Part shown: positions 1-64,000 of the stretch, piece after piece | Position numbering within the stretch: the stretch's first letter is position 1 | Layout: each line of letters starts with the position of its first letter | NCBI GenBank assembly: GCA_035651095.1 | Contig: DASRGI010000274.1 | Location: 1,489-65,488 of the forward strand | Source: Acidimicrobiales bacterium | GTDB lineage: Bacteria; Actinomycetota; Acidimicrobiia; Acidimicrobiales; JAUTXP01 | Reading direction: 5' to 3' | Length of the DNA stretch: 64,000 bases | Translations under genes and position numbers: made by a program | The notes under the pieces: model-generated | What the model saw: only the letters and a program-made list of their open reading frames with translations | Told to the model about the DNA's origin: nothing | Database searches by the model: none

Positions 1-20
1 TGCGCGTCGATGGTGGATCC

Positions 21-707
21 CTACGTGAGGTCGGCCCGGAGGGCGTCGAAGTCCTGCCGCAACTCGTCCAGGTCGGCCCGCAGCGACGCCACCTCCGCCT
101 CCAGGGCCGCCACCCGCTCGGCACCCGGCGCGGGGGCGATCGGGGGCGCCGAACCGCGGCCGTCGCCGTCACGGCCGCCGTCGCCGTCGCCATCCGCGGC
201 CTCGGCCACCCGCACCTCGCCCAGGAGGTGCACCCAGCGGGCGTCCTTCTGCCCGGGCTGGCGCTCGAGCCGCCGCACCAGGGCCTCGTCCTCCCGGCGG
301 GCCAGTCCGCCCAGCACCGCTTCCACCTCCTCCAACGAGGCGAAGGTGGCCAGCCGCTCCGTCCGCCCCCGCAGTTCCCCCACCGTCTGGGGCCCCCGGA
401 GCAGGAGCACGCACAGCACTGCCGCCTCGTGCCGGGTGAGGCGGCGCTCCTCCTCGAACACCTGCCGGTACTTGGTGGCCCGGTTGGACGGGCTGTACAC
501 GATGCGGAGCAGGCCCTTCTCCCGGAGGCCGTCCAGGGCCCGGTGGACGGTCGACTCCTCGTAGCGGACCACCGGGTTCCGGTTCGACGTCTGGTTGGAC
601 GCCGCCAGGAGCCCGTTCATGGTCATCGGGTAGACGTCGGGCGTGACGTACTGCTTCTCCAGCAGGGCACCCAGCACCCGCTGTTCCTCGGGCGTCAGAT
701 CGGTCAT
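21..707 (-). CDS. YceH/DUF480 (UPF0502) family protein
   Basis: 228-aa ORF. The N-terminus MTDLTPEEQRVLGALLEKQYVTPDVYPMTMNGL... resembles the DUF480/YceH family as I remember it. It has an acidic Gly/Asp-rich linker and a coiled-coil-like tail (LEAEVASLRADLDELRQDF). Confidence 0.75.
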   Translation of the reverse strand: MTDLTPEEQRVLGALLEKQYVTPDVYPMTMNGLLAASNQTSNRNPVVRYEESTVHRALDGLREKGLLRIVYSPSNRATKYRQVFEEERRLTRHEAAVLCVLLLRGPQTVGELRGRTERLATFASLEEVEAVLGGLARREDEALVRRLERQPGQKDARWVHLLGEVRVAEAADGDGDGGRDGDGRGSAPPIAPAPGAERVAALEAEVASLRADLDELRQDFDALRADLT

Positions 708-812
708 GCCTCCGGCATAGCACCCGCGCCGGCGCCCCTCGCGGCCCCCGGCCCCTGCCCCGAAACGAGAGGGTCAGAGTCGGTGTCACACCCCAGTGCT
801 TTACTGGCCGGC

Positions 813-2072
813 ATGGCCCAGGACGCCACCGCTGCCGCCGCAGCAGCCGCAGCAGCCGCAGCCGCCGCAGCGCGGCGCGGGTCCACCCACCCGCCCCTGT
901 CCCGGCGCACGCCGTACCGGGCGGAGGACTGGTTCAGCGAGGTCGAACTGGCCGAGGCGCGTGCCTACGCCGGCCCCCTCAACCGCATGAAGGTGCTGCG
1001 GTCGCTCCTGTCATCGCTCGTGGTCATCGTCCTCGTCTTCACCAAGGCCGGGCCCCACCTGCTCCGGGCCCTGGGCGTCCACAACTGGGTGCTGGGGCTC
1101 GCGGTGATGGCCTTCATGGTCACCGTCGCCGACACGGTGGCCACGGCGTGGATCTCCGGCTGGCAACAGCTCGTGTACGACAAGCGGTGGGACCTCAGCA
1201 ACCAGACGCCGCGCCGGTTCGTGGTCGATCAGTTGAAGGACGTGGTCCTCAGCACCGTGCTGATGACGGTGCTGCTCCTGCCCGTCTACGTAGCCGTGCG
1301 GGCGACCGACCAGTGGTGGCTGTGGGGCTGGCTCGGGTTCATGGCCCTCATCCTGGGCCTGGCCTTCGTGTACCCGGTCGTGATCATGCCCCGCTTCAAC
1401 AAGTTCACCCCGCTGGTCGACGGTGAGCTGCGCCGGCGCATCGAGTCGGTGGCGGCACAGGCGGGCACCCGTATCGAGGGCGTCTACACCATGGATGCCA
1501 GCAAGCGCACCAAACGGGGCAACGCGTTCGTGGCCGGGTTCGGAGCCACCACGAGGGTCGTCCTGTTCGACACCATCCTCGACGATCCCCTCCACACCAC
1601 CGAGCAGATCGTGGCCCACGAGATCGGGCACTACCGGCTCAAACACGTGGTCAAATCGGTGCCCTTCCAAGCCGTGCTGTTCCTCGGCGCCTTCCTGGTC
1701 CTTGCCGCCGCGGGCCACTGGCACGCGCTCCTCCGCTGGGCCGGGGTCAGCCGCCTGGGCGACCCCGGCAGCGTGCCGCTGTTCCTCCTCGCCTTCGGGG
1801 CCGTGTGGGGCGTGCTCAACCTGGCGCAGGCATGGTTCAGCCGGTTCAAGGAGCGGGAGGCGGACCTCGAAGCGCTCGAGCTGCTGGCCCGACCGGCGGC
1901 GTTCATCGAGCTGTGGCGGCGGATGGCACCCAAGGACAAGGTGGAGCTCGAGCCGTCGTGGTGGACTCGGCTGAACCACACGCATCCCGAGGTGCCTGAG
2001 CGCATGGCGTTCGCCCAGGCGTGGGCCGATGCCAATGGGATCCCTGCCGACCCCCCGCCGGTCGACCGTTGA
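813..2072 (+). CDS. M48 family zinc metallopeptidase (Ste24/HtpX-like), multi-pass membrane protein
   Basis: HEIGH zinc motif (VAHEIGHYRLKHV) plus a downstream E (EREADLEALE), with several hydrophobic helices. The start is taken at ATG 813, in frame with the long ORF 228..2072. The N-terminus carries a 14-Ala tract. Confidence 0.8.
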   Translation: MAQDATAAAAAAAAAAAAAARRGSTHPPLSRRTPYRAEDWFSEVELAEARAYAGPLNRMKVLRSLLSSLVVIVLVFTKAGPHLLRALGVHNWVLGLAVMAFMVTVADTVATAWISGWQQLVYDKRWDLSNQTPRRFVVDQLKDVVLSTVLMTVLLLPVYVAVRATDQWWLWGWLGFMALILGLAFVYPVVIMPRFNKFTPLVDGELRRRIESVAAQAGTRIEGVYTMDASKRTKRGNAFVAGFGATTRVVLFDTILDDPLHTTEQIVAHEIGHYRLKHVVKSVPFQAVLFLGAFLVLAAAGHWHALLRWAGVSRLGDPGSVPLFLLAFGAVWGVLNLAQAWFSRFKEREADLEALELLARPAAFIELWRRMAPKDKVELEPSWWTRLNHTHPEVPERMAFAQAWADANGIPADPPPVDR

Positions 2073-2188
2073 GCGCGCGTGCGCTCCCGTCTGCTACACC
2101 TTCCCGGACCGCGCCGGAAGGCGAGGTCCGGGGAGGCAACACATGGACGACGGGGACTGCTGGGGTCCCTCGCTACCAGGGTGAGGCC

Positions 2189-3142
2189 GTGGGCGAGCGA
2201 ATCCTGGTCATCGACGACGAAGCTGACATAGCCCGCGTCCTCGAGCTCACGCTCGAGGACGCGGGGTACGAGGTCCGCGTGGCCAACGGGTCGCGCGAGG
2301 GGTTGCAAACGGCCCTCGAGTTCCGCCCGGACCTCGTGCTGCTCGACATCTCCATGCCCGAGATGGACGGGCTGCAGGTGACGCGCGCCCTGCGGGCCGA
2401 CGCGGTGACGTCGTCGACCAGCATCATCCTGGTCACGGCGAAGGCCTCCATGGACGACCGGGTGGTCGGCCTGGCCGCCGGGGCAGACGACTACGTCGTC
2501 AAGCCCTTCGACATCGACGAGCTCCTCAGCCGCATCAACGCCGCCCTGCGTCGCGGGCGCCAGCTACGGGGCGTGTCACCGCTCACCGGGCTGCCGGGCA
2601 ACTTCGACATCCTCCGCCAGCTCGAGGACCTCTTGCACGCCGACGGACCCAGTTTCGCCCTGGCCCACGCCGACCTCGACAACTTCAAGGCATACAACGA
2701 CCACTACGGCTTCGTGCGAGGCGACCAGGCCATCCAGGCCACGGCGGAGCTGCTCCTCACCGAACTGGGCAAAGTGCTCACCCGCCCCCGCTTCCTGGGT
2801 CACGTGGGCGGCGACGACTTCGCCCTCCTCCTGCCGGCGGCCGTGGCCGAGGAGGTGGCCGAGGCCATCGTGGAGGGCTTCAGCGCCCTCCTCCCGCGCC
2901 TCTACGAGCCTGCCGATCTGGTACGGGGCGTGGTCGTGGTCACCACCCGCGACGGCAAGACCCGTGATGTTCCCCTGCTCGGCATCTCCCTGGGTCTGGC
3001 CACCACCGCACACCGGCCGTTCGGCTCGGCCGTGGAGATGGCGGCGGTGGCAACCGAGATGAAGCAGTTCGCCAAGCACCAGGTCGGCTCCACCTGGCGG
3101 ATCGACCGCCGCCGGGGTGACCGGTCCCCGCCTCCCGTCTAG
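2189..3142 (+). CDS. Response regulator with receiver domain fused to a GGDEF-like domain (variant GGDDF motif)
   Basis: Receiver motifs: ILVIDDEADI, LVLLDISMPEMDG, ILVTAK, DDYVVKPF. GGDEF-like region: LTGLPGN, DLDNFKAYNDHYGF, GHVGGDDFALLL. The start at GTG 2189 is a guess, because the ORF is open from 2021. Confidence 0.8.
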   Translation: MGERILVIDDEADIARVLELTLEDAGYEVRVANGSREGLQTALEFRPDLVLLDISMPEMDGLQVTRALRADAVTSSTSIILVTAKASMDDRVVGLAAGADDYVVKPFDIDELLSRINAALRRGRQLRGVSPLTGLPGNFDILRQLEDLLHADGPSFALAHADLDNFKAYNDHYGFVRGDQAIQATAELLLTELGKVLTRPRFLGHVGGDDFALLLPAAVAEEVAEAIVEGFSALLPRLYEPADLVRGVVVVTTRDGKTRDVPLLGISLGLATTAHRPFGSAVEMAAVATEMKQFAKHQVGSTWRIDRRRGDRSPPPV

Positions 3143-3247
3143 CGAGGCACCGGGCGGACGCTGCCGGGCGTTGCCGGCGGGTTGTCCGTCACATTTCCGC
3201 GTGACTCACCGCCACGATTCTTCGGCTCGTTCGTAGTAATCCATGAA

Positions 3248-3511
3248 ATGGGCCGTCGCGCCGTCACCCAGGTGCGCCGGGGACCGACCGGCGAGATCAT
3301 CGCCGTGAGCGATCCCGGCCAGCCCTGGGCGCCTCGCGCGCGGGACGACGTCGTGGCCGACACCGTCAGCGGCGAGCACACGTACTACGTGCCCTGGCCC
3401 GAGGGCGACATGGACATCATGGTCATCGAGGATGCGAGTGGGCCGCGCCTGCACACCAACCGGCGGCCAGGGTCCGGCAACGACTTGCTGACCCTGCCCG
3501 AGTGCCCGTAG
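3248..3511 (+). CDS. DUF3892-like small protein
   Basis: 87 aa counted from ATG 3248. The C-terminal ...GNDLLTLPECP and the central HTYYV pattern resemble DUF3892 as I recall it. The assignment is tentative. Confidence 0.55.
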   Translation: MGRRAVTQVRRGPTGEIIAVSDPGQPWAPRARDDVVADTVSGEHTYYVPWPEGDMDIMVIEDASGPRLHTNRRPGSGNDLLTLPECP

Positions 3512-3522
3512 CGATCCGAGGT

Positions 3523-4464
3523 TCAGGCGCCCTCGTCCCGCTCGGTGTCGAACACGACCTCGACGTCCAACTCCTCCGCTCCCCGCACCACCCTGAGAAC
3601 CACCCGGTCGCCGGCGCCGAGGCCGTCCAGCACGGCGTGCAGGTCGTCGGGGGTGGCGAGGGCCCGGCCCCCGGCCTCGACCAGGAGGTCGCCCTCGGCG
3701 AGGCCGGCCCGGGCGGCGGGGCTGCCGTCGGCGACGCCCCGCACCAGCAGCCCGTCCCGATCGGGGAGGCCCACGGCCCGGCGCAGATGACGTGCCACCC
3801 GTGACGGGGCCAGGGCCACGCCCAACCGAGGTCGCACGGTGGACTCGCCCCGGGCCAGGGCCTCGACCCGCCCTCGCAGCTCGGCGTCGGCCGGGATGGC
3901 CAGGTAGAAGCCCTCGCCCAGGCGGTGGGTGTTGACGCCCACCAGGCGGCCCTCGGCGTCGAACACCGGCCCACCCGACGCGCCCCGGGGCAAGGGCGCG
4001 GTGTGCTCGAGGCTCCCCCCGATCCGCCGTCCCCGTGGACCGCGGAACGCCCGGTCGGCGGCCGAGATCACGCCGAAGGTCACCCGCAAGCCCCGGCCTC
4101 CCGGGTTGGCGGCGGCGAACACGGCGTCGCCGGCTGCGGCCGGAGGGTTGTCGCCAGCGCTGGTATCGGCCCAGGCGACGGGCGCGATGTCGCCGGTGTC
4201 GGCCGTGAGGGCGGCCAGGTCACCGTCCGGGTCGATGCCTTTGAGCTGGGCCCGGACCGCTTGCCCATCGGCGAAGGTCACCCACACGTCCTCTCCGGCG
4301 ACGTTGTGGGCGTTGGTGAGCACCACGCCGTCGGCCACCACCACGCCCGATCCCACGGCCCGGCCGCCGGCCACGCCCACGACGGCGGGACCGCTCACCA
4401 CCCGGATGTGGGCGATCGCAGCTGCGATCGCACCCAGCACGTCACTCCCGTTGGCCTCGGCCAT
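3523..4464 (-). CDS. Trypsin-like serine protease with C-terminal PDZ domain (S1C/HtrA-like)
   Basis: Catalytic triad context VVLTNAHNV (His), DLAAL (Asp) and GASGGPVF (Ser). A PDZ-like segment follows (GLLVRGVADGSPAARAGLAEGDLLVEAGG). No obvious signal peptide. Confidence 0.85.
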   Translation of the reverse strand: MAEANGSDVLGAIAAAIAHIRVVSGPAVVGVAGGRAVGSGVVVADGVVLTNAHNVAGEDVWVTFADGQAVRAQLKGIDPDGDLAALTADTGDIAPVAWADTSAGDNPPAAAGDAVFAAANPGGRGLRVTFGVISAADRAFRGPRGRRIGGSLEHTAPLPRGASGGPVFDAEGRLVGVNTHRLGEGFYLAIPADAELRGRVEALARGESTVRPRLGVALAPSRVARHLRRAVGLPDRDGLLVRGVADGSPAARAGLAEGDLLVEAGGRALATPDDLHAVLDGLGAGDRVVLRVVRGAEELDVEVVFDTERDEGA

Positions 4465-4553
4465 GACCGACCTCGTTCCCCTCGGCTCTCACCTCCGAGT
4501 AACTTGCAACTTGCAAGTGAGTATGTCAAGGGGGATGCTGTTCCCGCGACCCG

Positions 4554-5054
4554 ATGCGGGCGAAACTGCGAGCGATGACCACCGATTCCCCGCCACCCCC
4601 GGCACCTGGTCCCCTCCCCCATGCGGCCGCTGGGCTGGATGTCGCCCTGGCCTTGGTGGGCGACCGGTGGTCGCTGCTGGTGATCCACGCCCTCCTGGGC
4701 GGCGCCCGGCGGTTCAACGACCTGCTGGAGGACATCCCGGGCCTGGCCCCCAACGTCTTGAGCCACCGGCTCAAGCACCTGGAGCGGGAGACGCTCCTGG
4801 TCGCCACGCCCTACAGCCGCCGCCCGCCCCGCTTCCGGTACCAGCTCACCGCCGCGGGGGGCGAACTGGCCGATGCCCTGCGCATCCTGGCCCGGTGGGG
4901 CGGGAGCCATGCCGGCGACGACGCCGGCGACGCGGGCCACGACCCCGGGCCGGCTCACTCCCTGTGCGGCACGGCGCTGGAGATCCGGTGGTACTGCCCG
5001 ACCTGTGGTCGGGTCGTGGAGGACGACGAGTCCGACGCGCTCCACCACTTCTAG
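4554..5054 (+). CDS. HxlR family winged-helix transcriptional regulator
   Basis: LALVGDRWSLLVIHALLGGARRFNDLLEDIPGLAPNVLSHRLKHLERETLLV is a typical HxlR core. The C-terminal Cys pairs (CGT...CPTCG) suggest an added zinc ribbon. The start could be the internal ATG (MTTDS). Confidence 0.8.
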   Translation: MRAKLRAMTTDSPPPPAPGPLPHAAAGLDVALALVGDRWSLLVIHALLGGARRFNDLLEDIPGLAPNVLSHRLKHLERETLLVATPYSRRPPRFRYQLTAAGGELADALRILARWGGSHAGDDAGDAGHDPGPAHSLCGTALEIRWYCPTCGRVVEDDESDALHHF

Positions 5055-5157
5055 TTCCTCACTTAAGCCATATTTAGCGAGGATTACCGGCTCAGCGCCT
5101 TCCGGACCGTCGCACGGGGGCGTGACACGCTTCCCGCAAACGCTTTGACCTGGCAAG

Positions 5158-5688
5158 ATGCGCACGATGACGGACTTCGCAGAGCAAGTGCAGGCGTGGT
5201 TCACCGAGCGGGTTCCGGAAGATTGGTTCCTCTCGGGTTTCGAGGTCGCCGTCGATCGGGAGGAGATCCTGATCGAGGGCGAGATCGAGGTCCCGGAAAT
5301 CCCGAAGCGGGCAGCACCGAGCGTCCGAGCCTCTGCATGCAAGGCGCGCCTCGACCGGTTCCGTGACGAGACCCGAGCGACCCGTGCCAGCGTCAGCCGT
5401 GACGGTGAAGCGCTGTTCGGGCGAAAGATCTCCTGGGGGGCGACATGTGGAGAGCAGCACAAGCTCTTCACGCAACTGAGCGTGCCGGTGATGACCCGGT
5501 TGCGCATGAGCGAGCGGGCCGTGCTGGACACGTTGGTGGACGCCAGCGTGGCCCGCAGCCGAAGCGACGCACTGGCATGGTGCGTCCGGTTGGTGGGAGC
5601 CAACCAGGCCCGCTGGATCGACGAGCTCAGGGACGCCCTGGTCCACGTCGAGCGGGTCCGGGCCGACGGACCTCCGCTCGTCGACTGA
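5158..5688 (+). CDS. Hypothetical protein with C-terminal ribbon-helix-helix (CopG-like) segment
   Basis: 176-aa ORF with high GC3. The C-terminal VMTRLRMSERAVLDTLVDASVARSRSDALAWCVRLV looks like an RHH strand-helix-helix ending in the common RS(E/D)a motif. Confidence 0.55.
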   Translation: MRTMTDFAEQVQAWFTERVPEDWFLSGFEVAVDREEILIEGEIEVPEIPKRAAPSVRASACKARLDRFRDETRATRASVSRDGEALFGRKISWGATCGEQHKLFTQLSVPVMTRLRMSERAVLDTLVDASVARSRSDALAWCVRLVGANQARWIDELRDALVHVERVRADGPPLVD

Positions 5689-5694
5689 CGGCGC

Positions 5695-6573
5695 TCAGGA
5701 TCGTGAGGCGGGCACGAAGCGGCCGTCGCGCGCGGGCCGGATCAGCCTGAGGGACACGGCCAGGGCGGCGGCGTGGGCCCGGTCCTTGGCGCCCAGCCGG
5801 AACCGCACGGCTTCGAGCAGGTCCTTCACGTAGTGCGTTGAGTAGCCCAGGTGGCGAGCGATGTCGTCATTGGTCGCGCCGGACGCCACGCCGGCGAGCA
5901 CCCGGGCCTCGAGGGCCGATACCCGGTCGAGGGGCGACCCCAACACGCCGGCCCCGTCCCACGTCCGGCCCTGAACTGCGGCCAGAACAGCAGCCAGGAC
6001 GCTGTCCGGCGGGGCCGTGCTGGCCAGGCACGTGCGAGCGCCGGCTGCGATTGATGCCACCCGGGCACCCCGAACCCGAAAGCGGGTGACCACGATCAGT
6101 TCGGGCCGGCGAGCCAGCGGCCGGAACCGGTGGTTGAGGGCCTGGACATCCCCATCAGGGAGGAACAGCTCCGACAGGACGACCTCGGGCTGGGTGTGGC
6201 GGGCAGCCTCGACCGCCTCGGCCATGGTGGCGGCACTGGCTCGGAGGGACAGCGTGTCGGCTCGTTCCACGATCTGGCAGAGCCGGGTGCGACCCTCGGC
6301 GTCGCCGTCGACCACCAGCACGGCTACCGGCTCCTCGCGATCCCACGTCTTCTCCGGCGACGGCAGCAGGGGCGCTCGGCGAGCGCCCCGCCGGCCTGTA
6401 CCGCCCCGCTGCCGATCAGGTCGGCGGGCAGCAGCGTCCCGGCTCCCGGCCGGCTCGCCGCCGGGCGCGCCCCACTCGTTGGTCGGGGCGGCCGCGGCGG
6501 CGCGCCCCTGCTGGGAGTCGCCGGTGGCTCCGCCGCCCGCCTCGCCCGTCGCGGGCATCGCTCGCGTATCCAT
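5695..6573 (-). CDS. LuxR-family HTH regulator with atypical (pseudo-)receiver domain
   Basis: C-terminal LuxR HTH (LSALEARVLAGVASGATNDDIARHLGYSTHYVKDLLEAVRFRLGAKDRAHAAALAV). The middle region is receiver-like (VAVLVVDGDAEG...PEVVLSELFLPDG...LIVVTRF), but Glu sits where the phospho-acceptor Asp is expected. The N-terminal ~90 aa are low-complexity, so the true start is uncertain. Confidence 0.7.
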   Translation of the reverse strand: MDTRAMPATGEAGGGATGDSQQGRAAAAAPTNEWGAPGGEPAGSRDAAARRPDRQRGGTGRRGARRAPLLPSPEKTWDREEPVAVLVVDGDAEGRTRLCQIVERADTLSLRASAATMAEAVEAARHTQPEVVLSELFLPDGDVQALNHRFRPLARRPELIVVTRFRVRGARVASIAAGARTCLASTAPPDSVLAAVLAAVQGRTWDGAGVLGSPLDRVSALEARVLAGVASGATNDDIARHLGYSTHYVKDLLEAVRFRLGAKDRAHAAALAVSLRLIRPARDGRFVPASRS

Positions 6574-6896
6574 CTGACTCTCATTACGAGCGACGAGAGG
6601 AAACGTGGCGCGAAATCACCAGAAACTTCTTTCGCCGGGATGGGCTTGCACCCATACCAGGCGACACCTTTTCCGCCTGCAGCCGTAGCAGGGCTGCCGC
6701 AATGCGACTCCTCGTCTTCAGGCAACCCCGGAGCCCGCCTCCCCGCCCGGCCCACTGTCACACCCGAGAATTACACTGGTGTCATTCCATGCCCGGGCCT
6801 GGCCGGGCCGCTCGCGGGAGGGACACCCGCCTCGCTCGCCGTGCCGCGCCCCGTGCCGGCCGGACTTCATCCCGGTAGTGACGAAGAAGGAGCGCA

Positions 6897-6998
6897 ATGA
6901 CTCCCGATTCCCATGCGGGCGCGCCCCCGTGCCCGCGTCGGGCTCCCTCGGCCGAGCCCTCCCCCGGCTCGGCTCCTGTCCGGGGAGCCCTTCCATGA
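6897..6998 (+). CDS. Candidate 33-aa upstream ORF, translationally coupled to the next gene
   Basis: ATG 6897 lies 6 nt after a strong Shine-Dalgarno-like GAAGGAG (6884-6890). The in-frame stop TGA 6996-6998 overlaps ATG 6995 of the next ORF as ATGA. Peptide: MTPDSHAGAPPCPRRAPSAEPSPGSAPVRGALP. No homology was recognised. Confidence 0.3.
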   Translation: MTPDSHAGAPPCPRRAPSAEPSPGSAPVRGALP

Positions 6999-7372
6999 CG
7001 GACGCGCCGGTCGCAACCGCCGGCGTCGTACGGGCAACCCGGTTCGAGCTCGTCGATGCGGACGGCCACGTCCGCGCCGTCCTGGGCGATCTGGGAAGCC
7101 CCGATCCCGAGCTGGCCGTCGTCGGCTTCGCCATGGTCGACGTCGACGGTCGTCAGCGAGTGTGGATAGCGTTGGATGCCACAGGTCCGAACATGGTGTT
7201 CGACCTGGGCGGCAACGCCGTGCTCACGTTCGGCGTGAACGACCCCGCGCCGGACGCGCTCCATGTGGGAGCGTATCTGCACGTCAGTAACGCCAGCGGT
7301 ACCAACGTCCTCGGGTGGCGCATCGAAGACGACGGTTCCGTCAGCATGCGGCTGGGCGGGCCCACCACGTGA
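6995..7372 (+). CDS. Hypothetical protein (125 aa) with repeated beta-strand-like DxDG motifs
   Basis: ATG 6995 lies within ORF 6779..7372 and the frame has high GC3. Motifs recur: FELVDADGHVRAVLG, FAMVDVDGRQRVWIAL, WRIEDDGSVSM. No family was recognised. Confidence 0.5.
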   Translation: MTDAPVATAGVVRATRFELVDADGHVRAVLGDLGSPDPELAVVGFAMVDVDGRQRVWIALDATGPNMVFDLGGNAVLTFGVNDPAPDALHVGAYLHVSNASGTNVLGWRIEDDGSVSMRLGGPTT

Positions 7373-7497
7373 ACGGGTCCCCCACCGCCCGGCCGCCACC
7401 GTAAAGGCTCGCGTCGGCGGCGCGGGCGGCGACCCGGTGCCCCAGAGTTACTCATAGTCTGTAGACCGATAGGCGTCGGCACAGTCAGATCCTGCTG

Positions 7498-7731
7498 ATG
7501 GCCCGCGGGCGGGAGCGATCGAGCGTCACCGTTGAGTTCGGCAGGCGCGTGAGAGCGTTCCGGAAGGAACGCGGCTTGTCACAGGAGCGCCTGGCCGAGC
7601 TGGCCGGCATTCACCGGACCTACGTGGGCTCGCTCGAACGGGGTGAGCGCAACGTCGCGCTCATCAACATCGTCCGCCTCGCCCGTGCCCTCGAGGTCAA
7701 CGCCGCCGACCTCGTGCGCGACCTCGGCTAA
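7498..7731 (+). CDS. XRE-family helix-turn-helix transcriptional regulator
   Basis: 77 aa. FGRRVRAFRKERGLSQERLAELAGIHRTYVGSLERGERNVALINIVRLARAL is a textbook HTH_3/XRE domain. Confidence 0.85.
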   Translation: MARGRERSSVTVEFGRRVRAFRKERGLSQERLAELAGIHRTYVGSLERGERNVALINIVRLARALEVNAADLVRDLG

Positions 7732-7738
7732 CTGCCGG

Positions 7739-8260
7739 CTAACTGTCGAGCGTCGGGTCCTCGAACACCAGCGTCCCGGGCCACTGGGCAGTCGTGACGG
7801 TTCCGGTCACGCATCCAACGGTTGCCGTCGGCACCTGGACGAAGGTGCCCACCGCGCCGAATGTGATTCCACTGGTCAGGACCATCATCACCACGTCGAC
7901 CCCCACCACGACCGTGGCAAGGGCGGTGACACCCGCGCCGAGCTGCCCCGGTCCTTTGAGCGTTAGCGGGCCCGAGTATGCGCCGGAGCCACAGGCGCCG
8001 CTGCCTCCTGGCAGCGTCCCAAACAGGGTGCCACCGCCGACCGATCCTCCAACGGCGCACGTCCCGGTGAAGTTGATGCTGATCTGCCCGGCGCCCGGTC
8101 CTGGAGCCACAGCTGGCGAGTACGTGACCGGTGCGTTGGTGAAGACACACCCGCCGGCCCAACCGTCAGTCGCCGCCGCCGGTGCGATGCTCGCGAACTG
8201 CGGGATGAGTACGGCGAGCGAGACCGCGACAATGGACGCGGTTCGGGTGAAGAAGCCCAT
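7739..8260 (-). CDS. Secreted Gly/Thr/Val-rich hypothetical protein
   Basis: The start is taken at ATG 8260 (MGFFTRTASIVAVSLAVLIPQFASIAPAAA), which gives a signal-peptide-like N-terminus. The mature part has 4 Cys. The gene lies 91 nt downstream of the ECF-fusion gene on the same strand. Confidence 0.55.
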   Translation of the reverse strand: MGFFTRTASIVAVSLAVLIPQFASIAPAAATDGWAGGCVFTNAPVTYSPAVAPGPGAGQISINFTGTCAVGGSVGGGTLFGTLPGGSGACGSGAYSGPLTLKGPGQLGAGVTALATVVVGVDVVMMVLTSGITFGAVGTFVQVPTATVGCVTGTVTTAQWPGTLVFEDPTLDS

Positions 8261-8351
8261 ATTGACGACCCCTGTACGCACGAGTGTTGCTACAAAGGAC
8301 TACGTCGTCAGACCGCCGTCGTGTCAGAAGATTTCTTGTGAAGACCTTTGC

Positions 8352-10319
8352 CTAGCAGTGCGGGGTCCAGCTGATGCCCTGGTCGCGTGAGCACTGAACA
8401 TCTCCATGTACCAAGGACGTCAACAGGGTGCCATCCGGAAGGACGGCGATCGCTGAGATGACATTGTTCATGGCCCGAATAGCCGCGACATCCTGCCAGC
8501 TCTTCCCGGCGTCGACCGAGCGGTACAAGACGCTCTGCAAGCCCCCGTCAGGCCGAACAATCAACCCCTGCAGGTAGAGCAAGCCGTCGGCAGCCGCTAC
8601 GAGACTCGACGTCGCGACACCCTCCGGGAGAGCAGCGGGCTCGAACGCGAAATTCCCTGGCCGGGATCGGAACAAGGCCCCTGACGTCCACGCGAACACG
8701 CTGCCGGCCGCCCGGCCACCAGGTGCCAGGAGAGACGGTGCGCCCATACCCGAGGGCAACATGACTGCGTTGCCGCACGTATTCGCCGCGCACCGGTACA
8801 CCGCCGACTGCTGCAGCCCCGCGGCGCCGGTTGGCAGCGACGAGCCCACGAACAGGGTGCGATCGATGTCGTAGGCAGAGGAGAAGGCGAAGGTGTAGAC
8901 GGCGGAGCTGTTCCGGGGCGGGGGCGTGAAGGCCAATGGGACGACCGTTCCGATCTGATCGTCGTACTCGGAACCGGGGACATTCGGCAGCAGGATGCGG
9001 GGATCGCCAGAGGAGAACCCGGGCGACATGACGGCCGTGCCCGTACCGGGTGCGACGGGGACGAACGTCTGCCCGTCGTCCACTGAGACCGAGAGACCCG
9101 TTCCATCCGTGGCAAAGATCCGGTGGTCATCCGGATATGCAGGCGGAAGGAGGATCTTGTTTCCTGCGAGGCCGACGGCTGGGAGAACACGCCAACTGGC
9201 CCCGCCGTCAGTGGAACGGAACAAGGACATGCAGGGGTTGGCACACATCGTCTTGCCGTTGCCTGAGGCCACACCGAAGATCGTCCGGCCCCGGCTGGCG
9301 TAGCTCGGCGACGCGGTGAAGCTGAGAAACATGTTGTCGGCCGGGTTGGGCGACGGCGTGCCCGGAACGTGCACAGGCGTCGAGGGCAGCGTCGGGGCAC
9401 TGGACCCTGCGGTTCCCGACGCTGCGCCGGTGGACGAACCCGTTGACGCGTGCCCCGGCCCCGGCGCCGCGGCTTTGGTGACGCCGTTGTCAGCGGCCAG
9501 CCCCGCGCCGGCGCCGCCCACGACGCCTGCAGCCTGCGTGGCCGTCGGTCGGGCCGCGGGCAGGGCGGCGGGGGTGCCCACACCGGTGGGCCCGAACGTC
9601 ACGGCGGCGACGGACAGGGCGACGAGGCTGACCACCCACTCGCCCAGACGGGTGGTCGCCAGGCCGGAGGACCCGAGCTGACTGTGCAGGTCGGCCAGGC
9701 GGTCGGCCAGGCGCAGCCGAACCTTGCGGAAACCCCGCAGCACGACGAGCACGGGCACGCCCCGAGCCATGCTCTCGTACGACTTGCGCAGCGACACCCG
9801 GGCCCGGCGCAGCGAGCCCCGCACCGACTCCACGGTCACGCCTTCGAACCGGGCGATGTCCTCGTACGACCAGCCCTCGATGTCCCGCAGCCCGACAATT
9901 CGCTGGTGGTCGGCCCGGAGCCGCCCGAAGGCGCCCACGGCGATGCGGCACTCGTCGGCCGCCTCGGTGAGCTCGTCGGGGCCGGGCTCGACCTCGGGCT
10001 CCATGATCGCCACCCGGGTGTCACGAGCGGCACTGCGCTCGTCGCGGCGCCAGTAGTCGACGCACAGGCGACGGGCGATGGTGGCCACCCACGGCCAGAA
10101 CGGCCGCGAGGGCGAGTAGCGATCCCACGACGACCAGGCGCGTGAGAACGCCTCCTGCGCGATGTCCTCGGCGTCGTACCCAGGCGGGCAATACCGCCTG
10201 CAGTACGCCACCAGCGGGGCATACGTGCGGGCATACAGTTCAGCAAACGCTGATTCGTCGGTGGTGCCGGCATCTCGGGAGGGCCGGCGTTCGACGAAGA
10301 CTTCTACCGTCGTCGGCAT
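8352..10319 (-). CDS. ECF sigma-70 factor fused to a transmembrane helix and a C-terminal BNR/Asp-box beta-propeller-like domain
   Basis: Sigma region 2 (DAEDIAQEAFSRAWSSWDRY...WPWVATIARRLCVDYWRR) and region 4 (RIVGLRDIEGWSYEDIARFEGVTVESVRGSLRRARVSL). These are followed by a hydrophobic helix (EWVVSLVALSVAAVTF), an Ala/Gly/Pro/Ser/Thr linker, and about 350 aa containing four SxDxGxxW/F Asp-boxes (STDGGASW, SVDDGQTF, SVDAGKSW, SRDQGISW). The start is taken at ATG 10319; the ORF is open to 10397. Confidence 0.8.
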   Translation of the reverse strand: MPTTVEVFVERRPSRDAGTTDESAFAELYARTYAPLVAYCRRYCPPGYDAEDIAQEAFSRAWSSWDRYSPSRPFWPWVATIARRLCVDYWRRDERSAARDTRVAIMEPEVEPGPDELTEAADECRIAVGAFGRLRADHQRIVGLRDIEGWSYEDIARFEGVTVESVRGSLRRARVSLRKSYESMARGVPVLVVLRGFRKVRLRLADRLADLHSQLGSSGLATTRLGEWVVSLVALSVAAVTFGPTGVGTPAALPAARPTATQAAGVVGGAGAGLAADNGVTKAAAPGPGHASTGSSTGAASGTAGSSAPTLPSTPVHVPGTPSPNPADNMFLSFTASPSYASRGRTIFGVASGNGKTMCANPCMSLFRSTDGGASWRVLPAVGLAGNKILLPPAYPDDHRIFATDGTGLSVSVDDGQTFVPVAPGTGTAVMSPGFSSGDPRILLPNVPGSEYDDQIGTVVPLAFTPPPRNSSAVYTFAFSSAYDIDRTLFVGSSLPTGAAGLQQSAVYRCAANTCGNAVMLPSGMGAPSLLAPGGRAAGSVFAWTSGALFRSRPGNFAFEPAALPEGVATSSLVAAADGLLYLQGLIVRPDGGLQSVLYRSVDAGKSWQDVAAIRAMNNVISAIAVLPDGTLLTSLVHGDVQCSRDQGISWTPHC

Positions 10320-10427
10320 ATGCGCTGTTCCCCCGGGGTCGCGCTTCGGGCTCTTGGTTCGACGGGCGGAGCGGGGCTTCCTGCTTTTTGGTGACACTTC
10401 GTTTGCGTTCGAACGTAATACACATCA

Positions 10428-12533
10428 GTGGCAGTGTCGCCTTTGACGGGCGACCCGTCCGCGCGCGCGACGTATGTCCGTCCGGCGGATGAGGTCTTGG
10501 CGGACGTTGCTACAGCCGCGTCGCAATTAGGCGATCTGTCGGGATTGCTCAACCGGTTGGCCGACCTGACATTGGAAGCCACCGGGGCCGATCGCGTGTC
10601 GCTCTTCCTGCTCGACCAGGATCAGCGGGCCTTGCGCTTGTGGTCGACCACCGGGCGCCAACCCAGCTCCGAGTTGTGGAACCTGGGCCTCTCCATGCCG
10701 GCCATCACGCTCGACGACGTCCCCGCCCGACGCCAGCTCTTCGCCTACGGCGTCCCCGTCGGCATCCCCGACGCCCGGCGCTCCAACCTCGTGCCCCGGG
10801 AATGGGCCGAGGCCTTCCAGCTCCAGGCCGTGGTCGTGGCGCCCCTGCGGTGCGGCAACGACAACCTCGGCTTGCTGGCCGTCGACTACCGCAGCCATCG
10901 CGACTTCACCCCCGAGCTCATCCGGCTCATCGCCACCATCGCCGGCTCCTGCGCGCTGGCCGTGGGTCACGCCTGGCTGTCGTCCGCCCTGAGCGAGCGC
11001 AACGCCAACCTGAAGAGCCTGCTCGACGCCAGCCGGGCCCTGTCCTCGCCCGCGTCCCTGGACGACGTGGCCGAGCAGGTGGCCGAGGCCATCATCCGGG
11101 TGTTCCACGCCCAGTACCTCTCGGTCCACCTGCTGGACGAGCGCCGCACGAGGTACCGCACCCTGGTCCAGCGCAACATCCGCTTCCCCGCCGAGGGCTC
11201 GCTGGCCGACCTGCCCCGCCCGGCGCTGTGCTCGGTGGTCGAGGCCTGGCAGGACGCCACCAATCGCGAGCCGGTGTTCCTCGCCACCCCCGACGCCCCC
11301 CTCGATGCCGGCCACGAGGCGGGCGCCGCCCTCGTGCTCCCGCTGGTGCGCCCGTCCAACGACGTGTTCGGCTTCCTCGTCCTGGGCCTGCCGGGCGACG
11401 ACCAGCCCAACCCCACCACGGTCGACCTGGCCACGGCCCTGGCCTCCCACGTCGCCTTCGCCGTCGAGCGGGTGCGCCTGGACGAGCAGATGGCCTTGGG
11501 CGCCGAGTTCGCCCGCACCGTCCTCGACCTCTACGAGTTCGACGCCGACGACCCCCAGGGCCTGCTCGCGGGCCTGCGCCGGGCCGTACCCCCGACCCTC
11601 GGCTTCCGTGTCCACGGGCTGCGGCTGGCTCCCGAGCTGGGCGATCTGCGGGTGGCGACGTCACCGCCGGCCGAGGCCCGCCAGATCTGGAAGCAGTGGC
11701 GCCGGCGCAAGACCCGGCCCGAGGTCCACCAGGTGGGTCGGGACGTGTACGCCCCGGTGTGGCGGGATGGCCGGGTGGTGGGCATGGTGCTGGCCCACTC
11801 GCTGCGCGACGACCTGGCCCAGCACGAGCGGGAGCTGCTCGAGGCCCTGGCCGCCGCCCTGGGCCACGCCATCGACCGGGTGCGCATGCGGGCGGCCGTG
11901 CGCAGCCGCGAGCGGGAACTGGCCCTGGCCGAGGAGCGGGCCCACGTGGCCCAGGGCCTCCAGGCCACCGTCGGCCACATGCTCCAGGCCATCGAGATCT
12001 GCGGGAGGGACGTGGCCGAGGCCCTGCGGGGGCGGGAGCTGGGCCAACGGGCGGGCAGCATCGTGGCCCTCGCCCACACCGCCCTGGCCGAGCTGCACGA
12101 CACGGCCCGGGCCCTGCCCGCCCTGGCCTACGACCGGGGAGGCCTGGAGGCGACCCTGACCGAGGTCGTGGGCGAGCTGAGCGGCCACCTCGACGCGGCC
12201 GCCGACTTCGAGGTGCGTGGTGAGCCCCGGGCCCTATCGCTGGAGGTCGAGCAGTCGCTCATCCGCATGGTGCACGAGACCCTCTCTCGGGTGGAGCGCC
12301 ACGGCCGGGCCAGCGCCATCGCCGTGCGGCTCGAGTTCCGGCCCGGCGAGGTGGAGCTGGTGATCAGGGACGACGGCACCGACCTGGCCACCCGCGAGCA
12401 GGGCCAGGGCGGCCTGGCCGCCCACTTCGGCCTGCGGTTGGTGCAACGCCGGTTGGAAGCACTCGGCGGCAAGCTGCTGATCGACCGCCCCTCACCGAGG
12501 GGCCTCGAACTGCGGGCGAGGGTGCCGGCTTGA
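10428..12533 (+). CDS. Multi-GAF sensor protein with degenerate HisKA_3/HATPase_c module (probable pseudokinase)
   Basis: GTG start at 10428. The N-terminal ~480 aa have repeated GAF-like segments (ADRVSLFLLD..., LGLLAVDY..., FGFLVLGL...). The C-terminus aligns to a NarX/DesK-type dimerisation-plus-ATPase module, but the H-box reads ERAHVAQGLQATVGHML rather than the expected ERxRIARELHDxVGQxL. The N-box reads ETLSRVERHG rather than the expected E.L.N..KHA. Confidence 0.8.
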   Translation: MAVSPLTGDPSARATYVRPADEVLADVATAASQLGDLSGLLNRLADLTLEATGADRVSLFLLDQDQRALRLWSTTGRQPSSELWNLGLSMPAITLDDVPARRQLFAYGVPVGIPDARRSNLVPREWAEAFQLQAVVVAPLRCGNDNLGLLAVDYRSHRDFTPELIRLIATIAGSCALAVGHAWLSSALSERNANLKSLLDASRALSSPASLDDVAEQVAEAIIRVFHAQYLSVHLLDERRTRYRTLVQRNIRFPAEGSLADLPRPALCSVVEAWQDATNREPVFLATPDAPLDAGHEAGAALVLPLVRPSNDVFGFLVLGLPGDDQPNPTTVDLATALASHVAFAVERVRLDEQMALGAEFARTVLDLYEFDADDPQGLLAGLRRAVPPTLGFRVHGLRLAPELGDLRVATSPPAEARQIWKQWRRRKTRPEVHQVGRDVYAPVWRDGRVVGMVLAHSLRDDLAQHERELLEALAAALGHAIDRVRMRAAVRSRERELALAEERAHVAQGLQATVGHMLQAIEICGRDVAEALRGRELGQRAGSIVALAHTALAELHDTARALPALAYDRGGLEATLTEVVGELSGHLDAAADFEVRGEPRALSLEVEQSLIRMVHETLSRVERHGRASAIAVRLEFRPGEVELVIRDDGTDLATREQGQGGLAAHFGLRLVQRRLEALGGKLLIDRPSPRGLELRARVPA

Positions 12534-12733
12534 TGCCACTGTTTCGCGACCGGAACCCTGCGGGCCACGACCTCATCCGCATGGTCCTCGACGACGAGAC
12601 CGTCGAGCAGCTCCGCGCCGCCGCATTCGAGCGGGGGATCGAGCTGGAGGACCTGATGGGCCGGCTCCTGACCGCGGCCGCCAGTCGCATCGACGAACTC
12701 GTCGGCGAGGCCGAGAAGGTCGACCCCCACTAG
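12530..12733 (+). CDS. Small ribbon-helix-helix-like protein, translationally coupled to the GAF pseudokinase
   Basis: ATG 12530 overlaps the upstream stop (ATGA at 12530-12533). 67 aa. IRMVLDDETVEQLRAAAFERGIELEDLMGRLL has the strand-helix-helix pattern of CopG/Arc-type RHH proteins. Confidence 0.5.
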   Translation: MMPLFRDRNPAGHDLIRMVLDDETVEQLRAAAFERGIELEDLMGRLLTAAASRIDELVGEAEKVDPH

Positions 12734-12932
12734 CGGGCTCGCTACACGAAGGTGAAACCGTCGGCGGCGAGCCCGCCGATCGGATGACCGGTGCGCGACG
12801 TCAACTGCCTCGCCGAGCCCGCCATCGTGGCCCCGTTGTAGCCGCCGGGCGGCCAAACCAAACCTGGCCGTTAGGGGGTCGCATCGACCGGGTAGCCGCG
12901 GGGATGCTCATGCCACGCGGAGGACACGACCA

Positions 12933-13217
12933 ATGGGAAACGACCCGGACCGCGACCCGTCGCTCACCGGCGCGCGGCGCGACATCGTGGGCGAGAGTGA
13001 GAGCCTGGTGGAGCAGCACGTCACGGAGCACGCGGAGCTGAAGTGGCTGCTGGCCCAGGTGGACGGCACGCCCGCGTCCACCTCCTCGGCCTTCAAGATC
13101 TTCATGAACGAAAAGCGCATGGTGCAGGACCACGTGGAGCACGAGGAGAGCGGCCAACGCGGGGCGTCGTTGATCGACCGCCGGCGCGATGTCATCTCCC
13201 ACCCCCCGCAGCGTTAG
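12933..13217 (+). CDS. Hypothetical protein (94 aa)
   Basis: The frame has very high GC3 when read codon by codon. No family was recognised. The competing antisense ORF 12801..13247 looks like a shadow ORF. Confidence 0.45.
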   Translation: MGNDPDRDPSLTGARRDIVGESESLVEQHVTEHAELKWLLAQVDGTPASTSSAFKIFMNEKRMVQDHVEHEESGQRGASLIDRRRDVISHPPQR

Positions 13218-13869
13218 GGCAGTCCACACGTTCGCCGACCGGGTCACCGCGGGCCGGGCGCTGGGGGCCGCCCTCCTCGACTACCAGGGGCCGGGCACGG
13301 TGGTGCTGGGCCTGCCCCGGGGTGGCGTGCCGGTGGCCGCCGAGGTGGCCGACGCCCTGGGCGCACCCCTCGACGTGTTCGTCGTGCGCAAGCTCGGCGT
13401 GCCCGGGCACGAGGAGCTGGCCATGGGCGCCATCGCCTCGGGTGGGGTGGTGGTCCTGAACGAGGAAGTGATGGCGTCGCTCGGCATCGACCAGGCCACC
13501 CTCGAGGCCGTCATCGACCGGGAGCGGGGCGAGCTGGCCCGGCGCGAGCGCGCCTACCGCGGTGACCGGCCGCCGCTCGCGCTCGCCGGTCGCACCGTGG
13601 TGCTCGTCGACGACGGGCTGGCCACCGGCGCCAGCATGCGCGCCGCGGTGGAGGCCGTCCGCCGAGCCGGGCCCGATCTGGTGGTGGCCGCCGTCCCCGT
13701 GGGTGCGGCCGCCACGTGCGTCGCTCTGAGCCGGGTCGCCGACCGGGTCGTCTGTCTGGTCACTCCCGAGCCCTTCAACGCCGTCGGCGCCTTCTACGCC
13801 GACTTCTCGCAGACGACGGAGCAGGAGGTACGGACCGTCCTGGACCGATTGGGACAGCCTCTCAACTGA
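13189..13869 (+). CDS. Phosphoribosyltransferase family protein
   Basis: FADRVTAGRALG...VVLGLPRGGVPVAAEVADALGAPLDVFVVRKLG plus the PRPP-binding loop VVLVDDGLATGASMRAA. Confidence 0.8.
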   Translation: MSSPTPRSVRAVHTFADRVTAGRALGAALLDYQGPGTVVLGLPRGGVPVAAEVADALGAPLDVFVVRKLGVPGHEELAMGAIASGGVVVLNEEVMASLGIDQATLEAVIDRERGELARRERAYRGDRPPLALAGRTVVLVDDGLATGASMRAAVEAVRRAGPDLVVAAVPVGAAATCVALSRVADRVVCLVTPEPFNAVGAFYADFSQTTEQEVRTVLDRLGQPLN

Positions 13870-13904
13870 CCCTCATCTTCGTGGCCTAGGGTGCGCAGCC
13901 GCCC

Positions 13905-14690
13905 ATGGACACACAACCCACTCGACGCCGCTTCCTGCTGGGTGCCGGCGCCGCGGCCACGGCCTTCGTCGCCGCCTGCCGCCAGGCGCAGCACCACGCC
14001 CAGGGCGCGACCGCCAGCCCGGCCGCCGCCCCCAGCCCGCGCCCCCCCACCTCCACGACCACCGCCCCCACGCCGAGCGGACCCGCCCGCTTCGTGAAGT
14101 CGGGACCGGCCGCCTCGGGCGCGGTCGCCCTCACCTTCCACGGCTCCGGCGACCTGGCCCTCACCCAGTCCCTGCTTGACAAGGCCCGAGCCCTGTCCGT
14201 CCCCATCACGATCTTCGCGGTGGGCAACTGGCTGGATGCCAACCCCGACATGGCCGGTCGCATCCTGGCCGATGGTCGCAACGAGCTGGCCAACCACACC
14301 TACACCCATCCGGCACTGGGCACGGTGGCCCGGGCGGGCGTGGCCACCGAGATCACCAAGTGCCGCGACGCCCTGTCCCGCCACGCCCGCACGCCGGGGG
14401 CCTGGTTCCGCCCGTCCGGGATCGACACGCCCACCGAGGTCATCCTCGAGGAAGCGGGCCGGGCCGGCTACCCCACGGTGGTGGGATACGACGTGGACCC
14501 CCTCGACTACCAGGACCCGGGCGCGTCGGCCGTGGCCGCGCGGGTGAAGGCCAAGCTCCACGGGGGCGCGGTGATCAGCCTCCACACCGGGCACGCGGGG
14601 ACGGTTCAGGCCTTCGAGCCCATCGTCAGCTCCATCAAGGCCGCCGGGCTGCGACCGGTGACCGTCGGCGAGCTGCTGGGGGCCCGGTGA
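13905..14690 (+). CDS. Polysaccharide deacetylase (NodB homology) family lipoprotein with Tat-like signal
   Basis: Twin-arginine signal TRRRFLLGAGAAATAFVAAC. NodB-like motifs ALTFHGSGD, NHTYTHP and ISLHTGH. Confidence 0.8.
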   Translation: MDTQPTRRRFLLGAGAAATAFVAACRQAQHHAQGATASPAAAPSPRPPTSTTTAPTPSGPARFVKSGPAASGAVALTFHGSGDLALTQSLLDKARALSVPITIFAVGNWLDANPDMAGRILADGRNELANHTYTHPALGTVARAGVATEITKCRDALSRHARTPGAWFRPSGIDTPTEVILEEAGRAGYPTVVGYDVDPLDYQDPGASAVAARVKAKLHGGAVISLHTGHAGTVQAFEPIVSSIKAAGLRPVTVGELLGAR

Positions 14691-15844
14691 AGCGGGCCGG
14701 CGCCGCAGCCGCCGCTCTCGTCATGGCAGGCGGACTGCTGGCCGGTTGCAGCAGCAGCAAGCACGCCTCGCTGAACCGCTCACCCGTCACCCGCAAGGAC
14801 CCGCGGCCCGCCACCGGGTCGACGCTGCCACGCACCGTGGAGACGCTCCCGCCCGCGGGCACCAACGTGTACGCCCACACCCTGTCGGCCAAGGATCTGT
14901 CGCCCGCGGTGGCGGGCGTGCCCTCGCGCGTGTATGTGCCCAACAGCGAGAGCAACGCGGTCGACGTCATCGACCCCGAGACGATGACCATCATCGACCA
15001 CTTCCCCACGCAACGGGAGCCCCAGCACGTGACCCCCTCGTGGGACATGAAGACGCTGTACGTCGACAACGACCTGGGCAACACCCTCATACCGATCGAT
15101 CCCATGACCGGCAAGCCGGGCCCGCCCATTCCCGTGGACGACCCGTACAACCTGTATTTCACCCAGGACGGCAGCAAGGCCATCGTGGTGGCCGAGCGGT
15201 TCCGGCGGCTCGACTTTCGCGACCCGCACACATGGAAGCTGCTGAAGACGGTGCCCGTGCCGTGCAGCGGCGTGGACCACGGCGATCCCACGGCCGACGG
15301 CAAGGAGATGCTGCTGTCGTGCGAGTTCTCGGGCGACATGGTGCGCGTCGACGTGGTGAACATGGAACTGATCGGCATGATCCACGTGGGGGGCCAGCCC
15401 ATCGACGTGAAGCTGGCGCCCGACGGCACCAAGTTCTACGTGGCCAACCAGCAGCGCAACGGGGTCTCGGTCATCGACGCCAGCCGGTACGTGGAGACCG
15501 ACTTCATCCCCACCGGGAAGGGCGCCCACGGGCTGTATCCCAGCCGTGACGCCACCAAGCTGTACGTGTCCAACCGGACGGGTGGGTCCGTCTCGGTGAT
15601 CGACCTGGCCACCGACAAGGTGCTCACCACCTGGCACATCGGCGGCAGCCCGGACATGGGCGGGGTGTCCACGGACGGCACCCGCCTGTGGCTGACCGGC
15701 CGCTACAACCGAGCCGTCTACGTGATCGACACGGCCACGGGACAGGTCATCAAGACCATCACCGTGGGCAAGGGTGCCCACGGCTTGTGCATCTTCCCCC
15801 AGCCGGGCCGTTTCAGCCTCGGGCACACGGGCGTCTTCCGCTAA
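14687..15844 (+). CDS. YVTN-family beta-propeller repeat lipoprotein (YncE-like)
   Basis: GTG 14687 overlaps the upstream stop as GTGA. Lipobox LLAGCSS. Repeats of the type YVPNSESNAVDVID, LYVDNDLGNTLIPID, FYVANQQRNGVSVID, LYVSNRTGGSVSVID, LWLTGRYNRAVYVID. Confidence 0.8.
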   Translation: MKRAGAAAAALVMAGGLLAGCSSSKHASLNRSPVTRKDPRPATGSTLPRTVETLPPAGTNVYAHTLSAKDLSPAVAGVPSRVYVPNSESNAVDVIDPETMTIIDHFPTQREPQHVTPSWDMKTLYVDNDLGNTLIPIDPMTGKPGPPIPVDDPYNLYFTQDGSKAIVVAERFRRLDFRDPHTWKLLKTVPVPCSGVDHGDPTADGKEMLLSCEFSGDMVRVDVVNMELIGMIHVGGQPIDVKLAPDGTKFYVANQQRNGVSVIDASRYVETDFIPTGKGAHGLYPSRDATKLYVSNRTGGSVSVIDLATDKVLTTWHIGGSPDMGGVSTDGTRLWLTGRYNRAVYVIDTATGQVIKTITVGKGAHGLCIFPQPGRFSLGHTGVFR

Positions 15845-15884
15845 CTTCCGGCAGCTTCGCTTCCCGCGTTTTCAGTATCCAGCT

Positions 15885-17390
15885 CTAGAGGGTGATGTTC
15901 GGGTAGAGCGGGAACGCGGCCAGCAGGTCGGCCGCTCGCTTGCTGGCCGCCGTCACCGTGTCGTCCGCCACCCGGAACTGGGCGAGCGAGGGCTTGCCGT
16001 CCTTGGTGGTGGCGGGCTCGGTGGCCCGGAGCACCTCGTCGATGGTGCCGGCCAGCTCGTCCATCTCACCGGGGCCCATGCCCAGCGTGGTGACCGCCGG
16101 CGTGCCCAGGCGCACACCGCTGGTGTACCAGGCTCCGTTGGGGTCGTTGGGGAGCACGTTGCGGTTCACGGTGATGCCGGCCGACCGGAGGGCGGCTTCG
16201 GCCTGGCGGCCGGTGAGGCCGTACGGGCGCACGTCGAGGAGCACGAGGTGGTTGTCGGTGCCGCCCGTCCCCAGCGTCGCGCTCCGGCGCAGCAGGCCCT
16301 CAGCGAGGGCACTGGCGTTCTCGACGATGCGCTGGGCGTACGTGCGGAAGTCGGGCGACGAGGCCTCGGTGAGGGCCACGGCCTTGGCCGCCATGATGTG
16401 GGCCAGCGGGCCGCCGAGCACGAGGGGGCACCCCCGCTCGACGTACTCGGTGAAGTCCTGGTCGCAAAGCACCATGCCGCCGCGGGGGCCGCGCAGCGTC
16501 TTGTGGGTGGTGGTGGTGACGACATGGGCGTGGGGCACCGGGTCGAAGTCGCCGGTGAAGACCCTGCCTGCAACGAGCCCCGCGAAGTGGGCCATGTCCA
16601 CCATGAAGGTGGCGCCCACCTCGTCGGCGATCTCCCGGAAGATGCGGAAGTTGATCTTGCGCGGATACGAGCTGTACCCGGCGACCAGCACCAGCGGGCG
16701 TTCCCGCTTGGCCTGCTCCCGCACCTGGTCGTAGTCGAGCAGGCCCGTGGCCGGGTCGACCGTGTAGGACGAGTAGCGGAAGAGCTTGCCCGAGATGTTG
16801 GGCCGGAAGCCGTGGGTGAGATGGCCACCGGCGTCGAGGGCCATGCCCATCATCTTCTGGTCGCCCAGGTCCCGGCGGAGGGACTCCCAGTCCTCGGGGG
16901 TGAGGCTGTTGAGGTCCTTGGCCCGGAGGCGCTCGAGGGCCGGGCGCTCCACCCGCTGCGAGAGGATGGCCCAGAAGGCGACCAAGTTGGCGTCGATGCC
17001 CGAGTGGGGCTGGACGTAGGCGTAGTCGGCACCGAACAGGTCGGCCGCCAGAGTGGCGGCCCGGGTCTCGATCTCGTCGACGTTGTCGCACCCAGCGTAG
17101 AAGCGGTGGCCGGGGGCGCCCTCGGCGTACTTGTCCGACAGCCAGTTGCCCATGGCCAGGAGGACCTGGGGCGAAGCGAAGTTCTCGGAAGCGATGAGCT
17201 TGACGTGGGCCCGCTGGTCGGCCAGCTCCCGGGCGATGGTCTGGCTCACCTCGGGGCTGGTGGTGGCCACCGCGTCCAGGGCGGCAGCGAAGGCCAACCC
17301 GGCCCGGTCGACGTCGGCGAGGGCACCGGCGAGGGCAGTCGCGTCGGCGCCGGCAGCGTGGAGGAAGCGATCGAGGTAGGAGTCGGCCAC
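15885..17390 (-). CDS. glyA: Serine hydroxymethyltransferase
   Basis: [13 protein letters not shown]..., GHLTHG, and the PLP-lysine context [17 protein letters not shown] start at 17390. At 501 aa it is longer than most GlyA proteins, with N- and C-terminal extensions. Confidence 0.95.
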
Positions 17391-17425
17391 CCCCCGAGCC
17401 TACCGGCCACGCCGAGCTGCCCCGC

Positions 17426-17477
17426 CGTTCTCGTGAAACTCGACTGCAGGTATTCGCGACTCAGTTGCACGAGAACG
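17426..17477. repeat. Palindromic element, divergent member of the TTCTCGT...ACGAGAACG hairpin family
   Basis: CGTTCTCGTG (17426-17435) pairs with CACGAGAACG (17468-17477) around a 32-nt interior. It shares its terminal 9-10 nt with the elements at 25868 and 41288, and lies 36-88 nt upstream of the glyA start. Confidence 0.5.
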
Positions 17478-17497
17478 AGTGCGGGGTGGGACGCGGC

Positions 17498-17524
17498 GAA
17501 GCGGGCGGCAGAGCCGCCCGCTTC
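17498..17524 (-). terminator. GC-rich stem-loop downstream of the Ig-like repeat protein gene (putative intrinsic terminator without a U-tract)
   Basis: GAAGCGGGCGGC-AGA-GCCGCCCGCTTC forms a perfect 12-bp stem with a 3-nt loop, 62 nt after the stop at 17586. There is no T-run, which is common in high-GC actinobacteria. Confidence 0.45.
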
Positions 17525-17585
17525 CGCATCCGGGGAGTTGAGACCGGTGGCCCCCGCTACCGGTCCCTGCCCCTTCCCCCGGCCT

Positions 17586-19280
17586 CTAGCGGAGACCGAC
17601 CGTGATCACGTGGTCGGTTCCGTCGTCCAAGCGGATCCCGATCTGCCAGAAGGTCCCCGCCTGGGCCTTGCTGGTCTGCCAGCTGAAGCTGTACTGCTGG
17701 CGCTTGGGGTCGAAGCTGATGAGCGATGCAGTGGGCGTCATGGGCCCGAACGTGCCGGCGCCGACCTTGAGCAGACCGCCCTTCTGCGGGGCCAGCCACA
17801 CCGGAGCGGCACCGGCCTGGACGGCCTGGCCGGCGGCGTTCTTCAGGGTGAAGGTCACCGACACGACGTTGCCGGCGTTGGTCTGCGAGTTGTTGCCCGG
17901 GCTGTTGAAGCCGGTGAAGTTGTAGACGACCCGGTAATGGATCACCTTGGTGGTCGTGTTGCCGGCCAGGTCGGTGGCCCTGGCCGTGTAGGTGAACAGG
18001 CCCACTCCCTTGGCGTTGCCGCCGGTGAGCGTGCCCGTGCAGGTCGACGTGCCCAGGCCGGAGACGGCGTCCGTGGCCGTGCAGGACGGCGTGGCCACCG
18101 GGCTGCCCAGCACGATGGTGCTGCCGTCGGCCGGCCCGCTCACGGTGACGCCGGGGGCGACGGTGTCGATCTTCAGGTTGAAGGACCCGCTGCCCGAGTT
18201 CCCCGCCTTGTCACTCCCCTGGTGGCTCCCGCTGTGGGCCCCTTCGCCGGACACGACCTCGTCGGTGTCGCACGAGTCGTCACCGGACAGGTTGTCGGTG
18301 CAGGTGGTGTGGACGGTGACCGGGTGGTTGTACCAACCGTTGGCGTTGGGCGCCTCCGTCGGGCCGGTGGTGACCGTGGGCGGCGTCTCGTCGATGTTGA
18401 GGTGCTCGACCTCGATGCCGGTGTTGCCCACGTTGTCGTCGGACATGGCGGCCACGTCCTTCACGCCTTCGGTGGTTTCGGTGTGGGCCCCCGGGCAGGT
18501 GGCCACGCCGGACGACGCATCCGAGCACGAGTAGGTGACGGACACGGGGGCGTTGTACCAGCCGTTGGCGTTGGGCAGGGCACTGCGGGTCGCGGTGATG
18601 GCGGGCACGTCGTCGTCGATGTGGACGAGGGCTTGGCGGCGCTTGTTGCCGGAGTCCATGGCCTCGGCGTTGCCGGCGTTGTCCTCGGACCACACCCGCT
18701 CGGTGTGGAACCCGGTGCCGGCCGTCGAGCCCGACGGGGTGAGGGCGCCGACGATGTCGGTGAGGCCCGACACCGCCTTGCCGCTCCCGAGGTCCACGTT
18801 CACGTAGCTGGCGGCCACGCCGGACAGCGGGTTGACCAGGCCGTCGTCGGACACGGCCGTGACGGTGGCGCCGTGGCGGTCGTACCAGGCGCCCGTGGTG
18901 ACGGACACGTACTTGGGACCCCCGAAGGTGACCTTGGTCTCCGGGGCGGTCTCGTCGATGCTGATGCTGTTGACCACGCCGATGGCCGTGTTGCCCCGGT
19001 CGTCGGTGGCCACCGGGCTGCTGATGCTCTGCGACGCCCCCTCGGTGGTCACCAGCGAGTCGGGCGGGCAGGCCACGACGGCGCCGGGGTCGTCGGAGCA
19101 CGTCCAGTGGACGGTGACGGCGTGGTTGTACCAGCCCTTGCCATTGGTCTTGTCGACGACCTGGCCGGTGACGGTGAGCCCGGTGGGAGGAGCGGCCGTG
19201 AGGGCGTGGGCAGCACCGATGCCACAGACGGCCAGGCCGGCGCTGCCAAGGATGCCGTTGCGCAGTCGGAGGAGTCGCAC
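17586..19280 (-). CDS. Secreted Ig-like domain repeat protein (recurrent NGWYN..V.V...C.D..SG motif)
   Basis: Signal peptide MRLLRLRNGILGSAGLAVCGIGAAHA. At least three repeats carry NGKGWYNHAVTVHWTCSDD, NANGWYNAPVSVTYSCSDASSG or NANGWYNHPVTVHTTCTDNLSG. This resembles GWY-motif Ig-like surface-protein repeats. Confidence 0.7.
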   Translation of the reverse strand: MRLLRLRNGILGSAGLAVCGIGAAHALTAAPPTGLTVTGQVVDKTNGKGWYNHAVTVHWTCSDDPGAVVACPPDSLVTTEGASQSISSPVATDDRGNTAIGVVNSISIDETAPETKVTFGGPKYVSVTTGAWYDRHGATVTAVSDDGLVNPLSGVAASYVNVDLGSGKAVSGLTDIVGALTPSGSTAGTGFHTERVWSEDNAGNAEAMDSGNKRRQALVHIDDDVPAITATRSALPNANGWYNAPVSVTYSCSDASSGVATCPGAHTETTEGVKDVAAMSDDNVGNTGIEVEHLNIDETPPTVTTGPTEAPNANGWYNHPVTVHTTCTDNLSGDDSCDTDEVVSGEGAHSGSHQGSDKAGNSGSGSFNLKIDTVAPGVTVSGPADGSTIVLGSPVATPSCTATDAVSGLGTSTCTGTLTGGNAKGVGLFTYTARATDLAGNTTTKVIHYRVVYNFTGFNSPGNNSQTNAGNVVSVTFTLKNAAGQAVQAGAAPVWLAPQKGGLLKVGAGTFGPMTPTASLISFDPKRQQYSFSWQTSKAQAGTFWQIGIRLDDGTDHVITVGLR

Positions 19281-19360
19281 ACGGGCAGCGTCGCTACCGG
19301 ACCTTTGGAAAACCTCGGGTGGTGGTCCTACGACCGGTGCGATTGCGATAGGAAGACCGG

Positions 19361-20071
19361 GTGGACAGCGCCGAGTACCTCCGCCACGTGGAAGCCGACG
19401 GGAAGGCCTTCGCCGCCGCCGTCGCCTCCACGCCCCCCGAGACCCGCGTGCCCTGGTGCCCCGAGTGGGACGTGGCCGCCCTCACCAAGCACCTCACCCG
19501 CGTCCACATGTGGGTCGAGGGCGTGGTCCGCACCCGGGCCCAGGAGCGGGTGGACCATCGCAGCCTGGCGTGGCCTGACTCCTTCGAGGCCGGGCTCGAC
19601 CAGCTGCTCGCCACCCTCCACTCGGTGGCGGACGACGAGCCGGTGTGGAACTGGTCGTCCAGCTCGCCGCCCGTGGGCGCGTTCTGGCCCCGCCGCATGG
19701 CCCACGAGACGGCCATGCACCGCTGGGATGCCGAGGCCGCGGGGGGCTCGGCCGGGCCCATCGACAGCGCGCTGGCCGCCGACGGCATCGACGAGTTCTT
19801 CGACGTGTTCCTGTCGGCCCGAGCAGCCGACGACCCCACCGTGAGCCTGCCCGGCTCGCTCCACCTGCACAGCACCGACCACCCCGGCGAGTGGACGGTG
19901 ACGGTCGGCGGGGGCACGGCCGACGTCCAGCGGGCGCACGGCAAGGGCGACGCCGCGCTCAAGGGCCCGGCGTCCGACCTCGTCCGTTTCGTGTCCAACC
20001 GCCCCTGCGACGTCGAGGCGTTCGGGGACCCGGCCGTGGTCGAGGCCTGGCGGGCCGGTATCAAGTTCTGA
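19361..20071 (+). CDS. Mycothiol-dependent maleylpyruvate isomerase family (DinB/MDMPI_N) protein
   Basis: N-terminal DinB-like helix bundle with W..WDV..L..H motifs (PWCPEWDVAALTKHLTRVHMW, RRMAHETAMHRWDAE). The C-terminal SCP2-like part has the typical LKGPASDLVRFVSNR. Confidence 0.8.
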   Translation: MDSAEYLRHVEADGKAFAAAVASTPPETRVPWCPEWDVAALTKHLTRVHMWVEGVVRTRAQERVDHRSLAWPDSFEAGLDQLLATLHSVADDEPVWNWSSSSPPVGAFWPRRMAHETAMHRWDAEAAGGSAGPIDSALAADGIDEFFDVFLSARAADDPTVSLPGSLHLHSTDHPGEWTVTVGGGTADVQRAHGKGDAALKGPASDLVRFVSNRPCDVEAFGDPAVVEAWRAGIKF

Positions 20072-20118
20072 CCGCTGGGCGCCGGCCGCGCAGCTCGCCC
20101 GCCCGCTGGCCGCACGGC

Positions 20119-21168
20119 TCAGCTCACGAGGTCCACAACGACCTTCACGTCGTCGGGGCCGCGCTGGAGGGCGGCCTCGAAGTCGGCCAGCGGGTGGCGC
20201 CGGGTGATCAGCCGACCCAGCCAGGACCGGTCGGCCGCGGCCAGCGCGTCCGCCGCCGCCTGGTAGTGGTCGCGGTTGGCGTTCACCGAGCCGAACACCA
20301 CGTCGTTCTGCAGGACCATCTGGCGGTTGAGCAGGCCGCCGTCGATGGAGATCGAGCGCCCGCCTGAGGACACGCCGGTGAGGCACACGACGCCGTCGGG
20401 CGCGTTGCACGCCACCACCCGGAACACCACGTCGGCCACGCCCGTGCACTCGACGACCACGTCGGCCGACCCGCACGCCTCCTCCACGGTGGTGTGGTGG
20501 TAGGTGGCCCCGAGGTCGCCCACCAGGTCGGGCTTGGGACCGTCGGTCACCCGGTCGAGCACGTGTACGTCGAGCCCCCGCTGCACGCCGAGCATGGCGG
20601 CCAGCAGGCCGATGGGGCCGGCCCCGGTCACGAACACCCGCCGGGGCGACCACGACCGGCTGCGACCCCCGATGCGCTCGATGTGCTCCCACGCCTTGGC
20701 CACCACGCTGGTGGGCTCGAGGAGGATGCCGAGATCGCCCAGGGCGGCGTCGATGCGGACCACGAAGTCGGGCTCGACCCGCCAGCGCTCGGACGCATAC
20801 CCATGCCGCCCCTTGATGCCCCGCTCGGTGTACTGACCGTTGCGGCACATGTCCCACTCGCCCACCGCGCAGGCCGGGCAGGGCACGGGGTCGGGCCGGC
20901 GCACGATGCCGACCACCAGATCGCCGGCGGTCACCGGCGAGCCCGCAGGTGCTTCCAACACCCGGCCCAGGGACTCGTGGCCGAGCACCAGGAAGTCGGA
21001 CCCGGGCGGGGGCTCGCCGTAGTGGCCGGCCACGATCTCGGCGTCGGTGCCGCACACGCCCATGGCCAGGCCCTTCACCAGCACCGAGCCCTCGCCGGGG
21101 TCGGGCTCGGGCACGTCCCGCACCTGGGCCGAACCGGCCTGCCCGGGCACCACGGTCAGCGCTCGCAT
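20119..21168 (-). CDS. Zinc-dependent MDR dehydrogenase, glucose 1-dehydrogenase-like
   Basis: GVCGTDAEIV, FLVLGHESLG and a structural-zinc Cys cluster (CPACAVGEWDMC). Rossmann motif VTGAGPIGLL. The overall pattern resembles archaeal-type glucose dehydrogenases. Confidence 0.8.
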   Translation of the reverse strand: MRALTVVPGQAGSAQVRDVPEPDPGEGSVLVKGLAMGVCGTDAEIVAGHYGEPPPGSDFLVLGHESLGRVLEAPAGSPVTAGDLVVGIVRRPDPVPCPACAVGEWDMCRNGQYTERGIKGRHGYASERWRVEPDFVVRIDAALGDLGILLEPTSVVAKAWEHIERIGGRSRSWSPRRVFVTGAGPIGLLAAMLGVQRGLDVHVLDRVTDGPKPDLVGDLGATYHHTTVEEACGSADVVVECTGVADVVFRVVACNAPDGVVCLTGVSSGGRSISIDGGLLNRQMVLQNDVVFGSVNANRDHYQAAADALAAADRSWLGRLITRRHPLADFEAALQRGPDDVKVVVDLVS

Positions 21169-21227
21169 ACGCCGCGGACGCTACCGGCCCAGAGCGCTCT
21201 GGCCGCAACGACTGCGGGTTCAGGGGT

Positions 21228-21596
21228 TCAGGTCTTGAGTTCGGCGATCTTGTCGTGGAACAGCGTGCTGGCGATGACGGCCCGCTCGGGTTCGCCCCGC
21301 AGGAACGCCTGGGCGAAGCCCTTGGCCTGCTCGTACTCGACCTTGGGCGGCATCGGGGGCTCGTCCGGGTTGGTCAGGCAGTCGACCACGGCCGGGCCCC
21401 GGTGGGCCAGGGCGGCCGCCACGGCCGGAGCCACGTCCATGGCCTTCTCCACCCGGATGCCGAGGGCCCCGTTGGACGTCGCGAACTCGGCGAAGTTGGC
21501 CGGAGCCTTGATGCCGTCGCCGGGAAGCCCGAAGACACGGTCGACGCCCCAGTCGATGAGTCGCTCCACCAGGAGCTCGGATGCCAGCTTGGCCAT
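21228..21596 (-). pseudogene. Remnant of a PoxB-like thiamine-diphosphate enzyme with a large internal in-frame deletion
   Basis: The first ~29 aa (MAKLASELLVERLIDWGVDRVFGLPGDGI) match the extreme N-terminus of pyruvate oxidase/PoxB-type enzymes. They join directly to the last ~95 aa (NFAEFATSNGALGIRVEKA...PPKVEYEQAKGFAQAFL), which match the PoxB C-terminal tail (E. coli ...NFARIAEACGITGIRVEKA...PPQIKLEQAKGFSLYML). About 440 aa holding the catalytic core are missing. Confidence 0.7.
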
Positions 21597-21685
21597 GCCC
21601 GGACGCTTCCCACCCGGCACCCCGGCCACACATGAGAGCGCGCTACGGCAGGAAGGGACCAGCTCGCCAAAGAACTGTCCCTGAC

Positions 21686-23943
21686 GTGCGCAAATCGTTC
21701 CTGCTGTCTTTCCTCACGGCCGCCCTCGTGCTGCCCGTCCTGCCCGCCGCCCATGCCCTCCGGGCGGCACCCTTGCCCGAGCCCAGGGCCGGGCGCTGCG
21801 GCGACGTGTTCTGCGCAGGCGCGGCCCGAGCCGACATCACCCCGCCCATCACCACGCCCATGTGGGGCTACACGGCCCGGGAGCTGGCCGACCACTCCCC
21901 CACGCGTCTCGGCGACGCCGCCGGCAAGCTGGCCGCGGGCTCACCCGGAGACGCCCTGAGCGTCCTCGCCTCCGACCCGTGGGTGGCCGACAAGACGGGC
22001 GGTGATGCCGAGGGATACTGCAAGACCTTCGAGTGCAACCAGGGGATCCAGACCCGCCTGTTCGCCAACGCCTTCGTGCTGGAGGACAGGAACGCCACCA
22101 AGGTGGCCGTCGTCCAGGTCGACCTGGGCGGGCTCCCGGCCGAGGTCCACCAGGCCGTGGCCGACCGGGTGTCCCGGAGCGTCGGCATCGACGCCGCCCA
22201 CCTCCTGATCTCCGCCACGCACACCCACCAAGGCCCGGGCGGCATCTTCCAGTACCAGGGCTACGCCCTGCTGGGCGGCGACCAGTTCGACCCCCGCGTC
22301 TTCGCGGCCGTCACCGGCGGCATCGCCAACGCCGTGGAGCGGGCCGACCACTCGCGCCGGCCGGCCAAGATGGCGTGGGCGCAGATGGTGGGGCGCCTGG
22401 GAACCACAACCGGCGCACCGAGCAGTTCTGCCTCGACCCCGAGTCGCACTGCGGCGAGGCGGGTGCCCTGCCCTCGGCCAACGACACCCTCACCGTCATG
22501 CGCCTCGACACCGTGTGGGGCGACCCCATCGGCATCATCTCCAACTTCGCCAACCACGGGACCATCGGGGGCGACGACAACCTCCTGTTCTCGGGCGACA
22601 ACCAGGCCTTCGCGGTGCGGGACATCGAGGCGGGCATCGCTGCGTTGGCCGACGCCGACGCCCACGGGCCCCGGGCGGGGCGGGCTGGCAGCCAGTGGCC
22701 GATCGACGCCCTGCTCAACGGGTCGCAGGGCGACCAGTCACCGGCCAGCAATCCGGGCACGGCGTGGCCTCCCGGCACGCCCGGAGTCAACGTGAGCTAC
22801 GCGGCCATGGAGGGGGCGGGCAAGATCCAGGCGCCGCCCGCCCTGACCCTGTGGCGGTCGCTGGGCGACGAGCTCACCGGCGACGTGACCCTTGACGCCC
22901 GCATGGAACAGGTGTGCTTCTGCGGTCAGGCCGTGCGCGATCCCGGCCCCAACTACGACGGCGATCCGCTGTGGGATCACGTGAGCGCGTCACCGATGCT
23001 CGGTTCCGGCGGCGTGACCAGTGACGCTGTCGCCGGCCTGCCACCAGCGTCCAGCCCGGTGGTGGTCCCCACCCAAGGCATGAAGCTTTCGGCCCTCGCC
23101 GGCAACGGCACCAGCCCCCAGGCCACCCGCCTCCAGCAGTTCCGCATCGGCGACCTGCTCATCGCATCGATGCCAGGCGAGCCCACGGTGAACATGGGGC
23201 GGCGCATCATCGGCGCCATCAACGCGACGGCCAAGGGTGCTTCCACGCCCATCCGGGGCGCCATCATCGCCGGACTGGCCGACGACTACGTCTCCTACTT
23301 CACCACCCACGAGGAGTACCGCAGCTACCAGTACGAGGCCTCGTTCTCGCTCTACGGGCCCCAGGAGGGCCAGCTCCTGCTGGAAGAGCACGTCAACCTG
23401 ACCAGCGCCCTCCTCCAAGGCACGACCGTCCCGCTGTGCACGCCCACGCCCGTGTGCCCATCCGTGTCGTACCCGGCCGGCGCGGCGGTGCCGCCCCGGC
23501 CCATCGGCACCGACCCGGAGCCCTCGGTCCTGAAGCAGCCGGCGGGCGCGGCCACCCAGTTCGACGTGGTGTCCTTCAGCTGGGTGGGCGGGTCTCCCTC
23601 GGCCGAGTGGGCGCCCGACGAGGACCGGGTGCAGGTGCAGCGCCGCACCGGAAGCGGCGACTGGGTCACGGTGGCCGGCGACGCCCGGGACTACGCCACC
23701 CTCCTCACCCACGCCACCGTCGCCGGCCAACACCAGTGGACCACGAGCTGGGACATCACCCGGGAGTTCGGTCCGGGCACCTATCGCTTCAGGATCACCG
23801 GCCACCGGGCCACTGGCAACTCCACGGCCACGCCCTACACGCTGACGTCGAATCCCGTGACCGTGAGCGCCTTCACCGGCGCCTGCCCGCCCGTACCCAA
23901 CCCCCTCACGTCCTTCCGCTTCCGGGACGCCTGCGCCCGCTGA
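21686..23943 (+). pseudogene. Neutral/alkaline ceramidase homolog interrupted by a single-base frameshift (or assembly error)
   Basis: Signal peptide VRKSFLLSFLTAALVLPVLPAAHA, then ARADITPPITTPMWGY in the frame of ORF 21581..22795. The homology continues in the frame of ORF 22033..23943 (GNHNRRTEQFCLDPE..., ISNFANHGT..., MPGEPTV...). The frames switch around 22385-22400. Confidence 0.7.
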
Positions 23944-24052
23944 TGGCCCCACCCGCCCCAAGCGCCGGGGGGGACGGCCGAGCCGGCCCCGGACCCGGCT
24001 TGAGTCGTCCTTTTTTGGCTGGGCTGGGCCGGTATGACAAGAATCCCCTGCC

Positions 24053-24670
24053 ATGCGGTTCCGCCTCGTCCCCACCGACGACCGCTTCTTCGACCTCTTC
24101 AGCGAATCTGCGCTGAACGCCGATGAATGCGCCCGCCGACTCCACGATCTGATCAACGATCCGTCCGACGTCTCGGCCAAGCACTCGCGGGTCGTGGAGT
24201 GCGAGCGCAACGGCGACCGCATCACCCTCGCCATCCTCCACCGCCTGGACACGAGCTTCGTCACCCCCTTCGACCGGGAGGACATCCACGCCCTGGCCGA
24301 GGAGCTGGACGACGTGGTCGACGACATGCTGGCCGTGTCCGACCTGTTCCAACTGGTGCGCCCGGCCCACTCGCTGCCCGAGCTACTGAAAATGGCCGAC
24401 GTGCTGGTGCAGATGTCGCACCACACCGTCGAGCTCATGGGCAACCTCCAGACGCTCAAGGGCACCAAACCCATGCTCGACGCCATCGACCAGTTGGAGA
24501 GCGACGGCGACACCATCTACCGCCAGACCATCGCCCGGCTGTTCAGCGGCGAGTACGAGGCCCTCGAAGTCCTGAAGTGGAAGGACATCGTCCAGGCCAT
24601 GGAGGAGGCCCTCAACACCATCGAGGACATCTCCGATGTGGTCGAGTCCATCGTCTTGAAGCACGCGTAA
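24053..24670 (+). CDS. DUF47 family protein (PhoU-like Pit accessory protein)
   Basis: 205 aa. DREDIHALAEELDDVVD and KDIVQAMEEALNTIEDISDVVESIVLK are typical of DUF47/YkaA proteins encoded upstream of pit. Confidence 0.85.
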   Translation: MRFRLVPTDDRFFDLFSESALNADECARRLHDLINDPSDVSAKHSRVVECERNGDRITLAILHRLDTSFVTPFDREDIHALAEELDDVVDDMLAVSDLFQLVRPAHSLPELLKMADVLVQMSHHTVELMGNLQTLKGTKPMLDAIDQLESDGDTIYRQTIARLFSGEYEALEVLKWKDIVQAMEEALNTIEDISDVVESIVLKHA

Positions 24671-24679
24671 GCGAGCGAC

Positions 24680-25675
24680 ATGACCCTCGGCGTGATCATC
24701 GTCATCGTCGTCGCGCTCGCCTTCGACTTCACCAACGGGTTCCACGACGCGGCCAACTCCATCGCCACCGTGGTCTCCACGCGCGTGCTGTCGCCGCGCT
24801 ACGCGGTGGCCTGGGCCGCCTTCTTCAACTTCGTGGCCTTCCTCGTGTTCAAGACCCACGTGGCCAGCACCATCGCCAAGGACGTGGTGACCCAGGACGT
24901 GCTGACCATCGGGGTGGTGTTCGCCGGCCTGGTGGGCGCCATCGGCTGGAACCTGGTGACCTTCTACCTGGGCCTGCCCACCAGCTCGTCCCACGCGCTG
25001 GTGGGGGGCATCGCCGGCGCCGCCGTGGCCCGGGCGGGCAGCCACGTGCTCCAGTCCGACGGGCTGCGCAAGATCGGCGTGTTCATCGTTCTGTCACCCC
25101 TGATCGGCTTGGCCCTGGGCCTCATCCTCACGCTCGTCATCCAGTGGGCGTTCCACAAGTACCGCAAGGTGGAGAAGCTCAACCGCGGGTTCCGCAGGGC
25201 CCAGCTGATGTCGGCCGCCGCCTTCTCGCTGGGCCACGGGGGCAACGACGCCCAGAAGACCATGGGCGTGATCCTCGCCGTGCTCATCGCCAGCGGCCAC
25301 GTGTCCAAGACGTCGGGCGTCCCCCTGTGGGTCGTGCTGGTGGCCCACAGCGCCATCGGGCTCGGCACGCTGTCGGGGGGCTGGCGGATCGTGAAGACCA
25401 TGGGCTCGCGCATCACTCGCCTGCAGCCGGTGGGCGGGGTGGCGGCCGAGACGGGGGCGGCGGTCACGTTGTTCTTCGCATCGGCCCACGGCATCCCCGT
25501 GTCGACCACCCACACCATCACCGGCGCCATCGTGGGGGTGGGGGCGTCCAGCCGGCTGAGCGCGGTGCGCTGGGGCGTGGCCGGGCAAGTGGTGTGGGCG
25601 TGGGTGCTCACCATCCCGGGCGCCTTCGCCATCGCTGCCGTCACGTCGTTGCTGGTGCAGGCGGCGGCGCGATGA
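24680..25675 (+). CDS. pit: Inorganic phosphate transporter, PiT family
   Basis: FDFTNGFHDAANSIATVVSTR and GGNDAQKTMGVI (duplicated PHO4 signature). About 10 hydrophobic segments. Confidence 0.9.
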   Translation: MTLGVIIVIVVALAFDFTNGFHDAANSIATVVSTRVLSPRYAVAWAAFFNFVAFLVFKTHVASTIAKDVVTQDVLTIGVVFAGLVGAIGWNLVTFYLGLPTSSSHALVGGIAGAAVARAGSHVLQSDGLRKIGVFIVLSPLIGLALGLILTLVIQWAFHKYRKVEKLNRGFRRAQLMSAAAFSLGHGGNDAQKTMGVILAVLIASGHVSKTSGVPLWVVLVAHSAIGLGTLSGGWRIVKTMGSRITRLQPVGGVAAETGAAVTLFFASAHGIPVSTTHTITGAIVGVGASSRLSAVRWGVAGQVVWAWVLTIPGAFAIAAVTSLLVQAAAR

Positions 25676-25851
25676 CGGGCGGCGGCATCGACCGGCGGGC
25701 CATCTTCTTCGTGATCGCCGCCGCCGTGTGCTTCGCCCTGGTGCCCGTGGCCCAGGAGGAGTTCCGCCCGCTGGCCATCACCGTCGGCGTCGTGTACGTG
25801 GTGCTGGCCGTGCTGTCCGCCCTCGACGCCTGGTCCCGCAGCCGTCCCTAA
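25672..25851 (+). CDS. Small two-helix membrane protein coupled to pit
   Basis: ATG 25672 overlaps the pit stop as ATGA. 59 aa with two hydrophobic stretches (IFFVIAAAVCFALVPV, ITVGVVYVVLAVLSAL). Confidence 0.5.
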   Translation: MTGGGIDRRAIFFVIAAAVCFALVPVAQEEFRPLAITVGVVYVVLAVLSALDAWSRSRP

Positions 25852-25867
25852 CCCCACCCTCCCAACA

Positions 25868-25914
25868 TTCTCGTAACGCTGGAGCCGGCTATGCCGGCGT
25901 AGGCGTTACGAGAA
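25868..25914. repeat. Conserved palindromic hairpin element (copy A) in a convergent intergenic gap
   Basis: TTCTCGTAACGC (25868-25879) pairs with GCGTTACGAGAA (25903-25914), with an inner GCCGGC-TAT-GCCGGC stem. It sits between the stop at 25851 (+) and the stop at 25918 (-). Both arms are near-identical to copy B at 41288. Confidence 0.7.
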
Positions 25915-25917
25915 CGG

Positions 25918-27852
25918 TCAGGCGGTGGGGGCGAACGTGGTGAAGATGTCGAGAGAGTCGGGGTTGGCCAGCGCGCCCCGGGCCGCGGCCTCATCGGGCG
26001 GCGTGCCCGTGAGGATGCGCTTCACCGGGACCTCGAGCTTCTTGCCCGACAGGGTGCGGGGAATGGCGGCCACCTGGTGGATGCGGTTGGGCACGTGGCG
26101 GGGCGACAGGTTGGTGCGCAACTCGGTGGCGATGCGCTTGGTGAGGGCGTCGTCGAGCGTGCGGCCGTCGGTGAGGGCCACGAACAGGATGAGGTCGCCG
26201 GGCCCGCCCTCGGGGTCCTCGAGGTGGACCACCAGGCTGTCGGCCACCTCGGGCAGCGATTCCACGACCGAGTAGAACTCGGCCGTGCCCAGGCGCACGC
26301 CGCCCCGGTTGAGGGTGGCGTCCGACCGGCCACTGATCACGCAGCTTCCGTGGTCGCTGATGGTGATCCAGTCGCCGTGTCGCCACACGCCGGGGAAGTC
26401 GGCGAAGTAGGCGGCCCGGTAGCGCGACCCGTCGGAGTCGCCCCAGAAGCCCACGGGCATGGACGGCATGGGCGCGGTGACAACCAGCTCGCCCTGCTGG
26501 CCCACCAGCGAGCGGCCGGTCTCGTCGTACGCCTCCACCTTGGCGCCCAGGTACCGGCACGTGATCTCCCCCGCCCGCACCGGGAGCACGGGCACGGCGC
26601 CCACGAAGGCGCTGCACACGTCGGTGCCGCCGCTGCACGAGGACAGGACCAGGTCCTTGCCGACGGCCTCGTACACCCAGTGGAAGCCCTCGACGGGGAG
26701 GGGCGCACCCGTGGAACCCACCGCCCGCACGGCCGACAGGTCGAGCTCGGCACCGGGCCGCAGCCCTTCCTTGCGGCAGCTGAGGAGGAACGGGGCGCTG
26801 GCCCCGAACCAGGTGACACCGGTCTCGGCGGCCAGGCGCCACAGCTCGCTGACGTCGGGCCAGCCCGGGTTGCCGTCGTACAGCACGACCCCCGCGCCCA
26901 CCAGCAGCCCGGACACGAGGTAGTTCCACATCATCCAGCCGGTGGTGGAGAACCAGAAGAAGCGGTCCGCAGGACCGATGTCGCTGCACAGGCCCAGGAC
27001 CTTCAGGTGCTCGACCAGGATGCCGCCGTGGCCGTGCACGATGGGCTTGGGGAGCCCGGTGGTCCCCGAGGAGAAGAGGATGTAGAGCGGGTGGTCGAAC
27101 GGCACGGCGTCGAAGGCCAGCTCGCCGGGCGCCGCCACCAGGTCGGACCAGGAGACGGCGTCGGGGATGCCGCCGTTGCCGAGGTAGGGCACGGCCACCG
27201 TCGCCTCCAGGGACGGGAGCTCGGCCCGGATGGCGGCCACCTCGTTCCGCCGGTCCACGTCCTTGTCGCCGTACCGGTAGCCGTCCACGGCGAGGAGGAC
27301 CTTCGGGTCGATCTGGCGCAGGCGGTCGACCACGCTGCGGGTGCCGAACTCGGGCGCGCACGACGACCACACCGCGCCCAGGCTGGCGGTGGCCAGGAAG
27401 GCGACCAGCGTCTCGGCGATGTTGGGCAGGTAGGCGGCCACCCGGTCGCCCCGGCCGACGCCCAGCCGCTGCAACCCGGCCCGGGCCCGGGCCACCTGGT
27501 CACGCAGCTCGTCGGGCACCAGGGTGACGGGCGGGCGGGTCTGGCTGCGAGACACCACCTCGCCCGGTGCCCGCAGGGCGTGCTCGGCGTAGTTCAGCGT
27601 GGCGCCCGGGAACCAGCGGGCGCCGGGCATGGAGCGGTCGCCCTCGGCCAGCACCCGCTCGTAGGGCGTGTGCGAGCGCACGTCGAACCAGTCCCATACC
27701 GCGGCCCAGAACCCCTCCAGATCCTCGACCGACCAGCGCCAGGCGGCGTCGTAGTCGTCGAAGCCCTGGGCGCGCAGGAAGCGCCCGATCTGGCTGCGTT
27801 CCCAGATGTCCGCCGGCGGCGTCCAGAGGACAGCCGCATCTGCACCCGTCAC
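25918..27852 (-). CDS. Acetoacetyl-CoA synthetase (acetoacetate-CoA ligase)
   Basis: The N-terminal LWTPP...IGRF...W.WSV.DLEGFW pattern plus the AMP-binding motifs FSSGTTGLPKPIVH and WRHGDW are typical of AACS. The start is ambiguous: GTG 27852 overlaps the hmgA stop as GTGA, and ATG 27876 is the alternative. Confidence 0.85.
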   Translation of the reverse strand: MTGADAAVLWTPPADIWERSQIGRFLRAQGFDDYDAAWRWSVEDLEGFWAAVWDWFDVRSHTPYERVLAEGDRSMPGARWFPGATLNYAEHALRAPGEVVSRSQTRPPVTLVPDELRDQVARARAGLQRLGVGRGDRVAAYLPNIAETLVAFLATASLGAVWSSCAPEFGTRSVVDRLRQIDPKVLLAVDGYRYGDKDVDRRNEVAAIRAELPSLEATVAVPYLGNGGIPDAVSWSDLVAAPGELAFDAVPFDHPLYILFSSGTTGLPKPIVHGHGGILVEHLKVLGLCSDIGPADRFFWFSTTGWMMWNYLVSGLLVGAGVVLYDGNPGWPDVSELWRLAAETGVTWFGASAPFLLSCRKEGLRPGAELDLSAVRAVGSTGAPLPVEGFHWVYEAVGKDLVLSSCSGGTDVCSAFVGAVPVLPVRAGEITCRYLGAKVEAYDETGRSLVGQQGELVVTAPMPSMPVGFWGDSDGSRYRAAYFADFPGVWRHGDWITISDHGSCVISGRSDATLNRGGVRLGTAEFYSVVESLPEVADSLVVHLEDPEGGPGDLILFVALTDGRTLDDALTKRIATELRTNLSPRHVPNRIHQVAAIPRTLSGKKLEVPVKRILTGTPPDEAAARGALANPDSLDIFTTFAPTA

Positions 27853-29021
27853 GGGCGCCCCCCGGCCCAGGTCCATGCGTATCCCGGGTCCTCGCACTCC
27901 AGGGCCGCCGGCCCCAATCCCAGCGGGCGGAAGGTGTCGACCATCACCGCCCACTCGTCGGTGCCGGGCGCCCCGATGGACGCCTCCACCGACCCCGGCT
28001 GGGGCCCGTGGGTGAACCCGCCCGGGTGCAGGGAGACGGAGCCCAGCTCGATGCCCGCGCCCTTGCGGGACATGAAGTCGCCGCCCACATAGAAGAGGAC
28101 CTCGTCGCTGTCCACGTTGGCGTGGTTGTACGGCGCGGGGATGGCCTGGGGGTCGAAGTCGAAAGGCCGGGGGCAGAACGAACACACCACGAAGTTGGGT
28201 CCCTCGAAGGTCTGGTGGACGGGCGGGGGCAGGTGCACGCGTCCCACCAGCGGCTCGAAGTCGCGGATGTTGAACACGTACGGGTAGAGGCAGCCGTCCC
28301 ACCCGACGACGTCGAACGGGTGGTGGGCGTAGGTGAAGCGCGTGCCGCCTGTGTGGTGGCGCACGAGCACGTCGACCTGCTCGCCCTCGGACACGAAGGG
28401 CTCGGTGGGCACCCGCAGGTCGCGCTCCGAGTAGGGCGCCGACTCGAGGAACTGGCCCTTGGGCGAGAGGTAGCGCTTGGGCGGGCCGACGTGGCCGGTG
28501 GCCTCGACGACCAACGCTCGCAGCGCGCCGCCCTGCGGCACCCAGCGGTGGGTGGTGGACGTGGGCAGCACCACGTAGTCGCCGGGGCCGACGGTGAGGG
28601 CGCCGAAGATGGTCTCGACCACGGCCTCGCCCTCTTCGACATACACGCACTCGTCGCCCATGGCGTTGCGGTACAACGGCGACGGCGTGTCCGCCACTGC
28701 GTAGGAGATGCGCACGTCCTGGTTGCCCAGGACCAGGCGGCGACCGGTGACCAGGTCAGCCGAGCCGGCGTCGAGCTTGTGGGTCTTGAAGTGGCGCGGC
28801 TTGAGCGGGCGGTTGGGCCGCAGGGTCGACGGCGCGTCGGCCGTGTCCCACTCGGCCACGTCGACGATGGCGGTGGGAAGGTGCCGGTGGTACAGCAACG
28901 CCGACTCGGACGAGAAGCCCTCCTCGCCCATCAACTCCTCGGCGTACAGGCGCCCGTCGGGGGCCCGGTGCTGGGTATGTCGCTTCGGGGGAACGTCCCC
29001 CACCTGCCGGTAGTAGGGCAC
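27849..29021 (-). CDS. hmgA: Homogentisate 1,2-dioxygenase-like cupin dioxygenase
   Basis: 390 aa. MPYYRQVGDVPPKRHTQHR...GEEGFSSESALLYH... and the later FDFDPQAIPAPYNHANVDSDEVLFYV cupin core resemble the short bacterial HGD family. Confidence 0.8.
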   Translation of the reverse strand: MPYYRQVGDVPPKRHTQHRAPDGRLYAEELMGEEGFSSESALLYHRHLPTAIVDVAEWDTADAPSTLRPNRPLKPRHFKTHKLDAGSADLVTGRRLVLGNQDVRISYAVADTPSPLYRNAMGDECVYVEEGEAVVETIFGALTVGPGDYVVLPTSTTHRWVPQGGALRALVVEATGHVGPPKRYLSPKGQFLESAPYSERDLRVPTEPFVSEGEQVDVLVRHHTGGTRFTYAHHPFDVVGWDGCLYPYVFNIRDFEPLVGRVHLPPPVHQTFEGPNFVVCSFCPRPFDFDPQAIPAPYNHANVDSDEVLFYVGGDFMSRKGAGIELGSVSLHPGGFTHGPQPGSVEASIGAPGTDEWAVMVDTFRPLGLGPAALECEDPGYAWTWAGGRP

Positions 29022-29037
29022 GGATCGAGCGTACCGC

Positions 29038-29541
29038 TCAGGCTTGCCGGTTCGGTCGCCAACAGGTGGCGAGCAGGAGGGCAGCGCCGCCCCCGCCCGC
29101 GCCCGCGGCGGTGGCGAACCCGGCCCAGCCGTTCCAGTCGATGCCCACCGCGTGGTCGAGCGACAGCCAGCCGCCGCCCAGGATGCCGATGGCGACGGAC
29201 ACCATCGCCAGGTTGAGCACGTATTCGTAGCCCTCGCCCTTGCGGAAGATGAAGAAGCCGTTGCGCAGGTGGTTGGCCACGAGGGCGACGGTCATGGTGC
29301 CCACACCCCCGGCCGCGGCGAGCGGCGTGAACAGCCCGAGCACCAGCAGCACGCCGGCACCGATCTCCGTGGTGGACGCGATCCACGCGTGGACCTTGCC
29401 CGGGCGGATGCCGATGGACTCGAACCACCGGGCCGTGCCGGCGATCTTGCCGCCGCCGAAGAAGTGGTTCCACCCGTGGGCGAACAGCGTGATGCCGACC
29501 ATGACCCGGAGGATGGCGGCGGCAGCGTCGGGCGGATGCAC
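29038..29541 (-). CDS. DoxX family membrane protein
   Basis: ILRVMVGITLFAHGWNHFFGG...EIGAGVLLVLGLFTPLAA, with four hydrophobic helices. The start is taken at GTG 29541; the upstream part of the ORF is Arg/Pro-rich noise. Confidence 0.8.
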   Translation of the reverse strand: MHPPDAAAAILRVMVGITLFAHGWNHFFGGGKIAGTARWFESIGIRPGKVHAWIASTTEIGAGVLLVLGLFTPLAAAGGVGTMTVALVANHLRNGFFIFRKGEGYEYVLNLAMVSVAIGILGGGWLSLDHAVGIDWNGWAGFATAAGAGGGGAALLLATCWRPNRQA

Positions 29542-29552
29542 GGCGGCGGACC

Positions 29553-30026
29553 CTACCGGTCGGCGGCGGCGGCCTGGCGGATCTGCTCGGCGTGGTCGTG
29601 CGGGTGGCGGGCATAGATCTCCAACCACGTCTGCACCGAGTACGGGCCCGACTCGCTGTGCGTGCCCGACCGTTCCCAGTCCTCGGGGGCGAGGTGGGAC
29701 AGCAGTTCGCCCGACGCGGCGCGCACCGTGCGCACCAGCTCCAACGACGCCGCCACCGGTCGCGCCGCGTAGTGCAACCGCTGGGCCCAGGCGTTCTCGT
29801 CGTAGCCCTCGATCACGGGGTTGTCCTCGGTGAGCAGCCGGCGCAGGCGGATGGCCGACATGGTCTCGCTGTCGGCCAGGTGGTGCACGATCTCGCGGGC
29901 GCTCCACTCCCCCGGTGCCGGGCGGCGGTCGAGGGTCTCGTTGTCAACCGACTGGAGGGCGTCGACCACGGCGTCGTAGCCGGCCGCGTACTGCTCCAAC
30001 AAGGCCTCGCGCCGGTCGTCGTCCAT
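29553..30026 (-). CDS. DinB-like metal-dependent four-helix-bundle protein
   Basis: EWSAREIVHHLADSE...W...HPHDHAEQI, with His residues spaced as in the DinB_2 family. Start at ATG 30026. Confidence 0.75.
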   Translation of the reverse strand: MDDDRREALLEQYAAGYDAVVDALQSVDNETLDRRPAPGEWSAREIVHHLADSETMSAIRLRRLLTEDNPVIEGYDENAWAQRLHYAARPVAASLELVRTVRAASGELLSHLAPEDWERSGTHSESGPYSVQTWLEIYARHPHDHAEQIRQAAAADR

Positions 30027-30081
30027 GTGGGAGACGGTAGCGACCCGGAGCGGCGGAAATGCGGGCTGGGGCGCCGGCGTT

Positions 30082-31056
30082 GTGGAGCGCGTGCCCGCCA
30101 TCACCGTCGACAACCCGCTCGTCCTGCCCCGCATCCCCGTACCCGACCCGGCCGTGGCCCGGCCCCGCCCGGTGGCGTGGACGGCGGCCGCCCAGCATGT
30201 GGTCGAGGGGGCCGGGTTCCATGTGTGGCGGCCCTTCCCCGGCGGGGTCTCCCTGCACCGCACCGACCCGTTCCTGCTGCTCGACCAGTTGGGGCCGATC
30301 ATGAACGAACCGGGCAAAGCGGCCGGGGCGCCCTGGCACCCGCACCGGGGCTTCGAGACCGTCACCTACCTGCTCGACGGCGAGATCCAGCACCACGACT
30401 CCAACGGCGGCGGCGGGCTCATCGGCGAGGGCGACACCCAGTGGATGACCGCGGGTGCCGGCATCCTCCACGACGAGCTGCCCAGCGAGCGCAGCTTCCG
30501 CGTGGGCGGCCCGGCTCACGGCGTGCAGCTGTGGGTCAACCTCCCGGCGGCCAGCAAGTTCACCCCGCCCCGGTACCAGGCCATCACCGGGTCGGCCCTC
30601 ACCTTGCTCACGTCGGCCGACGGCGGTGCGCTGGTGCGCCTCATCGCCGGCGACCTGGCCGGCCACGCCGGGCCGGGCGTCACCCACACGCCCATCACCT
30701 ACGCCCACGTCACGTTGAGCCCGGGCGCCCAGCTCACGGTGCCGTGGGACGTGCGCTTCTCGGCCATGGCCTACGTGCTGCTGGGCCGCGGCTTCGCCGT
30801 GGCCGGTCCCGACGAAGCCGCCCGGCCCATGGACGAGCACGAGCTGGTCGCCTTCGGCCCCGGTGACACCCTCACCATCAGGGCGGCCGACCATCAGGAC
30901 CCAATGGAGCTGCTGCTGCTCGGCGGGCTGCCGATCGGCGAGCCCATCGTCCACTACGGCCCGTTCGTCATGAACACGCGGGGCGAGATCCTGCAGGCCC
31001 TGGAGGACTACCAGGCCGGCCGCATGGGAGTCATCCCCGCCGTGGATCTGGGATAG
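30082..31056 (+). CDS. Pirin family protein
   Basis: PWHPHRGFETVTYLLDGEIQHHDSNG (the pirin metal-binding cupin motif) and the C-terminal GPFVMNT..EI.QA..DYQ. Start guessed at GTG 30082, because ATG 30025 would overlap the divergent DinB start. Confidence 0.85.
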   Translation: MERVPAITVDNPLVLPRIPVPDPAVARPRPVAWTAAAQHVVEGAGFHVWRPFPGGVSLHRTDPFLLLDQLGPIMNEPGKAAGAPWHPHRGFETVTYLLDGEIQHHDSNGGGGLIGEGDTQWMTAGAGILHDELPSERSFRVGGPAHGVQLWVNLPAASKFTPPRYQAITGSALTLLTSADGGALVRLIAGDLAGHAGPGVTHTPITYAHVTLSPGAQLTVPWDVRFSAMAYVLLGRGFAVAGPDEAARPMDEHELVAFGPGDTLTIRAADHQDPMELLLLGGLPIGEPIVHYGPFVMNTRGEILQALEDYQAGRMGVIPAVDLG

Positions 31057-32878
31057 CCGATCGCTCCGGTTTGCGTACCGGGAAGTAGAGCGTGAACGGC
31101 TCGTCCACCACCTCGTGGAGGGGTAGGAAGCGGATGCCCCGATCCTGTCCCACCGTGCGGTAGCTGCCGTTCCAGTAGTCCCACTCCCGCTCGTTGTCGG
31201 CGGTGAGCATGGTGGCCGGGTCGGCGGCGTCACCCACCAGCGCCCGCTCCTCGTCGCACAAGCCGGCCAGGACCACCGGTCCGTCGAGGAAGGCGACGGT
31301 GTCCGGGCGGTCGGGCAGGGGTGCGGTGGTGAGGGCCCGGGGCAGCTCGACCTTGACCACGTTGTCGGTCCACGCCCGGGTGATGGTGCGGAAGCCGTCG
31401 GGCCCGCTCACCTCCACGGGCTGGCCGTCCACCGTGATGCGGGCCGGGCCCGCCACCCACCACGGGATGGGCAGGGTGAGGTCCATCTCGACCGGCTCGC
31501 CGCTGGCACTGGCGACGCGCACGGAGAACTCACTGGTGGTGGGGCGCGACGTGCCCTCGTCCCGGCTCAGGTCGACCTGGCCGGGCGCCGGCACCGGGGC
31601 CTTGGGGTCGCGGGTGGCGAGGGTGACGGTGAGGTCGGCGCCGTCGTGCGTGAAGCGGACCGACGCGGGGACGTACCCGGTGACCACCAGGCCGCCGTCC
31701 TCGTGCTGGTAGTACGTGCCCGTGCCATGGCGGGAGTGGGCCTCGACCAGCGTGCCGTAGCAGCACCAGAAGTCGGCCGTCTTGGTCCCCCACTTCTTCG
31801 TGGCGCCGGCCCGCATGGGGAGGAAGTAGCTCACCACGCCGGTGTGCGGATGCTGCTGGGCCAGGATGCCGTTCCAGAGGTTGCGGTCCCGGTAGTCGGC
31901 GTAGGTGGCGTCGCCCGTCCAGCGCAGCAGGTACTCGGCGAGCCGCATCATGTTGTAGACGGTGCAGTGCTCCTGGGTGTTGATGCCCATGCGGGCCGAA
32001 AGCTGGCCCGGCGGCGTCCACACCTCCCCCGCCGTCTGCCCGCCCGTGCACCACGCGTCCCGCTCGGTGACGGCCAGGCGCCAGTAGGCGTCGACCACCT
32101 CCCGCCATCGCTTGTCGCCCGTGACCTCGTAGGCCCGGGCCGCGCCCAGGGCCTCGGGGATGGTGGTGTTGGCGTGGAAGTTGGTGAGCAGGTCGTCGCC
32201 CGCCACCAGGCGGTCGAACAGGCGGGGACGGTCGTAGCGCTCCACCAGGTCGAGGTGGTCCTGACGGCCGGTGGTGCCGTACAGCTCGGCGAAGATCTCG
32301 AGCAGGCCGCACGTCTCGTAGTCGAGGATGTCGTCCATCTGCTCGCGGTCGAACGGGGCTGTCCAGCGGTGGAACCAGCGGGACGCGTTGTCCAGGACCT
32401 CGAGGGCCTGCTCGTTGCCGGTGAGGGCGTACGTCTCCCACAGGCCCATGAGCGTCTTGCCGGCGACGTACTGCGGGGCCCAAGCCCCGCGGCCCTGGGC
32501 GATGCGGTGCAGGTACTTCTCGGGGATGGACGACACCCATTCGCCGCCGTTCTCTTCCTGGCAGCGGGCCAGCTCGCTGACCACGTGCTTCAGCCGCCCG
32601 TCCAGCTGGGGGTCGCCGGTAGCGGCCGTGACCCGGGCGGCGGCGGCCATCCAGTGGCCCAGGAAGTGGCCCCGCACCAGGGAGTTGGGCGCCTCCCAAC
32701 CCCAGTGGATGGTGTCGTCGGGCTTGGCCGGCGGGCCCCAGATGCCCGCCTCGAAGTAGTGGTTCTGGAGCAGGTTGTCGGCCTGGAGCTCCAGCAGGTA
32801 CTTCCGGTTGAGCTCGTGCCGCTGCTTGAAGATGCCGGGCAGGAGCGTCACCTGGTCGGGCGCAAGGGGTCGCAGCAT
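31031..32878 (-). CDS. Glycoside hydrolase family 127-like (DUF1680, beta-L-arabinofuranosidase family)
   Basis: 615 aa. The motifs LQNHYFEAG, GHFLGHWM, HANTTIPEALGAARAYE, EHCTVYNMMRL and FWCCYGT match the DUF1680/GH127 pattern, including the Cys-rich catalytic region. Confidence 0.8.
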   Translation of the reverse strand: MLRPLAPDQVTLLPGIFKQRHELNRKYLLELQADNLLQNHYFEAGIWGPPAKPDDTIHWGWEAPNSLVRGHFLGHWMAAAARVTAATGDPQLDGRLKHVVSELARCQEENGGEWVSSIPEKYLHRIAQGRGAWAPQYVAGKTLMGLWETYALTGNEQALEVLDNASRWFHRWTAPFDREQMDDILDYETCGLLEIFAELYGTTGRQDHLDLVERYDRPRLFDRLVAGDDLLTNFHANTTIPEALGAARAYEVTGDKRWREVVDAYWRLAVTERDAWCTGGQTAGEVWTPPGQLSARMGINTQEHCTVYNMMRLAEYLLRWTGDATYADYRDRNLWNGILAQQHPHTGVVSYFLPMRAGATKKWGTKTADFWCCYGTLVEAHSRHGTGTYYQHEDGGLVVTGYVPASVRFTHDGADLTVTLATRDPKAPVPAPGQVDLSRDEGTSRPTTSEFSVRVASASGEPVEMDLTLPIPWWVAGPARITVDGQPVEVSGPDGFRTITRAWTDNVVKVELPRALTTAPLPDRPDTVAFLDGPVVLAGLCDEERALVGDAADPATMLTADNEREWDYWNGSYRTVGQDRGIRFLPLHEVVDEPFTLYFPVRKPERSAIPDPRRG

Positions 32879-32924
32879 TAGTCCAGAACAATAACAAACG
32901 TGCTGCGAGGCGTCCGGACGGGGG

Positions 32925-35471
32925 CTACTCGGTGGCGATGGCGGTGAGGACGTCGAGCTTGGCCGCCTTGGCCGCGGGCCGGATGGCGGCCGCCACCCCG
33001 GCCAGGGCGCCCAGCACGAAGATCGTGACCAGGAGCCCAGTGGGCGGTGCGAACACGATGTGCTGGTCCCGGCCCAACCCGTGCACCAGGGCCCACCCGA
33101 AGAACACGCCCAGGCCCACGCCGCCCACCGTCCCGAACAGGGCGATGATGGCCGACTCCCACCGGATGGACGACCGCAGCTGCGAGCGGGTCATGCCCAC
33201 CGCCCGCAACAGCCCGATCTCGTGGGTGCGTTCGTAGACGGACAGGCGCAGCGTGTTGGCGATGCCCATCAGCGCGATCAGCAGCGCCAGCAACAGCATC
33301 ACGAACATGAGGCTGAGCACCTGGTTGATCTGGCTGGTGAACGTCTGCTTCAGCTCCTGCTGGTCCTTCACGGTGGCGTTGGGATAGGGCTTGACCGCCT
33401 GCTCCACCGCCGCTCGCCCGGCCGCAAACGAGACCCCGGACTTGAACTTCACGAAGATCTGCTGGTCGAGCGAGTTGGGCACGTTGGCGTCGTATGCCGT
33501 CGTCCCCATGACGAACGTGGGGGCGATGTCGTTGCGGTGGAACATGGCTGCGATGGTGAAGGTCTGGTCCCCCGTCTCGGCGAAGCGGGCGATGACGGTG
33601 TCGCCGAGCTTCCACCCGCTGGACTTGGCCTTCACGTCGTACACGGCCACCTGCCTGCTGCCCAGGTCCGACAGCTTCCCGGCCGTGACCTGGAGATCGA
33701 GGACCTTGGGCAGGGTCTGGGGGTCGATCACCAGCACGTTCCGGGTCGACCCGCCCTGCTCGAAGGCGCCGAACCGGATGGGCGTGGCCGCCGCCACTTC
33801 GGGCAACCGGTTGAGCTGGTGGGCCAGCGACGGGCTGAACCCGCCGAAGCCGAAGGCGCCGGAGTCGACGGTGACGTCCCCCGTGAAGGACCGGCTGATC
33901 TGGTCGCTTATGGACGCCTTGAACGAGCTGGCCATGGCCGCCAGCAGGCTGACCACGCCCACGCCGATGAGCAGGGCCGAAGCCGTGCCCGCCGTACGCC
34001 GCGGGTTGCGCATGGCGTTCTCCCGGGCCAGCACCCCCGTGATCCCCTTGAGCTTGGGGATGGGGCTCCCGATCAGCCGGCTCACCGGCGCCGCCACCAC
34101 CGGGCCGAGGGCCACAACGCCCACGAGGACGGCGACCGCTCCCAGGGCGGTGACCGAACCGGCCGCCGAACCCAGCACGCCGCTCAGCACGGCGGCGACG
34201 CCCAGGCCGGTGAGCAGTACGCCCACCACCAGGCGGAGCCGGGACGCGCCCGTGCGGTCGATGGCCGTGTCCCGCATTGCCGCGATGGGCGGCACCCGGG
34301 CGCCCCGGATGGACGGGGCCAGGGCCGCGACCAAGGTGACGACGGTGCCCACCAGGAGCCCGATGATCACGGTGGCCGGGCGCACCACCAGACCGGTGGC
34401 GGGGATGTCGAGGCCGAACCCGGCGAGCAGGGCCTTGAGCCCGGCCCCCACGGCGATCCCGAGCAGCACGCCGGCGACGGACGACACCAGGCCGACGGCC
34501 AGCGCCTCCCCCACCATCGACAGGAGCACCTGCCGGCGGGAGGCGCCGATGGCCCGCAACAGCGCCATCTCCCGCAACCGCTGTGCGATGAGGATGGAGA
34601 ACGTGTTGTAGATGACGAAGCCGCCGACGACGAGGGCGATCACCGCGAAGGCGTTGAAGAAGATCGTGAGTCCGGTGATGTTCTTGGAGAACTGGTCCTG
34701 GTTCTCCTTGGTGATCTCGGCGCCCGTCTTCACCTCCACGCCGGCGGGCACGACCTTTTGCACGCGCGCCGCCAACTCGGCCTGCGACACGCCGGGCTGG
34801 GCCACCAGGCTGATGCCGTCGATCCGGCCGGGCTGGGCCATGGTGCGCTCGGCCGTCTGGAGGTCGAACAACGCGTACGACGCGCCCAGCGGGCTGTCGG
34901 CCGCGCCGAAGGTGGCGATGCCGGACACCCGGTACGGCTGGGGCGCGACGTTGGGCAGGAGGATGGTGATCGAGTCACCGACGGCGAAGTGGCCCAGGCG
35001 GGCGCTGCGGCGGTCGATCACCACGTCGTTCGCCGATGTGGGCGCCGAGCCCTCGGCCAGGCGGAAGGGATTGAGCCCCGCCACTGAGATCCAGTTGCCG
35101 CCGAAGGTGGGCGCGCCCCGGCCCGGGGTGCCCATGGCCTTGCCCTTCTTGTCCACCAGCTGGGCGTAGCCCTGGACCTGGGGGGCGTCGGCCCGCACGC
35201 CGTCGACCCGGGAGACGGCCTGGAGCACCGACTCGTCCAGGCGGGCCCGGCTGTCCTGGGCGCCTCGCTCGCCGCTGAGCTTGGCCGCGCTGCGAACGTA
35301 GGCGTCCGTGCCCTTGCTCACGCTGGCGAACAGGTCGTCGAAGGTGCGCTTGATGGTGTCGGTGAGGACGAGGGTGCCGGCCAGGAAGGCCACACCCAGC
35401 AGGACGGCGAGGAAGGTGGAGACGAGCCGGGGCAGGTGACCGAGTAGCCCCTTCAACGTGACGCGGAACAC
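32925..35471 (-). CDS. ABC transporter permease with two FtsX domains (MacB/DevC-like)
   Basis: 848 aa. The N-terminal MFRVTLKGLLGHLPRLVSTFLAVLLGVAF and two blocks of four TM helices with FtsX-type loops (..IAQRLREMALLRAIGASRRQV.., ..VYERTHEIGLLRAVGMTRSQL..). Confidence 0.85.
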   Translation of the reverse strand: MFRVTLKGLLGHLPRLVSTFLAVLLGVAFLAGTLVLTDTIKRTFDDLFASVSKGTDAYVRSAAKLSGERGAQDSRARLDESVLQAVSRVDGVRADAPQVQGYAQLVDKKGKAMGTPGRGAPTFGGNWISVAGLNPFRLAEGSAPTSANDVVIDRRSARLGHFAVGDSITILLPNVAPQPYRVSGIATFGAADSPLGASYALFDLQTAERTMAQPGRIDGISLVAQPGVSQAELAARVQKVVPAGVEVKTGAEITKENQDQFSKNITGLTIFFNAFAVIALVVGGFVIYNTFSILIAQRLREMALLRAIGASRRQVLLSMVGEALAVGLVSSVAGVLLGIAVGAGLKALLAGFGLDIPATGLVVRPATVIIGLLVGTVVTLVAALAPSIRGARVPPIAAMRDTAIDRTGASRLRLVVGVLLTGLGVAAVLSGVLGSAAGSVTALGAVAVLVGVVALGPVVAAPVSRLIGSPIPKLKGITGVLARENAMRNPRRTAGTASALLIGVGVVSLLAAMASSFKASISDQISRSFTGDVTVDSGAFGFGGFSPSLAHQLNRLPEVAAATPIRFGAFEQGGSTRNVLVIDPQTLPKVLDLQVTAGKLSDLGSRQVAVYDVKAKSSGWKLGDTVIARFAETGDQTFTIAAMFHRNDIAPTFVMGTTAYDANVPNSLDQQIFVKFKSGVSFAAGRAAVEQAVKPYPNATVKDQQELKQTFTSQINQVLSLMFVMLLLALLIALMGIANTLRLSVYERTHEIGLLRAVGMTRSQLRSSIRWESAIIALFGTVGGVGLGVFFGWALVHGLGRDQHIVFAPPTGLLVTIFVLGALAGVAAAIRPAAKAAKLDVLTAIATE

Positions 35472-35477
35472 GCGGCC

Positions 35478-36233
<756 letters not shown>

Positions 36234-36301
36234 GGTTCCACGTTAGAACCCAAACCGCAGGAAGTTTATTGAACTCTTGGGACCACTCTCATGAACGCAT
36301 G

Positions 36302-37275
<974 letters not shown>

Positions 37276-38907
37276 TCAGACGGGGACGTCGGTCTTGTCC
37301 GGAGCCGGCATGCTCGCCGGGACAGGTCCGGACCTGGGCAGGTTGGCCGGGGTCGAGTACGTCATGCCCTGGCCGAACTCCACGTGGTAGGCGGGCGTGC
37401 CGTGCTCGTGCAGGTCGAGTCCCTCGAGCTCGCCGTCCGGCGACACCCGCAGGCTCCACGAGCCCCGGATGGACTTGATGGCGTACATCACGAACAGCGC
37501 CACCGACCCCACCACGACGATGCACGTGAGGCTGCCGATGGCCTGGGTCACGAGCTGGGACGTGCCGCCTCCGTAGAGCAAGCCCTTGACGACGGTGGAG
37601 TTGTCGGCCCCGTCGGCCGTGGGGATGCCGAACTGCCCGGTGGCCAAGAGGCCGATGGACAGCGTTCCCCAGATGCCGGCCATGCCGTGCACCGGGAAGG
37701 CGCCGATGGGGTCGTCGATGCGCAGCCGCTCCAGGAGGTCGACGCCGAGGGGCACGACGATGCCGGCCACGGCGCCGATGATCAGCGCCCCCGACGGTGA
37801 CACCCAGTAGCACGGGGCGGTGATGGCGACCAGGCCACCGAGGAACCCATTGAGGGAGATGCCCAGGTCCCACTTCTTCGATCGTGGGTAGACGAACAGC
37901 ACCGCCACCATGCCGCCCGCACAGGCCGCCAGCGTGGTGTTGGCCGCCACTCGGCCGATGCCCGTCCAGTCCATGGCCGACAGGGTCGAGCCCGGGTTGA
38001 AGCCGTACCAGCCGAACCACAGGATGACGGCGCCGATGGAGGCCATGGTCAGGTCGTGGGGCGGGGTAGGGCCGCCGCCATCTCGCTTGAACTTGCGACC
38101 GAGGCGGGGGCCGAGGGCGATGGCGCCGGCCAGGGCGATCACGCCGCCGACCGTGTGCACCACCGTCGAGCCGGCGAAGTCACGGAACACGGTGCCACCG
38201 GCCAGGCCGTGGAACCAGCCCATGGTGTTGCCCAGCCACCCGCCAGGGCCCCAGACCCAGTGGCCGAAGATCGGGTAGATGAAGCCCGACACGCACGTGC
38301 TGTAGAGGATGTCGCCCTTGAAGCCCGTGCGCCCCACCATGGCGCCGGACGTGATGGTCGAGGCCGTGTCGGCGAAGGCGAACTGGAACAGGAAGAAGGC
38401 GAGGAAGGCCACGCCCGTCGTCCCGTACGCCCCGCTGACGCCATGCAGGAAGAAGTACTGGTGGCCGATGATCCCGTTGCCGGCGCCGAACATGAACGCG
38501 AACCCGATGGCCCACCACAGCAGGCCGCACAGGCACGTGTCGAACACGCACTCCAACAGGATGTTGACCGTCTCCCGGGATCGGGCGAAGCCCGCCTCCA
38601 GGGCCATGAACCCGGCCTGCATGAAGAACACGAGGAAGGCGGTGACCAGGACCCAGATGGTGTTGATGGGACTGATCAACTGGTTCGCGGTGTGGACGAT
38701 CGGAGCGCTCGTCTGCGCTCCAGCTGCGCTGTCGAAGTACCAGGTCACCCCTTTCATGATCCCGAGCAGTGACAGGATCCCGAGCATCTTGCCGCCCAGG
38801 ATCACGGCCATCAGCTTCCGTGTCTCCCTTTGCTTCAACCGAGCCCACTTGGTTCGCAACATGCGACGGACGGTACGGGCGGGTTGTTTCCCAACCGTGC
38901 CCGTCAT
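37276..38907 (-). CDS. amtB: Ammonium transporter
   Basis: Amt signatures FFMQAGFMALEAG, DFAGSTVVHTVGG and GAFPVHGMAGIWGTL. 543 aa counted from ATG 38907. The N-terminal ~40 aa may not be translated (alternative internal starts exist), and there is a C-terminal cytoplasmic extension. Confidence 0.9.
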   Translation of the reverse strand: MTGTVGKQPARTVRRMLRTKWARLKQRETRKLMAVILGGKMLGILSLLGIMKGVTWYFDSAAGAQTSAPIVHTANQLISPINTIWVLVTAFLVFFMQAGFMALEAGFARSRETVNILLECVFDTCLCGLLWWAIGFAFMFGAGNGIIGHQYFFLHGVSGAYGTTGVAFLAFFLFQFAFADTASTITSGAMVGRTGFKGDILYSTCVSGFIYPIFGHWVWGPGGWLGNTMGWFHGLAGGTVFRDFAGSTVVHTVGGVIALAGAIALGPRLGRKFKRDGGGPTPPHDLTMASIGAVILWFGWYGFNPGSTLSAMDWTGIGRVAANTTLAACAGGMVAVLFVYPRSKKWDLGISLNGFLGGLVAITAPCYWVSPSGALIIGAVAGIVVPLGVDLLERLRIDDPIGAFPVHGMAGIWGTLSIGLLATGQFGIPTADGADNSTVVKGLLYGGGTSQLVTQAIGSLTCIVVVGSVALFVMYAIKSIRGSWSLRVSPDGELEGLDLHEHGTPAYHVEFGQGMTYSTPANLPRSGPVPASMPAPDKTDVPV

Positions 38908-38918
38908 GTCTCAGGAGG

Positions 38919-38945
38919 GTTACGTTCTGTTTCCTTCGTGTGAAC
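38919..38945 (-). promoter_or_regulatory. Candidate GlnR-type box in the amtB/glnD divergent region
   Basis: The minus strand reads GTTCAC-ACGAAG-GAAAC-AGAAC-GTAAC. This resembles the actinobacterial GlnR a-site/b-site pattern gTnAc-n6-GaAAc. The second spacer is 5 nt instead of 6. Only one locus is available, so support is weak. Confidence 0.25.
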
Positions 38946-38954
38946 GGGCCACCC

Positions 38955-41264
38955 ATGCGGTCGCGTTGCCTTTACCGTGCACGTGTGACCCTCGAGCGAC
39001 AGTCGCTGTTCGATGCCGACGCGCTCACCGGCGCGGCCTGGTGCCGGGCGCACAGCGACGTGGTGGACGCCTGGCTGGCTGAACTGTGGGGGCGGGCGCT
39101 GGAGGGCGCTGAAAGTGCTGGCGGTGCGTCGCCGGGCATGGCCCTGGCCGCCGTGGGCGGGTACGGCCGCTCCGAGCTGTGCCCCCACAGCGACCTCGAC
39201 GTCATGCTCGTGCACGACCGCCGGTCCGCGTCTGGCGAGGTGGCAGGGGTGGCCGATCGGGTCTGGTACCCCATATGGGACGAAGGCCTGCATCTCGGCC
39301 ACAGCGTGTCCACCATCCGTGAGGCCCTCTCACTCGCGTCCGACGACTTGGACACCGCCACTGCCCTCCTGAGCGCCCGCCCCATCGCCGGCGACGCGGG
39401 ACTGGTGCACACCTTGGCCGACGAGGCGCAGGCCTTGTGGCGCAAGCGATCCAAGCGGTGGCTGGCCCAGTTGGCCGACCGGGTGGACGAGCGCCACGCC
39501 ACGGCCGGCGAGGTCGCCTACCGCATGGAGCCCGACCTGAAGGACGGGCGGGGTGGGCTGCGCGACGCCCACTCCCTCCGGTGGGCCGACCTGGCCCGGC
39601 CCGTGCTGGTGGAGGACGACCGCGCCGGGTTGGACGCGGCCTACGGCGTCCTTCTCGACGCCCGCGTCGAGTTGCACCGGGTGGCCGGCCGGTCCACCAA
39701 CGTGCTGGCGCTGCCCCACCAAGCCGCGGTGGCGTCCCGCTTGGGGATGCCGGGTGCCGACGAGCTGATGACCACGTTGGCCGAGGCGGGGCGCGCCGTC
39801 GCCTGGACGAGTGACGACACGTGGCGGCGCGTGCGCGCTCGCCTGCGAGGAGGGCTGCGCTCGCGGTCGGCGTCGCCGGCGGTCGGCCCTGGCCTGGTGC
39901 TGCGCGACGGCGAGGTGTGGGTTGACCCGTCCGCGCTGGCCCACGACGAGGACGGCTCGTTGACCTTGCGGGTGGCGGCCGTGGCCGCCCGCCATCACGC
40001 GGTGATCGAGCGGGACTCGTTGGAGCGACTGGCCACGGCCGGGCGAGTGGCGTCGCTGCCGTCGCCCTGGCCGGTGGCGGCCCGCATGGCGCTGATCGAG
40101 CTGGTGCAGGCGGGGTCGGCGGCCGGTCGGGTCATCGAAGCGTTGGACCAGCGAGGGGTGTGGGCCCGGCTGCTGCCCGAGTGGGCGCCCATCGCCTCGC
40201 GGCGCCACCGCCACCTGCTCCAGACGGTCGCGGCCGCCGCTGGCCCGTCCTTGGTCGCCGGGGTGAAACGGCCGGACCTGCTGGCGTTAGGCGCCTTGTT
40301 GCACGGCCTGGGCCCGGAGCCCGTCGAGCGCGTCGCCACGCGCATGGGGCTCCCCCCGGCCGACGTCACCACACTGATCGAGCTGGCCGAGCACCGCTCG
40401 CTGCTCGCTGAGGTCGCCACCCGGCGGGACCTGGACGACGTGGCCACCATCGAGCGGGTGGTCAAGGCCATCGGCGGGGCCGACCAGCTGCACCTGCTGG
40501 CCGCGTTGACGGAGGCCGAGGCACTTGCCGCCGGCCCCGCCGCGTGGGGTCCGTGGAAGGCGGGGCTGGTAGCCCAACTGGTCGACCGGGTGGCCCACGT
40601 GCTCGACGGCGGGGAAGCCGCCGCGCTGATGGTCGACGCCTTCCCCACCGGCGACCACCTGGCCCTGCTGGAGGCGGGCATCGACCACGTGGCCGGGTCG
40701 GGCGACACGCTGACCGTCGTCAACGACGACCGGCCGGGCATGTTCAGCCGCATCGCCGGCGTGCTGGCCTTGCACGGGCTGGACGTGCTCGCCGCGGCGG
40801 CGTGGTCCAGCGAGGACGGGCGGGCGCTGGCCGAGTTCCGGGTGGCCGACCCGATGCGGGACGAGACGCCGTGGGCCCGCATCACGCGGGACCTGGCCCT
40901 GGTGCTCGACGGCCGGCTGGCCCTGCACGCCCGCATCGCCGAGCGGGTGCGGACGTACGGTCGGGCGCGGGTGGGCGGCGCGGCCGTGGGGACGGGCCCG
41001 CCGGCGTCGGTGACGTTCGACAACAGCGCCTCGGACGACGCCACCGTGGTCGACGTGGAGACGGCCGACGGCGTGGGCGTGCTGTACCGCATCACCCGAG
41101 CGCTGGCCGAGCTGGACCTCGACATCCGGTCGGCCCGCGTGCAGACGATGGGCACGCACGTGGTCGACGCGTTCTACCTGCGGGACCGCCACGGCCGCAA
41201 GATCGTCGAGCCCGCCACCCTGGCCGAGATCGAGCGGGCCATCCTCCACGGCCTGGCGGAGTAG
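38955..41264 (+). CDS. glnD: [Protein-PII] uridylyl/adenylyl-transferase GlnD homolog with apparently degenerate HD domain
   Basis: Nucleotidyltransferase motif GGYGRSELCPHSDLDVMLVH. Two C-terminal ACT domains (TLTVVNDDRPGMFSRIAGVLA..., VVDVETADGVGVLYRITRALA...). The start is uncertain: ATG 38955 is used, and GTG 38985 is possible. Confidence 0.85.
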   Translation: MRSRCLYRARVTLERQSLFDADALTGAAWCRAHSDVVDAWLAELWGRALEGAESAGGASPGMALAAVGGYGRSELCPHSDLDVMLVHDRRSASGEVAGVADRVWYPIWDEGLHLGHSVSTIREALSLASDDLDTATALLSARPIAGDAGLVHTLADEAQALWRKRSKRWLAQLADRVDERHATAGEVAYRMEPDLKDGRGGLRDAHSLRWADLARPVLVEDDRAGLDAAYGVLLDARVELHRVAGRSTNVLALPHQAAVASRLGMPGADELMTTLAEAGRAVAWTSDDTWRRVRARLRGGLRSRSASPAVGPGLVLRDGEVWVDPSALAHDEDGSLTLRVAAVAARHHAVIERDSLERLATAGRVASLPSPWPVAARMALIELVQAGSAAGRVIEALDQRGVWARLLPEWAPIASRRHRHLLQTVAAAAGPSLVAGVKRPDLLALGALLHGLGPEPVERVATRMGLPPADVTTLIELAEHRSLLAEVATRRDLDDVATIERVVKAIGGADQLHLLAALTEAEALAAGPAAWGPWKAGLVAQLVDRVAHVLDGGEAAALMVDAFPTGDHLALLEAGIDHVAGSGDTLTVVNDDRPGMFSRIAGVLALHGLDVLAAAAWSSEDGRALAEFRVADPMRDETPWARITRDLALVLDGRLALHARIAERVRTYGRARVGGAAVGTGPPASVTFDNSASDDATVVDVETADGVGVLYRITRALAELDLDIRSARVQTMGTHVVDAFYLRDRHGRKIVEPATLAEIERAILHGLAE

Positions 41265-41287
41265 CGCCCTCTGCTCCCCCCTCCGGC

Positions 41288-41334
41288 TTCTCGTAACGCT
41301 GGCGCCCACATAGTCCTCGCCAGCGTTACGAGAA
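41288..41334. repeat. Conserved palindromic hairpin element (copy B) in a convergent intergenic gap
   Basis: TTCTCGTAACGCTGGCG (41288-41304) pairs perfectly with CGCCAGCGTTACGAGAA (41318-41334) around a 13-nt loop. It sits between the glnD stop (41264, +) and the marP-like stop (41351, -). Confidence 0.75.
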
Positions 41335-41350
41335 CGGTTTGCGGCGCCGA

Positions 41351-42523
41351 CTACTCGGCAGCGCAGGGGCCGGTGCTGACGGGCGTCGTGCGTTGCTCGG
41401 CGGGCGTCACCTCGCGGGCGACCTCGTCCGACGTCAGCGCGAACCCGATGTCGTCGTTGCGCACCGAGCGGGAGAACACCACGCCGGCCACCGACCCGTC
41501 CGGTCGCACCAGCGGTCCACCGGAGTTGCCCGGCCGGATGCGCGATTCCAGCTCGTACACCAGCCGGGTCGTCAGGCCCTGCCCGTAGATGTTGCGGCCC
41601 ACGGCGTCGATACGGGCCAGCACCACCGCGGGCTCGGCGTCGAAGGGCCCACCCCCCGGGTACCCGAGTACCGCGCCCGCCGTGCCCCGGTCCACGGCCC
41701 TGGGCTCGAGAGAGAGGGGCGGATCCGTCACCCCAGTGGCGCGGAGGACGGCCAGGTCGAGGTTGGGGTCGAACAGCACGGCGACGGCGGGGTGCGACCC
41801 CCGGCGGTCGAGCACGACGGGCCGGCGCACCCCGGCCACCACGTGGGCGTTGGTCACCACCACGTCGGGCGCCACCACGAAGCCCGAGCCCTCGAGGATG
41901 CCGCCGCACCCCGGGCCCATGATCTTCACCGTGGAGGCACCGGCCTTCTCCACCGCGGCCCGAACCACCGGGTCGGCTGGGAGGGGCAGCCGGGCGGCGG
42001 GGGCGGGCTCGAACTGGGCGAAGACCTGGGGCAGCCCGTGGGCATCGAGGATGCGCTGCACCCGCGAGAAGACGTCCGGCGCGGGCGGGAGGATGCGGTC
42101 CAGCGCCCGCAGGACGGCGGACCGCTGCACCTCTCCGGACAGGGGGCGGGCGGGCACGTTGGCGACCAGGCTGCCGATGAGCCACGCCGACAGCAGCGTG
42201 GCCGCCGACGCCACGACCGCCCCCAGGATGGCGTCGAAGGTGGCCAGGCGAGTGCGGCGCAGTCGCCCCCACATCCGCACACCGACCTGGCGCCCCAGCG
42301 TGCCGAAAATGGCGGCCAGACCGAACACGCTGACCAGCCCGAGCAGGGCCTTGGCGAAGGGGTCGTCGGCCAGGCGGGCGAGCACCGGCGCCAGCGCGGC
42401 GCCCACGAGCAGGCCCGCGGCCAAGCCCACGAAGGACAGGGCCTGGACGGCCGCGCCCAGCCAGAGGCCATGGAGCGCGGCCGCCACCACGGCCAGAAGG
42501 ATGACGATGTCGACGAGGTCCAC
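41351..42523 (-). CDS. MarP-like membrane serine protease (CvpA-type membrane domain plus trypsin-like domain)
   Basis: An N-terminal four-helix CvpA-like region, then VVTNAHVVAG (His), DLAVL (Asp) and PGNSGGPLV (Ser). This is the same architecture as mycobacterial MarP (Rv3671c). Confidence 0.8.
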   Translation of the reverse strand: MDLVDIVILLAVVAAALHGLWLGAAVQALSFVGLAAGLLVGAALAPVLARLADDPFAKALLGLVSVFGLAAIFGTLGRQVGVRMWGRLRRTRLATFDAILGAVVASAATLLSAWLIGSLVANVPARPLSGEVQRSAVLRALDRILPPAPDVFSRVQRILDAHGLPQVFAQFEPAPAARLPLPADPVVRAAVEKAGASTVKIMGPGCGGILEGSGFVVAPDVVVTNAHVVAGVRRPVVLDRRGSHPAVAVLFDPNLDLAVLRATGVTDPPLSLEPRAVDRGTAGAVLGYPGGGPFDAEPAVVLARIDAVGRNIYGQGLTTRLVYELESRIRPGNSGGPLVRPDGSVAGVVFSRSVRNDDIGFALTSDEVAREVTPAEQRTTPVSTGPCAAE

Positions 42524-42550
42524 GGGCCCTGGCGGGTCGGGGCCGGTCGG

Positions 42551-43003
42551 CTACCTGATCTCGATTCGCTTGGGCTTGTCGGCCGACGCCTTGGGGATCC
42601 GGACCTCGAGCACGCCATGCTCGAGTGACGCCTCGACTCCGGTGTCGTCCACGTCGGCGGGGAGCACGACCTCGAAGCGGAAGCGGCCGACGGCTCGGGT
42701 CTGGTGGCGCAAGATTCCCTTCCGCTCCTTCTCCGTGCGCTCGCCGGTGACAATCAGCCGGCGGCCCATGACCTCCAAGTCGATGTCATTCTTCTTCACG
42801 CCCGGCAGCTCGATGTCGACCACGAAGGCGTCGTCCGTCTCCTCGACGTCGGCCACGGGCATGAAGTCCGAGCCGATGGGGCCGCGCATCTGGGGCCAGT
42901 CCTGGAAGACCTGGGCCAGTTGCTGTTGCAGCTCGTCGAACGGGTCCCACCGGGCGACCTCAGCGGGACGGCGTTGCTGGCCTTGGTTGGCGGGGAGGGT
43001 CAT
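42551..43003 (-). CDS. Hsp20/alpha-crystallin family small heat-shock protein
   Basis: Alpha-crystallin domain FVVDIELPGVKKNDIDLEV...LIVTGER...F.F.V.LP..VD......A.L..GVL.V.IPK. Start taken at ATG 43003. Confidence 0.9.
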   Translation of the reverse strand: MTLPANQGQQRRPAEVARWDPFDELQQQLAQVFQDWPQMRGPIGSDFMPVADVEETDDAFVVDIELPGVKKNDIDLEVMGRRLIVTGERTEKERKGILRHQTRAVGRFRFEVVLPADVDDTGVEASLEHGVLEVRIPKASADKPKRIEIR

Positions 43004-43192
43004 GGTCCCTAGCATCCGACGGGCCGGGGCCGGCGCGCATCCCCCGAACGCGTGGTTCACCCGGCCCAGTGCGAGCGCCGGCGGCGCGGGCGCGCGTCCC
43101 TACGGGAACAGGCCGAGCGACAGGCCTATCCCGGCGATGATCATCACGACGCCAACAACAACCTTCCACCCGTCTTGACGGCTCGGTGCCGA

Positions 43193-43243
43193 CGCGTTTC
43201 GTGTGCAGCAATGCGCAACTATCGCGATCTGCCGCACACAGAA
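43193..43243. repeat. About 45-nt conserved motif, copy 1 (GTGTGCAGCAATGCGCA core)
   Basis: A 17-nt exact match with 60953-60969, and roughly 80% identity by hand alignment over about 45 nt. It lies in the 359-nt hsp20/LAL intergenic region, about 200 nt upstream of hsp20. Confidence 0.5.
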
Positions 43244-43419
43244 GAGGCCGCCCGCGGACGGGGCCTGTGCAACCGGCTCGCTCGTACGCCCTGGGGCGGC
43301 GGCGGCGCCCGACGAGTGTTGTGAAAAGGCTCCTCGGACGCGTGGTTTCCCTCCCCCCGCACGGCGGGTAGCGCAGCACCCTCACCAAACAACCGACAAC
43401 ACGTGGGGGGGAAACCCAA

Positions 43420-45876
43420 GTGGGTGGAACGGGTACCGGCCTGGCCGGCGGCCCCACACGAGGCCGTACCGCCGAAGACCAGCTCTTGCGAGCACGCCTG
43501 CGGGCTGCGGCCCAGGGTCGAGGTGGGGTCGTGCTCCTGGAGGGCCCGGCCGGGATCGGCAAGAGCCGCCACCTGTCGGACGTGGTCACCCGAGCGGCCG
43601 AGACGGGCATGGCCGTGGCCGGGCCGGACGCCGTCGCCAGGGTGAACCAAGGGGCGGCCGGCGCGACAGCGATCACCGATGCCGAGTCGCCCCTCGTCAT
43701 CGTCCTCGACGACCTCCAGTGGGCCGACCCCGCCACCCTCCTCACCATCCAGCGCCTGACGTTGGAGTTGGTGTCCCATCCCCTGCTCTGGATCCTTGCC
43801 GGCCGGCGGGTCAGGGGCACACCCCTCGACCGGCTGCACTCTCTCTTGGAGGCAGCCGTCGGTGCGTCCCGCCTCCGCCTGGCGCCATTGGCGCCCGACG
43901 CCGTCACCGAGGTGATTGTCGACGTGCTCGGCGCCCGGCCCGACGCCGGTCTGCTCGCCCTGGCCGAGGGGGCGGGGGGCAACCCGCTGCTCGTCGTCGA
44001 GTTGGTGGAGGGCTTGCGGGACGAGGGCTCGGTCGTCGTCGAGCGCGGGGAGGCCCGGCTCCTGTCGGACCAGCTCCCTCGGCGAGTCGAGGCCTGCGTC
44101 TCCTACCGGCTGGGTGGCCTCTCCCCCGCGTCGCTCCACCTCTTGGAGGTGGCGGCCTTGCTCGGTCGGTCCTTCGCCGTCGAGGACCTGGCCGGGGTAC
44201 TGGACCAGCCCGTGGCCGACATCCTCATGCCGTTGCAGGAGCTGGTCGACGCCGGTGTGCTCGTGCCCGCATCGGGCGAGGCCATGGGGTTCCACCACGA
44301 CCTCGTCCGCCAGACGCTCTACCGGGCCATGCCCGAGCCCACTCGCAAGGCCCTGCACCGGGAGATCGGTGACCGGCTGTTGGCCCGTCACCCATCGGCG
44401 GCGCTGGCGGCCCCCCATCTGGTGCAGGGCGCCCGGCCCGGCGACCGCGACGCCCTCGCCGCTTTGGATCGGGCAGTGAACGAACTGGTGTCGACCGCGC
44501 CCGCGGCCGCCGCCGACATGGCCGTGCGGGCATTGCGCCTCACCGAGGCGAGCGACGACGCCCAAGTCGACCGGGTGGTCGCCGCCGTCAACGCACTGGT
44601 GGCCGCCGGGCGGGTGGCCGAGGCACTGGAGGTGGCCGGCCACGTTCCCGCCGGTGCCGATCCGCGCCTCGACGGGGCCGTGGCCTCGGTCATGCTCACC
44701 GACGGCCGCCTGGACGAGGCCCTGGCTTTGGCCCTGGCCGCCCACGCCGATGTCGTCCACGTGCTGACCCTGGTGGCCAAGGGCGACGCCCCCGCCGTGC
44801 GGGCCGCGGCCGAGCCCCTGCTGGCGGCCGGCGACGAGGCCTCGCTGGACGCCGGCCTCACCGCCATGGCCTGGCTGGCGTGGGACGAGGGGCGGGTGGC
44901 CGACGCCCTGGCCTTGGGGCGAGCGGCGGTGGCTCGTGACAACGACGGCAGCGCTCGAAGCCCGGCCCGACTGCTGCTGGCCGAAATGCTGACATCGGTG
45001 GACCAGTGGGCCGAGGCCGAGGCTCTGCTGGGGGCAGACGTCGAGCCCCCCTGGGCGCCTGGGTTGGCCCTGGGCCGCGCCCGCCTCCACCTGGCCGCCG
45101 GGCGATGGGACGAGGCCGCCACGGAGGCGGCTGCCGGATTGGCCCTGGCCGCCGAGTTGGCGGGTGGGCTGTTCATCGCTGGACTGCAAGCGGTGCTGGC
45201 TCACGAACCCGACCGCCACTCGCCCCACCATGCCGTGACCCTCGTGCGCTCGGCTCTGGCCGCCGGCGATCGGACGCAGGCCGCCGCCGTGGCCGCGCGG
45301 GCCGAGCAGCACGCGGCCATGAACCCCGAGTTCCCGTCGGTGGCGGCCGGCACCATGCACGCCCGGGGGTTGGCCGAGGCCGACGCCGACCTCCTCGCGC
45401 GCGCCGCCGGCCGGCATCGACGCCCGTGGCTGCGCGCGTCGGCATGGGAGGACGCCGGCAAGCTGTCGGGTCCGGAGCAACTCGAGCGGGCCCTCGCCGC
45501 GTACGAGAGCATGGGCGCCGAGCACGACGCAGCCCGGGTGCGGGCCCGCCTGCGGCGCATGGGTGTCCGCCGCCGCCATTGGGTCCGGGAGGATCGTCCC
45601 CTCACCGGGTGGAACAGCCTCACCGACACCGAGCGGCGGGTGGCCGCCCATGTGGCCGACGGCCTGACCAACGCCCAGGTGGCCGAGCACATGTTCCTGT
45701 CCCGCCACACGATCGACTTCCATTTGCGCCAGATCTTCCGGAAGCTGGCCATCAGCTCGCGGGTGGACCTGGCCCGGGTGGCGCTGGGAGAGCAAGGCAA
45801 GCAAGGCGACCAAGGCCAGACCACGCGGACGCGGGATGTGCCCGCTCCCCCATCGATGCGACCCTCGACGTGGTGA
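43420..45876 (+). CDS. LAL-type regulator (large ATP-binding LuxR family: AAA/NTPase domain, helical repeats, C-terminal LuxR HTH)
   Basis: GTG start at 43420. Walker A VLLEGPAGIGKS and Walker B-like LVIVLDDLQWAD. The long Ala/Leu-rich middle is TPR-like. C-terminal HTH: LTDTERRVAAHVADGLTNAQVAEHMFLSRHTIDFHLRQIFRKLAISSRVDL. Confidence 0.85.
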   Translation: MGGTGTGLAGGPTRGRTAEDQLLRARLRAAAQGRGGVVLLEGPAGIGKSRHLSDVVTRAAETGMAVAGPDAVARVNQGAAGATAITDAESPLVIVLDDLQWADPATLLTIQRLTLELVSHPLLWILAGRRVRGTPLDRLHSLLEAAVGASRLRLAPLAPDAVTEVIVDVLGARPDAGLLALAEGAGGNPLLVVELVEGLRDEGSVVVERGEARLLSDQLPRRVEACVSYRLGGLSPASLHLLEVAALLGRSFAVEDLAGVLDQPVADILMPLQELVDAGVLVPASGEAMGFHHDLVRQTLYRAMPEPTRKALHREIGDRLLARHPSAALAAPHLVQGARPGDRDALAALDRAVNELVSTAPAAAADMAVRALRLTEASDDAQVDRVVAAVNALVAAGRVAEALEVAGHVPAGADPRLDGAVASVMLTDGRLDEALALALAAHADVVHVLTLVAKGDAPAVRAAAEPLLAAGDEASLDAGLTAMAWLAWDEGRVADALALGRAAVARDNDGSARSPARLLLAEMLTSVDQWAEAEALLGADVEPPWAPGLALGRARLHLAAGRWDEAATEAAAGLALAAELAGGLFIAGLQAVLAHEPDRHSPHHAVTLVRSALAAGDRTQAAAVAARAEQHAAMNPEFPSVAAGTMHARGLAEADADLLARAAGRHRRPWLRASAWEDAGKLSGPEQLERALAAYESMGAEHDAARVRARLRRMGVRRRHWVREDRPLTGWNSLTDTERRVAAHVADGLTNAQVAEHMFLSRHTIDFHLRQIFRKLAISSRVDLARVALGEQGKQGDQGQTTRTRDVPAPPSMRPSTW

Positions 45877-46097
45877 CGTCATCCGACCGCGATCCCGAAC
45901 CTGACTGGCTGGCCGTGTGGGCCGATGTGCTCGCCCATCAGGAGCAGATGTCGGGACTGTTGCGACGGCTCGACCAGTTGCGAGCGGTGGCGGGCGACAG
46001 CGAGGGCGCGCTCCTCGAACAGTGCGCCCGCCAGTTGCGATCAGGCGAACACCGCCTCCAAGAACTGGCGGCGGTGTTCGGCAGCACCGCCGCGTAG
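45873..46097 (+). CDS. Candidate 74-aa ORF coupled to the LAL regulator, directly upstream of dnaK
   Basis: GTG 45873 overlaps the LAL stop as GTGA (45873-45876). The predicted product is helical (VTSSDRDPEPDWLAVWADVLAHQEQMSGLLRRLDQLRAVAG...). The ORF ends 33 nt before the dnaK ATG. GC3 is only moderate, so coding status is uncertain. Confidence 0.35.
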   Translation: MTSSDRDPEPDWLAVWADVLAHQEQMSGLLRRLDQLRAVAGDSEGALLEQCARQLRSGEHRLQELAAVFGSTAA

Positions 46098-46130
46098 GGC
46101 AGACGAGCAGACAAACGAGGGGGAAGCACC

Positions 46131-48025
<1,895 letters not shown>

Positions 48026-48026
<1 letters not shown>

Positions 48027-48514
48027 TGGCCGGCACGGGCGAGACCACCGAGGAGCCGGAGGTCGAGCCAACCGACGAGCTCGATCCCCTCGTGGCCGAA
48101 CTGGAGGACCGTCTTCGCCGGGCCCTGGCCGACCTCGACAACCTGCGCAAGCGCTTCGACCGCGAGGTGAACCGAGAGCGCGACGCCGAGCGCCGCCGCG
48201 TCGCCTCCGAGTGGTTGCCGGTCGTCGACAACCTCGAGCGCGCCATCCAGCACGCGGCCGCCGACCCCGATCTGTTGATGCGAGGGCTGGAAGCCGTGCA
48301 GGCACAGGCGGTGGCCGCCCTGGCCCGGCTCGGCTTCCCCCGCTTCGAGGACGTGGGCGAACGCTTCGACCCCGCCCGCCACGAGGCCGTGGGCGCGGTC
48401 GAGACCGACGAGGCCGATCCCGGGACGGTGGCTGCCGCCGCCCGGCCCGGCTACGGCACCCAGGAGGAGGTCCTCCGCCCCGCGTCCGTCGTGGTCACGA
48501 GGTCCCCTGACTGA
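48026..48514 (+). CDS. grpE: Nucleotide exchange factor GrpE
   Basis: ATG 48026 shares one base with the dnaK stop (TGATG). [18 protein letters not shown]...[10 protein letters not shown]...FDPARHEAV is the GrpE core. Confidence 0.9.
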
Positions 48515-49497
48515 TGGCGCCCCGCCGCGACTTCTACGAGTCCCTGGGCGTGAGTCGCGGCGCCTCGCAGGACGAGATCCAACGCGCCTACCGCAAGCTG
48601 GCCCGCACCTACCACCCGGACGTCAACAAGGACCCGGCTGCCGAGGAGCGGTTCAAGGAGGTGTCGGAGGCGTACGACGTGCTGTCCGACCCCGAGACCC
48701 GCCGCAAGTACGACGCCTTCGGGCCCGACTTCCGCCAGGTGCCCGACGGCGTCGACCCGGACACGTGGGCCCGAGCGCAGCAGGCCGGCGCACGCGGAGG
48801 CGCGGGCGGCGGGCCGAGGCCGCGCCGCGGCGCCCAGGGGCAGCAGGTGTGGTCGGCCGAGGACCTCGACATCGATCTGGACGACCTCTTCGGCGGCATG
48901 TTCGGGGGCATGGGTGGCGGGCGGGGCGGGCGGCGTGGGTGGGGCCCCATCGCCGGCGCCGACCAGGAAGCGGAGATCACCCTCACCGTGGAGGAGGCCT
49001 ACAACGGCGGCCGGCGCACCATCACGATCACCGGCCCCGACGGTCCCCGCGCCCTGGAGGTCGCCATCCCGCCCGGCGTCACCGACGGCCAGCGCATCCG
49101 CCTGGCCGGGCAGGGCGGCCAGGGCACCAGTGGCGCCGCCGCCGGCGACCTGTACCTCGTCGTCCGCCTGGCGCCCCACCCCCGCTACCGGGTGCAGGGC
49201 CGGGACATCTCCGTCGACCTGCCCCTCACGCCGTGGGAAGCGGCGCTGGGCGCGTCGGTGGCGATCATGACGCCAGGAGGCGAGGCCAAGGTGCGCGTGC
49301 CGGAAGGATCGTCGAGCGGCCGGCGCCTGCGCCTCAAGGGCAGGGGTCTGCCCAACCCCAAGGGATCGCCCGGCGACCTGTACACCGAGGTCCGCATCAT
49401 GGTGCCCAAGAAGCTGACGGACGAGGAGCGCCGGCTGTTCCAGGAGCTGGCCGCCGTCTCCACCTTCGACCCGAGGCGCGAGGGGCGGCAGCGATGA
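48514..49497 (+). CDS. cbpA: J-domain co-chaperone of the CbpA type (no zinc-finger domain)
   Basis: J domain [35 protein letters not shown], a G/F-like region and two DnaJ_C beta domains. No CxxCxGxG repeats are present anywhere in the 327 aa. ATG 48514 overlaps the grpE stop (TGATG). Confidence 0.9.
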
Positions 49498-49811
49498 CCA
49501 CCACGGTGTTGACCCGCCGCCGCCTGGTCGCCGTCGAACTCCTCCCCCTCGACACGTTCGCCCGCCGCACCGGCTTGCATCCCGATCTGGTTCGCCGTCT
49601 CGTCGCCCTGGGTCTGCTCGAGGCGACATCGGACGCGGCGGGCGAGCTGTGGTTCCCCCCCACCCAGCTCCCCGCCGCGGCCCGCCTCCAGAGACTGCGT
49701 GCCGGGCTGGCCCTCAACTGGGCGGCCACCGGCCTGGTGGCCGACCTGCTCGACCGGATCTCGGCGCTCGAAGCAGCCCTCCGAAGCAGAGGAGACACAC
49801 CGTGGACATGA
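49494..49811 (+). CDS. cbpM: CbpM-like chaperone modulator (MerR_2-type HTH)
   Basis: ATGA overlap with the cbpA stop. [27 protein letters not shown]...[32 protein letters not shown] parallels E. coli CbpM (...[28 protein letters not shown]...) as I recall it. Confidence 0.65.
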
Positions 49812-52447
49812 ACCGGCTCACCCAGAAGTCCCAGGAGGCACTGCACGACGCCCAGACCAAGGCCATGCGCTTCGGGCACACCGAGGTCGATGGCGAGCAC
49901 CTGCTGCTCGCCCTCCTCGAACAGCCCGAGGGGCTGGTGCCCCGGCTGCTGGTGGCGGCCGACGCCGACCCCGACGCCATCAGGGCCGAGGTCGAAGCCG
50001 AGCTGGAACGCCGGCCCCGCACGTCGGGGCCGGGCGCGTCGCCCGGCCAGGTGTTCGTCACGCAACGGCTGAGCCGCTTGCTGGACAAGGCCGAACAGGA
50101 GGCCAAGCGGCTGAAGGACGAGTACGTCTCCGTCGAGCACCTGGTGATCGCCTTGCTGGACGAGGGCTCGGGCACCGCCGCCGGCCGCATCTTCTCGCAG
50201 CACGGCATCAGCCGCGACCGCTTCCTCCAAGCGCTCACGTCGGTGCGGGGCAACCAGCGGGTCACCTCGGCCATGCCCGAGGTGGCGTACGAAGCGTTGG
50301 AGAAGTACGGGCGCGACCTGGTGGCCGAGGCCCGCGGCGGCCGCATGGACCCCGTCATCGGGCGGGACGGGGAGATCCGCCGCGTCATCCAGATCCTCTC
50401 CCGCAAGACCAAGAACAACCCCGTCCTCATCGGCGACCCGGGCGTGGGCAAGACGGCCATCGTGGAAGGGCTGGCCCAGCGCATCATGCGGGGCGACGTG
50501 CCCGAGGGCCTGCGCAACCGGACGGTCTTCGCCCTGGACATGGGCTCGCTCGTCGCCGGGGCCAAATACCGGGGTGAGTTCGAGGAGCGACTGAAGGCGG
50601 TGCTCACCGAGGTGAAGGCGGCCGAGGGCCGCATCATCCTGTTCGTCGACGAGATGCACACGGTGGTGGGCGCCGGCGCGGCCGAGGGGGCCATGGACGC
50701 GGGCAACATGCTCAAGCCCATGCTGGCCCGGGGCGAGCTGCACATGATCGGCGCCACCACGGTCGACGAGTACCGCAAGCACGTGGAGAAGGACGCCGCG
50801 CTCGAGCGGCGCTTCCAGCCGGTGATGGTGGACGAGCCCTCGGAGGAGGACGCCATCTCCATCCTGCGGGGCCTGCGCGAGCGCCTGGAGGTGTTCCACG
50901 GCGTGAAGATCCAAGACGCCGCCCTGGTGGCTGCCGTGGTGCTCAGCCACCGCTACATCTCCGATCGTTTCCTGCCCGACAAGGCCATCGACCTCGTGGA
51001 CGAGGCCTGCGCCATGCTGCGCACCGAGATCGACTCCATGCCCGCCGAGCTGGACGAGCTCACCCGCCGGGTCACCCGGCTGGAGATCGAGGAGGCGGCC
51101 CTCTCCAAGGAGAAGGACGACGCCAGCAAGCAGCGGCTGGAGGAGCTGCGCAAGGAGCTGGCCGACCTGAAGGCCGAGGCCGATGCCATGCGGGTGCAGT
51201 GGGAGGCCGAGCGCCAGGTGCTCAAGCGGGTGCAGTCGCTGCGCGAGGAGATCGAGCGGGTGCGCCAAGAGGCGGACGAAGCCGAGCGTGCCTACGACCT
51301 GAACAAGGCGGCCGAGCTCCGCCACGGCCAACTGCCCGAGCTGGAGCGCCGGCTGCAGGCGGAGGAGGAACAGCTCGCCTCCAAGTTCGGGGCCCACCGC
51401 CTCCTGCGCGAAGTGGTGACCGAGGATGAGGTGGCGTCCATCGTGTCCCGCTGGACGGGAATCCCCGTGAGCAGGTTGAAGGAGGGCGAGCGGGAGAAGC
51501 TCCTGCGCCTGGATGAGCTCCTGCACGAGCGCGTGGTCGGTCAGCACGAGGCCGTGCAACTGGTGGCCGACGCCATCATCCGGGCCCGCTCGGGCATCAA
51601 GGACCCACGCCGGCCCATCGGCTCGTTCGTCTTCCTCGGCCCCACCGGCGTGGGTAAGACCGAGCTGGCCCGGGCCCTGGCCGAGGCCCTGTTCGACACC
51701 GACGAGAACATGGTGCGCATCGACATGAGCGAGTACCAGGAGCGCCACACGGTGAGCCGCCTGGTGGGTGCTCCCCCCGGGTACGTCGGGTACGAGGAGG
51801 GCGGCCAGCTCACCGAGGCGGTACGGCGCAAGCCGTACTCGGTGGTGCTCTTCGACGAGATCGAAAAGGCCCACCCCGACGTGTTCAACACCCTGTTGCA
51901 GGTGCTGGACGACGGCCGCCTGACGGACGGGCAGGGGCGCACCGTCGACTTCCGGAACACGGTCGTGATCATGACGTCGAACATCGGGTCCGACTACCTG
52001 CTCGAGGGCGTGACGCCCGACGGCGAGATCAAGCCCGACGCCCGCGGCCTGGTGATGGCCGAGCTGCGCCGCCACTTCCGGCCCGAGTTCCTCAACCGGG
52101 TGGACGACATCGTGCTGTTCAAGCCCCTCACCCAGCAGGAGATCGAGCGCATCGTCGACCTCATGTTCAACGACCTGCGGTCCCGGTTGGCCGATCGGCG
52201 CATGACCCTCGAGCTCACGGAGGAGGCGCGCCGCTACATCGCCCGCCAGGGCTTCGACCCCGTGTACGGCGCCCGTCCCCTGCGGCGCTTCATCTCCCAT
52301 GAGGTGGAGACCCGGATCGGCCGGGCTCTGCTGAGCGGTGAGGCCAAGGACGGTGCCGTCATCCGCGTCGACGCAGTCGAGGGCGACCTCGTCATCACCG
52401 TCGACAACCCGACCAACAACAACGAGAGGCAGGAGGCCTTCGCATGA
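49808..52447 (+). CDS. clpB: ATP-dependent disaggregase ClpB
   Basis: ATGA overlap with the cbpM-like stop. Clp_N repeats, two AAA modules ([32 protein letters not shown]) and a long middle coiled coil ([27 protein letters not shown]...). Confidence 0.95.
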
Positions 52448-53019
52448 TCGTGTTGATGGATTGGCGCGCCGCGGCGGTGCGGGGCGGCGCCGCCCTGCTC
52501 TTCGGCTTCCTCGCCTTGGTGTGGCCGGGACTCACTCTCACCGCCCTGGTCCTGCTGTACGGCGCCTTCGTGGTCGTGCACGGCGTGTCGACCCTGGCCG
52601 AGGTTCTGACCCACGCCCCGGGCACGGCCGGCCGGCGGGGGCCGCTGGCCTTCGGGGGCATCGTCAGCGTGGCCGCCGGCATCGTCACGTTCCTGTGGCC
52701 GGGCATCACCGCCCTGGTGCTGCTCTACATCATCGCCGCATGGGCGGTGGTGACCGGGGCCATGGAGATCGCCGCCGCCATCGAGCTGCGCCGAGTGCTC
52801 CGGCGGGAGTGGCTGCTGGTGCTGGGCGGCGTGCTGTCCATCGCCTTCGGCATCGTGCTGGTCGCGGCGCCGGGCACGGGCGCCCTCGCCGTCACCTGGC
52901 TCATCGGTTGGTACTCGGTTGCCTACGGCGCTCTTCTGGTGGCCCTCGCCGTCCGGCTGCGGCGGTGGCAGCTCCAGGCCCGGCGCCAAGGGCAAACGGC
53001 CCGGCCCGTGTCGGCATGA
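52444..53019 (+). CDS. HdeD/DUF308 family membrane protein
   Basis: ATGA overlap with the clpB stop. Six hydrophobic helices with the DUF308 repeat pattern ([41 protein letters not shown]). Confidence 0.8.
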
Positions 53020-53885
53020 GCACGCCGTCCCTGCCCGGGCCGCCCGAAGCCATCGAGGTCATCCTCGTCCCTCTCGACGGGTCGCCCCTCTCCGAGCTGG
53101 CGTTGCCGGTGGCGTCCAGCCTGGCCCGTCGCTTCGACGCCGGCGTCCATCTGCTCAGCGCCGTGCCCACGGCCGACGACGTCGCCGAGCGCGAGGCCCA
53201 ACTGAGCAAGCTCGAACTGTCGGCCAAGTTCGTGGAGCGCGAGGTGGTCATCAACCTCGACCCCGCGGGAGCCGTTCACGACCGGCTGGTGCACATGCAG
53301 AAGGCGGTGATCTGCATGGCCACGCGGGGGCGGGGCCGCAGCGCGGCCATCTTCGGCTCGGTGGCCGATGACGTCATCTTCCGGTGCCGCGATGCGCTGG
53401 TGCTGGCCGGGCGCATGTTGGACCCCCGGCTGCCGGGCACGGGCGTGATCCTCTGCGTGGACGAGACGCCGGCGTCCGCCGCCCTGCTCCCCATCGCCTG
53501 GCGCTGGTCCGAGCTGCTGCACGAGCCGCTCACCGTCATGACCGTGGCCGAGCCCGTGCCCGAGCCCTTCCAGTCCGGGACCATCCACCGCCGCTTCGGG
53601 CCCGACGGCGACGTGGACGGGTACCTGTCCGATCTGGTGCGGGCCCTGCGCGCCGAGGGCAAGGAGGTGCAGACCAAGGCGATCTACGACCCCATCAGCC
53701 CGGCCGAGGGCATCCTCGCCTACCTCGACGCCCACCCCCCCTACCTGGTCGTCGCCGGTACCCACGCCCGCACCGGCCTGGCCCGTTTGGCCCTGGGCAG
53801 CACGGCCGCGGCCGTCGTGCACAGCAGCCCGGCCCCGGTACTCGCCATCCCCCGACCTGACATCCAGCGAAAGCGGGATCGATGA
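53016..53885 (+). CDS. Tandem universal stress protein (two UspA domains)
   Basis: ATGA overlap with the upstream stop. Two Usp-like halves (ILVPLDGSPLSELALPVA...ICMATRGRG..GSVADDV and ILCVDETPASAALLP...LVVAGTHARTGLARLALGSTAAAVVHSSPAPVLAI). Confidence 0.8.
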   Translation: MSTPSLPGPPEAIEVILVPLDGSPLSELALPVASSLARRFDAGVHLLSAVPTADDVAEREAQLSKLELSAKFVEREVVINLDPAGAVHDRLVHMQKAVICMATRGRGRSAAIFGSVADDVIFRCRDALVLAGRMLDPRLPGTGVILCVDETPASAALLPIAWRWSELLHEPLTVMTVAEPVPEPFQSGTIHRRFGPDGDVDGYLSDLVRALRAEGKEVQTKAIYDPISPAEGILAYLDAHPPYLVVAGTHARTGLARLALGSTAAAVVHSSPAPVLAIPRPDIQRKRDR

Positions 53886-54760
53886 ACATCGCCAACCTCA
53901 TCTGGCTGTTCTTCCTGCTGTCCAGCATCCAACCGGTCGTCGCCCAACGCGTGCTCCTCGTGCAGCGGGCCCGGGCCATACGGGAGCTGGAGAAGCGCAA
54001 CCACTCGCGCGCCATCACCATGATCCACCGGCGTGAGGGGTTCGCCTTCCTGGGCATCCCCTTCGGTGGCTTCATCGACATCGAGGACTCGGAGGCCATC
54101 ATCCGGGCCATCGAGCTCACGGCCGACAACATCCCGATCGACCTGATCCTGCACACGCCGGGCGGGTTGGTGCTCGCCGCCGAGCAGATCGCCTCGGCCC
54201 TGGCCGACCATCCGGCCAAGGTCACCGTCTACGTGCCCCACTACGCCATGAGCGGGGGCACGCTGATCGCCATGGCCGCCGACCAGATCGTGATGGCGCC
54301 GTCGGCCGTGCTCGGTCCCGTCGACCCGCAGCTGGGCGAGTGGCCGGCGGCGTCCATCCTGGCCGCGGTGGCCCAGAAGGACCCCAACCGGGTGCACGAC
54401 AAGACGCTCATCTACGCCGACATGGGCCGCAAGGCCCAGCAGCAGGTGGAGGAGTTCGTGACCAACCTGCTGGAGAAGCGCCTGCCCCACGAGCAGGCCA
54501 AGGACGTGGCCCACACCATGTCCGAAGGCCGCTGGACCCACGACTTCCCCATCCAGGTGGAGCACGCCCGGTCGCTGGGCCTCCCCGTCAGCACCGACCT
54601 ACCCGACGAGGTGCGCCTGCTCATGCGCCTGTACCCGCAGCCCCGCGGCCGGCGGCCATCGGTGGAGTACATCCCCGGGCCCTACAACACCCCGGCGCCG
54701 CCACCGCCGGCCCGATCGCCTCGGCGGGCACCGAGCACGAACGGGGCAGGCAAGGCATGA
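53882..54760 (+). CDS. SDH-family (serine dehydrogenase proteinase / ClpP-fold, SppA-related) membrane-anchored serine protease
   Basis: ATGA overlap with the usp stop. An N-terminal hydrophobic anchor, then LILHTPGGLVLAAEQIA...YAMSGGTLIAMAADQIVM, typical of the ClpP/crotonase-fold SDH_sah family. Confidence 0.7.
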   Translation: MNIANLIWLFFLLSSIQPVVAQRVLLVQRARAIRELEKRNHSRAITMIHRREGFAFLGIPFGGFIDIEDSEAIIRAIELTADNIPIDLILHTPGGLVLAAEQIASALADHPAKVTVYVPHYAMSGGTLIAMAADQIVMAPSAVLGPVDPQLGEWPAASILAAVAQKDPNRVHDKTLIYADMGRKAQQQVEEFVTNLLEKRLPHEQAKDVAHTMSEGRWTHDFPIQVEHARSLGLPVSTDLPDEVRLLMRLYPQPRGRRPSVEYIPGPYNTPAPPPPARSPRRAPSTNGAGKA

Positions 54761-55209
54761 CCGCCCAGGCCAAGGTCGTCGTGTGCGAGCAATGCGGGAC
54801 CAAGAACCGGGTCCCACCGGCGGCCGAGGGCGTACCGAGGTGCGGGCGGTGCCACAACCCGCTGCCATGGATGGTGGACGCCGGCGACGACGACTTCGCC
54901 ACTGTGGCCGAGGCGGCGTCCATCCCCGTGCTGGTGGACCTCTGGGCGCCGTGGTGCGGGCCGTGCCGGATGGTGAGCCCGGCCCTGGAGCAACTGGCCA
55001 AGTCGTTCGCGGGCCGGCTCAAGCTGGTCAAGATCAACGTGGACGAGGCCCAGCACGTGGCCGGGCGCTTCGGCGTCCAGGGCATCCCGACCCTGCTGCT
55101 GCTCCGGGGTGGGGAGGTGGCGGCCCGCCAGGTGGGCGCCGCCCCCGAGCACGCCTTGCGGGCCTGGCTCGAGCAGTCGCTCGGCAGCGCCCCCGCCGCC
55201 AACCCTTGA
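54757..55209 (+). CDS. trxC: Thioredoxin 2-type thioredoxin with N-terminal zinc finger
   Basis: ATGA overlap with the upstream stop. CEQCGTKNRV...CGRCHNPL (two CxxC pairs), then the active site WAPWCGPC. Confidence 0.9.
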   Translation: MTAQAKVVVCEQCGTKNRVPPAAEGVPRCGRCHNPLPWMVDAGDDDFATVAEAASIPVLVDLWAPWCGPCRMVSPALEQLAKSFAGRLKLVKINVDEAQHVAGRFGVQGIPTLLLLRGGEVAARQVGAAPEHALRAWLEQSLGSAPAANP

Positions 55210-55230
55210 CCGGAAGGGGCGTGGCCGGCG

Positions 55231-55638
55231 TCAGCCCAAGCGCACCGCGTCGGCCTGGCACACGGCCTCGATGGTAGTGAGCAGTTGCGACCAGGCGGTG
55301 GCCTTGTCCAGGTAAGCGTCCGCCCCGCGCTCCACCACTTCGAGCAGGGTGTACGGGTCCGGGAACGCCGAGAACACCACGATGCGCGCCTTGGGCGCCG
55401 CCTCCCGCAGGCGAGGCAGGGCGGTGATGCCGTCGATGCCGGGCAGGTGCAGGTCGAGCACGATCACGTCCGGCTGCGTCCGCTCGACGACGGCCACACC
55501 CGCGTGGCCGTCACCCGCCTGACCCACGAGGCGGAAGCGGGAGTCAACGTCCAGCATCACCTCGATCAACGTTCGCAGCTCGGCATCGTCGTCGATCACG
55601 ACAACTCGATGCACCACCGGGTCCGCACCGTCTTTCAT
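55231..55638 (-). CDS. Stand-alone receiver-domain response regulator (CheY-like)
   Basis: ATG 55638 is preceded by GGAGG. VVVIDDDAELR, DVIVLDLHLPGIDG, IVVFSA and ADAYLDK. There is no output domain (135 aa). Confidence 0.85.
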   Translation of the reverse strand: MKDGADPVVHRVVVIDDDAELRTLIEVMLDVDSRFRLVGQAGDGHAGVAVVERTQPDVIVLDLHLPGIDGITALPRLREAAPKARIVVFSAFPDPYTLLEVVERGADAYLDKATAWSQLLTTIEAVCQADAVRLG

Positions 55639-55695
55639 GTCGGCCTCCGGGAAGAAGTCGTACGTACTGCTATCGGCACCAGGGGGCCTCGCCTG

Positions 55696-55711
55696 TAGCC
55701 CGATCGGGCTA
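55696..55711. promoter_or_regulatory. Perfect 16-nt palindrome TAGCCCGATCGGGCTA (terminator-like hairpin or operator)
   Basis: It lies 1 nt downstream of the SixA-like stop (55713) and 58-73 nt upstream of the receiver gene ATG (55638). Confidence 0.4.
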
Positions 55712-55712
55712 G

Positions 55713-56153
55713 TCAGGCCGGCGGCGGGAGGTAGACGCACGGGCCCCGGGGGTTGAGCACCCACGTTGATCCCTTGGCGCAGCGGGGCCGGGACGGGATG
55801 GGCCATCCCACGTGGCGCAGGCCGGCCAGCACCACGTCGATCACGTCGCCATGGGTACAGACCGCGACGTCGCCCACCGCATCGAGCACGAGGTCGAGGG
55901 CGTGGTGACCCCTCCCCTCCCGGAGCGCGCCGGCTGTCTCCACCTTGAGGGACCGGGCTTCGGCCAGCGGCGTCACCGTCGCCACGCACCGCACGGCCGG
56001 GCTGGAGAGGATGCGATCGGCGGGGTACGGCGAGAGCAGCTCGACCAGGCCGGCCGCCTGCTGCTCCCCCCGCCGCGTGAGCGGGCGCAGGTTGTCGTCG
56101 CCGGGCCAGGACTTGCGCGACACCGCCACCGCGTGGCGGACCAGCAGGATCAC
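55713..56153 (-). CDS. Histidine phosphatase superfamily protein (SixA-like)
   Basis: GTG 56153 overlaps the ppk stop as GTGA. Catalytic RH motif ILLVRHAVA and second His in VCTHGDVI. About 146 aa, the size of SixA-type phosphohistidine phosphatases. Confidence 0.7.
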   Translation of the reverse strand: MILLVRHAVAVSRKSWPGDDNLRPLTRRGEQQAAGLVELLSPYPADRILSSPAVRCVATVTPLAEARSLKVETAGALREGRGHHALDLVLDAVGDVAVCTHGDVIDVVLAGLRHVGWPIPSRPRCAKGSTWVLNPRGPCVYLPPPA

Positions 56154-58279
56154 GCCAGCTCGTCGTCGAGGACCAGGGCCTCGACGTCGGAGGCCCGCCG
56201 GGGACGGGCGCCCACGTGGCCCCGGGCCACGGCCAACTCGTGCAACCGCCGCTGGGCGGCGACGGGCTCGGCGCCCGCGCCGGTGCCGGCGGCCGGCTGG
56301 ACCCGCTGCCACCGGCCGTCGCCGTCCAGCTCCCACGCCTGCGTGTTGTCGGCCAGGGACACATCGAGGATCTCGTCCAGGCGTCCCTGGAGCTCTCGCC
56401 CCTCCACGAACACCATGGCCTCCACGCGCGAGTGCAGGTTGCGGGGCATGAGGTCGGCCGAGCCGATGAGATAGCGCGTGCCCGGCTCACCCGGCGTGCC
56501 GAAGCGAAGGATGCGCGAGTGCTCCAGGTACCGGCCCACGATCGAGCGCACCCGGATCGTGTCGGAGATGCCGGGGACCCCCGGGCGCAGGCAGCAGATG
56601 CCCCGCACGATGAGGTCGATGCCGGCCCCCGCCTGCGAGGCCGCGTACAGGGCGTCGATGACGGCAGGGTCGGCCAGGCTGTTGACCTTGAGGGTGATGC
56701 GGCCGCCCGGGTGCGCCTGCCCGGCGATGAGGTCGACCACCTGGCCGGACAGCGTGTCGGGTGCCAGCACCAGCCGGTCGTAGGTGACGTTGCGGCTGTA
56801 GCCGGTGAGGAAGTTGAACAGCTCGCTCAGGTCGGCGCCCAGCACGGGGTCGGCCGACAGGAGCCCGATGTCCTCGTACAGCCGGGCTGTCTCCGGGTTG
56901 TAGTTGCCGGTCCCGATGTGCGAGTACCGGCGCACCACCTCGTCCTCCAGGCGGGCCACCAGCGCCACCTTGGCATGGGTCTTGAGGCCGACCAGCCCGT
57001 ACACCACGTGCACGCCGGCGTCCTCCATGGCCCGGGCCCATGCGATGTTGGCCTCCTCGTCGAAGCGGGCCTTGAGCTCGACGATGGCGACCACCTGCTT
57101 GTTGGCCTGGGCCGCCCGGATGAGGGCCTTCACGATGGGACTGTCGCCCGACGTGCGGTACAGCGTCATCTTGATGGCGAGGACGTTGCGATCGCTTGCC
57201 GCCTGTTTGATGAACGATTCGACCGAACTGTTGAACGATTCGTACGGGTGGTGCACGAGGATGTCGCCCTCCTGCAGCGCTCCGAAGATGTCGCCTTCGG
57301 CCGCGGCCAGGTGGCGCTCGGTGACCGACGGCCAGGGGTCGTCCTTCAGGTCGGGGCGGGCCAGCGCGTGCACGGCCCACAGCCCGGTCAGGTCGAGGGG
57401 CCCGTCGATCACGTAGACGTCCTCGGGCTCCAGCTCCAGTTCGGCCAGCAGGAGGCTCAGGATCTCGTCGGACATCGTGGCGTCGACCTCGAGGCGCACG
57501 CCCCGGCCCCGGCGCCGGCGGCGCAACTCCAACTCCACGGCGGCGAGGAGGTCGTCGGCTTCCTGGTCGCCCCCCGTGAGGTCGGCGTTGCGGGTGACCC
57601 GGAAGGGGAAGTGGCACTCCACCTCCATGCCCGGGAAGAGCAACTGGATGTGGGCGGCGATCACCTGCTCCAGGGGCACGAAGCGTTCGCCGTCGGGGAG
57701 GACGACGAAACGGGGCAGCAGCGCGGGCACCTTCACGCGGGCGAAGCGGCGCTCGCCCGTGGCTGCGTCCCGCACCATGACGGCCAGGTTCAGGGACAGG
57801 TCGGAGATGTGCGGAAACGGGTGCCCGGGGTCGACCGACAGCGGCGTGAGGACGGGGAACACCTTCTCGTCGAAGACCGTCTCGAGGAACTTGCGGTCGT
57901 CATCGTCGAGCGACGTCCACGCCGACATGCGGATGCCGGCCCGGGCCAGGGCGGGCACGATCTCCTGCGTGAACAGCGCGGTCTCGCGGTCGACCAGGTC
58001 GAGGACCACCGTGCGCAACTCGGCCAGTTGCTCCACGGCCGACATGCCGCCCACGCCGATCTGGGGCACGCCCGCGGCCACCTGGTCCTTGAGGCCGGCC
58101 ACGCGCACGCGGAAGAACTCGTCCAGGTTCTGGCTGAAGATGGCGAGGAACTTGCACCGCTCCAGCAGCGGGACCGACTCGTCCTCGGCCAGAGCCAGCA
58201 CCCGGGCGTTGAACGCCAGCCACGACAGCTCGCGGTCGAGGTACGGACCGACGCCGGCCACGTGGACGGCGGTGGTCAC
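56150..58279 (-). CDS. ppk: Polyphosphate kinase 1
   Basis: YLDRELSWLAFNARVLALAED..PLLERCKFLAIFSQNLDEFF, the autophosphorylated His region (HHPYESF) and tandem PLD-like HKD-type motifs (HAKVALV, HSRIL). The start is taken at GTG 58279, 4 nt after the ROK gene stop. Confidence 0.92.
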   Translation of the reverse strand: MTTAVHVAGVGPYLDRELSWLAFNARVLALAEDESVPLLERCKFLAIFSQNLDEFFRVRVAGLKDQVAAGVPQIGVGGMSAVEQLAELRTVVLDLVDRETALFTQEIVPALARAGIRMSAWTSLDDDDRKFLETVFDEKVFPVLTPLSVDPGHPFPHISDLSLNLAVMVRDAATGERRFARVKVPALLPRFVVLPDGERFVPLEQVIAAHIQLLFPGMEVECHFPFRVTRNADLTGGDQEADDLLAAVELELRRRRRGRGVRLEVDATMSDEILSLLLAELELEPEDVYVIDGPLDLTGLWAVHALARPDLKDDPWPSVTERHLAAAEGDIFGALQEGDILVHHPYESFNSSVESFIKQAASDRNVLAIKMTLYRTSGDSPIVKALIRAAQANKQVVAIVELKARFDEEANIAWARAMEDAGVHVVYGLVGLKTHAKVALVARLEDEVVRRYSHIGTGNYNPETARLYEDIGLLSADPVLGADLSELFNFLTGYSRNVTYDRLVLAPDTLSGQVVDLIAGQAHPGGRITLKVNSLADPAVIDALYAASQAGAGIDLIVRGICCLRPGVPGISDTIRVRSIVGRYLEHSRILRFGTPGEPGTRYLIGSADLMPRNLHSRVEAMVFVEGRELQGRLDEILDVSLADNTQAWELDGDGRWQRVQPAAGTGAGAEPVAAQRRLHELAVARGHVGARPRRASDVEALVLDDELA

Positions 58280-58283
58280 TGCG

Positions 58284-59255
58284 TCACGACCGGCCCGCCA
58301 AGTCGGCCGCCAGCAGGGCGGCGCCGATGGCGCCCCCGCGATCGCCCAGTGCCGTCGGCACCACGCGCACCGGGTTGTCTCGATAGACGCGGCTGCGCCC
58401 CGCCTGCTCCACCCGTCCGACGAAGGCAGGACCGAGCCGGTCGGCGAGTCCCCCACCCAGCACCACCATGGGCACGTCCAAGAGCGTAACGGCGCTGGCG
58501 ATGGCGATGCCCAACGTCGTGACGGCGTCGTCCAACAGTTCGACGGCGAGCACGTCACCGGCGGCCAGCGCCTTGGCGAACACGCTCGACGTCATGCGCC
58601 GGGCCGGCGCCAGGTCGACGAGCATCGTGTCGCGACCGCGGGACTCGAGGGTCCGAGCCCGGCGCTCCATGGACGCCCGGCCGGCGTAGACCTCCAGGTG
58701 GCCACGCCCGCCGCAGCGGCACACCCGGCCGTCCGGGCGCACGATCACATGGCCGATCTCGGCGGCCAGCCCGGACGGCCCTCGGCGCAACTCGTTGCCG
58801 AGGATGAGCCCGCCCCCCACGCCCGTGCCCACGAACACGCCCAGGACGTCGGGCACGCCCTGGGCCACGCCCCGGCGGTGCTCGGCCAGGGTGCCCACGT
58901 TCACGTCGTTGTCGACCATGACCGCCCGGCCGTCGAGGGCGTCGGACAGCGCCGCGCCCAGGTCGAAGGGCCCCACCCACCCTGACAGGTTGGGGGCGAA
59001 GCGCACCGTACTGGCGTCGGCGTCGACGTTGCCGGGCACACCGATACCCACCAGGTTGGCCCGCTTGGGTGCACCCAACCCGTCCACCACCTTGCGGACG
59101 GCGTCCACCACGGCCAACGGACCGCCCTGCACGGGCGTCTTGCCCTTGGCCTCGGCGATGACGTCGTTGCCCTCGAGGAGGACGGCGTAGATCTTGGTCG
59201 CGCCCAGGTCGATGCCAATCAGCGATCGCGGGGGCACGGCCCCGCAGTTCAGCAC
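58284..59255 (-). CDS. ROK family sugar kinase (glucokinase-like)
   Basis: IGIDLGATKI, DNDVNVGTLAE and the ROK zinc motif GHVIV...RVCRCGGRGHLE. Confidence 0.85.
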   Translation of the reverse strand: MLNCGAVPPRSLIGIDLGATKIYAVLLEGNDVIAEAKGKTPVQGGPLAVVDAVRKVVDGLGAPKRANLVGIGVPGNVDADASTVRFAPNLSGWVGPFDLGAALSDALDGRAVMVDNDVNVGTLAEHRRGVAQGVPDVLGVFVGTGVGGGLILGNELRRGPSGLAAEIGHVIVRPDGRVCRCGGRGHLEVYAGRASMERRARTLESRGRDTMLVDLAPARRMTSSVFAKALAAGDVLAVELLDDAVTTLGIAIASAVTLLDVPMVVLGGGLADRLGPAFVGRVEQAGRSRVYRDNPVRVVPTALGDRGGAIGAALLAADLAGRS

Positions 59256-59309
59256 GCGCGGGTGAGCGTGCGCTGTCCTGGGGGTGAATTCGGGGTGAAC
59301 TCGGCGGGA

Positions 59310-59942
59310 TCAGCCCAGGCGGAGGCGCTGGGTGACGTTCACGGCGTGGTCGCCCAACCGCTCGAAGAAGCGAGCGGCCAGAGCCATCTGGATGGCGACG
59401 GGGACGGAGACCCTGGCCGACGCCAACTCGGCCGTGAGGCTCACGTGCAGGTCGTCGATCTCGTCGTCGATGGCGCGGAGACGGTTGCCGGCCTTGGTGT
59501 CCCTGGCCATGTAGGCGTCGGCGGCCATGCCCCACATCTCCACGCCCACCGCGCCCATCTGGGCCACCAGGTCACGGCCCCGCGGCGTCAGCCAGGCGCC
59601 CAGGTTCTGTGCGGCCAGGGCGGCGATGTGGGTGGCCAGGTCGCCACTGCGTTCCAACTCCGGCGCGATGCGCACGATCATGAGCAGGTTGCGGGCCTCG
59701 GCCTCGCCCGGGCCGCCCGGTTGGGTGAGCCCGCGCAGGGCCAGGTCCTCGATGCGGGCGTGGAGCTCGTCCATGGCCTCGTCCTCGGCCGCCACCCGGC
59801 GGGCCGCCTCGCGGTTCCCGGTGAGGAAGGCGTCGGTGGCACCACCCAACGCCTCGCGCACGAGGGTGAAGGCACCGACGACCAGGCTGTCCAACTCGGC
59901 CAGGTCGACGGGCGAAACCGAGTGGAGCGTCATCCCGGCCAA
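59310..59942 (-). CDS. phoU: PhoU-domain phosphate signalling protein
   Basis: Two PhoU repeats carrying E..D...D-type motifs (AAEDEAMDELH..., AIDDEIDDLH...) and FFERLGDHAVNV. Confidence 0.85.
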   Translation of the reverse strand: MAGMTLHSVSPVDLAELDSLVVGAFTLVREALGGATDAFLTGNREAARRVAAEDEAMDELHARIEDLALRGLTQPGGPGEAEARNLLMIVRIAPELERSGDLATHIAALAAQNLGAWLTPRGRDLVAQMGAVGVEMWGMAADAYMARDTKAGNRLRAIDDEIDDLHVSLTAELASARVSVPVAIQMALAARFFERLGDHAVNVTQRLRLG

Positions 59943-60000
59943 CGTACGGCCGGTGTTCGCTCAGGGGAAGTGAACTCTTGGCGAACAAGCCCGCCGCGGC

Positions 60001-60798
60001 TCAGATGGCGGCGGCCATCGGGCCGAGTGTGGCGAGCGGGGCGGTGGAGGTCGTGGTCTCCACCGCCCCCGCGCCTGCCTCGGCCAGGCCCCGCAAGGGG
60101 GTGAGCGTGACCCAGCCTTCCTGGAGGAGCACGAGATCGGTGTCGGGCGCCAGCGCGGGCGCGGCACCGGGGGGCAGGGTGAGCTGCAACGTGTCGCCCG
60201 CCTGTTCGACCACCCGCGCCTGAACGATGCCCGCCGGGGCCAACCCGGCCCGTCGCATGCCCCGCACGTCATCCGGCGGGCGGTTCGGGACGTTCACGTT
60301 CAGGGCGACGGGCGGCCTGGCCTGGCCCACCGACGGCAGCAGCTCGCACGCCACGCCGGCCGCGGTGGCGAAGGCGAGCGGGTGACCGAGGTCCAGGCTG
60401 ACGGCCATGGCGGGGATGCCGAAGGCCAGCGCCGTGAGGGCCGCCCCCACCGTGCCCGAGTGGAGCACGGCGTGGCCCACGTTGGCCCCGGCATTGATCC
60501 CCGCCACGACGGCGTCGGGCCGACCGCCGAAGCCGCCCAGGCACCCGCACACCACGGCGAGGGCAGGCGGCCCGTCCACGGCGACCGCAGTGGTGCCGGG
60601 CGGGAGCTCGGGCAGGGTCACACGGTCGTAACGCACCCGGCCGTCCACGTGGACCGGACCGAGGGCGGCGCCCATGCCGCTCCAGTCGACGTGGGGCGCG
60701 ACCACGGTGACGTCGTGGCCGGCGGCGGCGAGAGCATCGGCCAGCACGGCGATCCCGGGAGCGAACACCCCGTCGTCGTTGGTCACGAGGACGCGCAT
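60001..60798 (-). CDS. surE: 5'/3'-nucleotidase SurE
   Basis: MRVLVTNDDGVFAPGI...GINAGANVGHAVLHSGTVGAA. Start taken at ATG 60798 within the longer ORF. Confidence 0.85.
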   Translation of the reverse strand: MRVLVTNDDGVFAPGIAVLADALAAAGHDVTVVAPHVDWSGMGAALGPVHVDGRVRYDRVTLPELPPGTTAVAVDGPPALAVVCGCLGGFGGRPDAVVAGINAGANVGHAVLHSGTVGAALTALAFGIPAMAVSLDLGHPLAFATAAGVACELLPSVGQARPPVALNVNVPNRPPDDVRGMRRAGLAPAGIVQARVVEQAGDTLQLTLPPGAAPALAPDTDLVLLQEGWVTLTPLRGLAEAGAGAVETTTSTAPLATLGPMAAAI

Positions 60799-60802
60799 GG
60801 GC

Positions 60803-61639
60803 TCAGCAGACCACGCCCAGCTGTCGCGCCGGCAAGGCCGGGACGGCGGCGGGGTGAACGTCAGGTGATGTTTGGCGGGAGCACCCGTGGGCGGCCCCGC
60901 TGTGCACGAGAAGGCGGCGGGCGGCTGACCCAACGCCGAGCGCCATCGCGCTGTGTGCAGCAATGCGCACTGTTCGCGAGCTGCGGCGCACGGAACACGC
61001 CGTCAGGCGATGCGTACGGCGACCTCTGCTGTAGAGCCGGGCGGCCCCGAGGACGGCCAGGCCGGCCAGACCGGCGGCGATGACCGTGGTCACCACCGCG
61101 AGCAGCCACACCGGGCTCAGCCGGCCCAGGCCGTAGAGCGCGGCCAGTTGCACGAGGGTGCCGGCAGCATCGGCCGTCGCCACCCGCCGGGCCGAGAGGT
61201 CGGACATGCCCGCCAGCGCCAACACCTTTCCGGTGGGCGAGCACGCCACCAGCACCAGGCCGAAGCGGTGGAACAGGCGGGCGAGCGTGCGGTCGACGGC
61301 CCGGCTCAACGCCCAGCGGCTCGCCAGGTCGTGGATGCGGGGGCCGTGGTGGCGGGCCAGGAGGAAGTTCGGCGCGTCGGCGGCGGTGAGGCGAGCAAAG
61401 GCGACGAGGGCGAAGGCGCCGGGGCTGGTGTGATGGGCCGCGGCAATCAGGAACGGGCAGCGCGGGGCCAGAGCGACGAGCAGCAGCGGGTGAGCGTGCA
61501 GCAGGTGGGGCGAGAGGGCGGTGCCCAGGGCCGAGAGAGCCGAGAGCAGGGGAAGGACGGCTACCAGCGCGAACTGAAACCCAGGGCCGACGGTTCGGCG
61601 CCGGCCCGGGACTGCTGGCGTCGGAGCACGTCGGCCCAC
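60803..61639 (-). CDS. Multi-pass membrane protein (possibly DedA/VTT-like) with a low-quality ~75-aa C-terminal tail
   Basis: Hydrophobic helices span residues ~20-200. The family call is weak. The last ~230 nt (60803-61030) have noticeably lower GC3 by hand count (about 65% over a sample of 23 codons) and contain repeat copy 2. That part may not be genuine coding sequence. Confidence 0.45.
   Translation of the reverse strand: MGRRAPTPAVPGRRRTVGPGFQFALVAVLPLLSALSALGTALSPHLLHAHPLLLVALAPRCPFLIAAAHHTSPGAFALVAFARLTAADAPNFLLARHHGPRIHDLASRWALSRAVDRTLARLFHRFGLVLVACSPTGKVLALAGMSDLSARRVATADAAGTLVQLAALYGLGRLSPVWLLAVVTTVIAAGLAGLAVLGAARLYSRGRRTHRLTACSVRRSSRTVRIAAHSAMALGVGSAARRLLVHSGAAHGCSRQTSPDVHPAAVPALPARQLGVVC
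60945..60995. repeat. About 45-nt conserved motif, copy 2 (GTGTGCAGCAATGCGCA core)
   Basis: 60953-60969 are identical to 43201-43217, and flanking similarity continues (CGCG..GTGTGCAGCAATGCGCA.CT.T.CGCGA.CTGC.GC.CAC.GAA). It lies about 155-197 nt upstream of surE. Confidence 0.5.
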
Positions 61640-61666
61640 ACCGCCAATGTCCGCAATCGATATGAC

Positions 61667-63016
61667 CTAACCGTGCCGTCCGGGGAACGAGCGCAAGAAC
61701 GTTCTCTGGCAACTGGGTTGCGGTACTCGCAACTGTGTTGCAACAGAACGGCGGGCGGCGGCGCTGGCCAGGGCGAGGGCGAGGAGCCCGAGGGCGAACC
61801 ACGGGCTGGGCTGCCCACCGCCGGTAGCCGGGAGAGCGCCGCGGCCGTTGGCGCCGGCGCCGCTCCCCGTGCCGGCCAAGCTGCCCGGCCCCGTCGCGCC
61901 CGTCCCGGCCGCCGACGCACTGGCGGGTCCGGGACCGTTGAACACGTCGGCCCCGAAGGGCACCAGCCCGTCGGCGGCGGCGTAGCCCAGGTGGTCGAGC
62001 CCGAACAGGTCCTCCATGCTGCGGAGGAACGAGTAGTGGTTGTAGGCCGTGTTGTTGACCGAGCCGGGCACCACCCACGGCGACAGGACCACTGCGCTGG
62101 TCTTGCCCCCGCCCGGCCCGATGATGCCGGGCAGGGGCGAGTTCGGACCGTTGGTCTCGCCGCAGCAGGAGGCGGCGTCGGTAGTGGTGTTACCGACCTC
62201 GGCCTCGTCGAACGTGATCAGCAGCATGCCGCCCTGGAGGTAGGCGGGCGAGGCCAGGATGCGGGGCACCCAGGTCTGCAAGAACGTGTTGATCGCCACC
62301 AGCCCGCCCGGCGCCCCGCCGGCGCAGGTCGGCGTGTCGTGTCCGTCATTGCACAGGTTGGGCGTGATGAACGAGAAGTTGGGCGTGGTGGCCACCGACG
62401 CCAGGTCGCCGGCCAGCCGGTCAAGAGGCACGTCGTTGGCCGCACACGCAGGGGTGTCGATGATGGAGTGGAAGTACACGAACGGGTTGTGGCGGGCCGC
62501 GTACTGGTCGCCGACCTTGGCTTGCTGGGTGTCGTCCTGGGAGTTGCGCGCGGGGTGCCGGCACGGCGTGCCCATGTCCTCCAAGTAGCCCTTCCAGGTG
62601 AGGCCCTTGGCCGCCAGCTGGTCGGCCAGCGTCTGCACCGTCGCTGGGTACACGCAGCCCTGTCCCACAGCTTGGCCGGGACTGACGACCAGCCCCGGGC
62701 CCACGAAGTCCTTGTAGATCTGGCAGTCGCCCTGGGTGTCGGCGTTGGGTGCCTGGCCGCTGATCATGGCGATGTAGTTGTCGAGCGAGGCGTGGCCGAT
62801 GCCGTAGTAGTCGGCCAGGAACTGGCCGGCGGCAGGAAGCGTGTGGGCCAGGTATGGCGCCGGCGAGTTGGGGGCGAACGTCTCGCTGGAATTCTTGTTC
62901 TCCAACACGATGACGAAGACGTGCTTGACCGGCGGCAGAGTGGCGGCACTGGCAGGTCTTGGAACTGCGAGCACCGCGGCCAATGCAGCCGCGATCCCCC
63001 AGACGAGATGGCGCAT
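61667..63016 (-). CDS. Phosphoesterase family (acid phosphatase/phospholipase C-like, PF04185-type) protein with signal peptide and C-terminal LPXTG-type sorting signal
   Basis: Signal peptide MRHLVWGIAAALAAVLAVPRPASA. Motifs VFVIVLENKNSSETF, PNLCNDGHD and LITFDE. The C-terminal LPATGG is followed by a hydrophobic helix (WFALGLLALALASAAA) and RR. Confidence 0.8.
   Translation of the reverse strand: MRHLVWGIAAALAAVLAVPRPASAATLPPVKHVFVIVLENKNSSETFAPNSPAPYLAHTLPAAGQFLADYYGIGHASLDNYIAMISGQAPNADTQGDCQIYKDFVGPGLVVSPGQAVGQGCVYPATVQTLADQLAAKGLTWKGYLEDMGTPCRHPARNSQDDTQQAKVGDQYAARHNPFVYFHSIIDTPACAANDVPLDRLAGDLASVATTPNFSFITPNLCNDGHDTPTCAGGAPGGLVAINTFLQTWVPRILASPAYLQGGMLLITFDEAEVGNTTTDAASCCGETNGPNSPLPGIIGPGGGKTSAVVLSPWVVPGSVNNTAYNHYSFLRSMEDLFGLDHLGYAAADGLVPFGADVFNGPGPASASAAGTGATGPGSLAGTGSGAGANGRGALPATGGGQPSPWFALGLLALALASAAARRSVATQLRVPQPSCQRTFLRSFPGRHG
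61709..61741. promoter_or_regulatory. Tandem GCAAC-N3-GTTGC palindromes (candidate operator pair)
   Basis: GCAACTGGGTTGC (61709-61721) and GCAACTGTGTTGC (61729-61741) are separated by 7 nt. An AGAACGTTCT palindrome lies at 61696-61705. All are inside the last 75 nt of the phosphoesterase ORF, 70-100 nt upstream of the next gene's ORF start (61639). Confidence 0.35.
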
Positions 63017-63206
63017 CTCCTACTTGTAGGGCCAACGGCTTATCGCTGTCCATCGGGATGGTGAACAACACCGGAAATCCCCGGCCGAGAAAAGGGCGGG
63101 GACGCTCGCAGGGCGAATCACTCGCATGCACTCTGGGCTGTCTCCCGACGCTCCGCTGTGTGCGTTTCGTACGACATCAGTGATCGCTGAGAGGAGAAGC
63201 GTCGTC

Positions 63207-64000
63207 ATGCCCATCAGCCGTCGGGAGTTCCTGGCCGCCGCGGGAGCGGTGGGAGCCGTCGTCGCCACCAAGAGCTGGCCCACCATCGCCGGGGCCTCGC
63301 CGCCGCCCACGCTGCCCGACCCCGGGAGCAGCGGCATCGAGCACATCGTCGTGCTCGTCATGGAGAACCGCTCCTTCGACCACTTCCTGGGGTGGGCGCC
63401 GGGCGCCACCGGCACGCAGGCGGGCCTGACCTACAACGACGACCTGGGCGTGTCCCACCCCACGCACCAGCTCCTCGACTGGACGGGCTGCGGCTTCAAC
63501 GATCCCGACCACTCCTACGACGGCGGGCGCACGCAGCTCGACGGCGGCTTGTGCGACGGCTTCCGCAAGGGCGCCAACGACGACTACGCCCTGGGCTACT
63601 ACGTGCGCAGCCAGTTGCCCACCAACTCGGCCCTGGTCGACGACTTCACCATCTGCGACAACTACTTCTGCTCGATCCTCGGGCCCACGTTCCCCAACCG
63701 CTTCTACACCCACGCGGCCCAGACGGACCGGATCGACAACGCCCTCGCCCAGTCGTTCCTGCCCACCATCTGGGACGAGCTGGCGGCAGCCAACGTGTCG
63801 GCCACCTACTACTTCAGCGACGAGCCCTTCCTGGCCCTGTGGGGCCAGAAGTACCTGCCCATCGCCAGGCACGTGGCCGGCTTCTTCGCCGATGCCGCAG
63901 CCGGGACGCTGCCCTCGTACTCGTACATCGACCCGTTCTTCGTGGGTGAGGACCAGGGCGGGTCGAACGACGACCACCCCCACGCCGACATCCGCCGGGG
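63207..64000 (+). CDS. Tat-secreted phosphoesterase / non-haemolytic phospholipase C family protein (5' part; runs off the window)
   Basis: This frame is absent from the ORF track because there is no stop before the window end. ATG 63207 follows GAGGAG. Tat signal SRREFLAAAGAVGAVVA. Motifs HIVVLVMENRSFDHFLGW, TFPNRFY and NDDHPH. GC3 is very high when read codon by codon. Confidence 0.85.
   Translation, partial: MPISRREFLAAAGAVGAVVATKSWPTIAGASPPPTLPDPGSSGIEHIVVLVMENRSFDHFLGWAPGATGTQAGLTYNDDLGVSHPTHQLLDWTGCGFNDPDHSYDGGRTQLDGGLCDGFRKGANDDYALGYYVRSQLPTNSALVDDFTICDNYFCSILGPTFPNRFYTHAAQTDRIDNALAQSFLPTIWDELAAANVSATYYFSDEPFLALWGQKYLPIARHVAGFFADAAAGTLPSYSYIDPFFVGEDQGGSNDDHPHADIRR

Follow-up and report, generated by a model that had tools for sequence, protein, structure and literature searches.

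Chaperone loci related to the window

In Thermus thermophilus, Motohashi and colleagues reportedly found in 1999 that the dnaK, grpE, dnaJ, dafA, and clpB genes are transcribed as one operon. The locus after clpB holds co-directional Hsp20, Trx, Hsp20, and PsiE genes, and a complex of DnaK, DnaJ, and DafA has been described (PMC3727329). We analyzed a 64,000-nt stretch of DNA from an Acidimicrobiales bacterium (the window) in which the first five chaperone genes have the same order as in T. thermophilus (Table 1). In both cases the J-protein is of class B, lacking a zinc finger, and its gene is separated from clpB by that for a small, DafA-homologous MerR_2 protein. However, the Thermus junctions are looser than those of the window (+53, +3, -14, and +150 nt), DafA has 78 aa compared to 105 aa for the CbpM/DafA-like protein of the window, and Trx is encoded four genes downstream of clpB, whereas trx2 is part of the chain in the window. 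The Thermus row also lacks hdeD, usp, and genes for an SDH protease and a LAL regulator.

The canonical actinobacterial dnaK-grpE-dnaJ-hspR operon, with its HAIR operator, has the same dnaK, grpE, and J-protein start, and its fourth gene also encodes a MerR-fold protein. In contrast to that operon, the window has a J-protein of class B rather than class A and a MerR_2/CbpM-like fourth gene rather than hspR, no HAIR-like site was found near dnaK, and clpB and more genes are fused downstream. Additional chaperone loci are known from actinobacteria. Propionibacterium freudenreichii has a heat shock island (18-kDa Hsp, DnaK, GrpE, CbpM, and ClpB) unique to two strains (PMC5644110). In S. avermitilis, dnaK2-grpE2-dnaJ2 forms a second operon (PMC5402319), which may belong with an actinobacterial accessory chaperone island. 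Islands of this kind, including copies on Streptomyces plasmids, encode Hsp18/20, DnaK, GrpE, a J-protein, CbpM, ClpB, and, in most cases, Trx; the gene order is that of the window, and the packing is similarly tight. They usually continue with genes for a zf-UBP protein, a cNMP-binding thioredoxin reductase, FUSC, and PsiE and usually stand under a divergent PucR-type regulator, whereas the window has a LAL gene upstream, has hdeD, usp, and the SDH protease gene before trx, and lacks the thioredoxin reductase. The literature that we searched held no experimental characterization of the island as a unit.

Other described systems resemble the window in part. The horizontally spread transmissible locus of stress tolerance, or locus of heat resistance (tLST/LHR), of beta- and gammaproteobacteria carries co-directional genes for an sHsp, an Hsp100 disaggregase, an HdeD-family membrane protein, thioredoxin, and proteases (PMC8290217). 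The window, too, has one co-directional block of similar stress functions and would work alike. However, tLST/LHR has a stand-alone ClpK/ClpG and lacks DnaK, GrpE, and a J-protein, whereas the window has a canonical ClpB, for which the ClpK and ClpG models both scored far below cutoff, with its own DnaK system; the tLST genes for YfdX, KefB, HtpX-like, and DegP proteins are absent. Hence, we rejected the locus as a member of tLST/LHR. In E. coli, the gene for the class-B J-protein CbpA is directly followed, as in the window, by that for a CbpM-family modulator, and CbpM blocks the J-domain of CbpA (PMC8215388). The E. coli pair stands alone, unlinked to dnaK, grpE, or clpB, whereas the pair in the window is linked to all three.

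Table 1. Features of the stress gene region, in window coordinates
Feature	Position	Strand	Evidence or remark
Hsp20 small heat-shock protein gene	42551..43060	-	Pfam HSP20, 75.5 bits
LAL-type regulator gene (AAA_16/STAND ATPase + TPR + LuxR/GerE HTH)	43420..45876	+	Pfam GerE, AAA_16, TPR_19
sORF, 74 aa	45873..46097	+	first-pass call; probably part of LAL-dnaK spacer
Inverted repeat	46046..46080		15-nt arms, 5-nt loop: CGAACACCGCCTCCA agaac TGGCGGCGGTGTTCG
dnaK (Hsp70)	46131..48026	+	NF001413, 955 bits; Pfam HSP70
grpE	48026..48514	+	Pfam GrpE, 117 bits; 1-nt overlap with dnaK stop
cbpA, class-B J-domain protein (CbpA-like/Thermus DnaJ-like)	48514..49497	+	curved DNA-binding protein model, 236 bits
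cbpM, CbpM/DafA-like MerR_2 protein (J-protein/DnaK modulator)	49494..49811	+	PF13591
clpB disaggregase, DnaK-dependent type (likely start)	49802..52447	+	TIGR03346, 1347 bits, above cutoff
hdeD, DUF308/HdeD-like integral membrane protein	52444..53019	+	PF03729, 3 repeats
usp, tandem universal stress protein	53016..53885	+	Pfam Usp, 2 stretches
SDH-family ClpP-fold serine protease gene	53882..54760	+	NF047768, 398 bits; PF01972, 377 bits
trx2, Trx2-type thioredoxin, last gene	54757..55209	+	Pfam Thioredoxin

Overlapping genes from dnaK to trx2

The first-pass annotation had joined eleven genes, from LAL through a small ORF (sORF) to trx2, into one chain of start/stop overlaps. Its coordinates and junction motifs were all correct on re-reading of the sequence, and its gene identities from DnaK through thioredoxin were borne out by family and profile matches. 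LAL and the sORF have GTGA in common, and 33 nt separate the sORF from dnaK. The dnaK/grpE and grpE/cbpA junctions are TGATG (-1), and ATGA (-4) occurs at cbpA/cbpM, cbpM/clpB, clpB/hdeD, hdeD/usp, usp/SDH, and SDH/trx2. Starts were also called independently, on a metagenome contig with 99.99% identity, and agreed except for that of clpB, which was placed at GTG 49802 (-10 overlap) instead of ATG 49808 (-4). GTG, which is also the choice of PGAP in relatives, is the likely start, with SD spacing as further evidence. Thus, all 8 junctions from dnaK to trx2 overlap by 1, 4, or 10 nt, compared to a background of about 6/31 (about 19%) for co-directional junctions elsewhere in the window. Moreover, the last sense codon has A as its third base in 6 of 9 cases, giving ATGA, against a frequency of A at codon position 3 of 3.7% (P of about 2e-7). 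We concluded that the overlaps along dnaK-trx2 are non-random and exceed chance.

From dnaK to trx2, no intergenic DNA is left in which a conventional promoter or terminator could fit. No terminator-like site was found on the + strand of this segment, no opposite-strand gene was called within it by a codon-likelihood model, and no SD precedes grpE (dG, +0.4) or usp (dG, -2.7). With no intergenic space, no terminator-like site, and two genes lacking an SD, co-transcription with translational coupling is the most economical reading. From the gene arrangement, we conclude that dnaK-trx2 probably forms one proteostasis operon with coupled translation. One mRNA of 9.1 kb would most likely cover the nine genes, with termination-reinitiation at the -1, -4, and -10 overlaps coupling their translation, and translation of grpE and usp would probably depend on this coupling. 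Overlaps do not imply the fixed stoichiometry that had also been proposed. Along the chain, SD strengths range from +0.4 to -10.7 kcal/mol, a difference of >10 kcal/mol, and dnaK (-10.7 kcal/mol), clpB, and hdeD (-10.3 kcal/mol) have strong SDs of their own, so output is not expected to be equimolar.

Internal promoters or processing sites in coding sequence, e.g., before clpB or before the cargo and trx genes, might instead divide the region into several transcription units, the overlaps then reflecting only how compactly high-GC genomes generally arrange co-directional genes. The -4 and -1 overlaps elsewhere in the window fit such a division, as do the separate SDs of hdeD and clpB. We found two sigma-70-like matches, at 47632 in dnaK and 54075 in the SDH gene, against 0.2 expected, with a consensus that suits high-GC actinobacteria poorly. 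In addition, the 150-nt dafA-clpB gap of Thermus and a 165-nt clpB-trx gap in a related Acidimicrobiales metagenome-assembled genome (L007) indicate that sub-units are separable in relatives. However, we consider separate units unlikely, given overlap at 8/8 junctions, the missing SDs of grpE and usp, the lack of terminator-like structures on the + strand, and the conservation of core order and tight junctions across classes described below.

The region upstream of dnaK

Inclusion of LAL in the chain depends on the sORF. Family and profile searches matched the sORF to no family, no SD precedes it (duplex dG, +0.3), and the codon-likelihood gene model left it uncalled. Its GC3 is 0.80, compared to 0.84 to 0.95 in the other ten genes. 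The sole homologue was found on a contig of 94.5% identity, relative to which substitutions by codon position are 2:5:7 in the sORF, unlike a coding pattern, and 2:0:35 in dnaK; none of 16 related loci having upstream sequence has the sORF upstream of dnaK. It is therefore probably not a protein-coding gene, and the LAL-dnaK spacing becomes 254 nt once it is discounted. Hence, the chain holds for the nine genes dnaK-trx2 (46131-55209), and LAL and the sORF are not securely part of it.

LAL, whose start has a strong SD, is probably a transcription unit of its own. It is a candidate activator that may control the nine-gene unit, as suggested by adjacency in only 3 loci; LAL homologues with 31 to 35% identity lie upstream of dnaK in two relatives (L007 and L009), and in 10 other loci the regulator in this place is of the PucR type. 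Divergent from LAL lies an Hsp20 gene, an associated island gene outside the overlap chain; Hsp20 genes also adjoin the dnaK block in seven other loci (L003, L005, L007, L009, L013, L015, and L016).

The promoter of the nine-gene unit would sit in the 254-nt spacer, which bears an inverted repeat 50 nt upstream of the dnaK ATG that is the only one of its kind in the window. The 83-nt stretch around the repeat (46001-46083) has zero substitutions relative to L165, a comparison in which third positions of dnaK differ by about 14%. More distant relatives showed no such repeat ahead of dnaK. It is a candidate operator, LAL terminator, or 5'-UTR hairpin.

Distribution and predicted function of the module

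We compared the actinobacterial loci with ClpB of at least 76% identity and sufficient flank (n = 16). All 16 have dnaK-grpE-cbpA-cbpM-clpB, which usually runs on into trx. The hosts are Acidimicrobiales, Streptomyces, Nonomuraea, Acrocarpospora, Paenarthrobacter, Arthrobacter, Blastococcus, Frankia, Herbidospora, and Solirubrobacterales, and the order is also found on two Streptomyces plasmids (NZ_CP108713 and NZ_CP104318). Nearly all loci have -4 at the cbpA/cbpM junction, most have -4 or -10 at cbpM/clpB, and clpB/trx, where trx follows clpB directly in 12 loci, is mostly -8 to +5. Core order and tight junctions are thus kept across classes. The J-protein of the window has Pfam DnaJ and DnaJ_C only, the domain set of the Thermus DnaJ (L166). 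A profile built from 16 island homologues of the fourth-gene protein matched CbpM (3UCS; 5e-13) and DafA (9DVI_S; 7e-9), and from this similarity we conclude that the small protein is a homologue of E. coli CbpM and Thermus DafA. Its C-terminal PWT* is conserved because of the overlap with the clpB start. More than 4,000 database proteins match the profile; in Streptomyces, many of these carry the name CbpM. By gene content, the core order of the module is dnaK, grpE, class-B J-protein, CbpM/DafA-like modulator, clpB, and thioredoxin.

The segment between clpB and trx is different. The three genes hdeD-usp-SDH are missing there in most related loci. The only other locus with hdeD downstream of clpB, L005, has hdeD-usp only, with gaps of 10 to 52 nt; L088 keeps the usp-SDH-trx order and the usp/SDH ATGA overlap. 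The SDH protease has a hydrophobic segment at its N terminus, and its closest homologues (73 to 77%) are stand-alone genes in unrelated contexts. Judged by these comparisons, hdeD, usp, and the SDH protease gene are lineage-specific cargo that this Acidimicrobiales lineage would have gained at a position after clpB and before trx. The exact nine-gene order was found only in that lineage; specific to the window are the three genes between clpB and trx together with overlap at every junction. Variation of order or junctions among relatives, which the first-pass annotation had named as counting against its reading, was found in part, for the distal genes; the core order was kept.

These comparisons also bear on the proposal of an undescribed eleven-gene super-operon with obligatory co-expression and fixed stoichiometry. 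Its junction motifs exist, the overlap chain is statistically unusual, and the exact order is confined to one lineage. However, the sORF link is without support, the SD differences argue against fixed stoichiometry, the distal cargo is variable, and the statement that no equivalent had been described is largely refuted, since dnaK through clpB match the T. thermophilus locus gene for gene and occur in 16/16 related loci, and the core is already noted in the literature as the P. freudenreichii island. We regard that proposal as very improbable. The region is, with good probability, a copy of a widespread chaperone module, an Acidimicrobiales variant with three extra stress genes and likely one coupled mRNA.

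Because ClpB depends on a DnaK that matches it, the two must travel as a pair; this constraint would account for both the conserved linkage and the occurrence on plasmids or islands. From what is known of the families, the genes would together form a self-contained kit for protein repair. The CbpM/DafA-like protein would tune DnaK, GrpE, and the J-protein, which would resolve aggregates with the cognate ClpB; Trx2 would repair oxidized thiols; and the cargo genes would contribute envelope/membrane and degradative functions.

It is possible, if doubtful, that the block is instead the single, vertically inherited Thermus-type housekeeping dnaK operon of this genome and no accessory or horizontally acquired stress island. 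The arrangement is the one used by Thermus, the same core is present in two other Acidimicrobiales metagenome-assembled genomes (L005 and L007), and the flanks are ordinary chromosomal genes (amt-glnB-glnD and ppk-ROK-phoU). Among signs of recent mobility, we found no tRNA, transposase, or flanking repeats in the window, and its GC content resembles the surroundings. However, ClpB is 79 to 85% identical across classes (Acidimicrobiia versus Streptomyces, Nonomuraea, and Herbidospora), the same block occurs on Streptomyces plasmids, it is strain specific in P. freudenreichii (PMC5644110), and the flanking genes are unlike between loci. At the distal end of the module, trx2 encodes an N-terminal CxxC-x17-CxxC zinc-finger motif and a WCGPC active site, and 21 nt further downstream is the end of a convergent response-regulator gene.

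Gene content and overlapping junctions

The first-pass annotation read eleven ORFs, from a LuxR-type regulator gene (LAL) to a thioredoxin gene (trx2), as a single super-operon with overlaps throughout. Translation of the eleven gave open frames, each quoted junction motif was found, and Pfam and NCBIfam searches confirmed the proposed gene identities (see the table). Nine of the genes, dnaK-grpE-cbpA-cbpM-clpB-hdeD-usp-SDH-trx2, form the block considered here. Genes called on a metagenome contig with 99.99% identity had identical boundaries, with the single exception of the clpB start, which that call placed at GTG 49802, giving a 10-nt overlap. PGAP picks the same start in relatives, and the Shine-Dalgarno (SD) spacing fits it better.

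Features of the LAL-to-trx2 region (positions in the window)
Feature	Position	Strand	Description and supporting match
LAL-type regulator	43420-45876	+	AAA_16 + TPR + GerE
Inverted repeat	46046-46080		15-nt arms; within 46001-46083, 50 nt before the dnaK ATG
DnaK	within the block, 46131-55209	+	Pfam/NCBIfam
GrpE	block gene 2	+	Pfam/NCBIfam
J-protein, class B, CbpA-like	block gene 3	+	Pfam DnaJ + DnaJ_C only, without the CXXCXGXG zinc finger
MerR_2/CbpM-like protein, 105 aa	between J-protein gene and clpB	+	PF13591, 47 bits
ClpB	block gene 5	+	equivalog TIGR03346, 1347 bits (cutoff, 1232)
DUF308/HdeD-like membrane protein	3′ of clpB	+	PF03729
Tandem USP	3′ of hdeD	+	Pfam/NCBIfam
SDH-family ClpP-fold protease	3′ of usp	+	Pfam/NCBIfam
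Thioredoxin (trx2)	last block gene	+	PF00085; CxxC...CxxC motif at N-terminus

There is no intergenic DNA among the nine genes from dnaK to trx2; all eight junctions are overlaps (-1, -4, or -10). As a background, we used genes from a codon-likelihood caller trained on the region. Of the 31 co-directional junctions that the window has outside the block, ~6 were overlaps of -4 or -1, in contrast to 8 of 8 in dnaK-trx2, and the same caller called no opposite-strand genes within the block. The GC content of the window is ~71%, and A is rare at the third codon positions of the block genes (3.7%), yet it ends six of the nine last sense codons, creating ATGA (P, ~2e-7). We conclude that the overlap chain exceeds chance for dnaK to trx2. 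The cbpM/clpB junction is dual coding and is kept across classes. The PWT* C-terminus of CbpM-like proteins is conserved in distant taxa (window, 49799-49811; cbpM 3′ ends of relatives L003 to L048) because its codons extend over the start region of clpB (CCGTGGACATGA).

The LAL gene and the spacer upstream of dnaK

The remaining link, from LAL through a 74-aa ORF (sORF, 45873-46097) to dnaK, did not hold up as the nine-gene chain did. The sORF matched no family in Pfam or NCBIfam, lacks an SD, and was not called by the codon model; its GC3 is 0.80, versus 0.84 to 0.95 in the other ten genes. Database searching gave one homologue alone, a protein of 91% identity encoded on a 1.1-kb metagenome contig (L165; DNA identity, 94.5%). 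More distant relatives have none; upstream of dnaK they carry Hsp20, a gene for a general stress protein of the YflT type, or other nonhomologous sequence. With a single near-identical match in the protein database, the sORF could not be established as a gene. We also counted substitutions per codon position relative to L165. The counts were 2:0:35 for dnaK and 2:5:7 for the sORF, and the latter does not look like a coding pattern.

The 3′ end of the sORF (46001-46083, 83 nt) had zero substitutions relative to L165. The 33-nt spacer before dnaK was heavily diverged in the same comparison, and dnaK third positions differed at ~14%. The constraint on 46001-46083 acts at the nucleotide level. This segment contains an inverted repeat that is unique in the window and is not common to more distant relatives; its hairpin z-score is only -1.8. 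Because the sORF was unsupported as a gene, we treated 45877-46130 as a putative regulatory spacer of 254 nt and regarded LAL as a gene apart from the block, probably with a regulatory role. Homologues of LAL lie ahead of dnaK in just two other loci (L007 and L009), and a PucR-type regulator takes this place in ten. Near the C-terminus of LAL (45790-45830) there is a 9-nt tandem repeat (GCAAGGCAA; QGK-type), a region that differs in length by 18 nt between the window and L165.

Relatives of the core and of the cargo genes

To place the block among relatives, we scanned for ClpB using one genome per species, which returned 80 loci. A cbpM-like gene lies directly 5′ of clpB in every actinobacterial locus whose ClpB is at least 76% identical. 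Where such loci had enough flank, the order dnaK-grpE-cbpA-cbpM-clpB was present in 16 of 16, most with trx directly 3′ of clpB. The loci come from Acidimicrobiales, Streptomyces, Nonomuraea, Acrocarpospora, Herbidospora, Frankia, Blastococcus, Arthrobacter/Paenarthrobacter, and Solirubrobacterales. Two Streptomyces plasmids (NZ_CP108713 and NZ_CP104318) carry the block, annotated as dnaK, GrpE, J-domain protein, CbpM, clpB, and trxA. In relatives, the cbpA/cbpM junction is -4 nearly everywhere and cbpM/clpB is mostly -4 or -10; the others are mostly -8 to +7 (grpE/cbpA), +1 to +9 (dnaK/grpE), and -8 to +5 (clpB/trx). Neighborhoods of the core are mosaic (Hsp20, YflT, zf-UBP, cNMP-binding thioredoxin reductase, FUSC, and PsiE). 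In other phyla, dnaK-cbpA-cbpM-clpB occurs in two Clostridia/Syntrophomonadaceae loci, and cbpA-clpB occurs in several loci of Planctomycetota, Verrucomicrobiota, and Firmicutes.

A CbpM/DafA profile built from 16 island CbpM-like proteins matched more than 4,000 database proteins, many of them named CbpM in Streptomyces. It also matched E. coli CbpM (3UCS, 5e-13) and Thermus DafA (9DVI chain S, 7e-9); Thermus DafA carries PF13591 and has the NCBI name CbpM. In a T. thermophilus locus (L166; AP025158.1, 389583-403819), ftsH on the opposite strand is followed by co-directional dnaK, grpE, dnaJ (class B), dafA, and clpB. The window shares this order on one strand, with a J-protein of the same domain set (DnaJ + DnaJ_C) and a PF13591 DafA/CbpM homologue likewise between the J-protein gene and clpB. 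By gene order and domain content, the first five chaperone genes correspond one to one to those of the Thermus system, which has been studied biochemically. Motohashi et al. reportedly found in 1999 that Thermus co-transcribes genes of the dnaK locus with clpB. The Thermus DnaK-DnaJ-DafA complex has been described (PMC3727329), and E. coli CbpM, encoded 3′ of cbpA, blocks the CbpA J-domain (PMC8215388).

The first-pass annotation knew of no equivalent to this arrangement. However, the core is that of Thermus and is widespread in Actinomycetota, often on islands and plasmids. In Propionibacterium freudenreichii, a "heat shock island" unique to two strains encodes an 18-kDa Hsp, DnaK, GrpE, CbpM, and ClpB (PMC5644110), and S. 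avermitilis has a second operon, dnaK2-grpE2-dnaJ2 (PMC5402319), a possible further case. The fusion of a dnaK operon to clpB is no novelty: Thermus has this arrangement, and Actinomycetota commonly carry it as a second chaperone set, often plasmid or island borne. The window matches the accessory actinobacterial dnaK-clpB-trx island in core order, in having trx downstream, and in having Hsp20 nearby, but its trx is set apart from clpB by three inserted genes. We conclude that the block is a variant of a known, widespread dnaK-clpB chaperone module with extra cargo and full overlap.

The three cargo genes, hdeD, usp, and the SDH protease gene, lie between clpB and trx in the window. Conservation of gene order, raised in the first-pass annotation, extends to the core and mostly to trx, but the full order with hdeD-usp-SDH was found only in identical contigs. 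An Acidimicrobiales metagenome-assembled genome (L005) has clpB-hdeD-usp-trx with gaps of 10 to 52 nt. A locus whose SDH protease is 70% identical (L088) has usp-SDH-trx, keeping the usp/SDH ATGA overlap and having a 6-nt SDH/trx gap; it was the exception in a metagenome scan with the SDH protease, in which contexts were mostly unrelated. The nearest SDH homologues (73 to 77%) are stand-alone genes in unrelated contexts. This distribution argues that the cargo is a lineage-specific insertion, that clpB and trx were ancestrally adjacent, and that an overlap formed anew wherever the insertion made a junction. Cargo genes appear to be added and re-coupled between clpB and trx.

Four metagenome contigs (L110, L122, L135, and L136, at ~7330-10810) encode a full-length ClpB-like ATPase (45 to 49% identical) directly 5′ of SDH on the same strand. 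This pairing, found in 4 of 80 SDH-protease loci, hints at a recurrent association of disaggregase and SDH protease outside the lineage of the window. A verrucomicrobial Chthoniobacter locus (L037, 10001-19613) has, all on one strand, clpB followed by grpE-cbpA, SDH protease, trx, hdeD, and Hsp20, so that another phylum combines similar families independently.

Two other known systems were compared with the block. The HspR/HAIR-regulated dnaK operon has a class-A DnaJ, hspR as the fourth gene, and HAIR upstream of dnaK; in contrast, the J-protein of the window is class B and the fourth gene is MerR_2. No HAIR-like match at up to 4 mismatches, and no CIRCE-like match, was found near dnaK. Proteobacterial tLST/LHR loci contain sHsp, ClpK/G, HdeD, Trx, PsiE-like, and protease genes (PMC8290217), and the block also holds HdeD-family and thioredoxin genes. 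We considered whether its disaggregase is of the stand-alone ClpK/ClpG type, which in tLST/LHR has sHsp genes on its flanks. It scored 776 bits with the ClpK model and 747 bits with the ClpG model (cutoff, 1900), versus a ClpB equivalog score above cutoff. None of the window genes scanned was YfdX1/2, KefB, PsiE-like, HtpX-like, or DegP; PsiE occurs only in the Streptomyces and Thermus loci. We conclude that tLST/LHR is a functional analogue and not the same family, because it has a stand-alone disaggregase and no DnaK system. In L166, the genes 3′ of clpB are all co-directional (rubrerythrin-like, baeRF, Hsp20, metallophosphoesterase, thioredoxin, Hsp20, DUF1931, and PsiE), and FtsH and an S49/NfeD peptidase are encoded upstream; in its gene families, this set is similar to the actinobacterial island as well as to proteobacterial tLST.

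ClpB needs a matching DnaK, a specificity involving the ClpB M-domain, and this offers a reason why the bichaperone system would be inherited or transferred as a unit. That a DnaK-dependent disaggregase is accompanied by a DnaK, GrpE, J-protein, and modulator of its own fits this partner specificity. It makes the block a candidate for a transferable determinant of stress tolerance, by analogy with tLST. We consider it possible, if rather unlikely, that actinobacterial dnaK-grpE-cbpA-cbpM-clpB-trx is a horizontally mobile, self-sufficient proteostasis island, sharing ancestry with the Thermus dnaK locus (which also has Hsp20, Trx, and PsiE) and a DnaK-dependent Gram-positive counterpart of proteobacterial tLST. 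Such an island would accrete cargo (hdeD, usp, and SDH protease) at clpB/trx, with ATGA coupling restored after every insertion. Among the forms seen to date, that in the window would be the longest with full coupling, and tolerance of heat or oxidants might be transferred with it.

Expression and genomic surroundings

SD strengths, expressed as duplex dG (kcal/mol), were -10.7 for dnaK, -10.3 for hdeD, -9.0 for clpB, -7.4 for cbpM, -7.0 for trx2, -6.6 for cbpA, -5.0 for SDH, -2.7 for usp, and +0.4 for grpE. The hallmarks of translational coupling are present, namely, the eight -1/-4/-10 junctions and the lack of an SD at grpE and usp. For these two genes, translation would depend on obligatory termination-reinitiation coupling. 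The first-pass annotation had also suggested a fixed stoichiometry. The SDs are very unequal, translation yields across the block would be so too, and the stoichiometry would therefore not be fixed. We infer that the block is expressed as a single mRNA from a promoter within the LAL-dnaK spacer. A consensus promoter and terminator scan of the + strand gave nothing interpretable, with a terminator count equal to the shuffled expectation, and an Rfam scan of 42.5-56.5 kb gave only a subthreshold SorX match. With some of its genes lacking an SD, the nine-gene chain is a clean natural system in which to study termination-reinitiation coupling at high GC.

Islands of this kind are plasmid borne or strain specific in relatives. 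The window has no mobility signatures: it contains no tRNA and no island-flanking direct repeats, and its GC content is uniform. Both flanks consist of ordinary chromosomal gene clusters, with amt, P-II (glnB), and glnD upstream (36925-41264). Divergent from LAL, on the - strand (41351-43060), are genes for a CvpA + trypsin-like membrane serine protease and for Hsp20, which may belong to the same stress neighborhood. Downstream (55231-63016) is a phosphate/polyphosphate cluster of genes for a response regulator, histidine phosphatase, polyphosphate kinase (ppk), ROK, PhoU, SurE, and a phosphoesterase.

Follow-up and report, generated by a model that had tools for sequence, protein, structure and literature searches.

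What is the role of four genes that extend the chaperone operon of an Acidimicrobiales bacterium beyond clpB, and do their products form a unit? In the window, i.e. the 64,000-nucleotide stretch of DNA that we analysed, these genes are the tail of a chain of nine overlapping genes on the + strand, dnaK-grpE-dnaJ-hspR-clpB-duf308-usp-sdh-trx, whose junctions were read from the sequence. The first chaperone gene of the chain is the dnaK (Hsp70) ORF (46131..48026), which was used as a phmmer query and recovered in relatives. It is followed by grpE (48026..48514) and the dnaJ ORF (48514..49497), whose identical counterparts in contig L001 were called as PF01025 GrpE and PF00226/PF01556, respectively. 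A gene for an hspR-like MerR-family regulator (49494..49811; PF13591 MerR_2, 47.2 bits) lies where hspR is found in the dnaK operon of actinobacteria, and clpB (49808..52447) codes for a canonical Hsp100 disaggregase (NCBIfam TIGR03346 ClpB, 1347 bits for a cut-off of 1232). The tail encodes a DUF308/HdeD-family membrane protein (52444..53019; PF03729, 89.8 bits for a cut-off of 25), a tandem universal stress protein (USP) (53016..53885; PF00582, 97.3 bits), an SDH-family ClpP-fold serine protease (53882..54760) and, as the last gene of the operon, a Trx2-type thioredoxin (54757..55209; PF00085, 94.5 bits).

The dnaK/grpE and grpE/dnaJ junctions are TGATG sequences (48024-48028 and 48512-48516). 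All others are ATGA overlaps, at 49494-49497 (dnaJ/hspR), 49808-49811 (hspR/clpB), 52444-52447 (clpB stop and duf308 start), 53016-53019 (duf308/usp), 53882-53885 (usp/sdh) and 54757-54760 (sdh/trx). The first-pass annotation, which had described four ATGA-overlapping genes at 52444-55209 welded onto clpB, was thus correct to the base, the four ORFs lying on the + strand exactly where it had placed them. In high-GC actinobacteria, no operon junction is commoner than the four-base ATGA overlap; such overlaps point to co-transcribed, translationally coupled genes but are in themselves nothing out of the ordinary. No + strand terminator was predicted across 45500-56000, which, together with the uninterrupted overlapping chain, supports the proposed co-production of the four proteins with ClpB and DnaK. 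Two independent assemblies (ENA contig L001 and Logan contig L002) contain identical DNA for the four genes, so the block is no assembly artefact. The wider stress neighbourhood includes, outside the operon and on the - strand, a gene for an HSP20 small heat-shock protein (42551..43003; PF00011, 75.5 bits), whose start at ~43003 was placed from a phmmer alignment, and a gene for a CvpA plus trypsin-like (MarP-like) membrane serine protease (41351..42523; PF02674 and PF13365).

The dnaK-grpE-dnaJ-hspR order with a MerR-family regulator is that of the HspR-controlled dnaK operon of actinobacteria; the difference is that clpB and four more genes join the same overlapping chain here. In Mycobacterium tuberculosis, HspR represses clpB, acr2 and the hsp70/hsp40 genes (PMC7448276), the same three classes that flank the SDH gene in Actinomycetota. 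The classical HAIR operator (CTTGAGT-N7-ACTCAAG, up to three mismatches) was not detectable in the window or in the regions upstream of dnaK in relatives. From operon membership alone, we infer heat induction and HspR control of the four genes.

Profile matches, hydropathy and alignment with Trx2 structures bear out the identities first assigned to the four products, namely a six-helix DUF308/HdeD protein, a tandem USP, a membrane-anchored SDH protease and a zinc-finger Trx2. The DUF308 protein has six hydrophobic segments in its hydropathy profile, and its Arg-rich loops are predicted to be cytoplasmic. DUF308 paralogues are also found in unrelated contexts, for example in L088. The USP comprises two PF00582 stretches, and its C-terminal domain aligns with solved USPs. 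By direct reading, its nucleotide-binding motif is kept only in part, as G-x2-A-x9-G-S. Neither the USP nor the thioredoxin has a hydrophobic segment by hydropathy, and both are presumably cytoplasmic.

In the thioredoxin, a four-Cys zinc ribbon (CxxC...CxxC, at C10, C13, C30 and C33) precedes a thioredoxin fold with a WCGPC active site. The Trx2 structures solved for Thermus (1V98) and Deinococcus (7D6L) align with the entire protein. The thioredoxin passes TIGR01068 (109.6 bits for a cut-off of 96.8), but it scores below the cut-off of the NCBIfam TrxC equivalog model (104 versus 125 bits). As found for Ruc of M. tuberculosis, a four-Cys zinc-ribbon protein from a dnaK/clpB/sHSP locus can act as a redox-activated chaperone (PMC7448276). 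Ruc, however, has no thioredoxin domain, and zinc binding and chaperone activity of the protein described here are putative.

The SDH protease clearly passes both PF01972 SDH_protease (376.8 bits, cut-off 31.3) and NCBIfam NF047768 'SDH family Clp fold serine proteinase' (398 bits, cut-off 250). Hydropathy shows a single, N-terminal hydrophobic segment (helix of residues 3-21), and the protein has a conserved but disordered C-terminal motif, YPQPRGRRPSVEY. Its AlphaFold model (pLDDT 80) gave SppA, the 1510-N NfeD protease and ClpP as best Foldseek matches, the closest solved folds being the SppA proteins of Bacillus subtilis and Escherichia coli. SppA and NfeD/1510-N (MEROPS S49, ClpP/crotonase fold) are also its only sequence matches in the PDB, at just 15-23% identity. 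The predicted nucleophile Ser124 is aligned with the catalytic Ser97 of 1510-N, and the invariant Lys166 is one residue off the position expected for Lys138 of the 1510-N dyad. Members of the SppA and NfeD/1510-N family are membrane-anchored, ATP-independent, self-compartmentalising peptidases, and we count the SDH protease as probably alike. Nevertheless, PF01972 is a separate family, described with a Ser-Asp-His triad, in which no member has a solved structure, and the window contains no gene for an SPFH/stomatin partner. The SDH protein has no charge before its helix and nine Arg/Lys versus three Glu after it (residues 23-52, net +6). Therefore, by the positive-inside rule, it should be oriented N-out/C-in, with its catalytic domain predicted on the cytoplasmic side, unlike those of SppA and NfeD/1510-N. 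The topology and oligomeric state of the protease, like its catalytic residues and substrates, are predicted.

A neighbourhood survey of SDH genes, of the kind proposed in the first-pass annotation, revealed that the linkage is conserved. The clpB-DUF308-USP-SDH-Trx order is also found in L004, L018/L087 and L092, and the DUF308-USP-SDH-Trx order in L014 and L015. In other relatives the USP gene is absent from the block (L008, L012, L090/91), the DUF308 gene is absent (L020, L023) or shifted behind a TrxR gene (L011, L019), or the SDH and Trx2 genes are apart (L005, L024, L028). Some taxonomic labels of metagenome-assembled genomes are doubtful; thus, L019 is labelled Burkholderiales, yet it mirrors the Acidimicrobiia locus L011. 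Altogether, the block is conserved but modular in Acidimicrobiia and Actinomycetota, and its core is the SDH-Trx2 pair, with Trx directly 3' of SDH in 13 of 31 Actinomycetota-type loci. Homologues of the CvpA/trypsin-like protease adjoin that pair in L003/L084, L014 and L020.

Genes for DnaK, ClpB or HSP20 flank SDH in 19 of the 31 Actinomycetota-type loci versus 4 of 51 from other phyla, although the loci are phylogenetically related and do not represent independent events. The arrangements differ: SDH is found upstream of dnaK (L024) or of clpB (L007), after clpB-Trx-TrxR (L005, L028) or after HSP20 pairs (L045, L083), and next to clpB in L023, L007 and, from Synergistota, L080. Outside Actinomycetota, the SDH protease gene usually comes after a rhomboid gene. 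Of the 51 non-actinobacterial loci, 14 have the two genes side by side on one strand, as Pfam confirmed for a sample of them, and L004 and L015 have a rhomboid gene downstream of Trx.

The closest known system, which had gone unmentioned in the first-pass annotation, is the tLST/LHR heat-resistance island (transmissible locus of stress tolerance, or locus of heat resistance) of beta- and gammaproteobacteria. There too, genes for HdeD-family (DUF308) and Trx2-type zinc-ribbon proteins come after an Hsp100 disaggregase gene, and membrane or envelope proteases and small heat-shock proteins are encoded in the same cluster. The E. coli tLST (L098) carries HdeD-GI and Trx-GI, to which the DUF308 protein (over its full length) and the thioredoxin of the window are 34% and 38% identical, respectively. 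Deletion of hdeD-GI reduces the heat and chlorine resistance conferred by tLST, and after deletion of trx-GI and orf11 no change in the oxidation of membrane lipids was detected (PMC8407380). Because of the latter result, it is not established, even for tLST, that Trx2 on its own contributes strongly. The orf11 product has no Pfam match. The two systems differ in that the window has a canonical ClpB working with DnaK and tLST a stand-alone ClpK/ClpG, and in that the window operon lacks YfdX, KefB, PsiE, HtpX-like and DegP genes, whereas the USP and SDH protease are absent from enterobacterial tLST. Moreover, the block of the window lies on the chromosome, joined to the housekeeping dnaK operon, in contrast with the IS/Tn-flanked tLST.

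Plasmid islands of four alphaproteobacterial genera, Agrobacterium, Paracoccus, Brucella/Ochrobactrum and Shinella, carry the SDH protease as well. Their gene order is MarR-FtsH-ClpK-like-(sigma70)-HdeD-hyp-NDUFS4-like-rhomboid-SDH-TrxC-cation:proton antiporter, and the AAA protein that they encode shares 70-72% identity with ClpK. Among islands of the known tLST/LHR type, the SDH island is a variant, of which we found no description in the literature searched. HdeD, SDH and Trx2/TrxC co-occur downstream of an Hsp100 disaggregase gene in the order of the window, with HdeD and SDH two or three genes apart. The island SDH proteases are 52-54% identical to that of the window, and the Agrobacterium HdeD is 35% identical to its DUF308 protein. 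Unlike the block of the window, the islands are mobile and IS-flanked, with a ClpK-type disaggregase and an antiporter; their rhomboid gene overlaps the start of SDH, and they have neither the USP nor the DnaK system.

Together, we consider it probable (roughly 0.6) that the four genes make up the distal half of a nine-gene, translationally coupled heat-shock operon and code for accessory stress-tolerance factors made with the DnaK/ClpB disaggregase, as a chromosomal actinobacterial counterpart of the tLST/LHR modules. It is possible, though we hold it with little confidence, that they form one physical membrane complex, with the HdeD-type protein as scaffold, SDH as catalytic part, the USP as nucleotide-sensing regulator and Trx2 as redox partner. 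The unbroken series of ATGA overlaps favours synthesis in equimolar amounts and in one place, the DUF308-USP-SDH-Trx order is kept in L004, L014, L015, L018 and L092, HdeD, SDH and TrxC also travel jointly on the alphaproteobacterial islands, and the Arg-rich loops and the protease domain are predicted on the same cytoplasmic face. However, composition varies, with USP or DUF308 missing or displaced as listed above; SDH is alone or with HSP20 only in L083 (HSP20-HSP20-SDH), L086 (with three HSP20 genes) and L093; and, by direct reading, the SDH and DUF308 proteins contain no Cys on which Trx2 could act. The idea of a membrane-associated quality-control or redox unit therefore stands in part. 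A part in quality control and redox protection at the membrane fits the tether and the SppA/NfeD-like fold of SDH, its pairing with rhomboid and the tLST parallel, but a fixed four-part unit does not agree with the loss of USP or DUF308 in relatives, the separability of SDH and Trx2 or the islands, where the USP is lacking and HdeD and SDH are not adjacent.

An extracytoplasmic, SppA-type signal-peptide peptidase serving secretion or envelope stress, with a purely regulatory link to chaperones, would account for the SppA-like fold, the single N-terminal helix as in B. subtilis SppA and the pairing with rhomboid, another membrane protease. We regard it as unlikely, given the predicted cytoplasmic orientation, the translational coupling to presumably cytoplasmic USP and Trx2, and a score of only 36 bits with the TIGR00706 SppA-domain model (cut-off 155). 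Incidental adjacency of four genes unrelated to heat shock, 3' of clpB in this lineage, is very improbable. In 12 of the 31 actinobacterial SDH loci, the DNA at hand contains no chaperone gene, several of these 12 being short contigs, and DUF308 paralogues do occur elsewhere. Nevertheless, linkage to dnaK, clpB or hsp20 recurs in differing arrangements (L024, L007, L005, L028, L045, L083), in Synergistota (L080) and beside ClpK on alphaproteobacterial plasmids, and 19 of 31 versus 4 of 51 far exceeds the few per cent roughly to be expected for a stretch of 20 kb. The ClpP-like fold and the ClpB-SDH adjacency in L023, L007 and L080 might evoke an ATP-dependent unfoldase-peptidase pair, like ClpA or ClpX with ClpP. 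This is the most improbable reading, as ClpB is canonical, its AAA_2 domain spans the full Pfam model without insertion, the IG[LFM] tripeptide expected in a ClpP-docking loop is absent from the entire protein, and ClpP is more distant from SDH than is the ATP-independent SppA/NfeD branch.

In the preferred reading, that of accessory factors of the heat-shock operon, the four genes would resemble the 'cell-envelope' and 'oxidative-stress' modules of proteobacterial tLST/LHR islands. The SDH protein would be an ATP-independent, SppA/NfeD-like oligomeric peptidase, tethered by its N-terminal helix with the catalytic domain in the cytoplasm, and might remove damaged membrane-proximal proteins or peptide fragments released by intramembrane cleavage. 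Trx2 would hold thiols reduced, with its zinc ribbon possibly serving as a redox switch, and the tandem USP could be an optional nucleotide-binding regulator. The HdeD-type protein may protect or organise the membrane, since heat resistance requires its homologue in tLST. The four proteins would be co-regulated, without necessarily forming a stoichiometric complex. With three of the four families, HdeD, SDH and Trx2, found beside a disaggregase gene on proteobacterial islands, these analyses provide a first functional clue for the unstudied SDH protease family.

The first-pass annotation had described four overlapping ORFs behind clpB; direct reading of the sequence bore out their coordinates, strand and ATGA overlaps, and Pfam and NCBIfam confirmed each of the four gene labels. 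All four genes are on the + strand. The DUF308 gene (duf308, 52444-53019), whose start ATG overlaps the clpB stop codon, is followed by the genes for a tandem universal stress protein (usp, 53016-53885), a ClpP-fold SDH protease (sdh, 53882-54760) and a zinc-ribbon thioredoxin, Trx2 (trx, 54757-55209), each joined to the preceding gene by an ATGA junction. Tight coupling runs on upstream of clpB, with ATGA at the hspR/clpB (49808) and dnaJ/hspR (49494) junctions and TGATG at those of grpE/dnaJ and dnaK/grpE. Thus, the block forms the tail of a nine-gene chain, dnaK-grpE-dnaJ-hspR-clpB-duf308-usp-sdh-trx, in which the dnaK-grpE-dnaJ-hspR order and the MerR-family HspR are as in the actinobacterial HspR dnaK operon. 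The 3' end of the chain lies 21 bases from a convergent response-regulator gene. A consensus scan detected no terminator-like site on the + strand across 45500-56000, and a promoter scan of 10.5 kb returned 2 sites versus 0.4 expected, with one promoter-like match, within sdh (54075-54102), that is not informative. The GC content is high, about 0.69-0.75 in the profiled stretch of the window. The identical four-gene block is found in two independent assemblies.

We analysed the best 80 genome loci encoding relatives of the protease (designated by L numbers), in which six-frame ORFs were searched with the window proteins and with neighbours met en route. The full nine-gene chain is present in L018 and its metagenome twin L087. 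In L004, clpB-DUF308-USP-SDH-Trx is followed by a rhomboid gene, L092 adds a TrkA_C gene to the block, and L014 and L015 harbour DUF308-USP-SDH-Trx on contigs whose end cuts off the upstream side. The block is thus conserved in relatives. Other loci show partial or rearranged versions: clpB-DUF308-SDH-Trx without USP (L008, L012, L090/91), clpB-USP-SDH-Trx without DUF308 (L020), clpB-SDH-Trx (L023), USP-SDH-Trx-TrxR-DUF308 (L011, L019), clpB-Trx-TrxR-(HSP20)-SDH (L005, L028) and SDH-clpB (L007). The SDH gene of Actinopolymorpha (L024) is 5' of the entire dnaK operon, with Trx after clpB. Where neither dnaK nor clpB is nearby, HSP20 genes are often near SDH, as in L083 (HSP20-HSP20-SDH) and similarly in L086 and L045.

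A DnaK, ClpB or HSP20 gene was found in the available flank of 19/31 Actinomycetota-type loci versus 4/51 loci from other phyla; the counts come from related loci, in many cases on short contigs, and some of the MAG labels are doubtful. With the same reservations, Trx lies directly 3' of SDH in 13 of the 31 Actinomycetota-type loci, USP is adjacent in eight, DUF308 is present in eight, and all four families occur together in six. The block is therefore modular, its stable core being SDH-Trx2 in a heat-shock neighbourhood, with DUF308 and USP facultative. Of the initial proposal of a quality-control or redox-repair unit produced together with the ClpB/DnaK disaggregase, the co-production and the stress quality-control theme are supported; the idea of a fixed unit is not. 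An obligate four-protein complex is likewise weakened, since composition differs between loci. Incidental adjacency of the four genes is also disfavoured, as the linkage recurs in several different arrangements and phyla.

Two further gene families recur in these neighbourhoods. A TrxR-like flavoprotein with a cyclic-nucleotide-binding domain (PF00027 + PF07992) is encoded next to Trx2 or within a few kb of it in many actinobacterial loci (L003/L084, L005, L008, L011, L018, L019, L020, L024, L028, L035 and L090); it is beside Trx2 in 10/31 Actinomycetota-type loci, and the window contains no such gene. This arrangement suggests a cNMP-regulated Trx2 reduction system in those loci. Proteins with three BON repeats are encoded beside the SDH or DUF308 gene in L006, L011, L019, L021, L022, L050 and L089, the last with a BON-YfdX-DUF308-HSP70 order that echoes the YfdX-HdeD pairing of the tLST (transmissible locus of stress tolerance), discussed below.

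The SDH protease scores 376.8 bits against PF01972 (cut-off 31.3; profile positions 12-278 of 286) and 398.2 bits against NF047768 (equivalog cut-off 250; positions 1-260 of 260). Its AlphaFold model (pLDDT 80, pTM 0.77) has a ClpP/crotonase core preceded by a long helix at the N terminus (residues 3-40), and Foldseek matched the model to SppA, 1510-N and ClpP with a probability of 1.00. The nearest solved structures are SppA of Bacillus subtilis and Escherichia coli and the NfeD stomatin-specific protease 1510-N, followed by ClpP, and a profile search of PDB sequences matched 1510-N and SppA only. In that search, Ser124 aligned with the catalytic Ser97 of 1510-N, and the invariant Lys166 is one residue off the position expected from Lys138. 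Ser124 and Lys166 are at least 92% conserved in SDH homologues, together with His 49, 91, 110, 120 and 220 and Asp 69, 134, 148, 173, 180 and 221, conservation being scored as the majority residue per column, carried by about 73 of the 79 extracted sequences, the other six being wrong-frame ORFs. The PF01972 family description gives a catalytic Ser with Asp/His, whereas S49 peptidases use a Ser-Lys dyad; the conserved residues could belong to either arrangement.

Hydropathy analysis revealed a single N-terminal hydrophobic segment. Because the sequence before it is free of charges and many Arg and Lys residues follow it, the protease domain is predicted by the positive-inside rule to face the cytoplasm. 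Disorder is predicted for the last 40 residues, although they contain a strongly conserved YPQPRGRRPSVEY motif. In the longer form YPQPRGRRPSVEY..P.PY (residues 251-268, pLDDT < 50), this linear motif is strongly kept among close homologues, and part of it is also found across phyla; by analogy with B. subtilis SppA, it may serve as a peptide for docking or self-processing. At E <= 1e-10 we collected at least 8000 homologues, and the family is strikingly conserved, with 52-76% identity between Actinomycetota, Cyanobacteria, Proteobacteria and Bacillota. No functional study of PF01972, SDH_sah, serine dehydrogenase proteinase or DUF114 was found in the literature searched. NfeD-stomatin pairs have an adjacent SPFH/stomatin gene; in contrast, no Band_7/SPFH gene was present among the Pfam-labelled neighbours of SDH in L001, L083-L087 and L090-L093. 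Two other readings were rejected. PADLOC returned no match for any of the four proteins, against a role in anti-phage defence. As for a prophage head-maturation protease, phage tblastn matches were weak and partial, mostly below 30% identity with coverage of at most 63%, and the corresponding NCBIfam model gave 52.7 bits, below its cut-off of 120.

The DUF308 protein (89.8 bits against PF03729, in three stretches) has six hydrophobic segments, with Arg clusters all on one side by hydropathy. Genetic evidence for a role of HdeD in acid or heat resistance is confined to E. coli HdeD and the tLST protein HdeD-GI (PMC8290217, PMC8407380). The USP protein matches PF00582 in two stretches corresponding to two domains (97.3 bits; best stretch, residues 144-279). 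Its C-terminal domain reads G-T-H-A-x9-G-S-T against the ATP-binding motif G-x2-G-x9-G-S/T, the second Gly being replaced by Ala, and direct reading of the N-terminal domain showed a spacing that deviates from this motif. Trx2 scores 94.5 bits against PF00085 and 109.6 bits against TIGR01068 (cut-off 96.8), has its WCGPC active site at residues 66-70 by direct reading, and aligns end to end with the solved Trx2 structures of Thermus and Deinococcus. Its N-terminal C10-x2-C13 and C30-x2-C33 pairs align with the zinc-ribbon cysteines of 1V98 and 7D6L; the ribbon scores 20.2 bits against PF21352, below the cut-off of 27.1. Since it also stays under the cut-off of the TrxC equivalog NF008229 (104.3 bits versus 125), it is by its sequence a Trx2-type protein rather than a strict TrxC equivalog. 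Direct reading revealed no cysteine in either the SDH protease or the DUF308 protein, and thus Trx2 cannot act on disulfides in them.

Outside Actinomycetota, a rhomboid gene adjoins the protease gene on the same strand in 14/51 loci from seven or more other phyla. In nearly all cases it directly precedes the protease gene, the two being separated by -4 to about 120 bases, and Pfam confirmed the rhomboid identity for a sample of these genes. The literature searched yielded nothing on rhomboid and S49 function. In six Leptolyngbya-type cyanobacterial loci (L058, L061, L066, L071, L073 and L078), a LexA gene (PF01726 + PF00717) is located 20-110 bases 5' of SDH on the same strand. The most informative step was a tblastn search of plasmids, which detected protease homologues at 52-54% identity on alphaproteobacterial plasmids (L094, L099-L102). 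In their annotated context, they belong to a conserved, IS-flanked island, MarR-FtsH-AAA ATPase-(sigma-70)-HdeD-hypothetical-NDUFS4-like-rhomboid-SDH protease-TrxC-cation:proton antiporter, carried by Agrobacterium (L094, an Agrobacterium pusense plasmid), Paracoccus, Brucella anthropi and Shinella, with an SDH-TrxC-antiporter remnant in Roseomonas. The island's AAA ATPase is a disaggregase of the ClpK/ClpG type and shares 70-72% identity with tLST ClpK from E. coli and Klebsiella.

The tLST, also called locus of heat resistance, encodes sHSP20, ClpK, (Cls, FtsH), sHSP-GI, YfdX1/2, HdeD-GI, orf11, Trx-GI, KefB, PsiE, an HtpX-like protease and DegP, and is described as mainly beta- and gammaproteobacterial (PMC8290217). 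The alphaproteobacterial island appears to be an undescribed tLST variant, in which rhomboid and SDH protease fill the position of orf11. The literature searched does not mention Alphaproteobacteria, Actinobacteria, rhomboid or SDH protease in connection with the tLST. The possibility that orf11 might be an unrecognized homologue of SDH or rhomboid was rejected, as it has no Pfam match, and the SDH tblastn recovered no enterobacterial tLST plasmid. HdeD-GI is a DUF308 protein and Trx-GI a Trx2-type zinc-ribbon thioredoxin; relative to the E. coli tLST used for comparison (L098), their full-length identities with the window proteins are 34 and 38%, respectively. When hdeD-GI is deleted, the island confers less heat and chlorine resistance, and deletions of orf11, trx-GI, orf14, orf15 or degP-GI leave membrane-lipid oxidation unchanged (PMC8407380).

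Like the tLST, the window thus has HdeD and Trx2 homologues 3' of a disaggregase, in the same relative order, and the succession disaggregase, HdeD, ..., SDH, Trx2 is that of the alphaproteobacterial islands, but built on canonical DnaK/ClpB. The tLST core, in contrast, is sHSP20 with a stand-alone ClpK/ClpG, and none of YfdX1/2, KefB, PsiE, HtpX-like protease or DegP is encoded in the window operon. Furthermore, the tLST is a mobile island flanked by transposition genes, whereas the block is fused to a chromosomal dnaK operon, an arrangement that recurs in several species (L012, L018, L020, L090); no transposase was found among its annotated neighbours. Lacking ClpK/ClpG, YfdX, KefB, PsiE and mobility genes, the window operon is not a member of the tLST, although by analogy it plausibly works like one. 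The window ClpB scores 1347 bits against TIGR03346, above the cut-off, and the models for ClpK and ClpG give it only 776 and 747 bits, respectively, versus a cut-off of 1900. An unfoldase-peptidase pair of ClpB and SDH is disfavoured, as this canonical ClpB lacks the IG[LFM] tripeptide that a ClpP-docking loop would be expected to contain.

In Mycobacterium tuberculosis, clpB, acr2 and the hsp70/hsp40 genes are under HspR repression (PMC7448276), and these three gene classes are the ones that flank SDH. Because the HAIR operator CTTGAGT-N7-ACTCAAG was found neither in the 64-kb window at up to 3 mismatches nor upstream of dnaK in related loci, we can only infer HspR control of the nine-gene chain. 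With at most 1 mismatch, another motif, TGAACCACGCGTTC, has three sites in 524 kb of actinobacterial loci, each 5' of a stress gene: upstream of the window HSP20 gene (43046-43059, - strand), of the dnaK-leader ORF in L012 (position 2811) and of the DUF308 gene in L019 (position 12065). It is a candidate for a shared promoter or operator element, three sites being too few for an operator call.

A small ORF of about 76 codons (45867-46097, +) ends 33 bases 5' of dnaK and has no Pfam match. Similar helical ORFs of 60-80 residues (...LL.RLD.L...LR..D..L..LV..L) are found just 5' of dnaK in L012, L018/L087 and L090, and they may represent a leader or co-chaperone gene conserved in the dnaK operon of Acidimicrobiia. 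Within the end of the small ORF, 50 bases 5' of the dnaK start, a 15-nt inverted repeat, CGAACACCGCCTCCA / TGGCGGCGGTGTTCG (46046-46080; 93% complementary, 5-nt loop), may serve as attenuator, RNA thermometer or operator. The operon is preceded by a region that is itself a stress neighbourhood, with genes for a CvpA+trypsin (MarP-like) membrane protease (41351-42523, -) and an HSP20 (42551-43003, -), about 9-11 kb 5' of the block, and for a large AAA_16-TPR-GerE (LuxR/STAND-type) regulator (43420-45876, +). Comparable GerE regulators of large size and proteases of the MarP-like kind are encoded near dnaK or SDH in L003/L084, L014, L020, L021, L022, L027 and L028. Downstream, the convergent genes at 55231-59942 (-) code for a receiver-only response regulator and a histidine phosphatase and then, as read from ORF translations only, for polyphosphate kinase, a ROK-family kinase and PhoU. 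They would be a phosphate/polyphosphate cluster, outside the four-gene finding.

We propose that heat or oxidant stress would induce the whole nine-gene chain, with DnaK/ClpB resolving cytoplasmic aggregates. The SDH protease would be a membrane-tethered, cytoplasm-facing, ATP-independent SppA/NfeD-type peptidase that may clear damaged membrane-proximal proteins or peptide remnants, and its pairing with rhomboid elsewhere suggests fragments from intramembrane cleavage as substrates. An SppA-like role on the extracytoplasmic side is disfavoured by the charge distribution of the protein. Trx2 might provide thiol reduction and possibly a zinc-release redox switch, with Ruc as an earlier example of a 4-Cys zinc-ribbon protein encoded in a chaperone locus (PMC7448276). 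The HdeD-type protein may protect or organize the membrane, and USP might be an optional nucleotide-binding regulator.

On the broadest reading, to which we give a probability of about 0.3, PF01972 SDH proteases are widespread, unrecognized, cytoplasm-facing and membrane-tethered clean-up peptidases. They would act downstream of rhomboid in many phyla and have been recruited repeatedly to heat and oxidant tolerance, hard-wired with Trx2 in the dnaK-clpB operon of Acidimicrobiia and other Actinomycetota, and placed next to ClpK, HdeD and TrxC on mobile tLST-like islands of Alphaproteobacteria. Three independent associations agree, with chaperone genes in Actinomycetota, with rhomboid in many phyla and with ClpK/HdeD/TrxC islands on alphaproteobacterial plasmids, so that membrane-proximal proteolysis in proteotoxic or oxidative stress becomes a hypothesis open to direct testing. 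In practice the gain is modest, namely improved annotation of genes that at present often carry the wrong label 'ATP-dependent Clp protease proteolytic subunit', and candidates for determinants of tolerance to heat or chlorine. As by-products, the analyses provide a functional lead for the uncharacterized PF01972 family and an apparently undescribed alphaproteobacterial tLST variant. They extend the tLST concept to that variant and to a chromosomal actinobacterial analogue, and suggest that Hsp100 disaggregases are generally accompanied by HdeD-type proteins and Trx2. If the broadest reading is true, the window operon would represent, in chromosomal form, a stress-tolerance toolkit shared horizontally across phyla.
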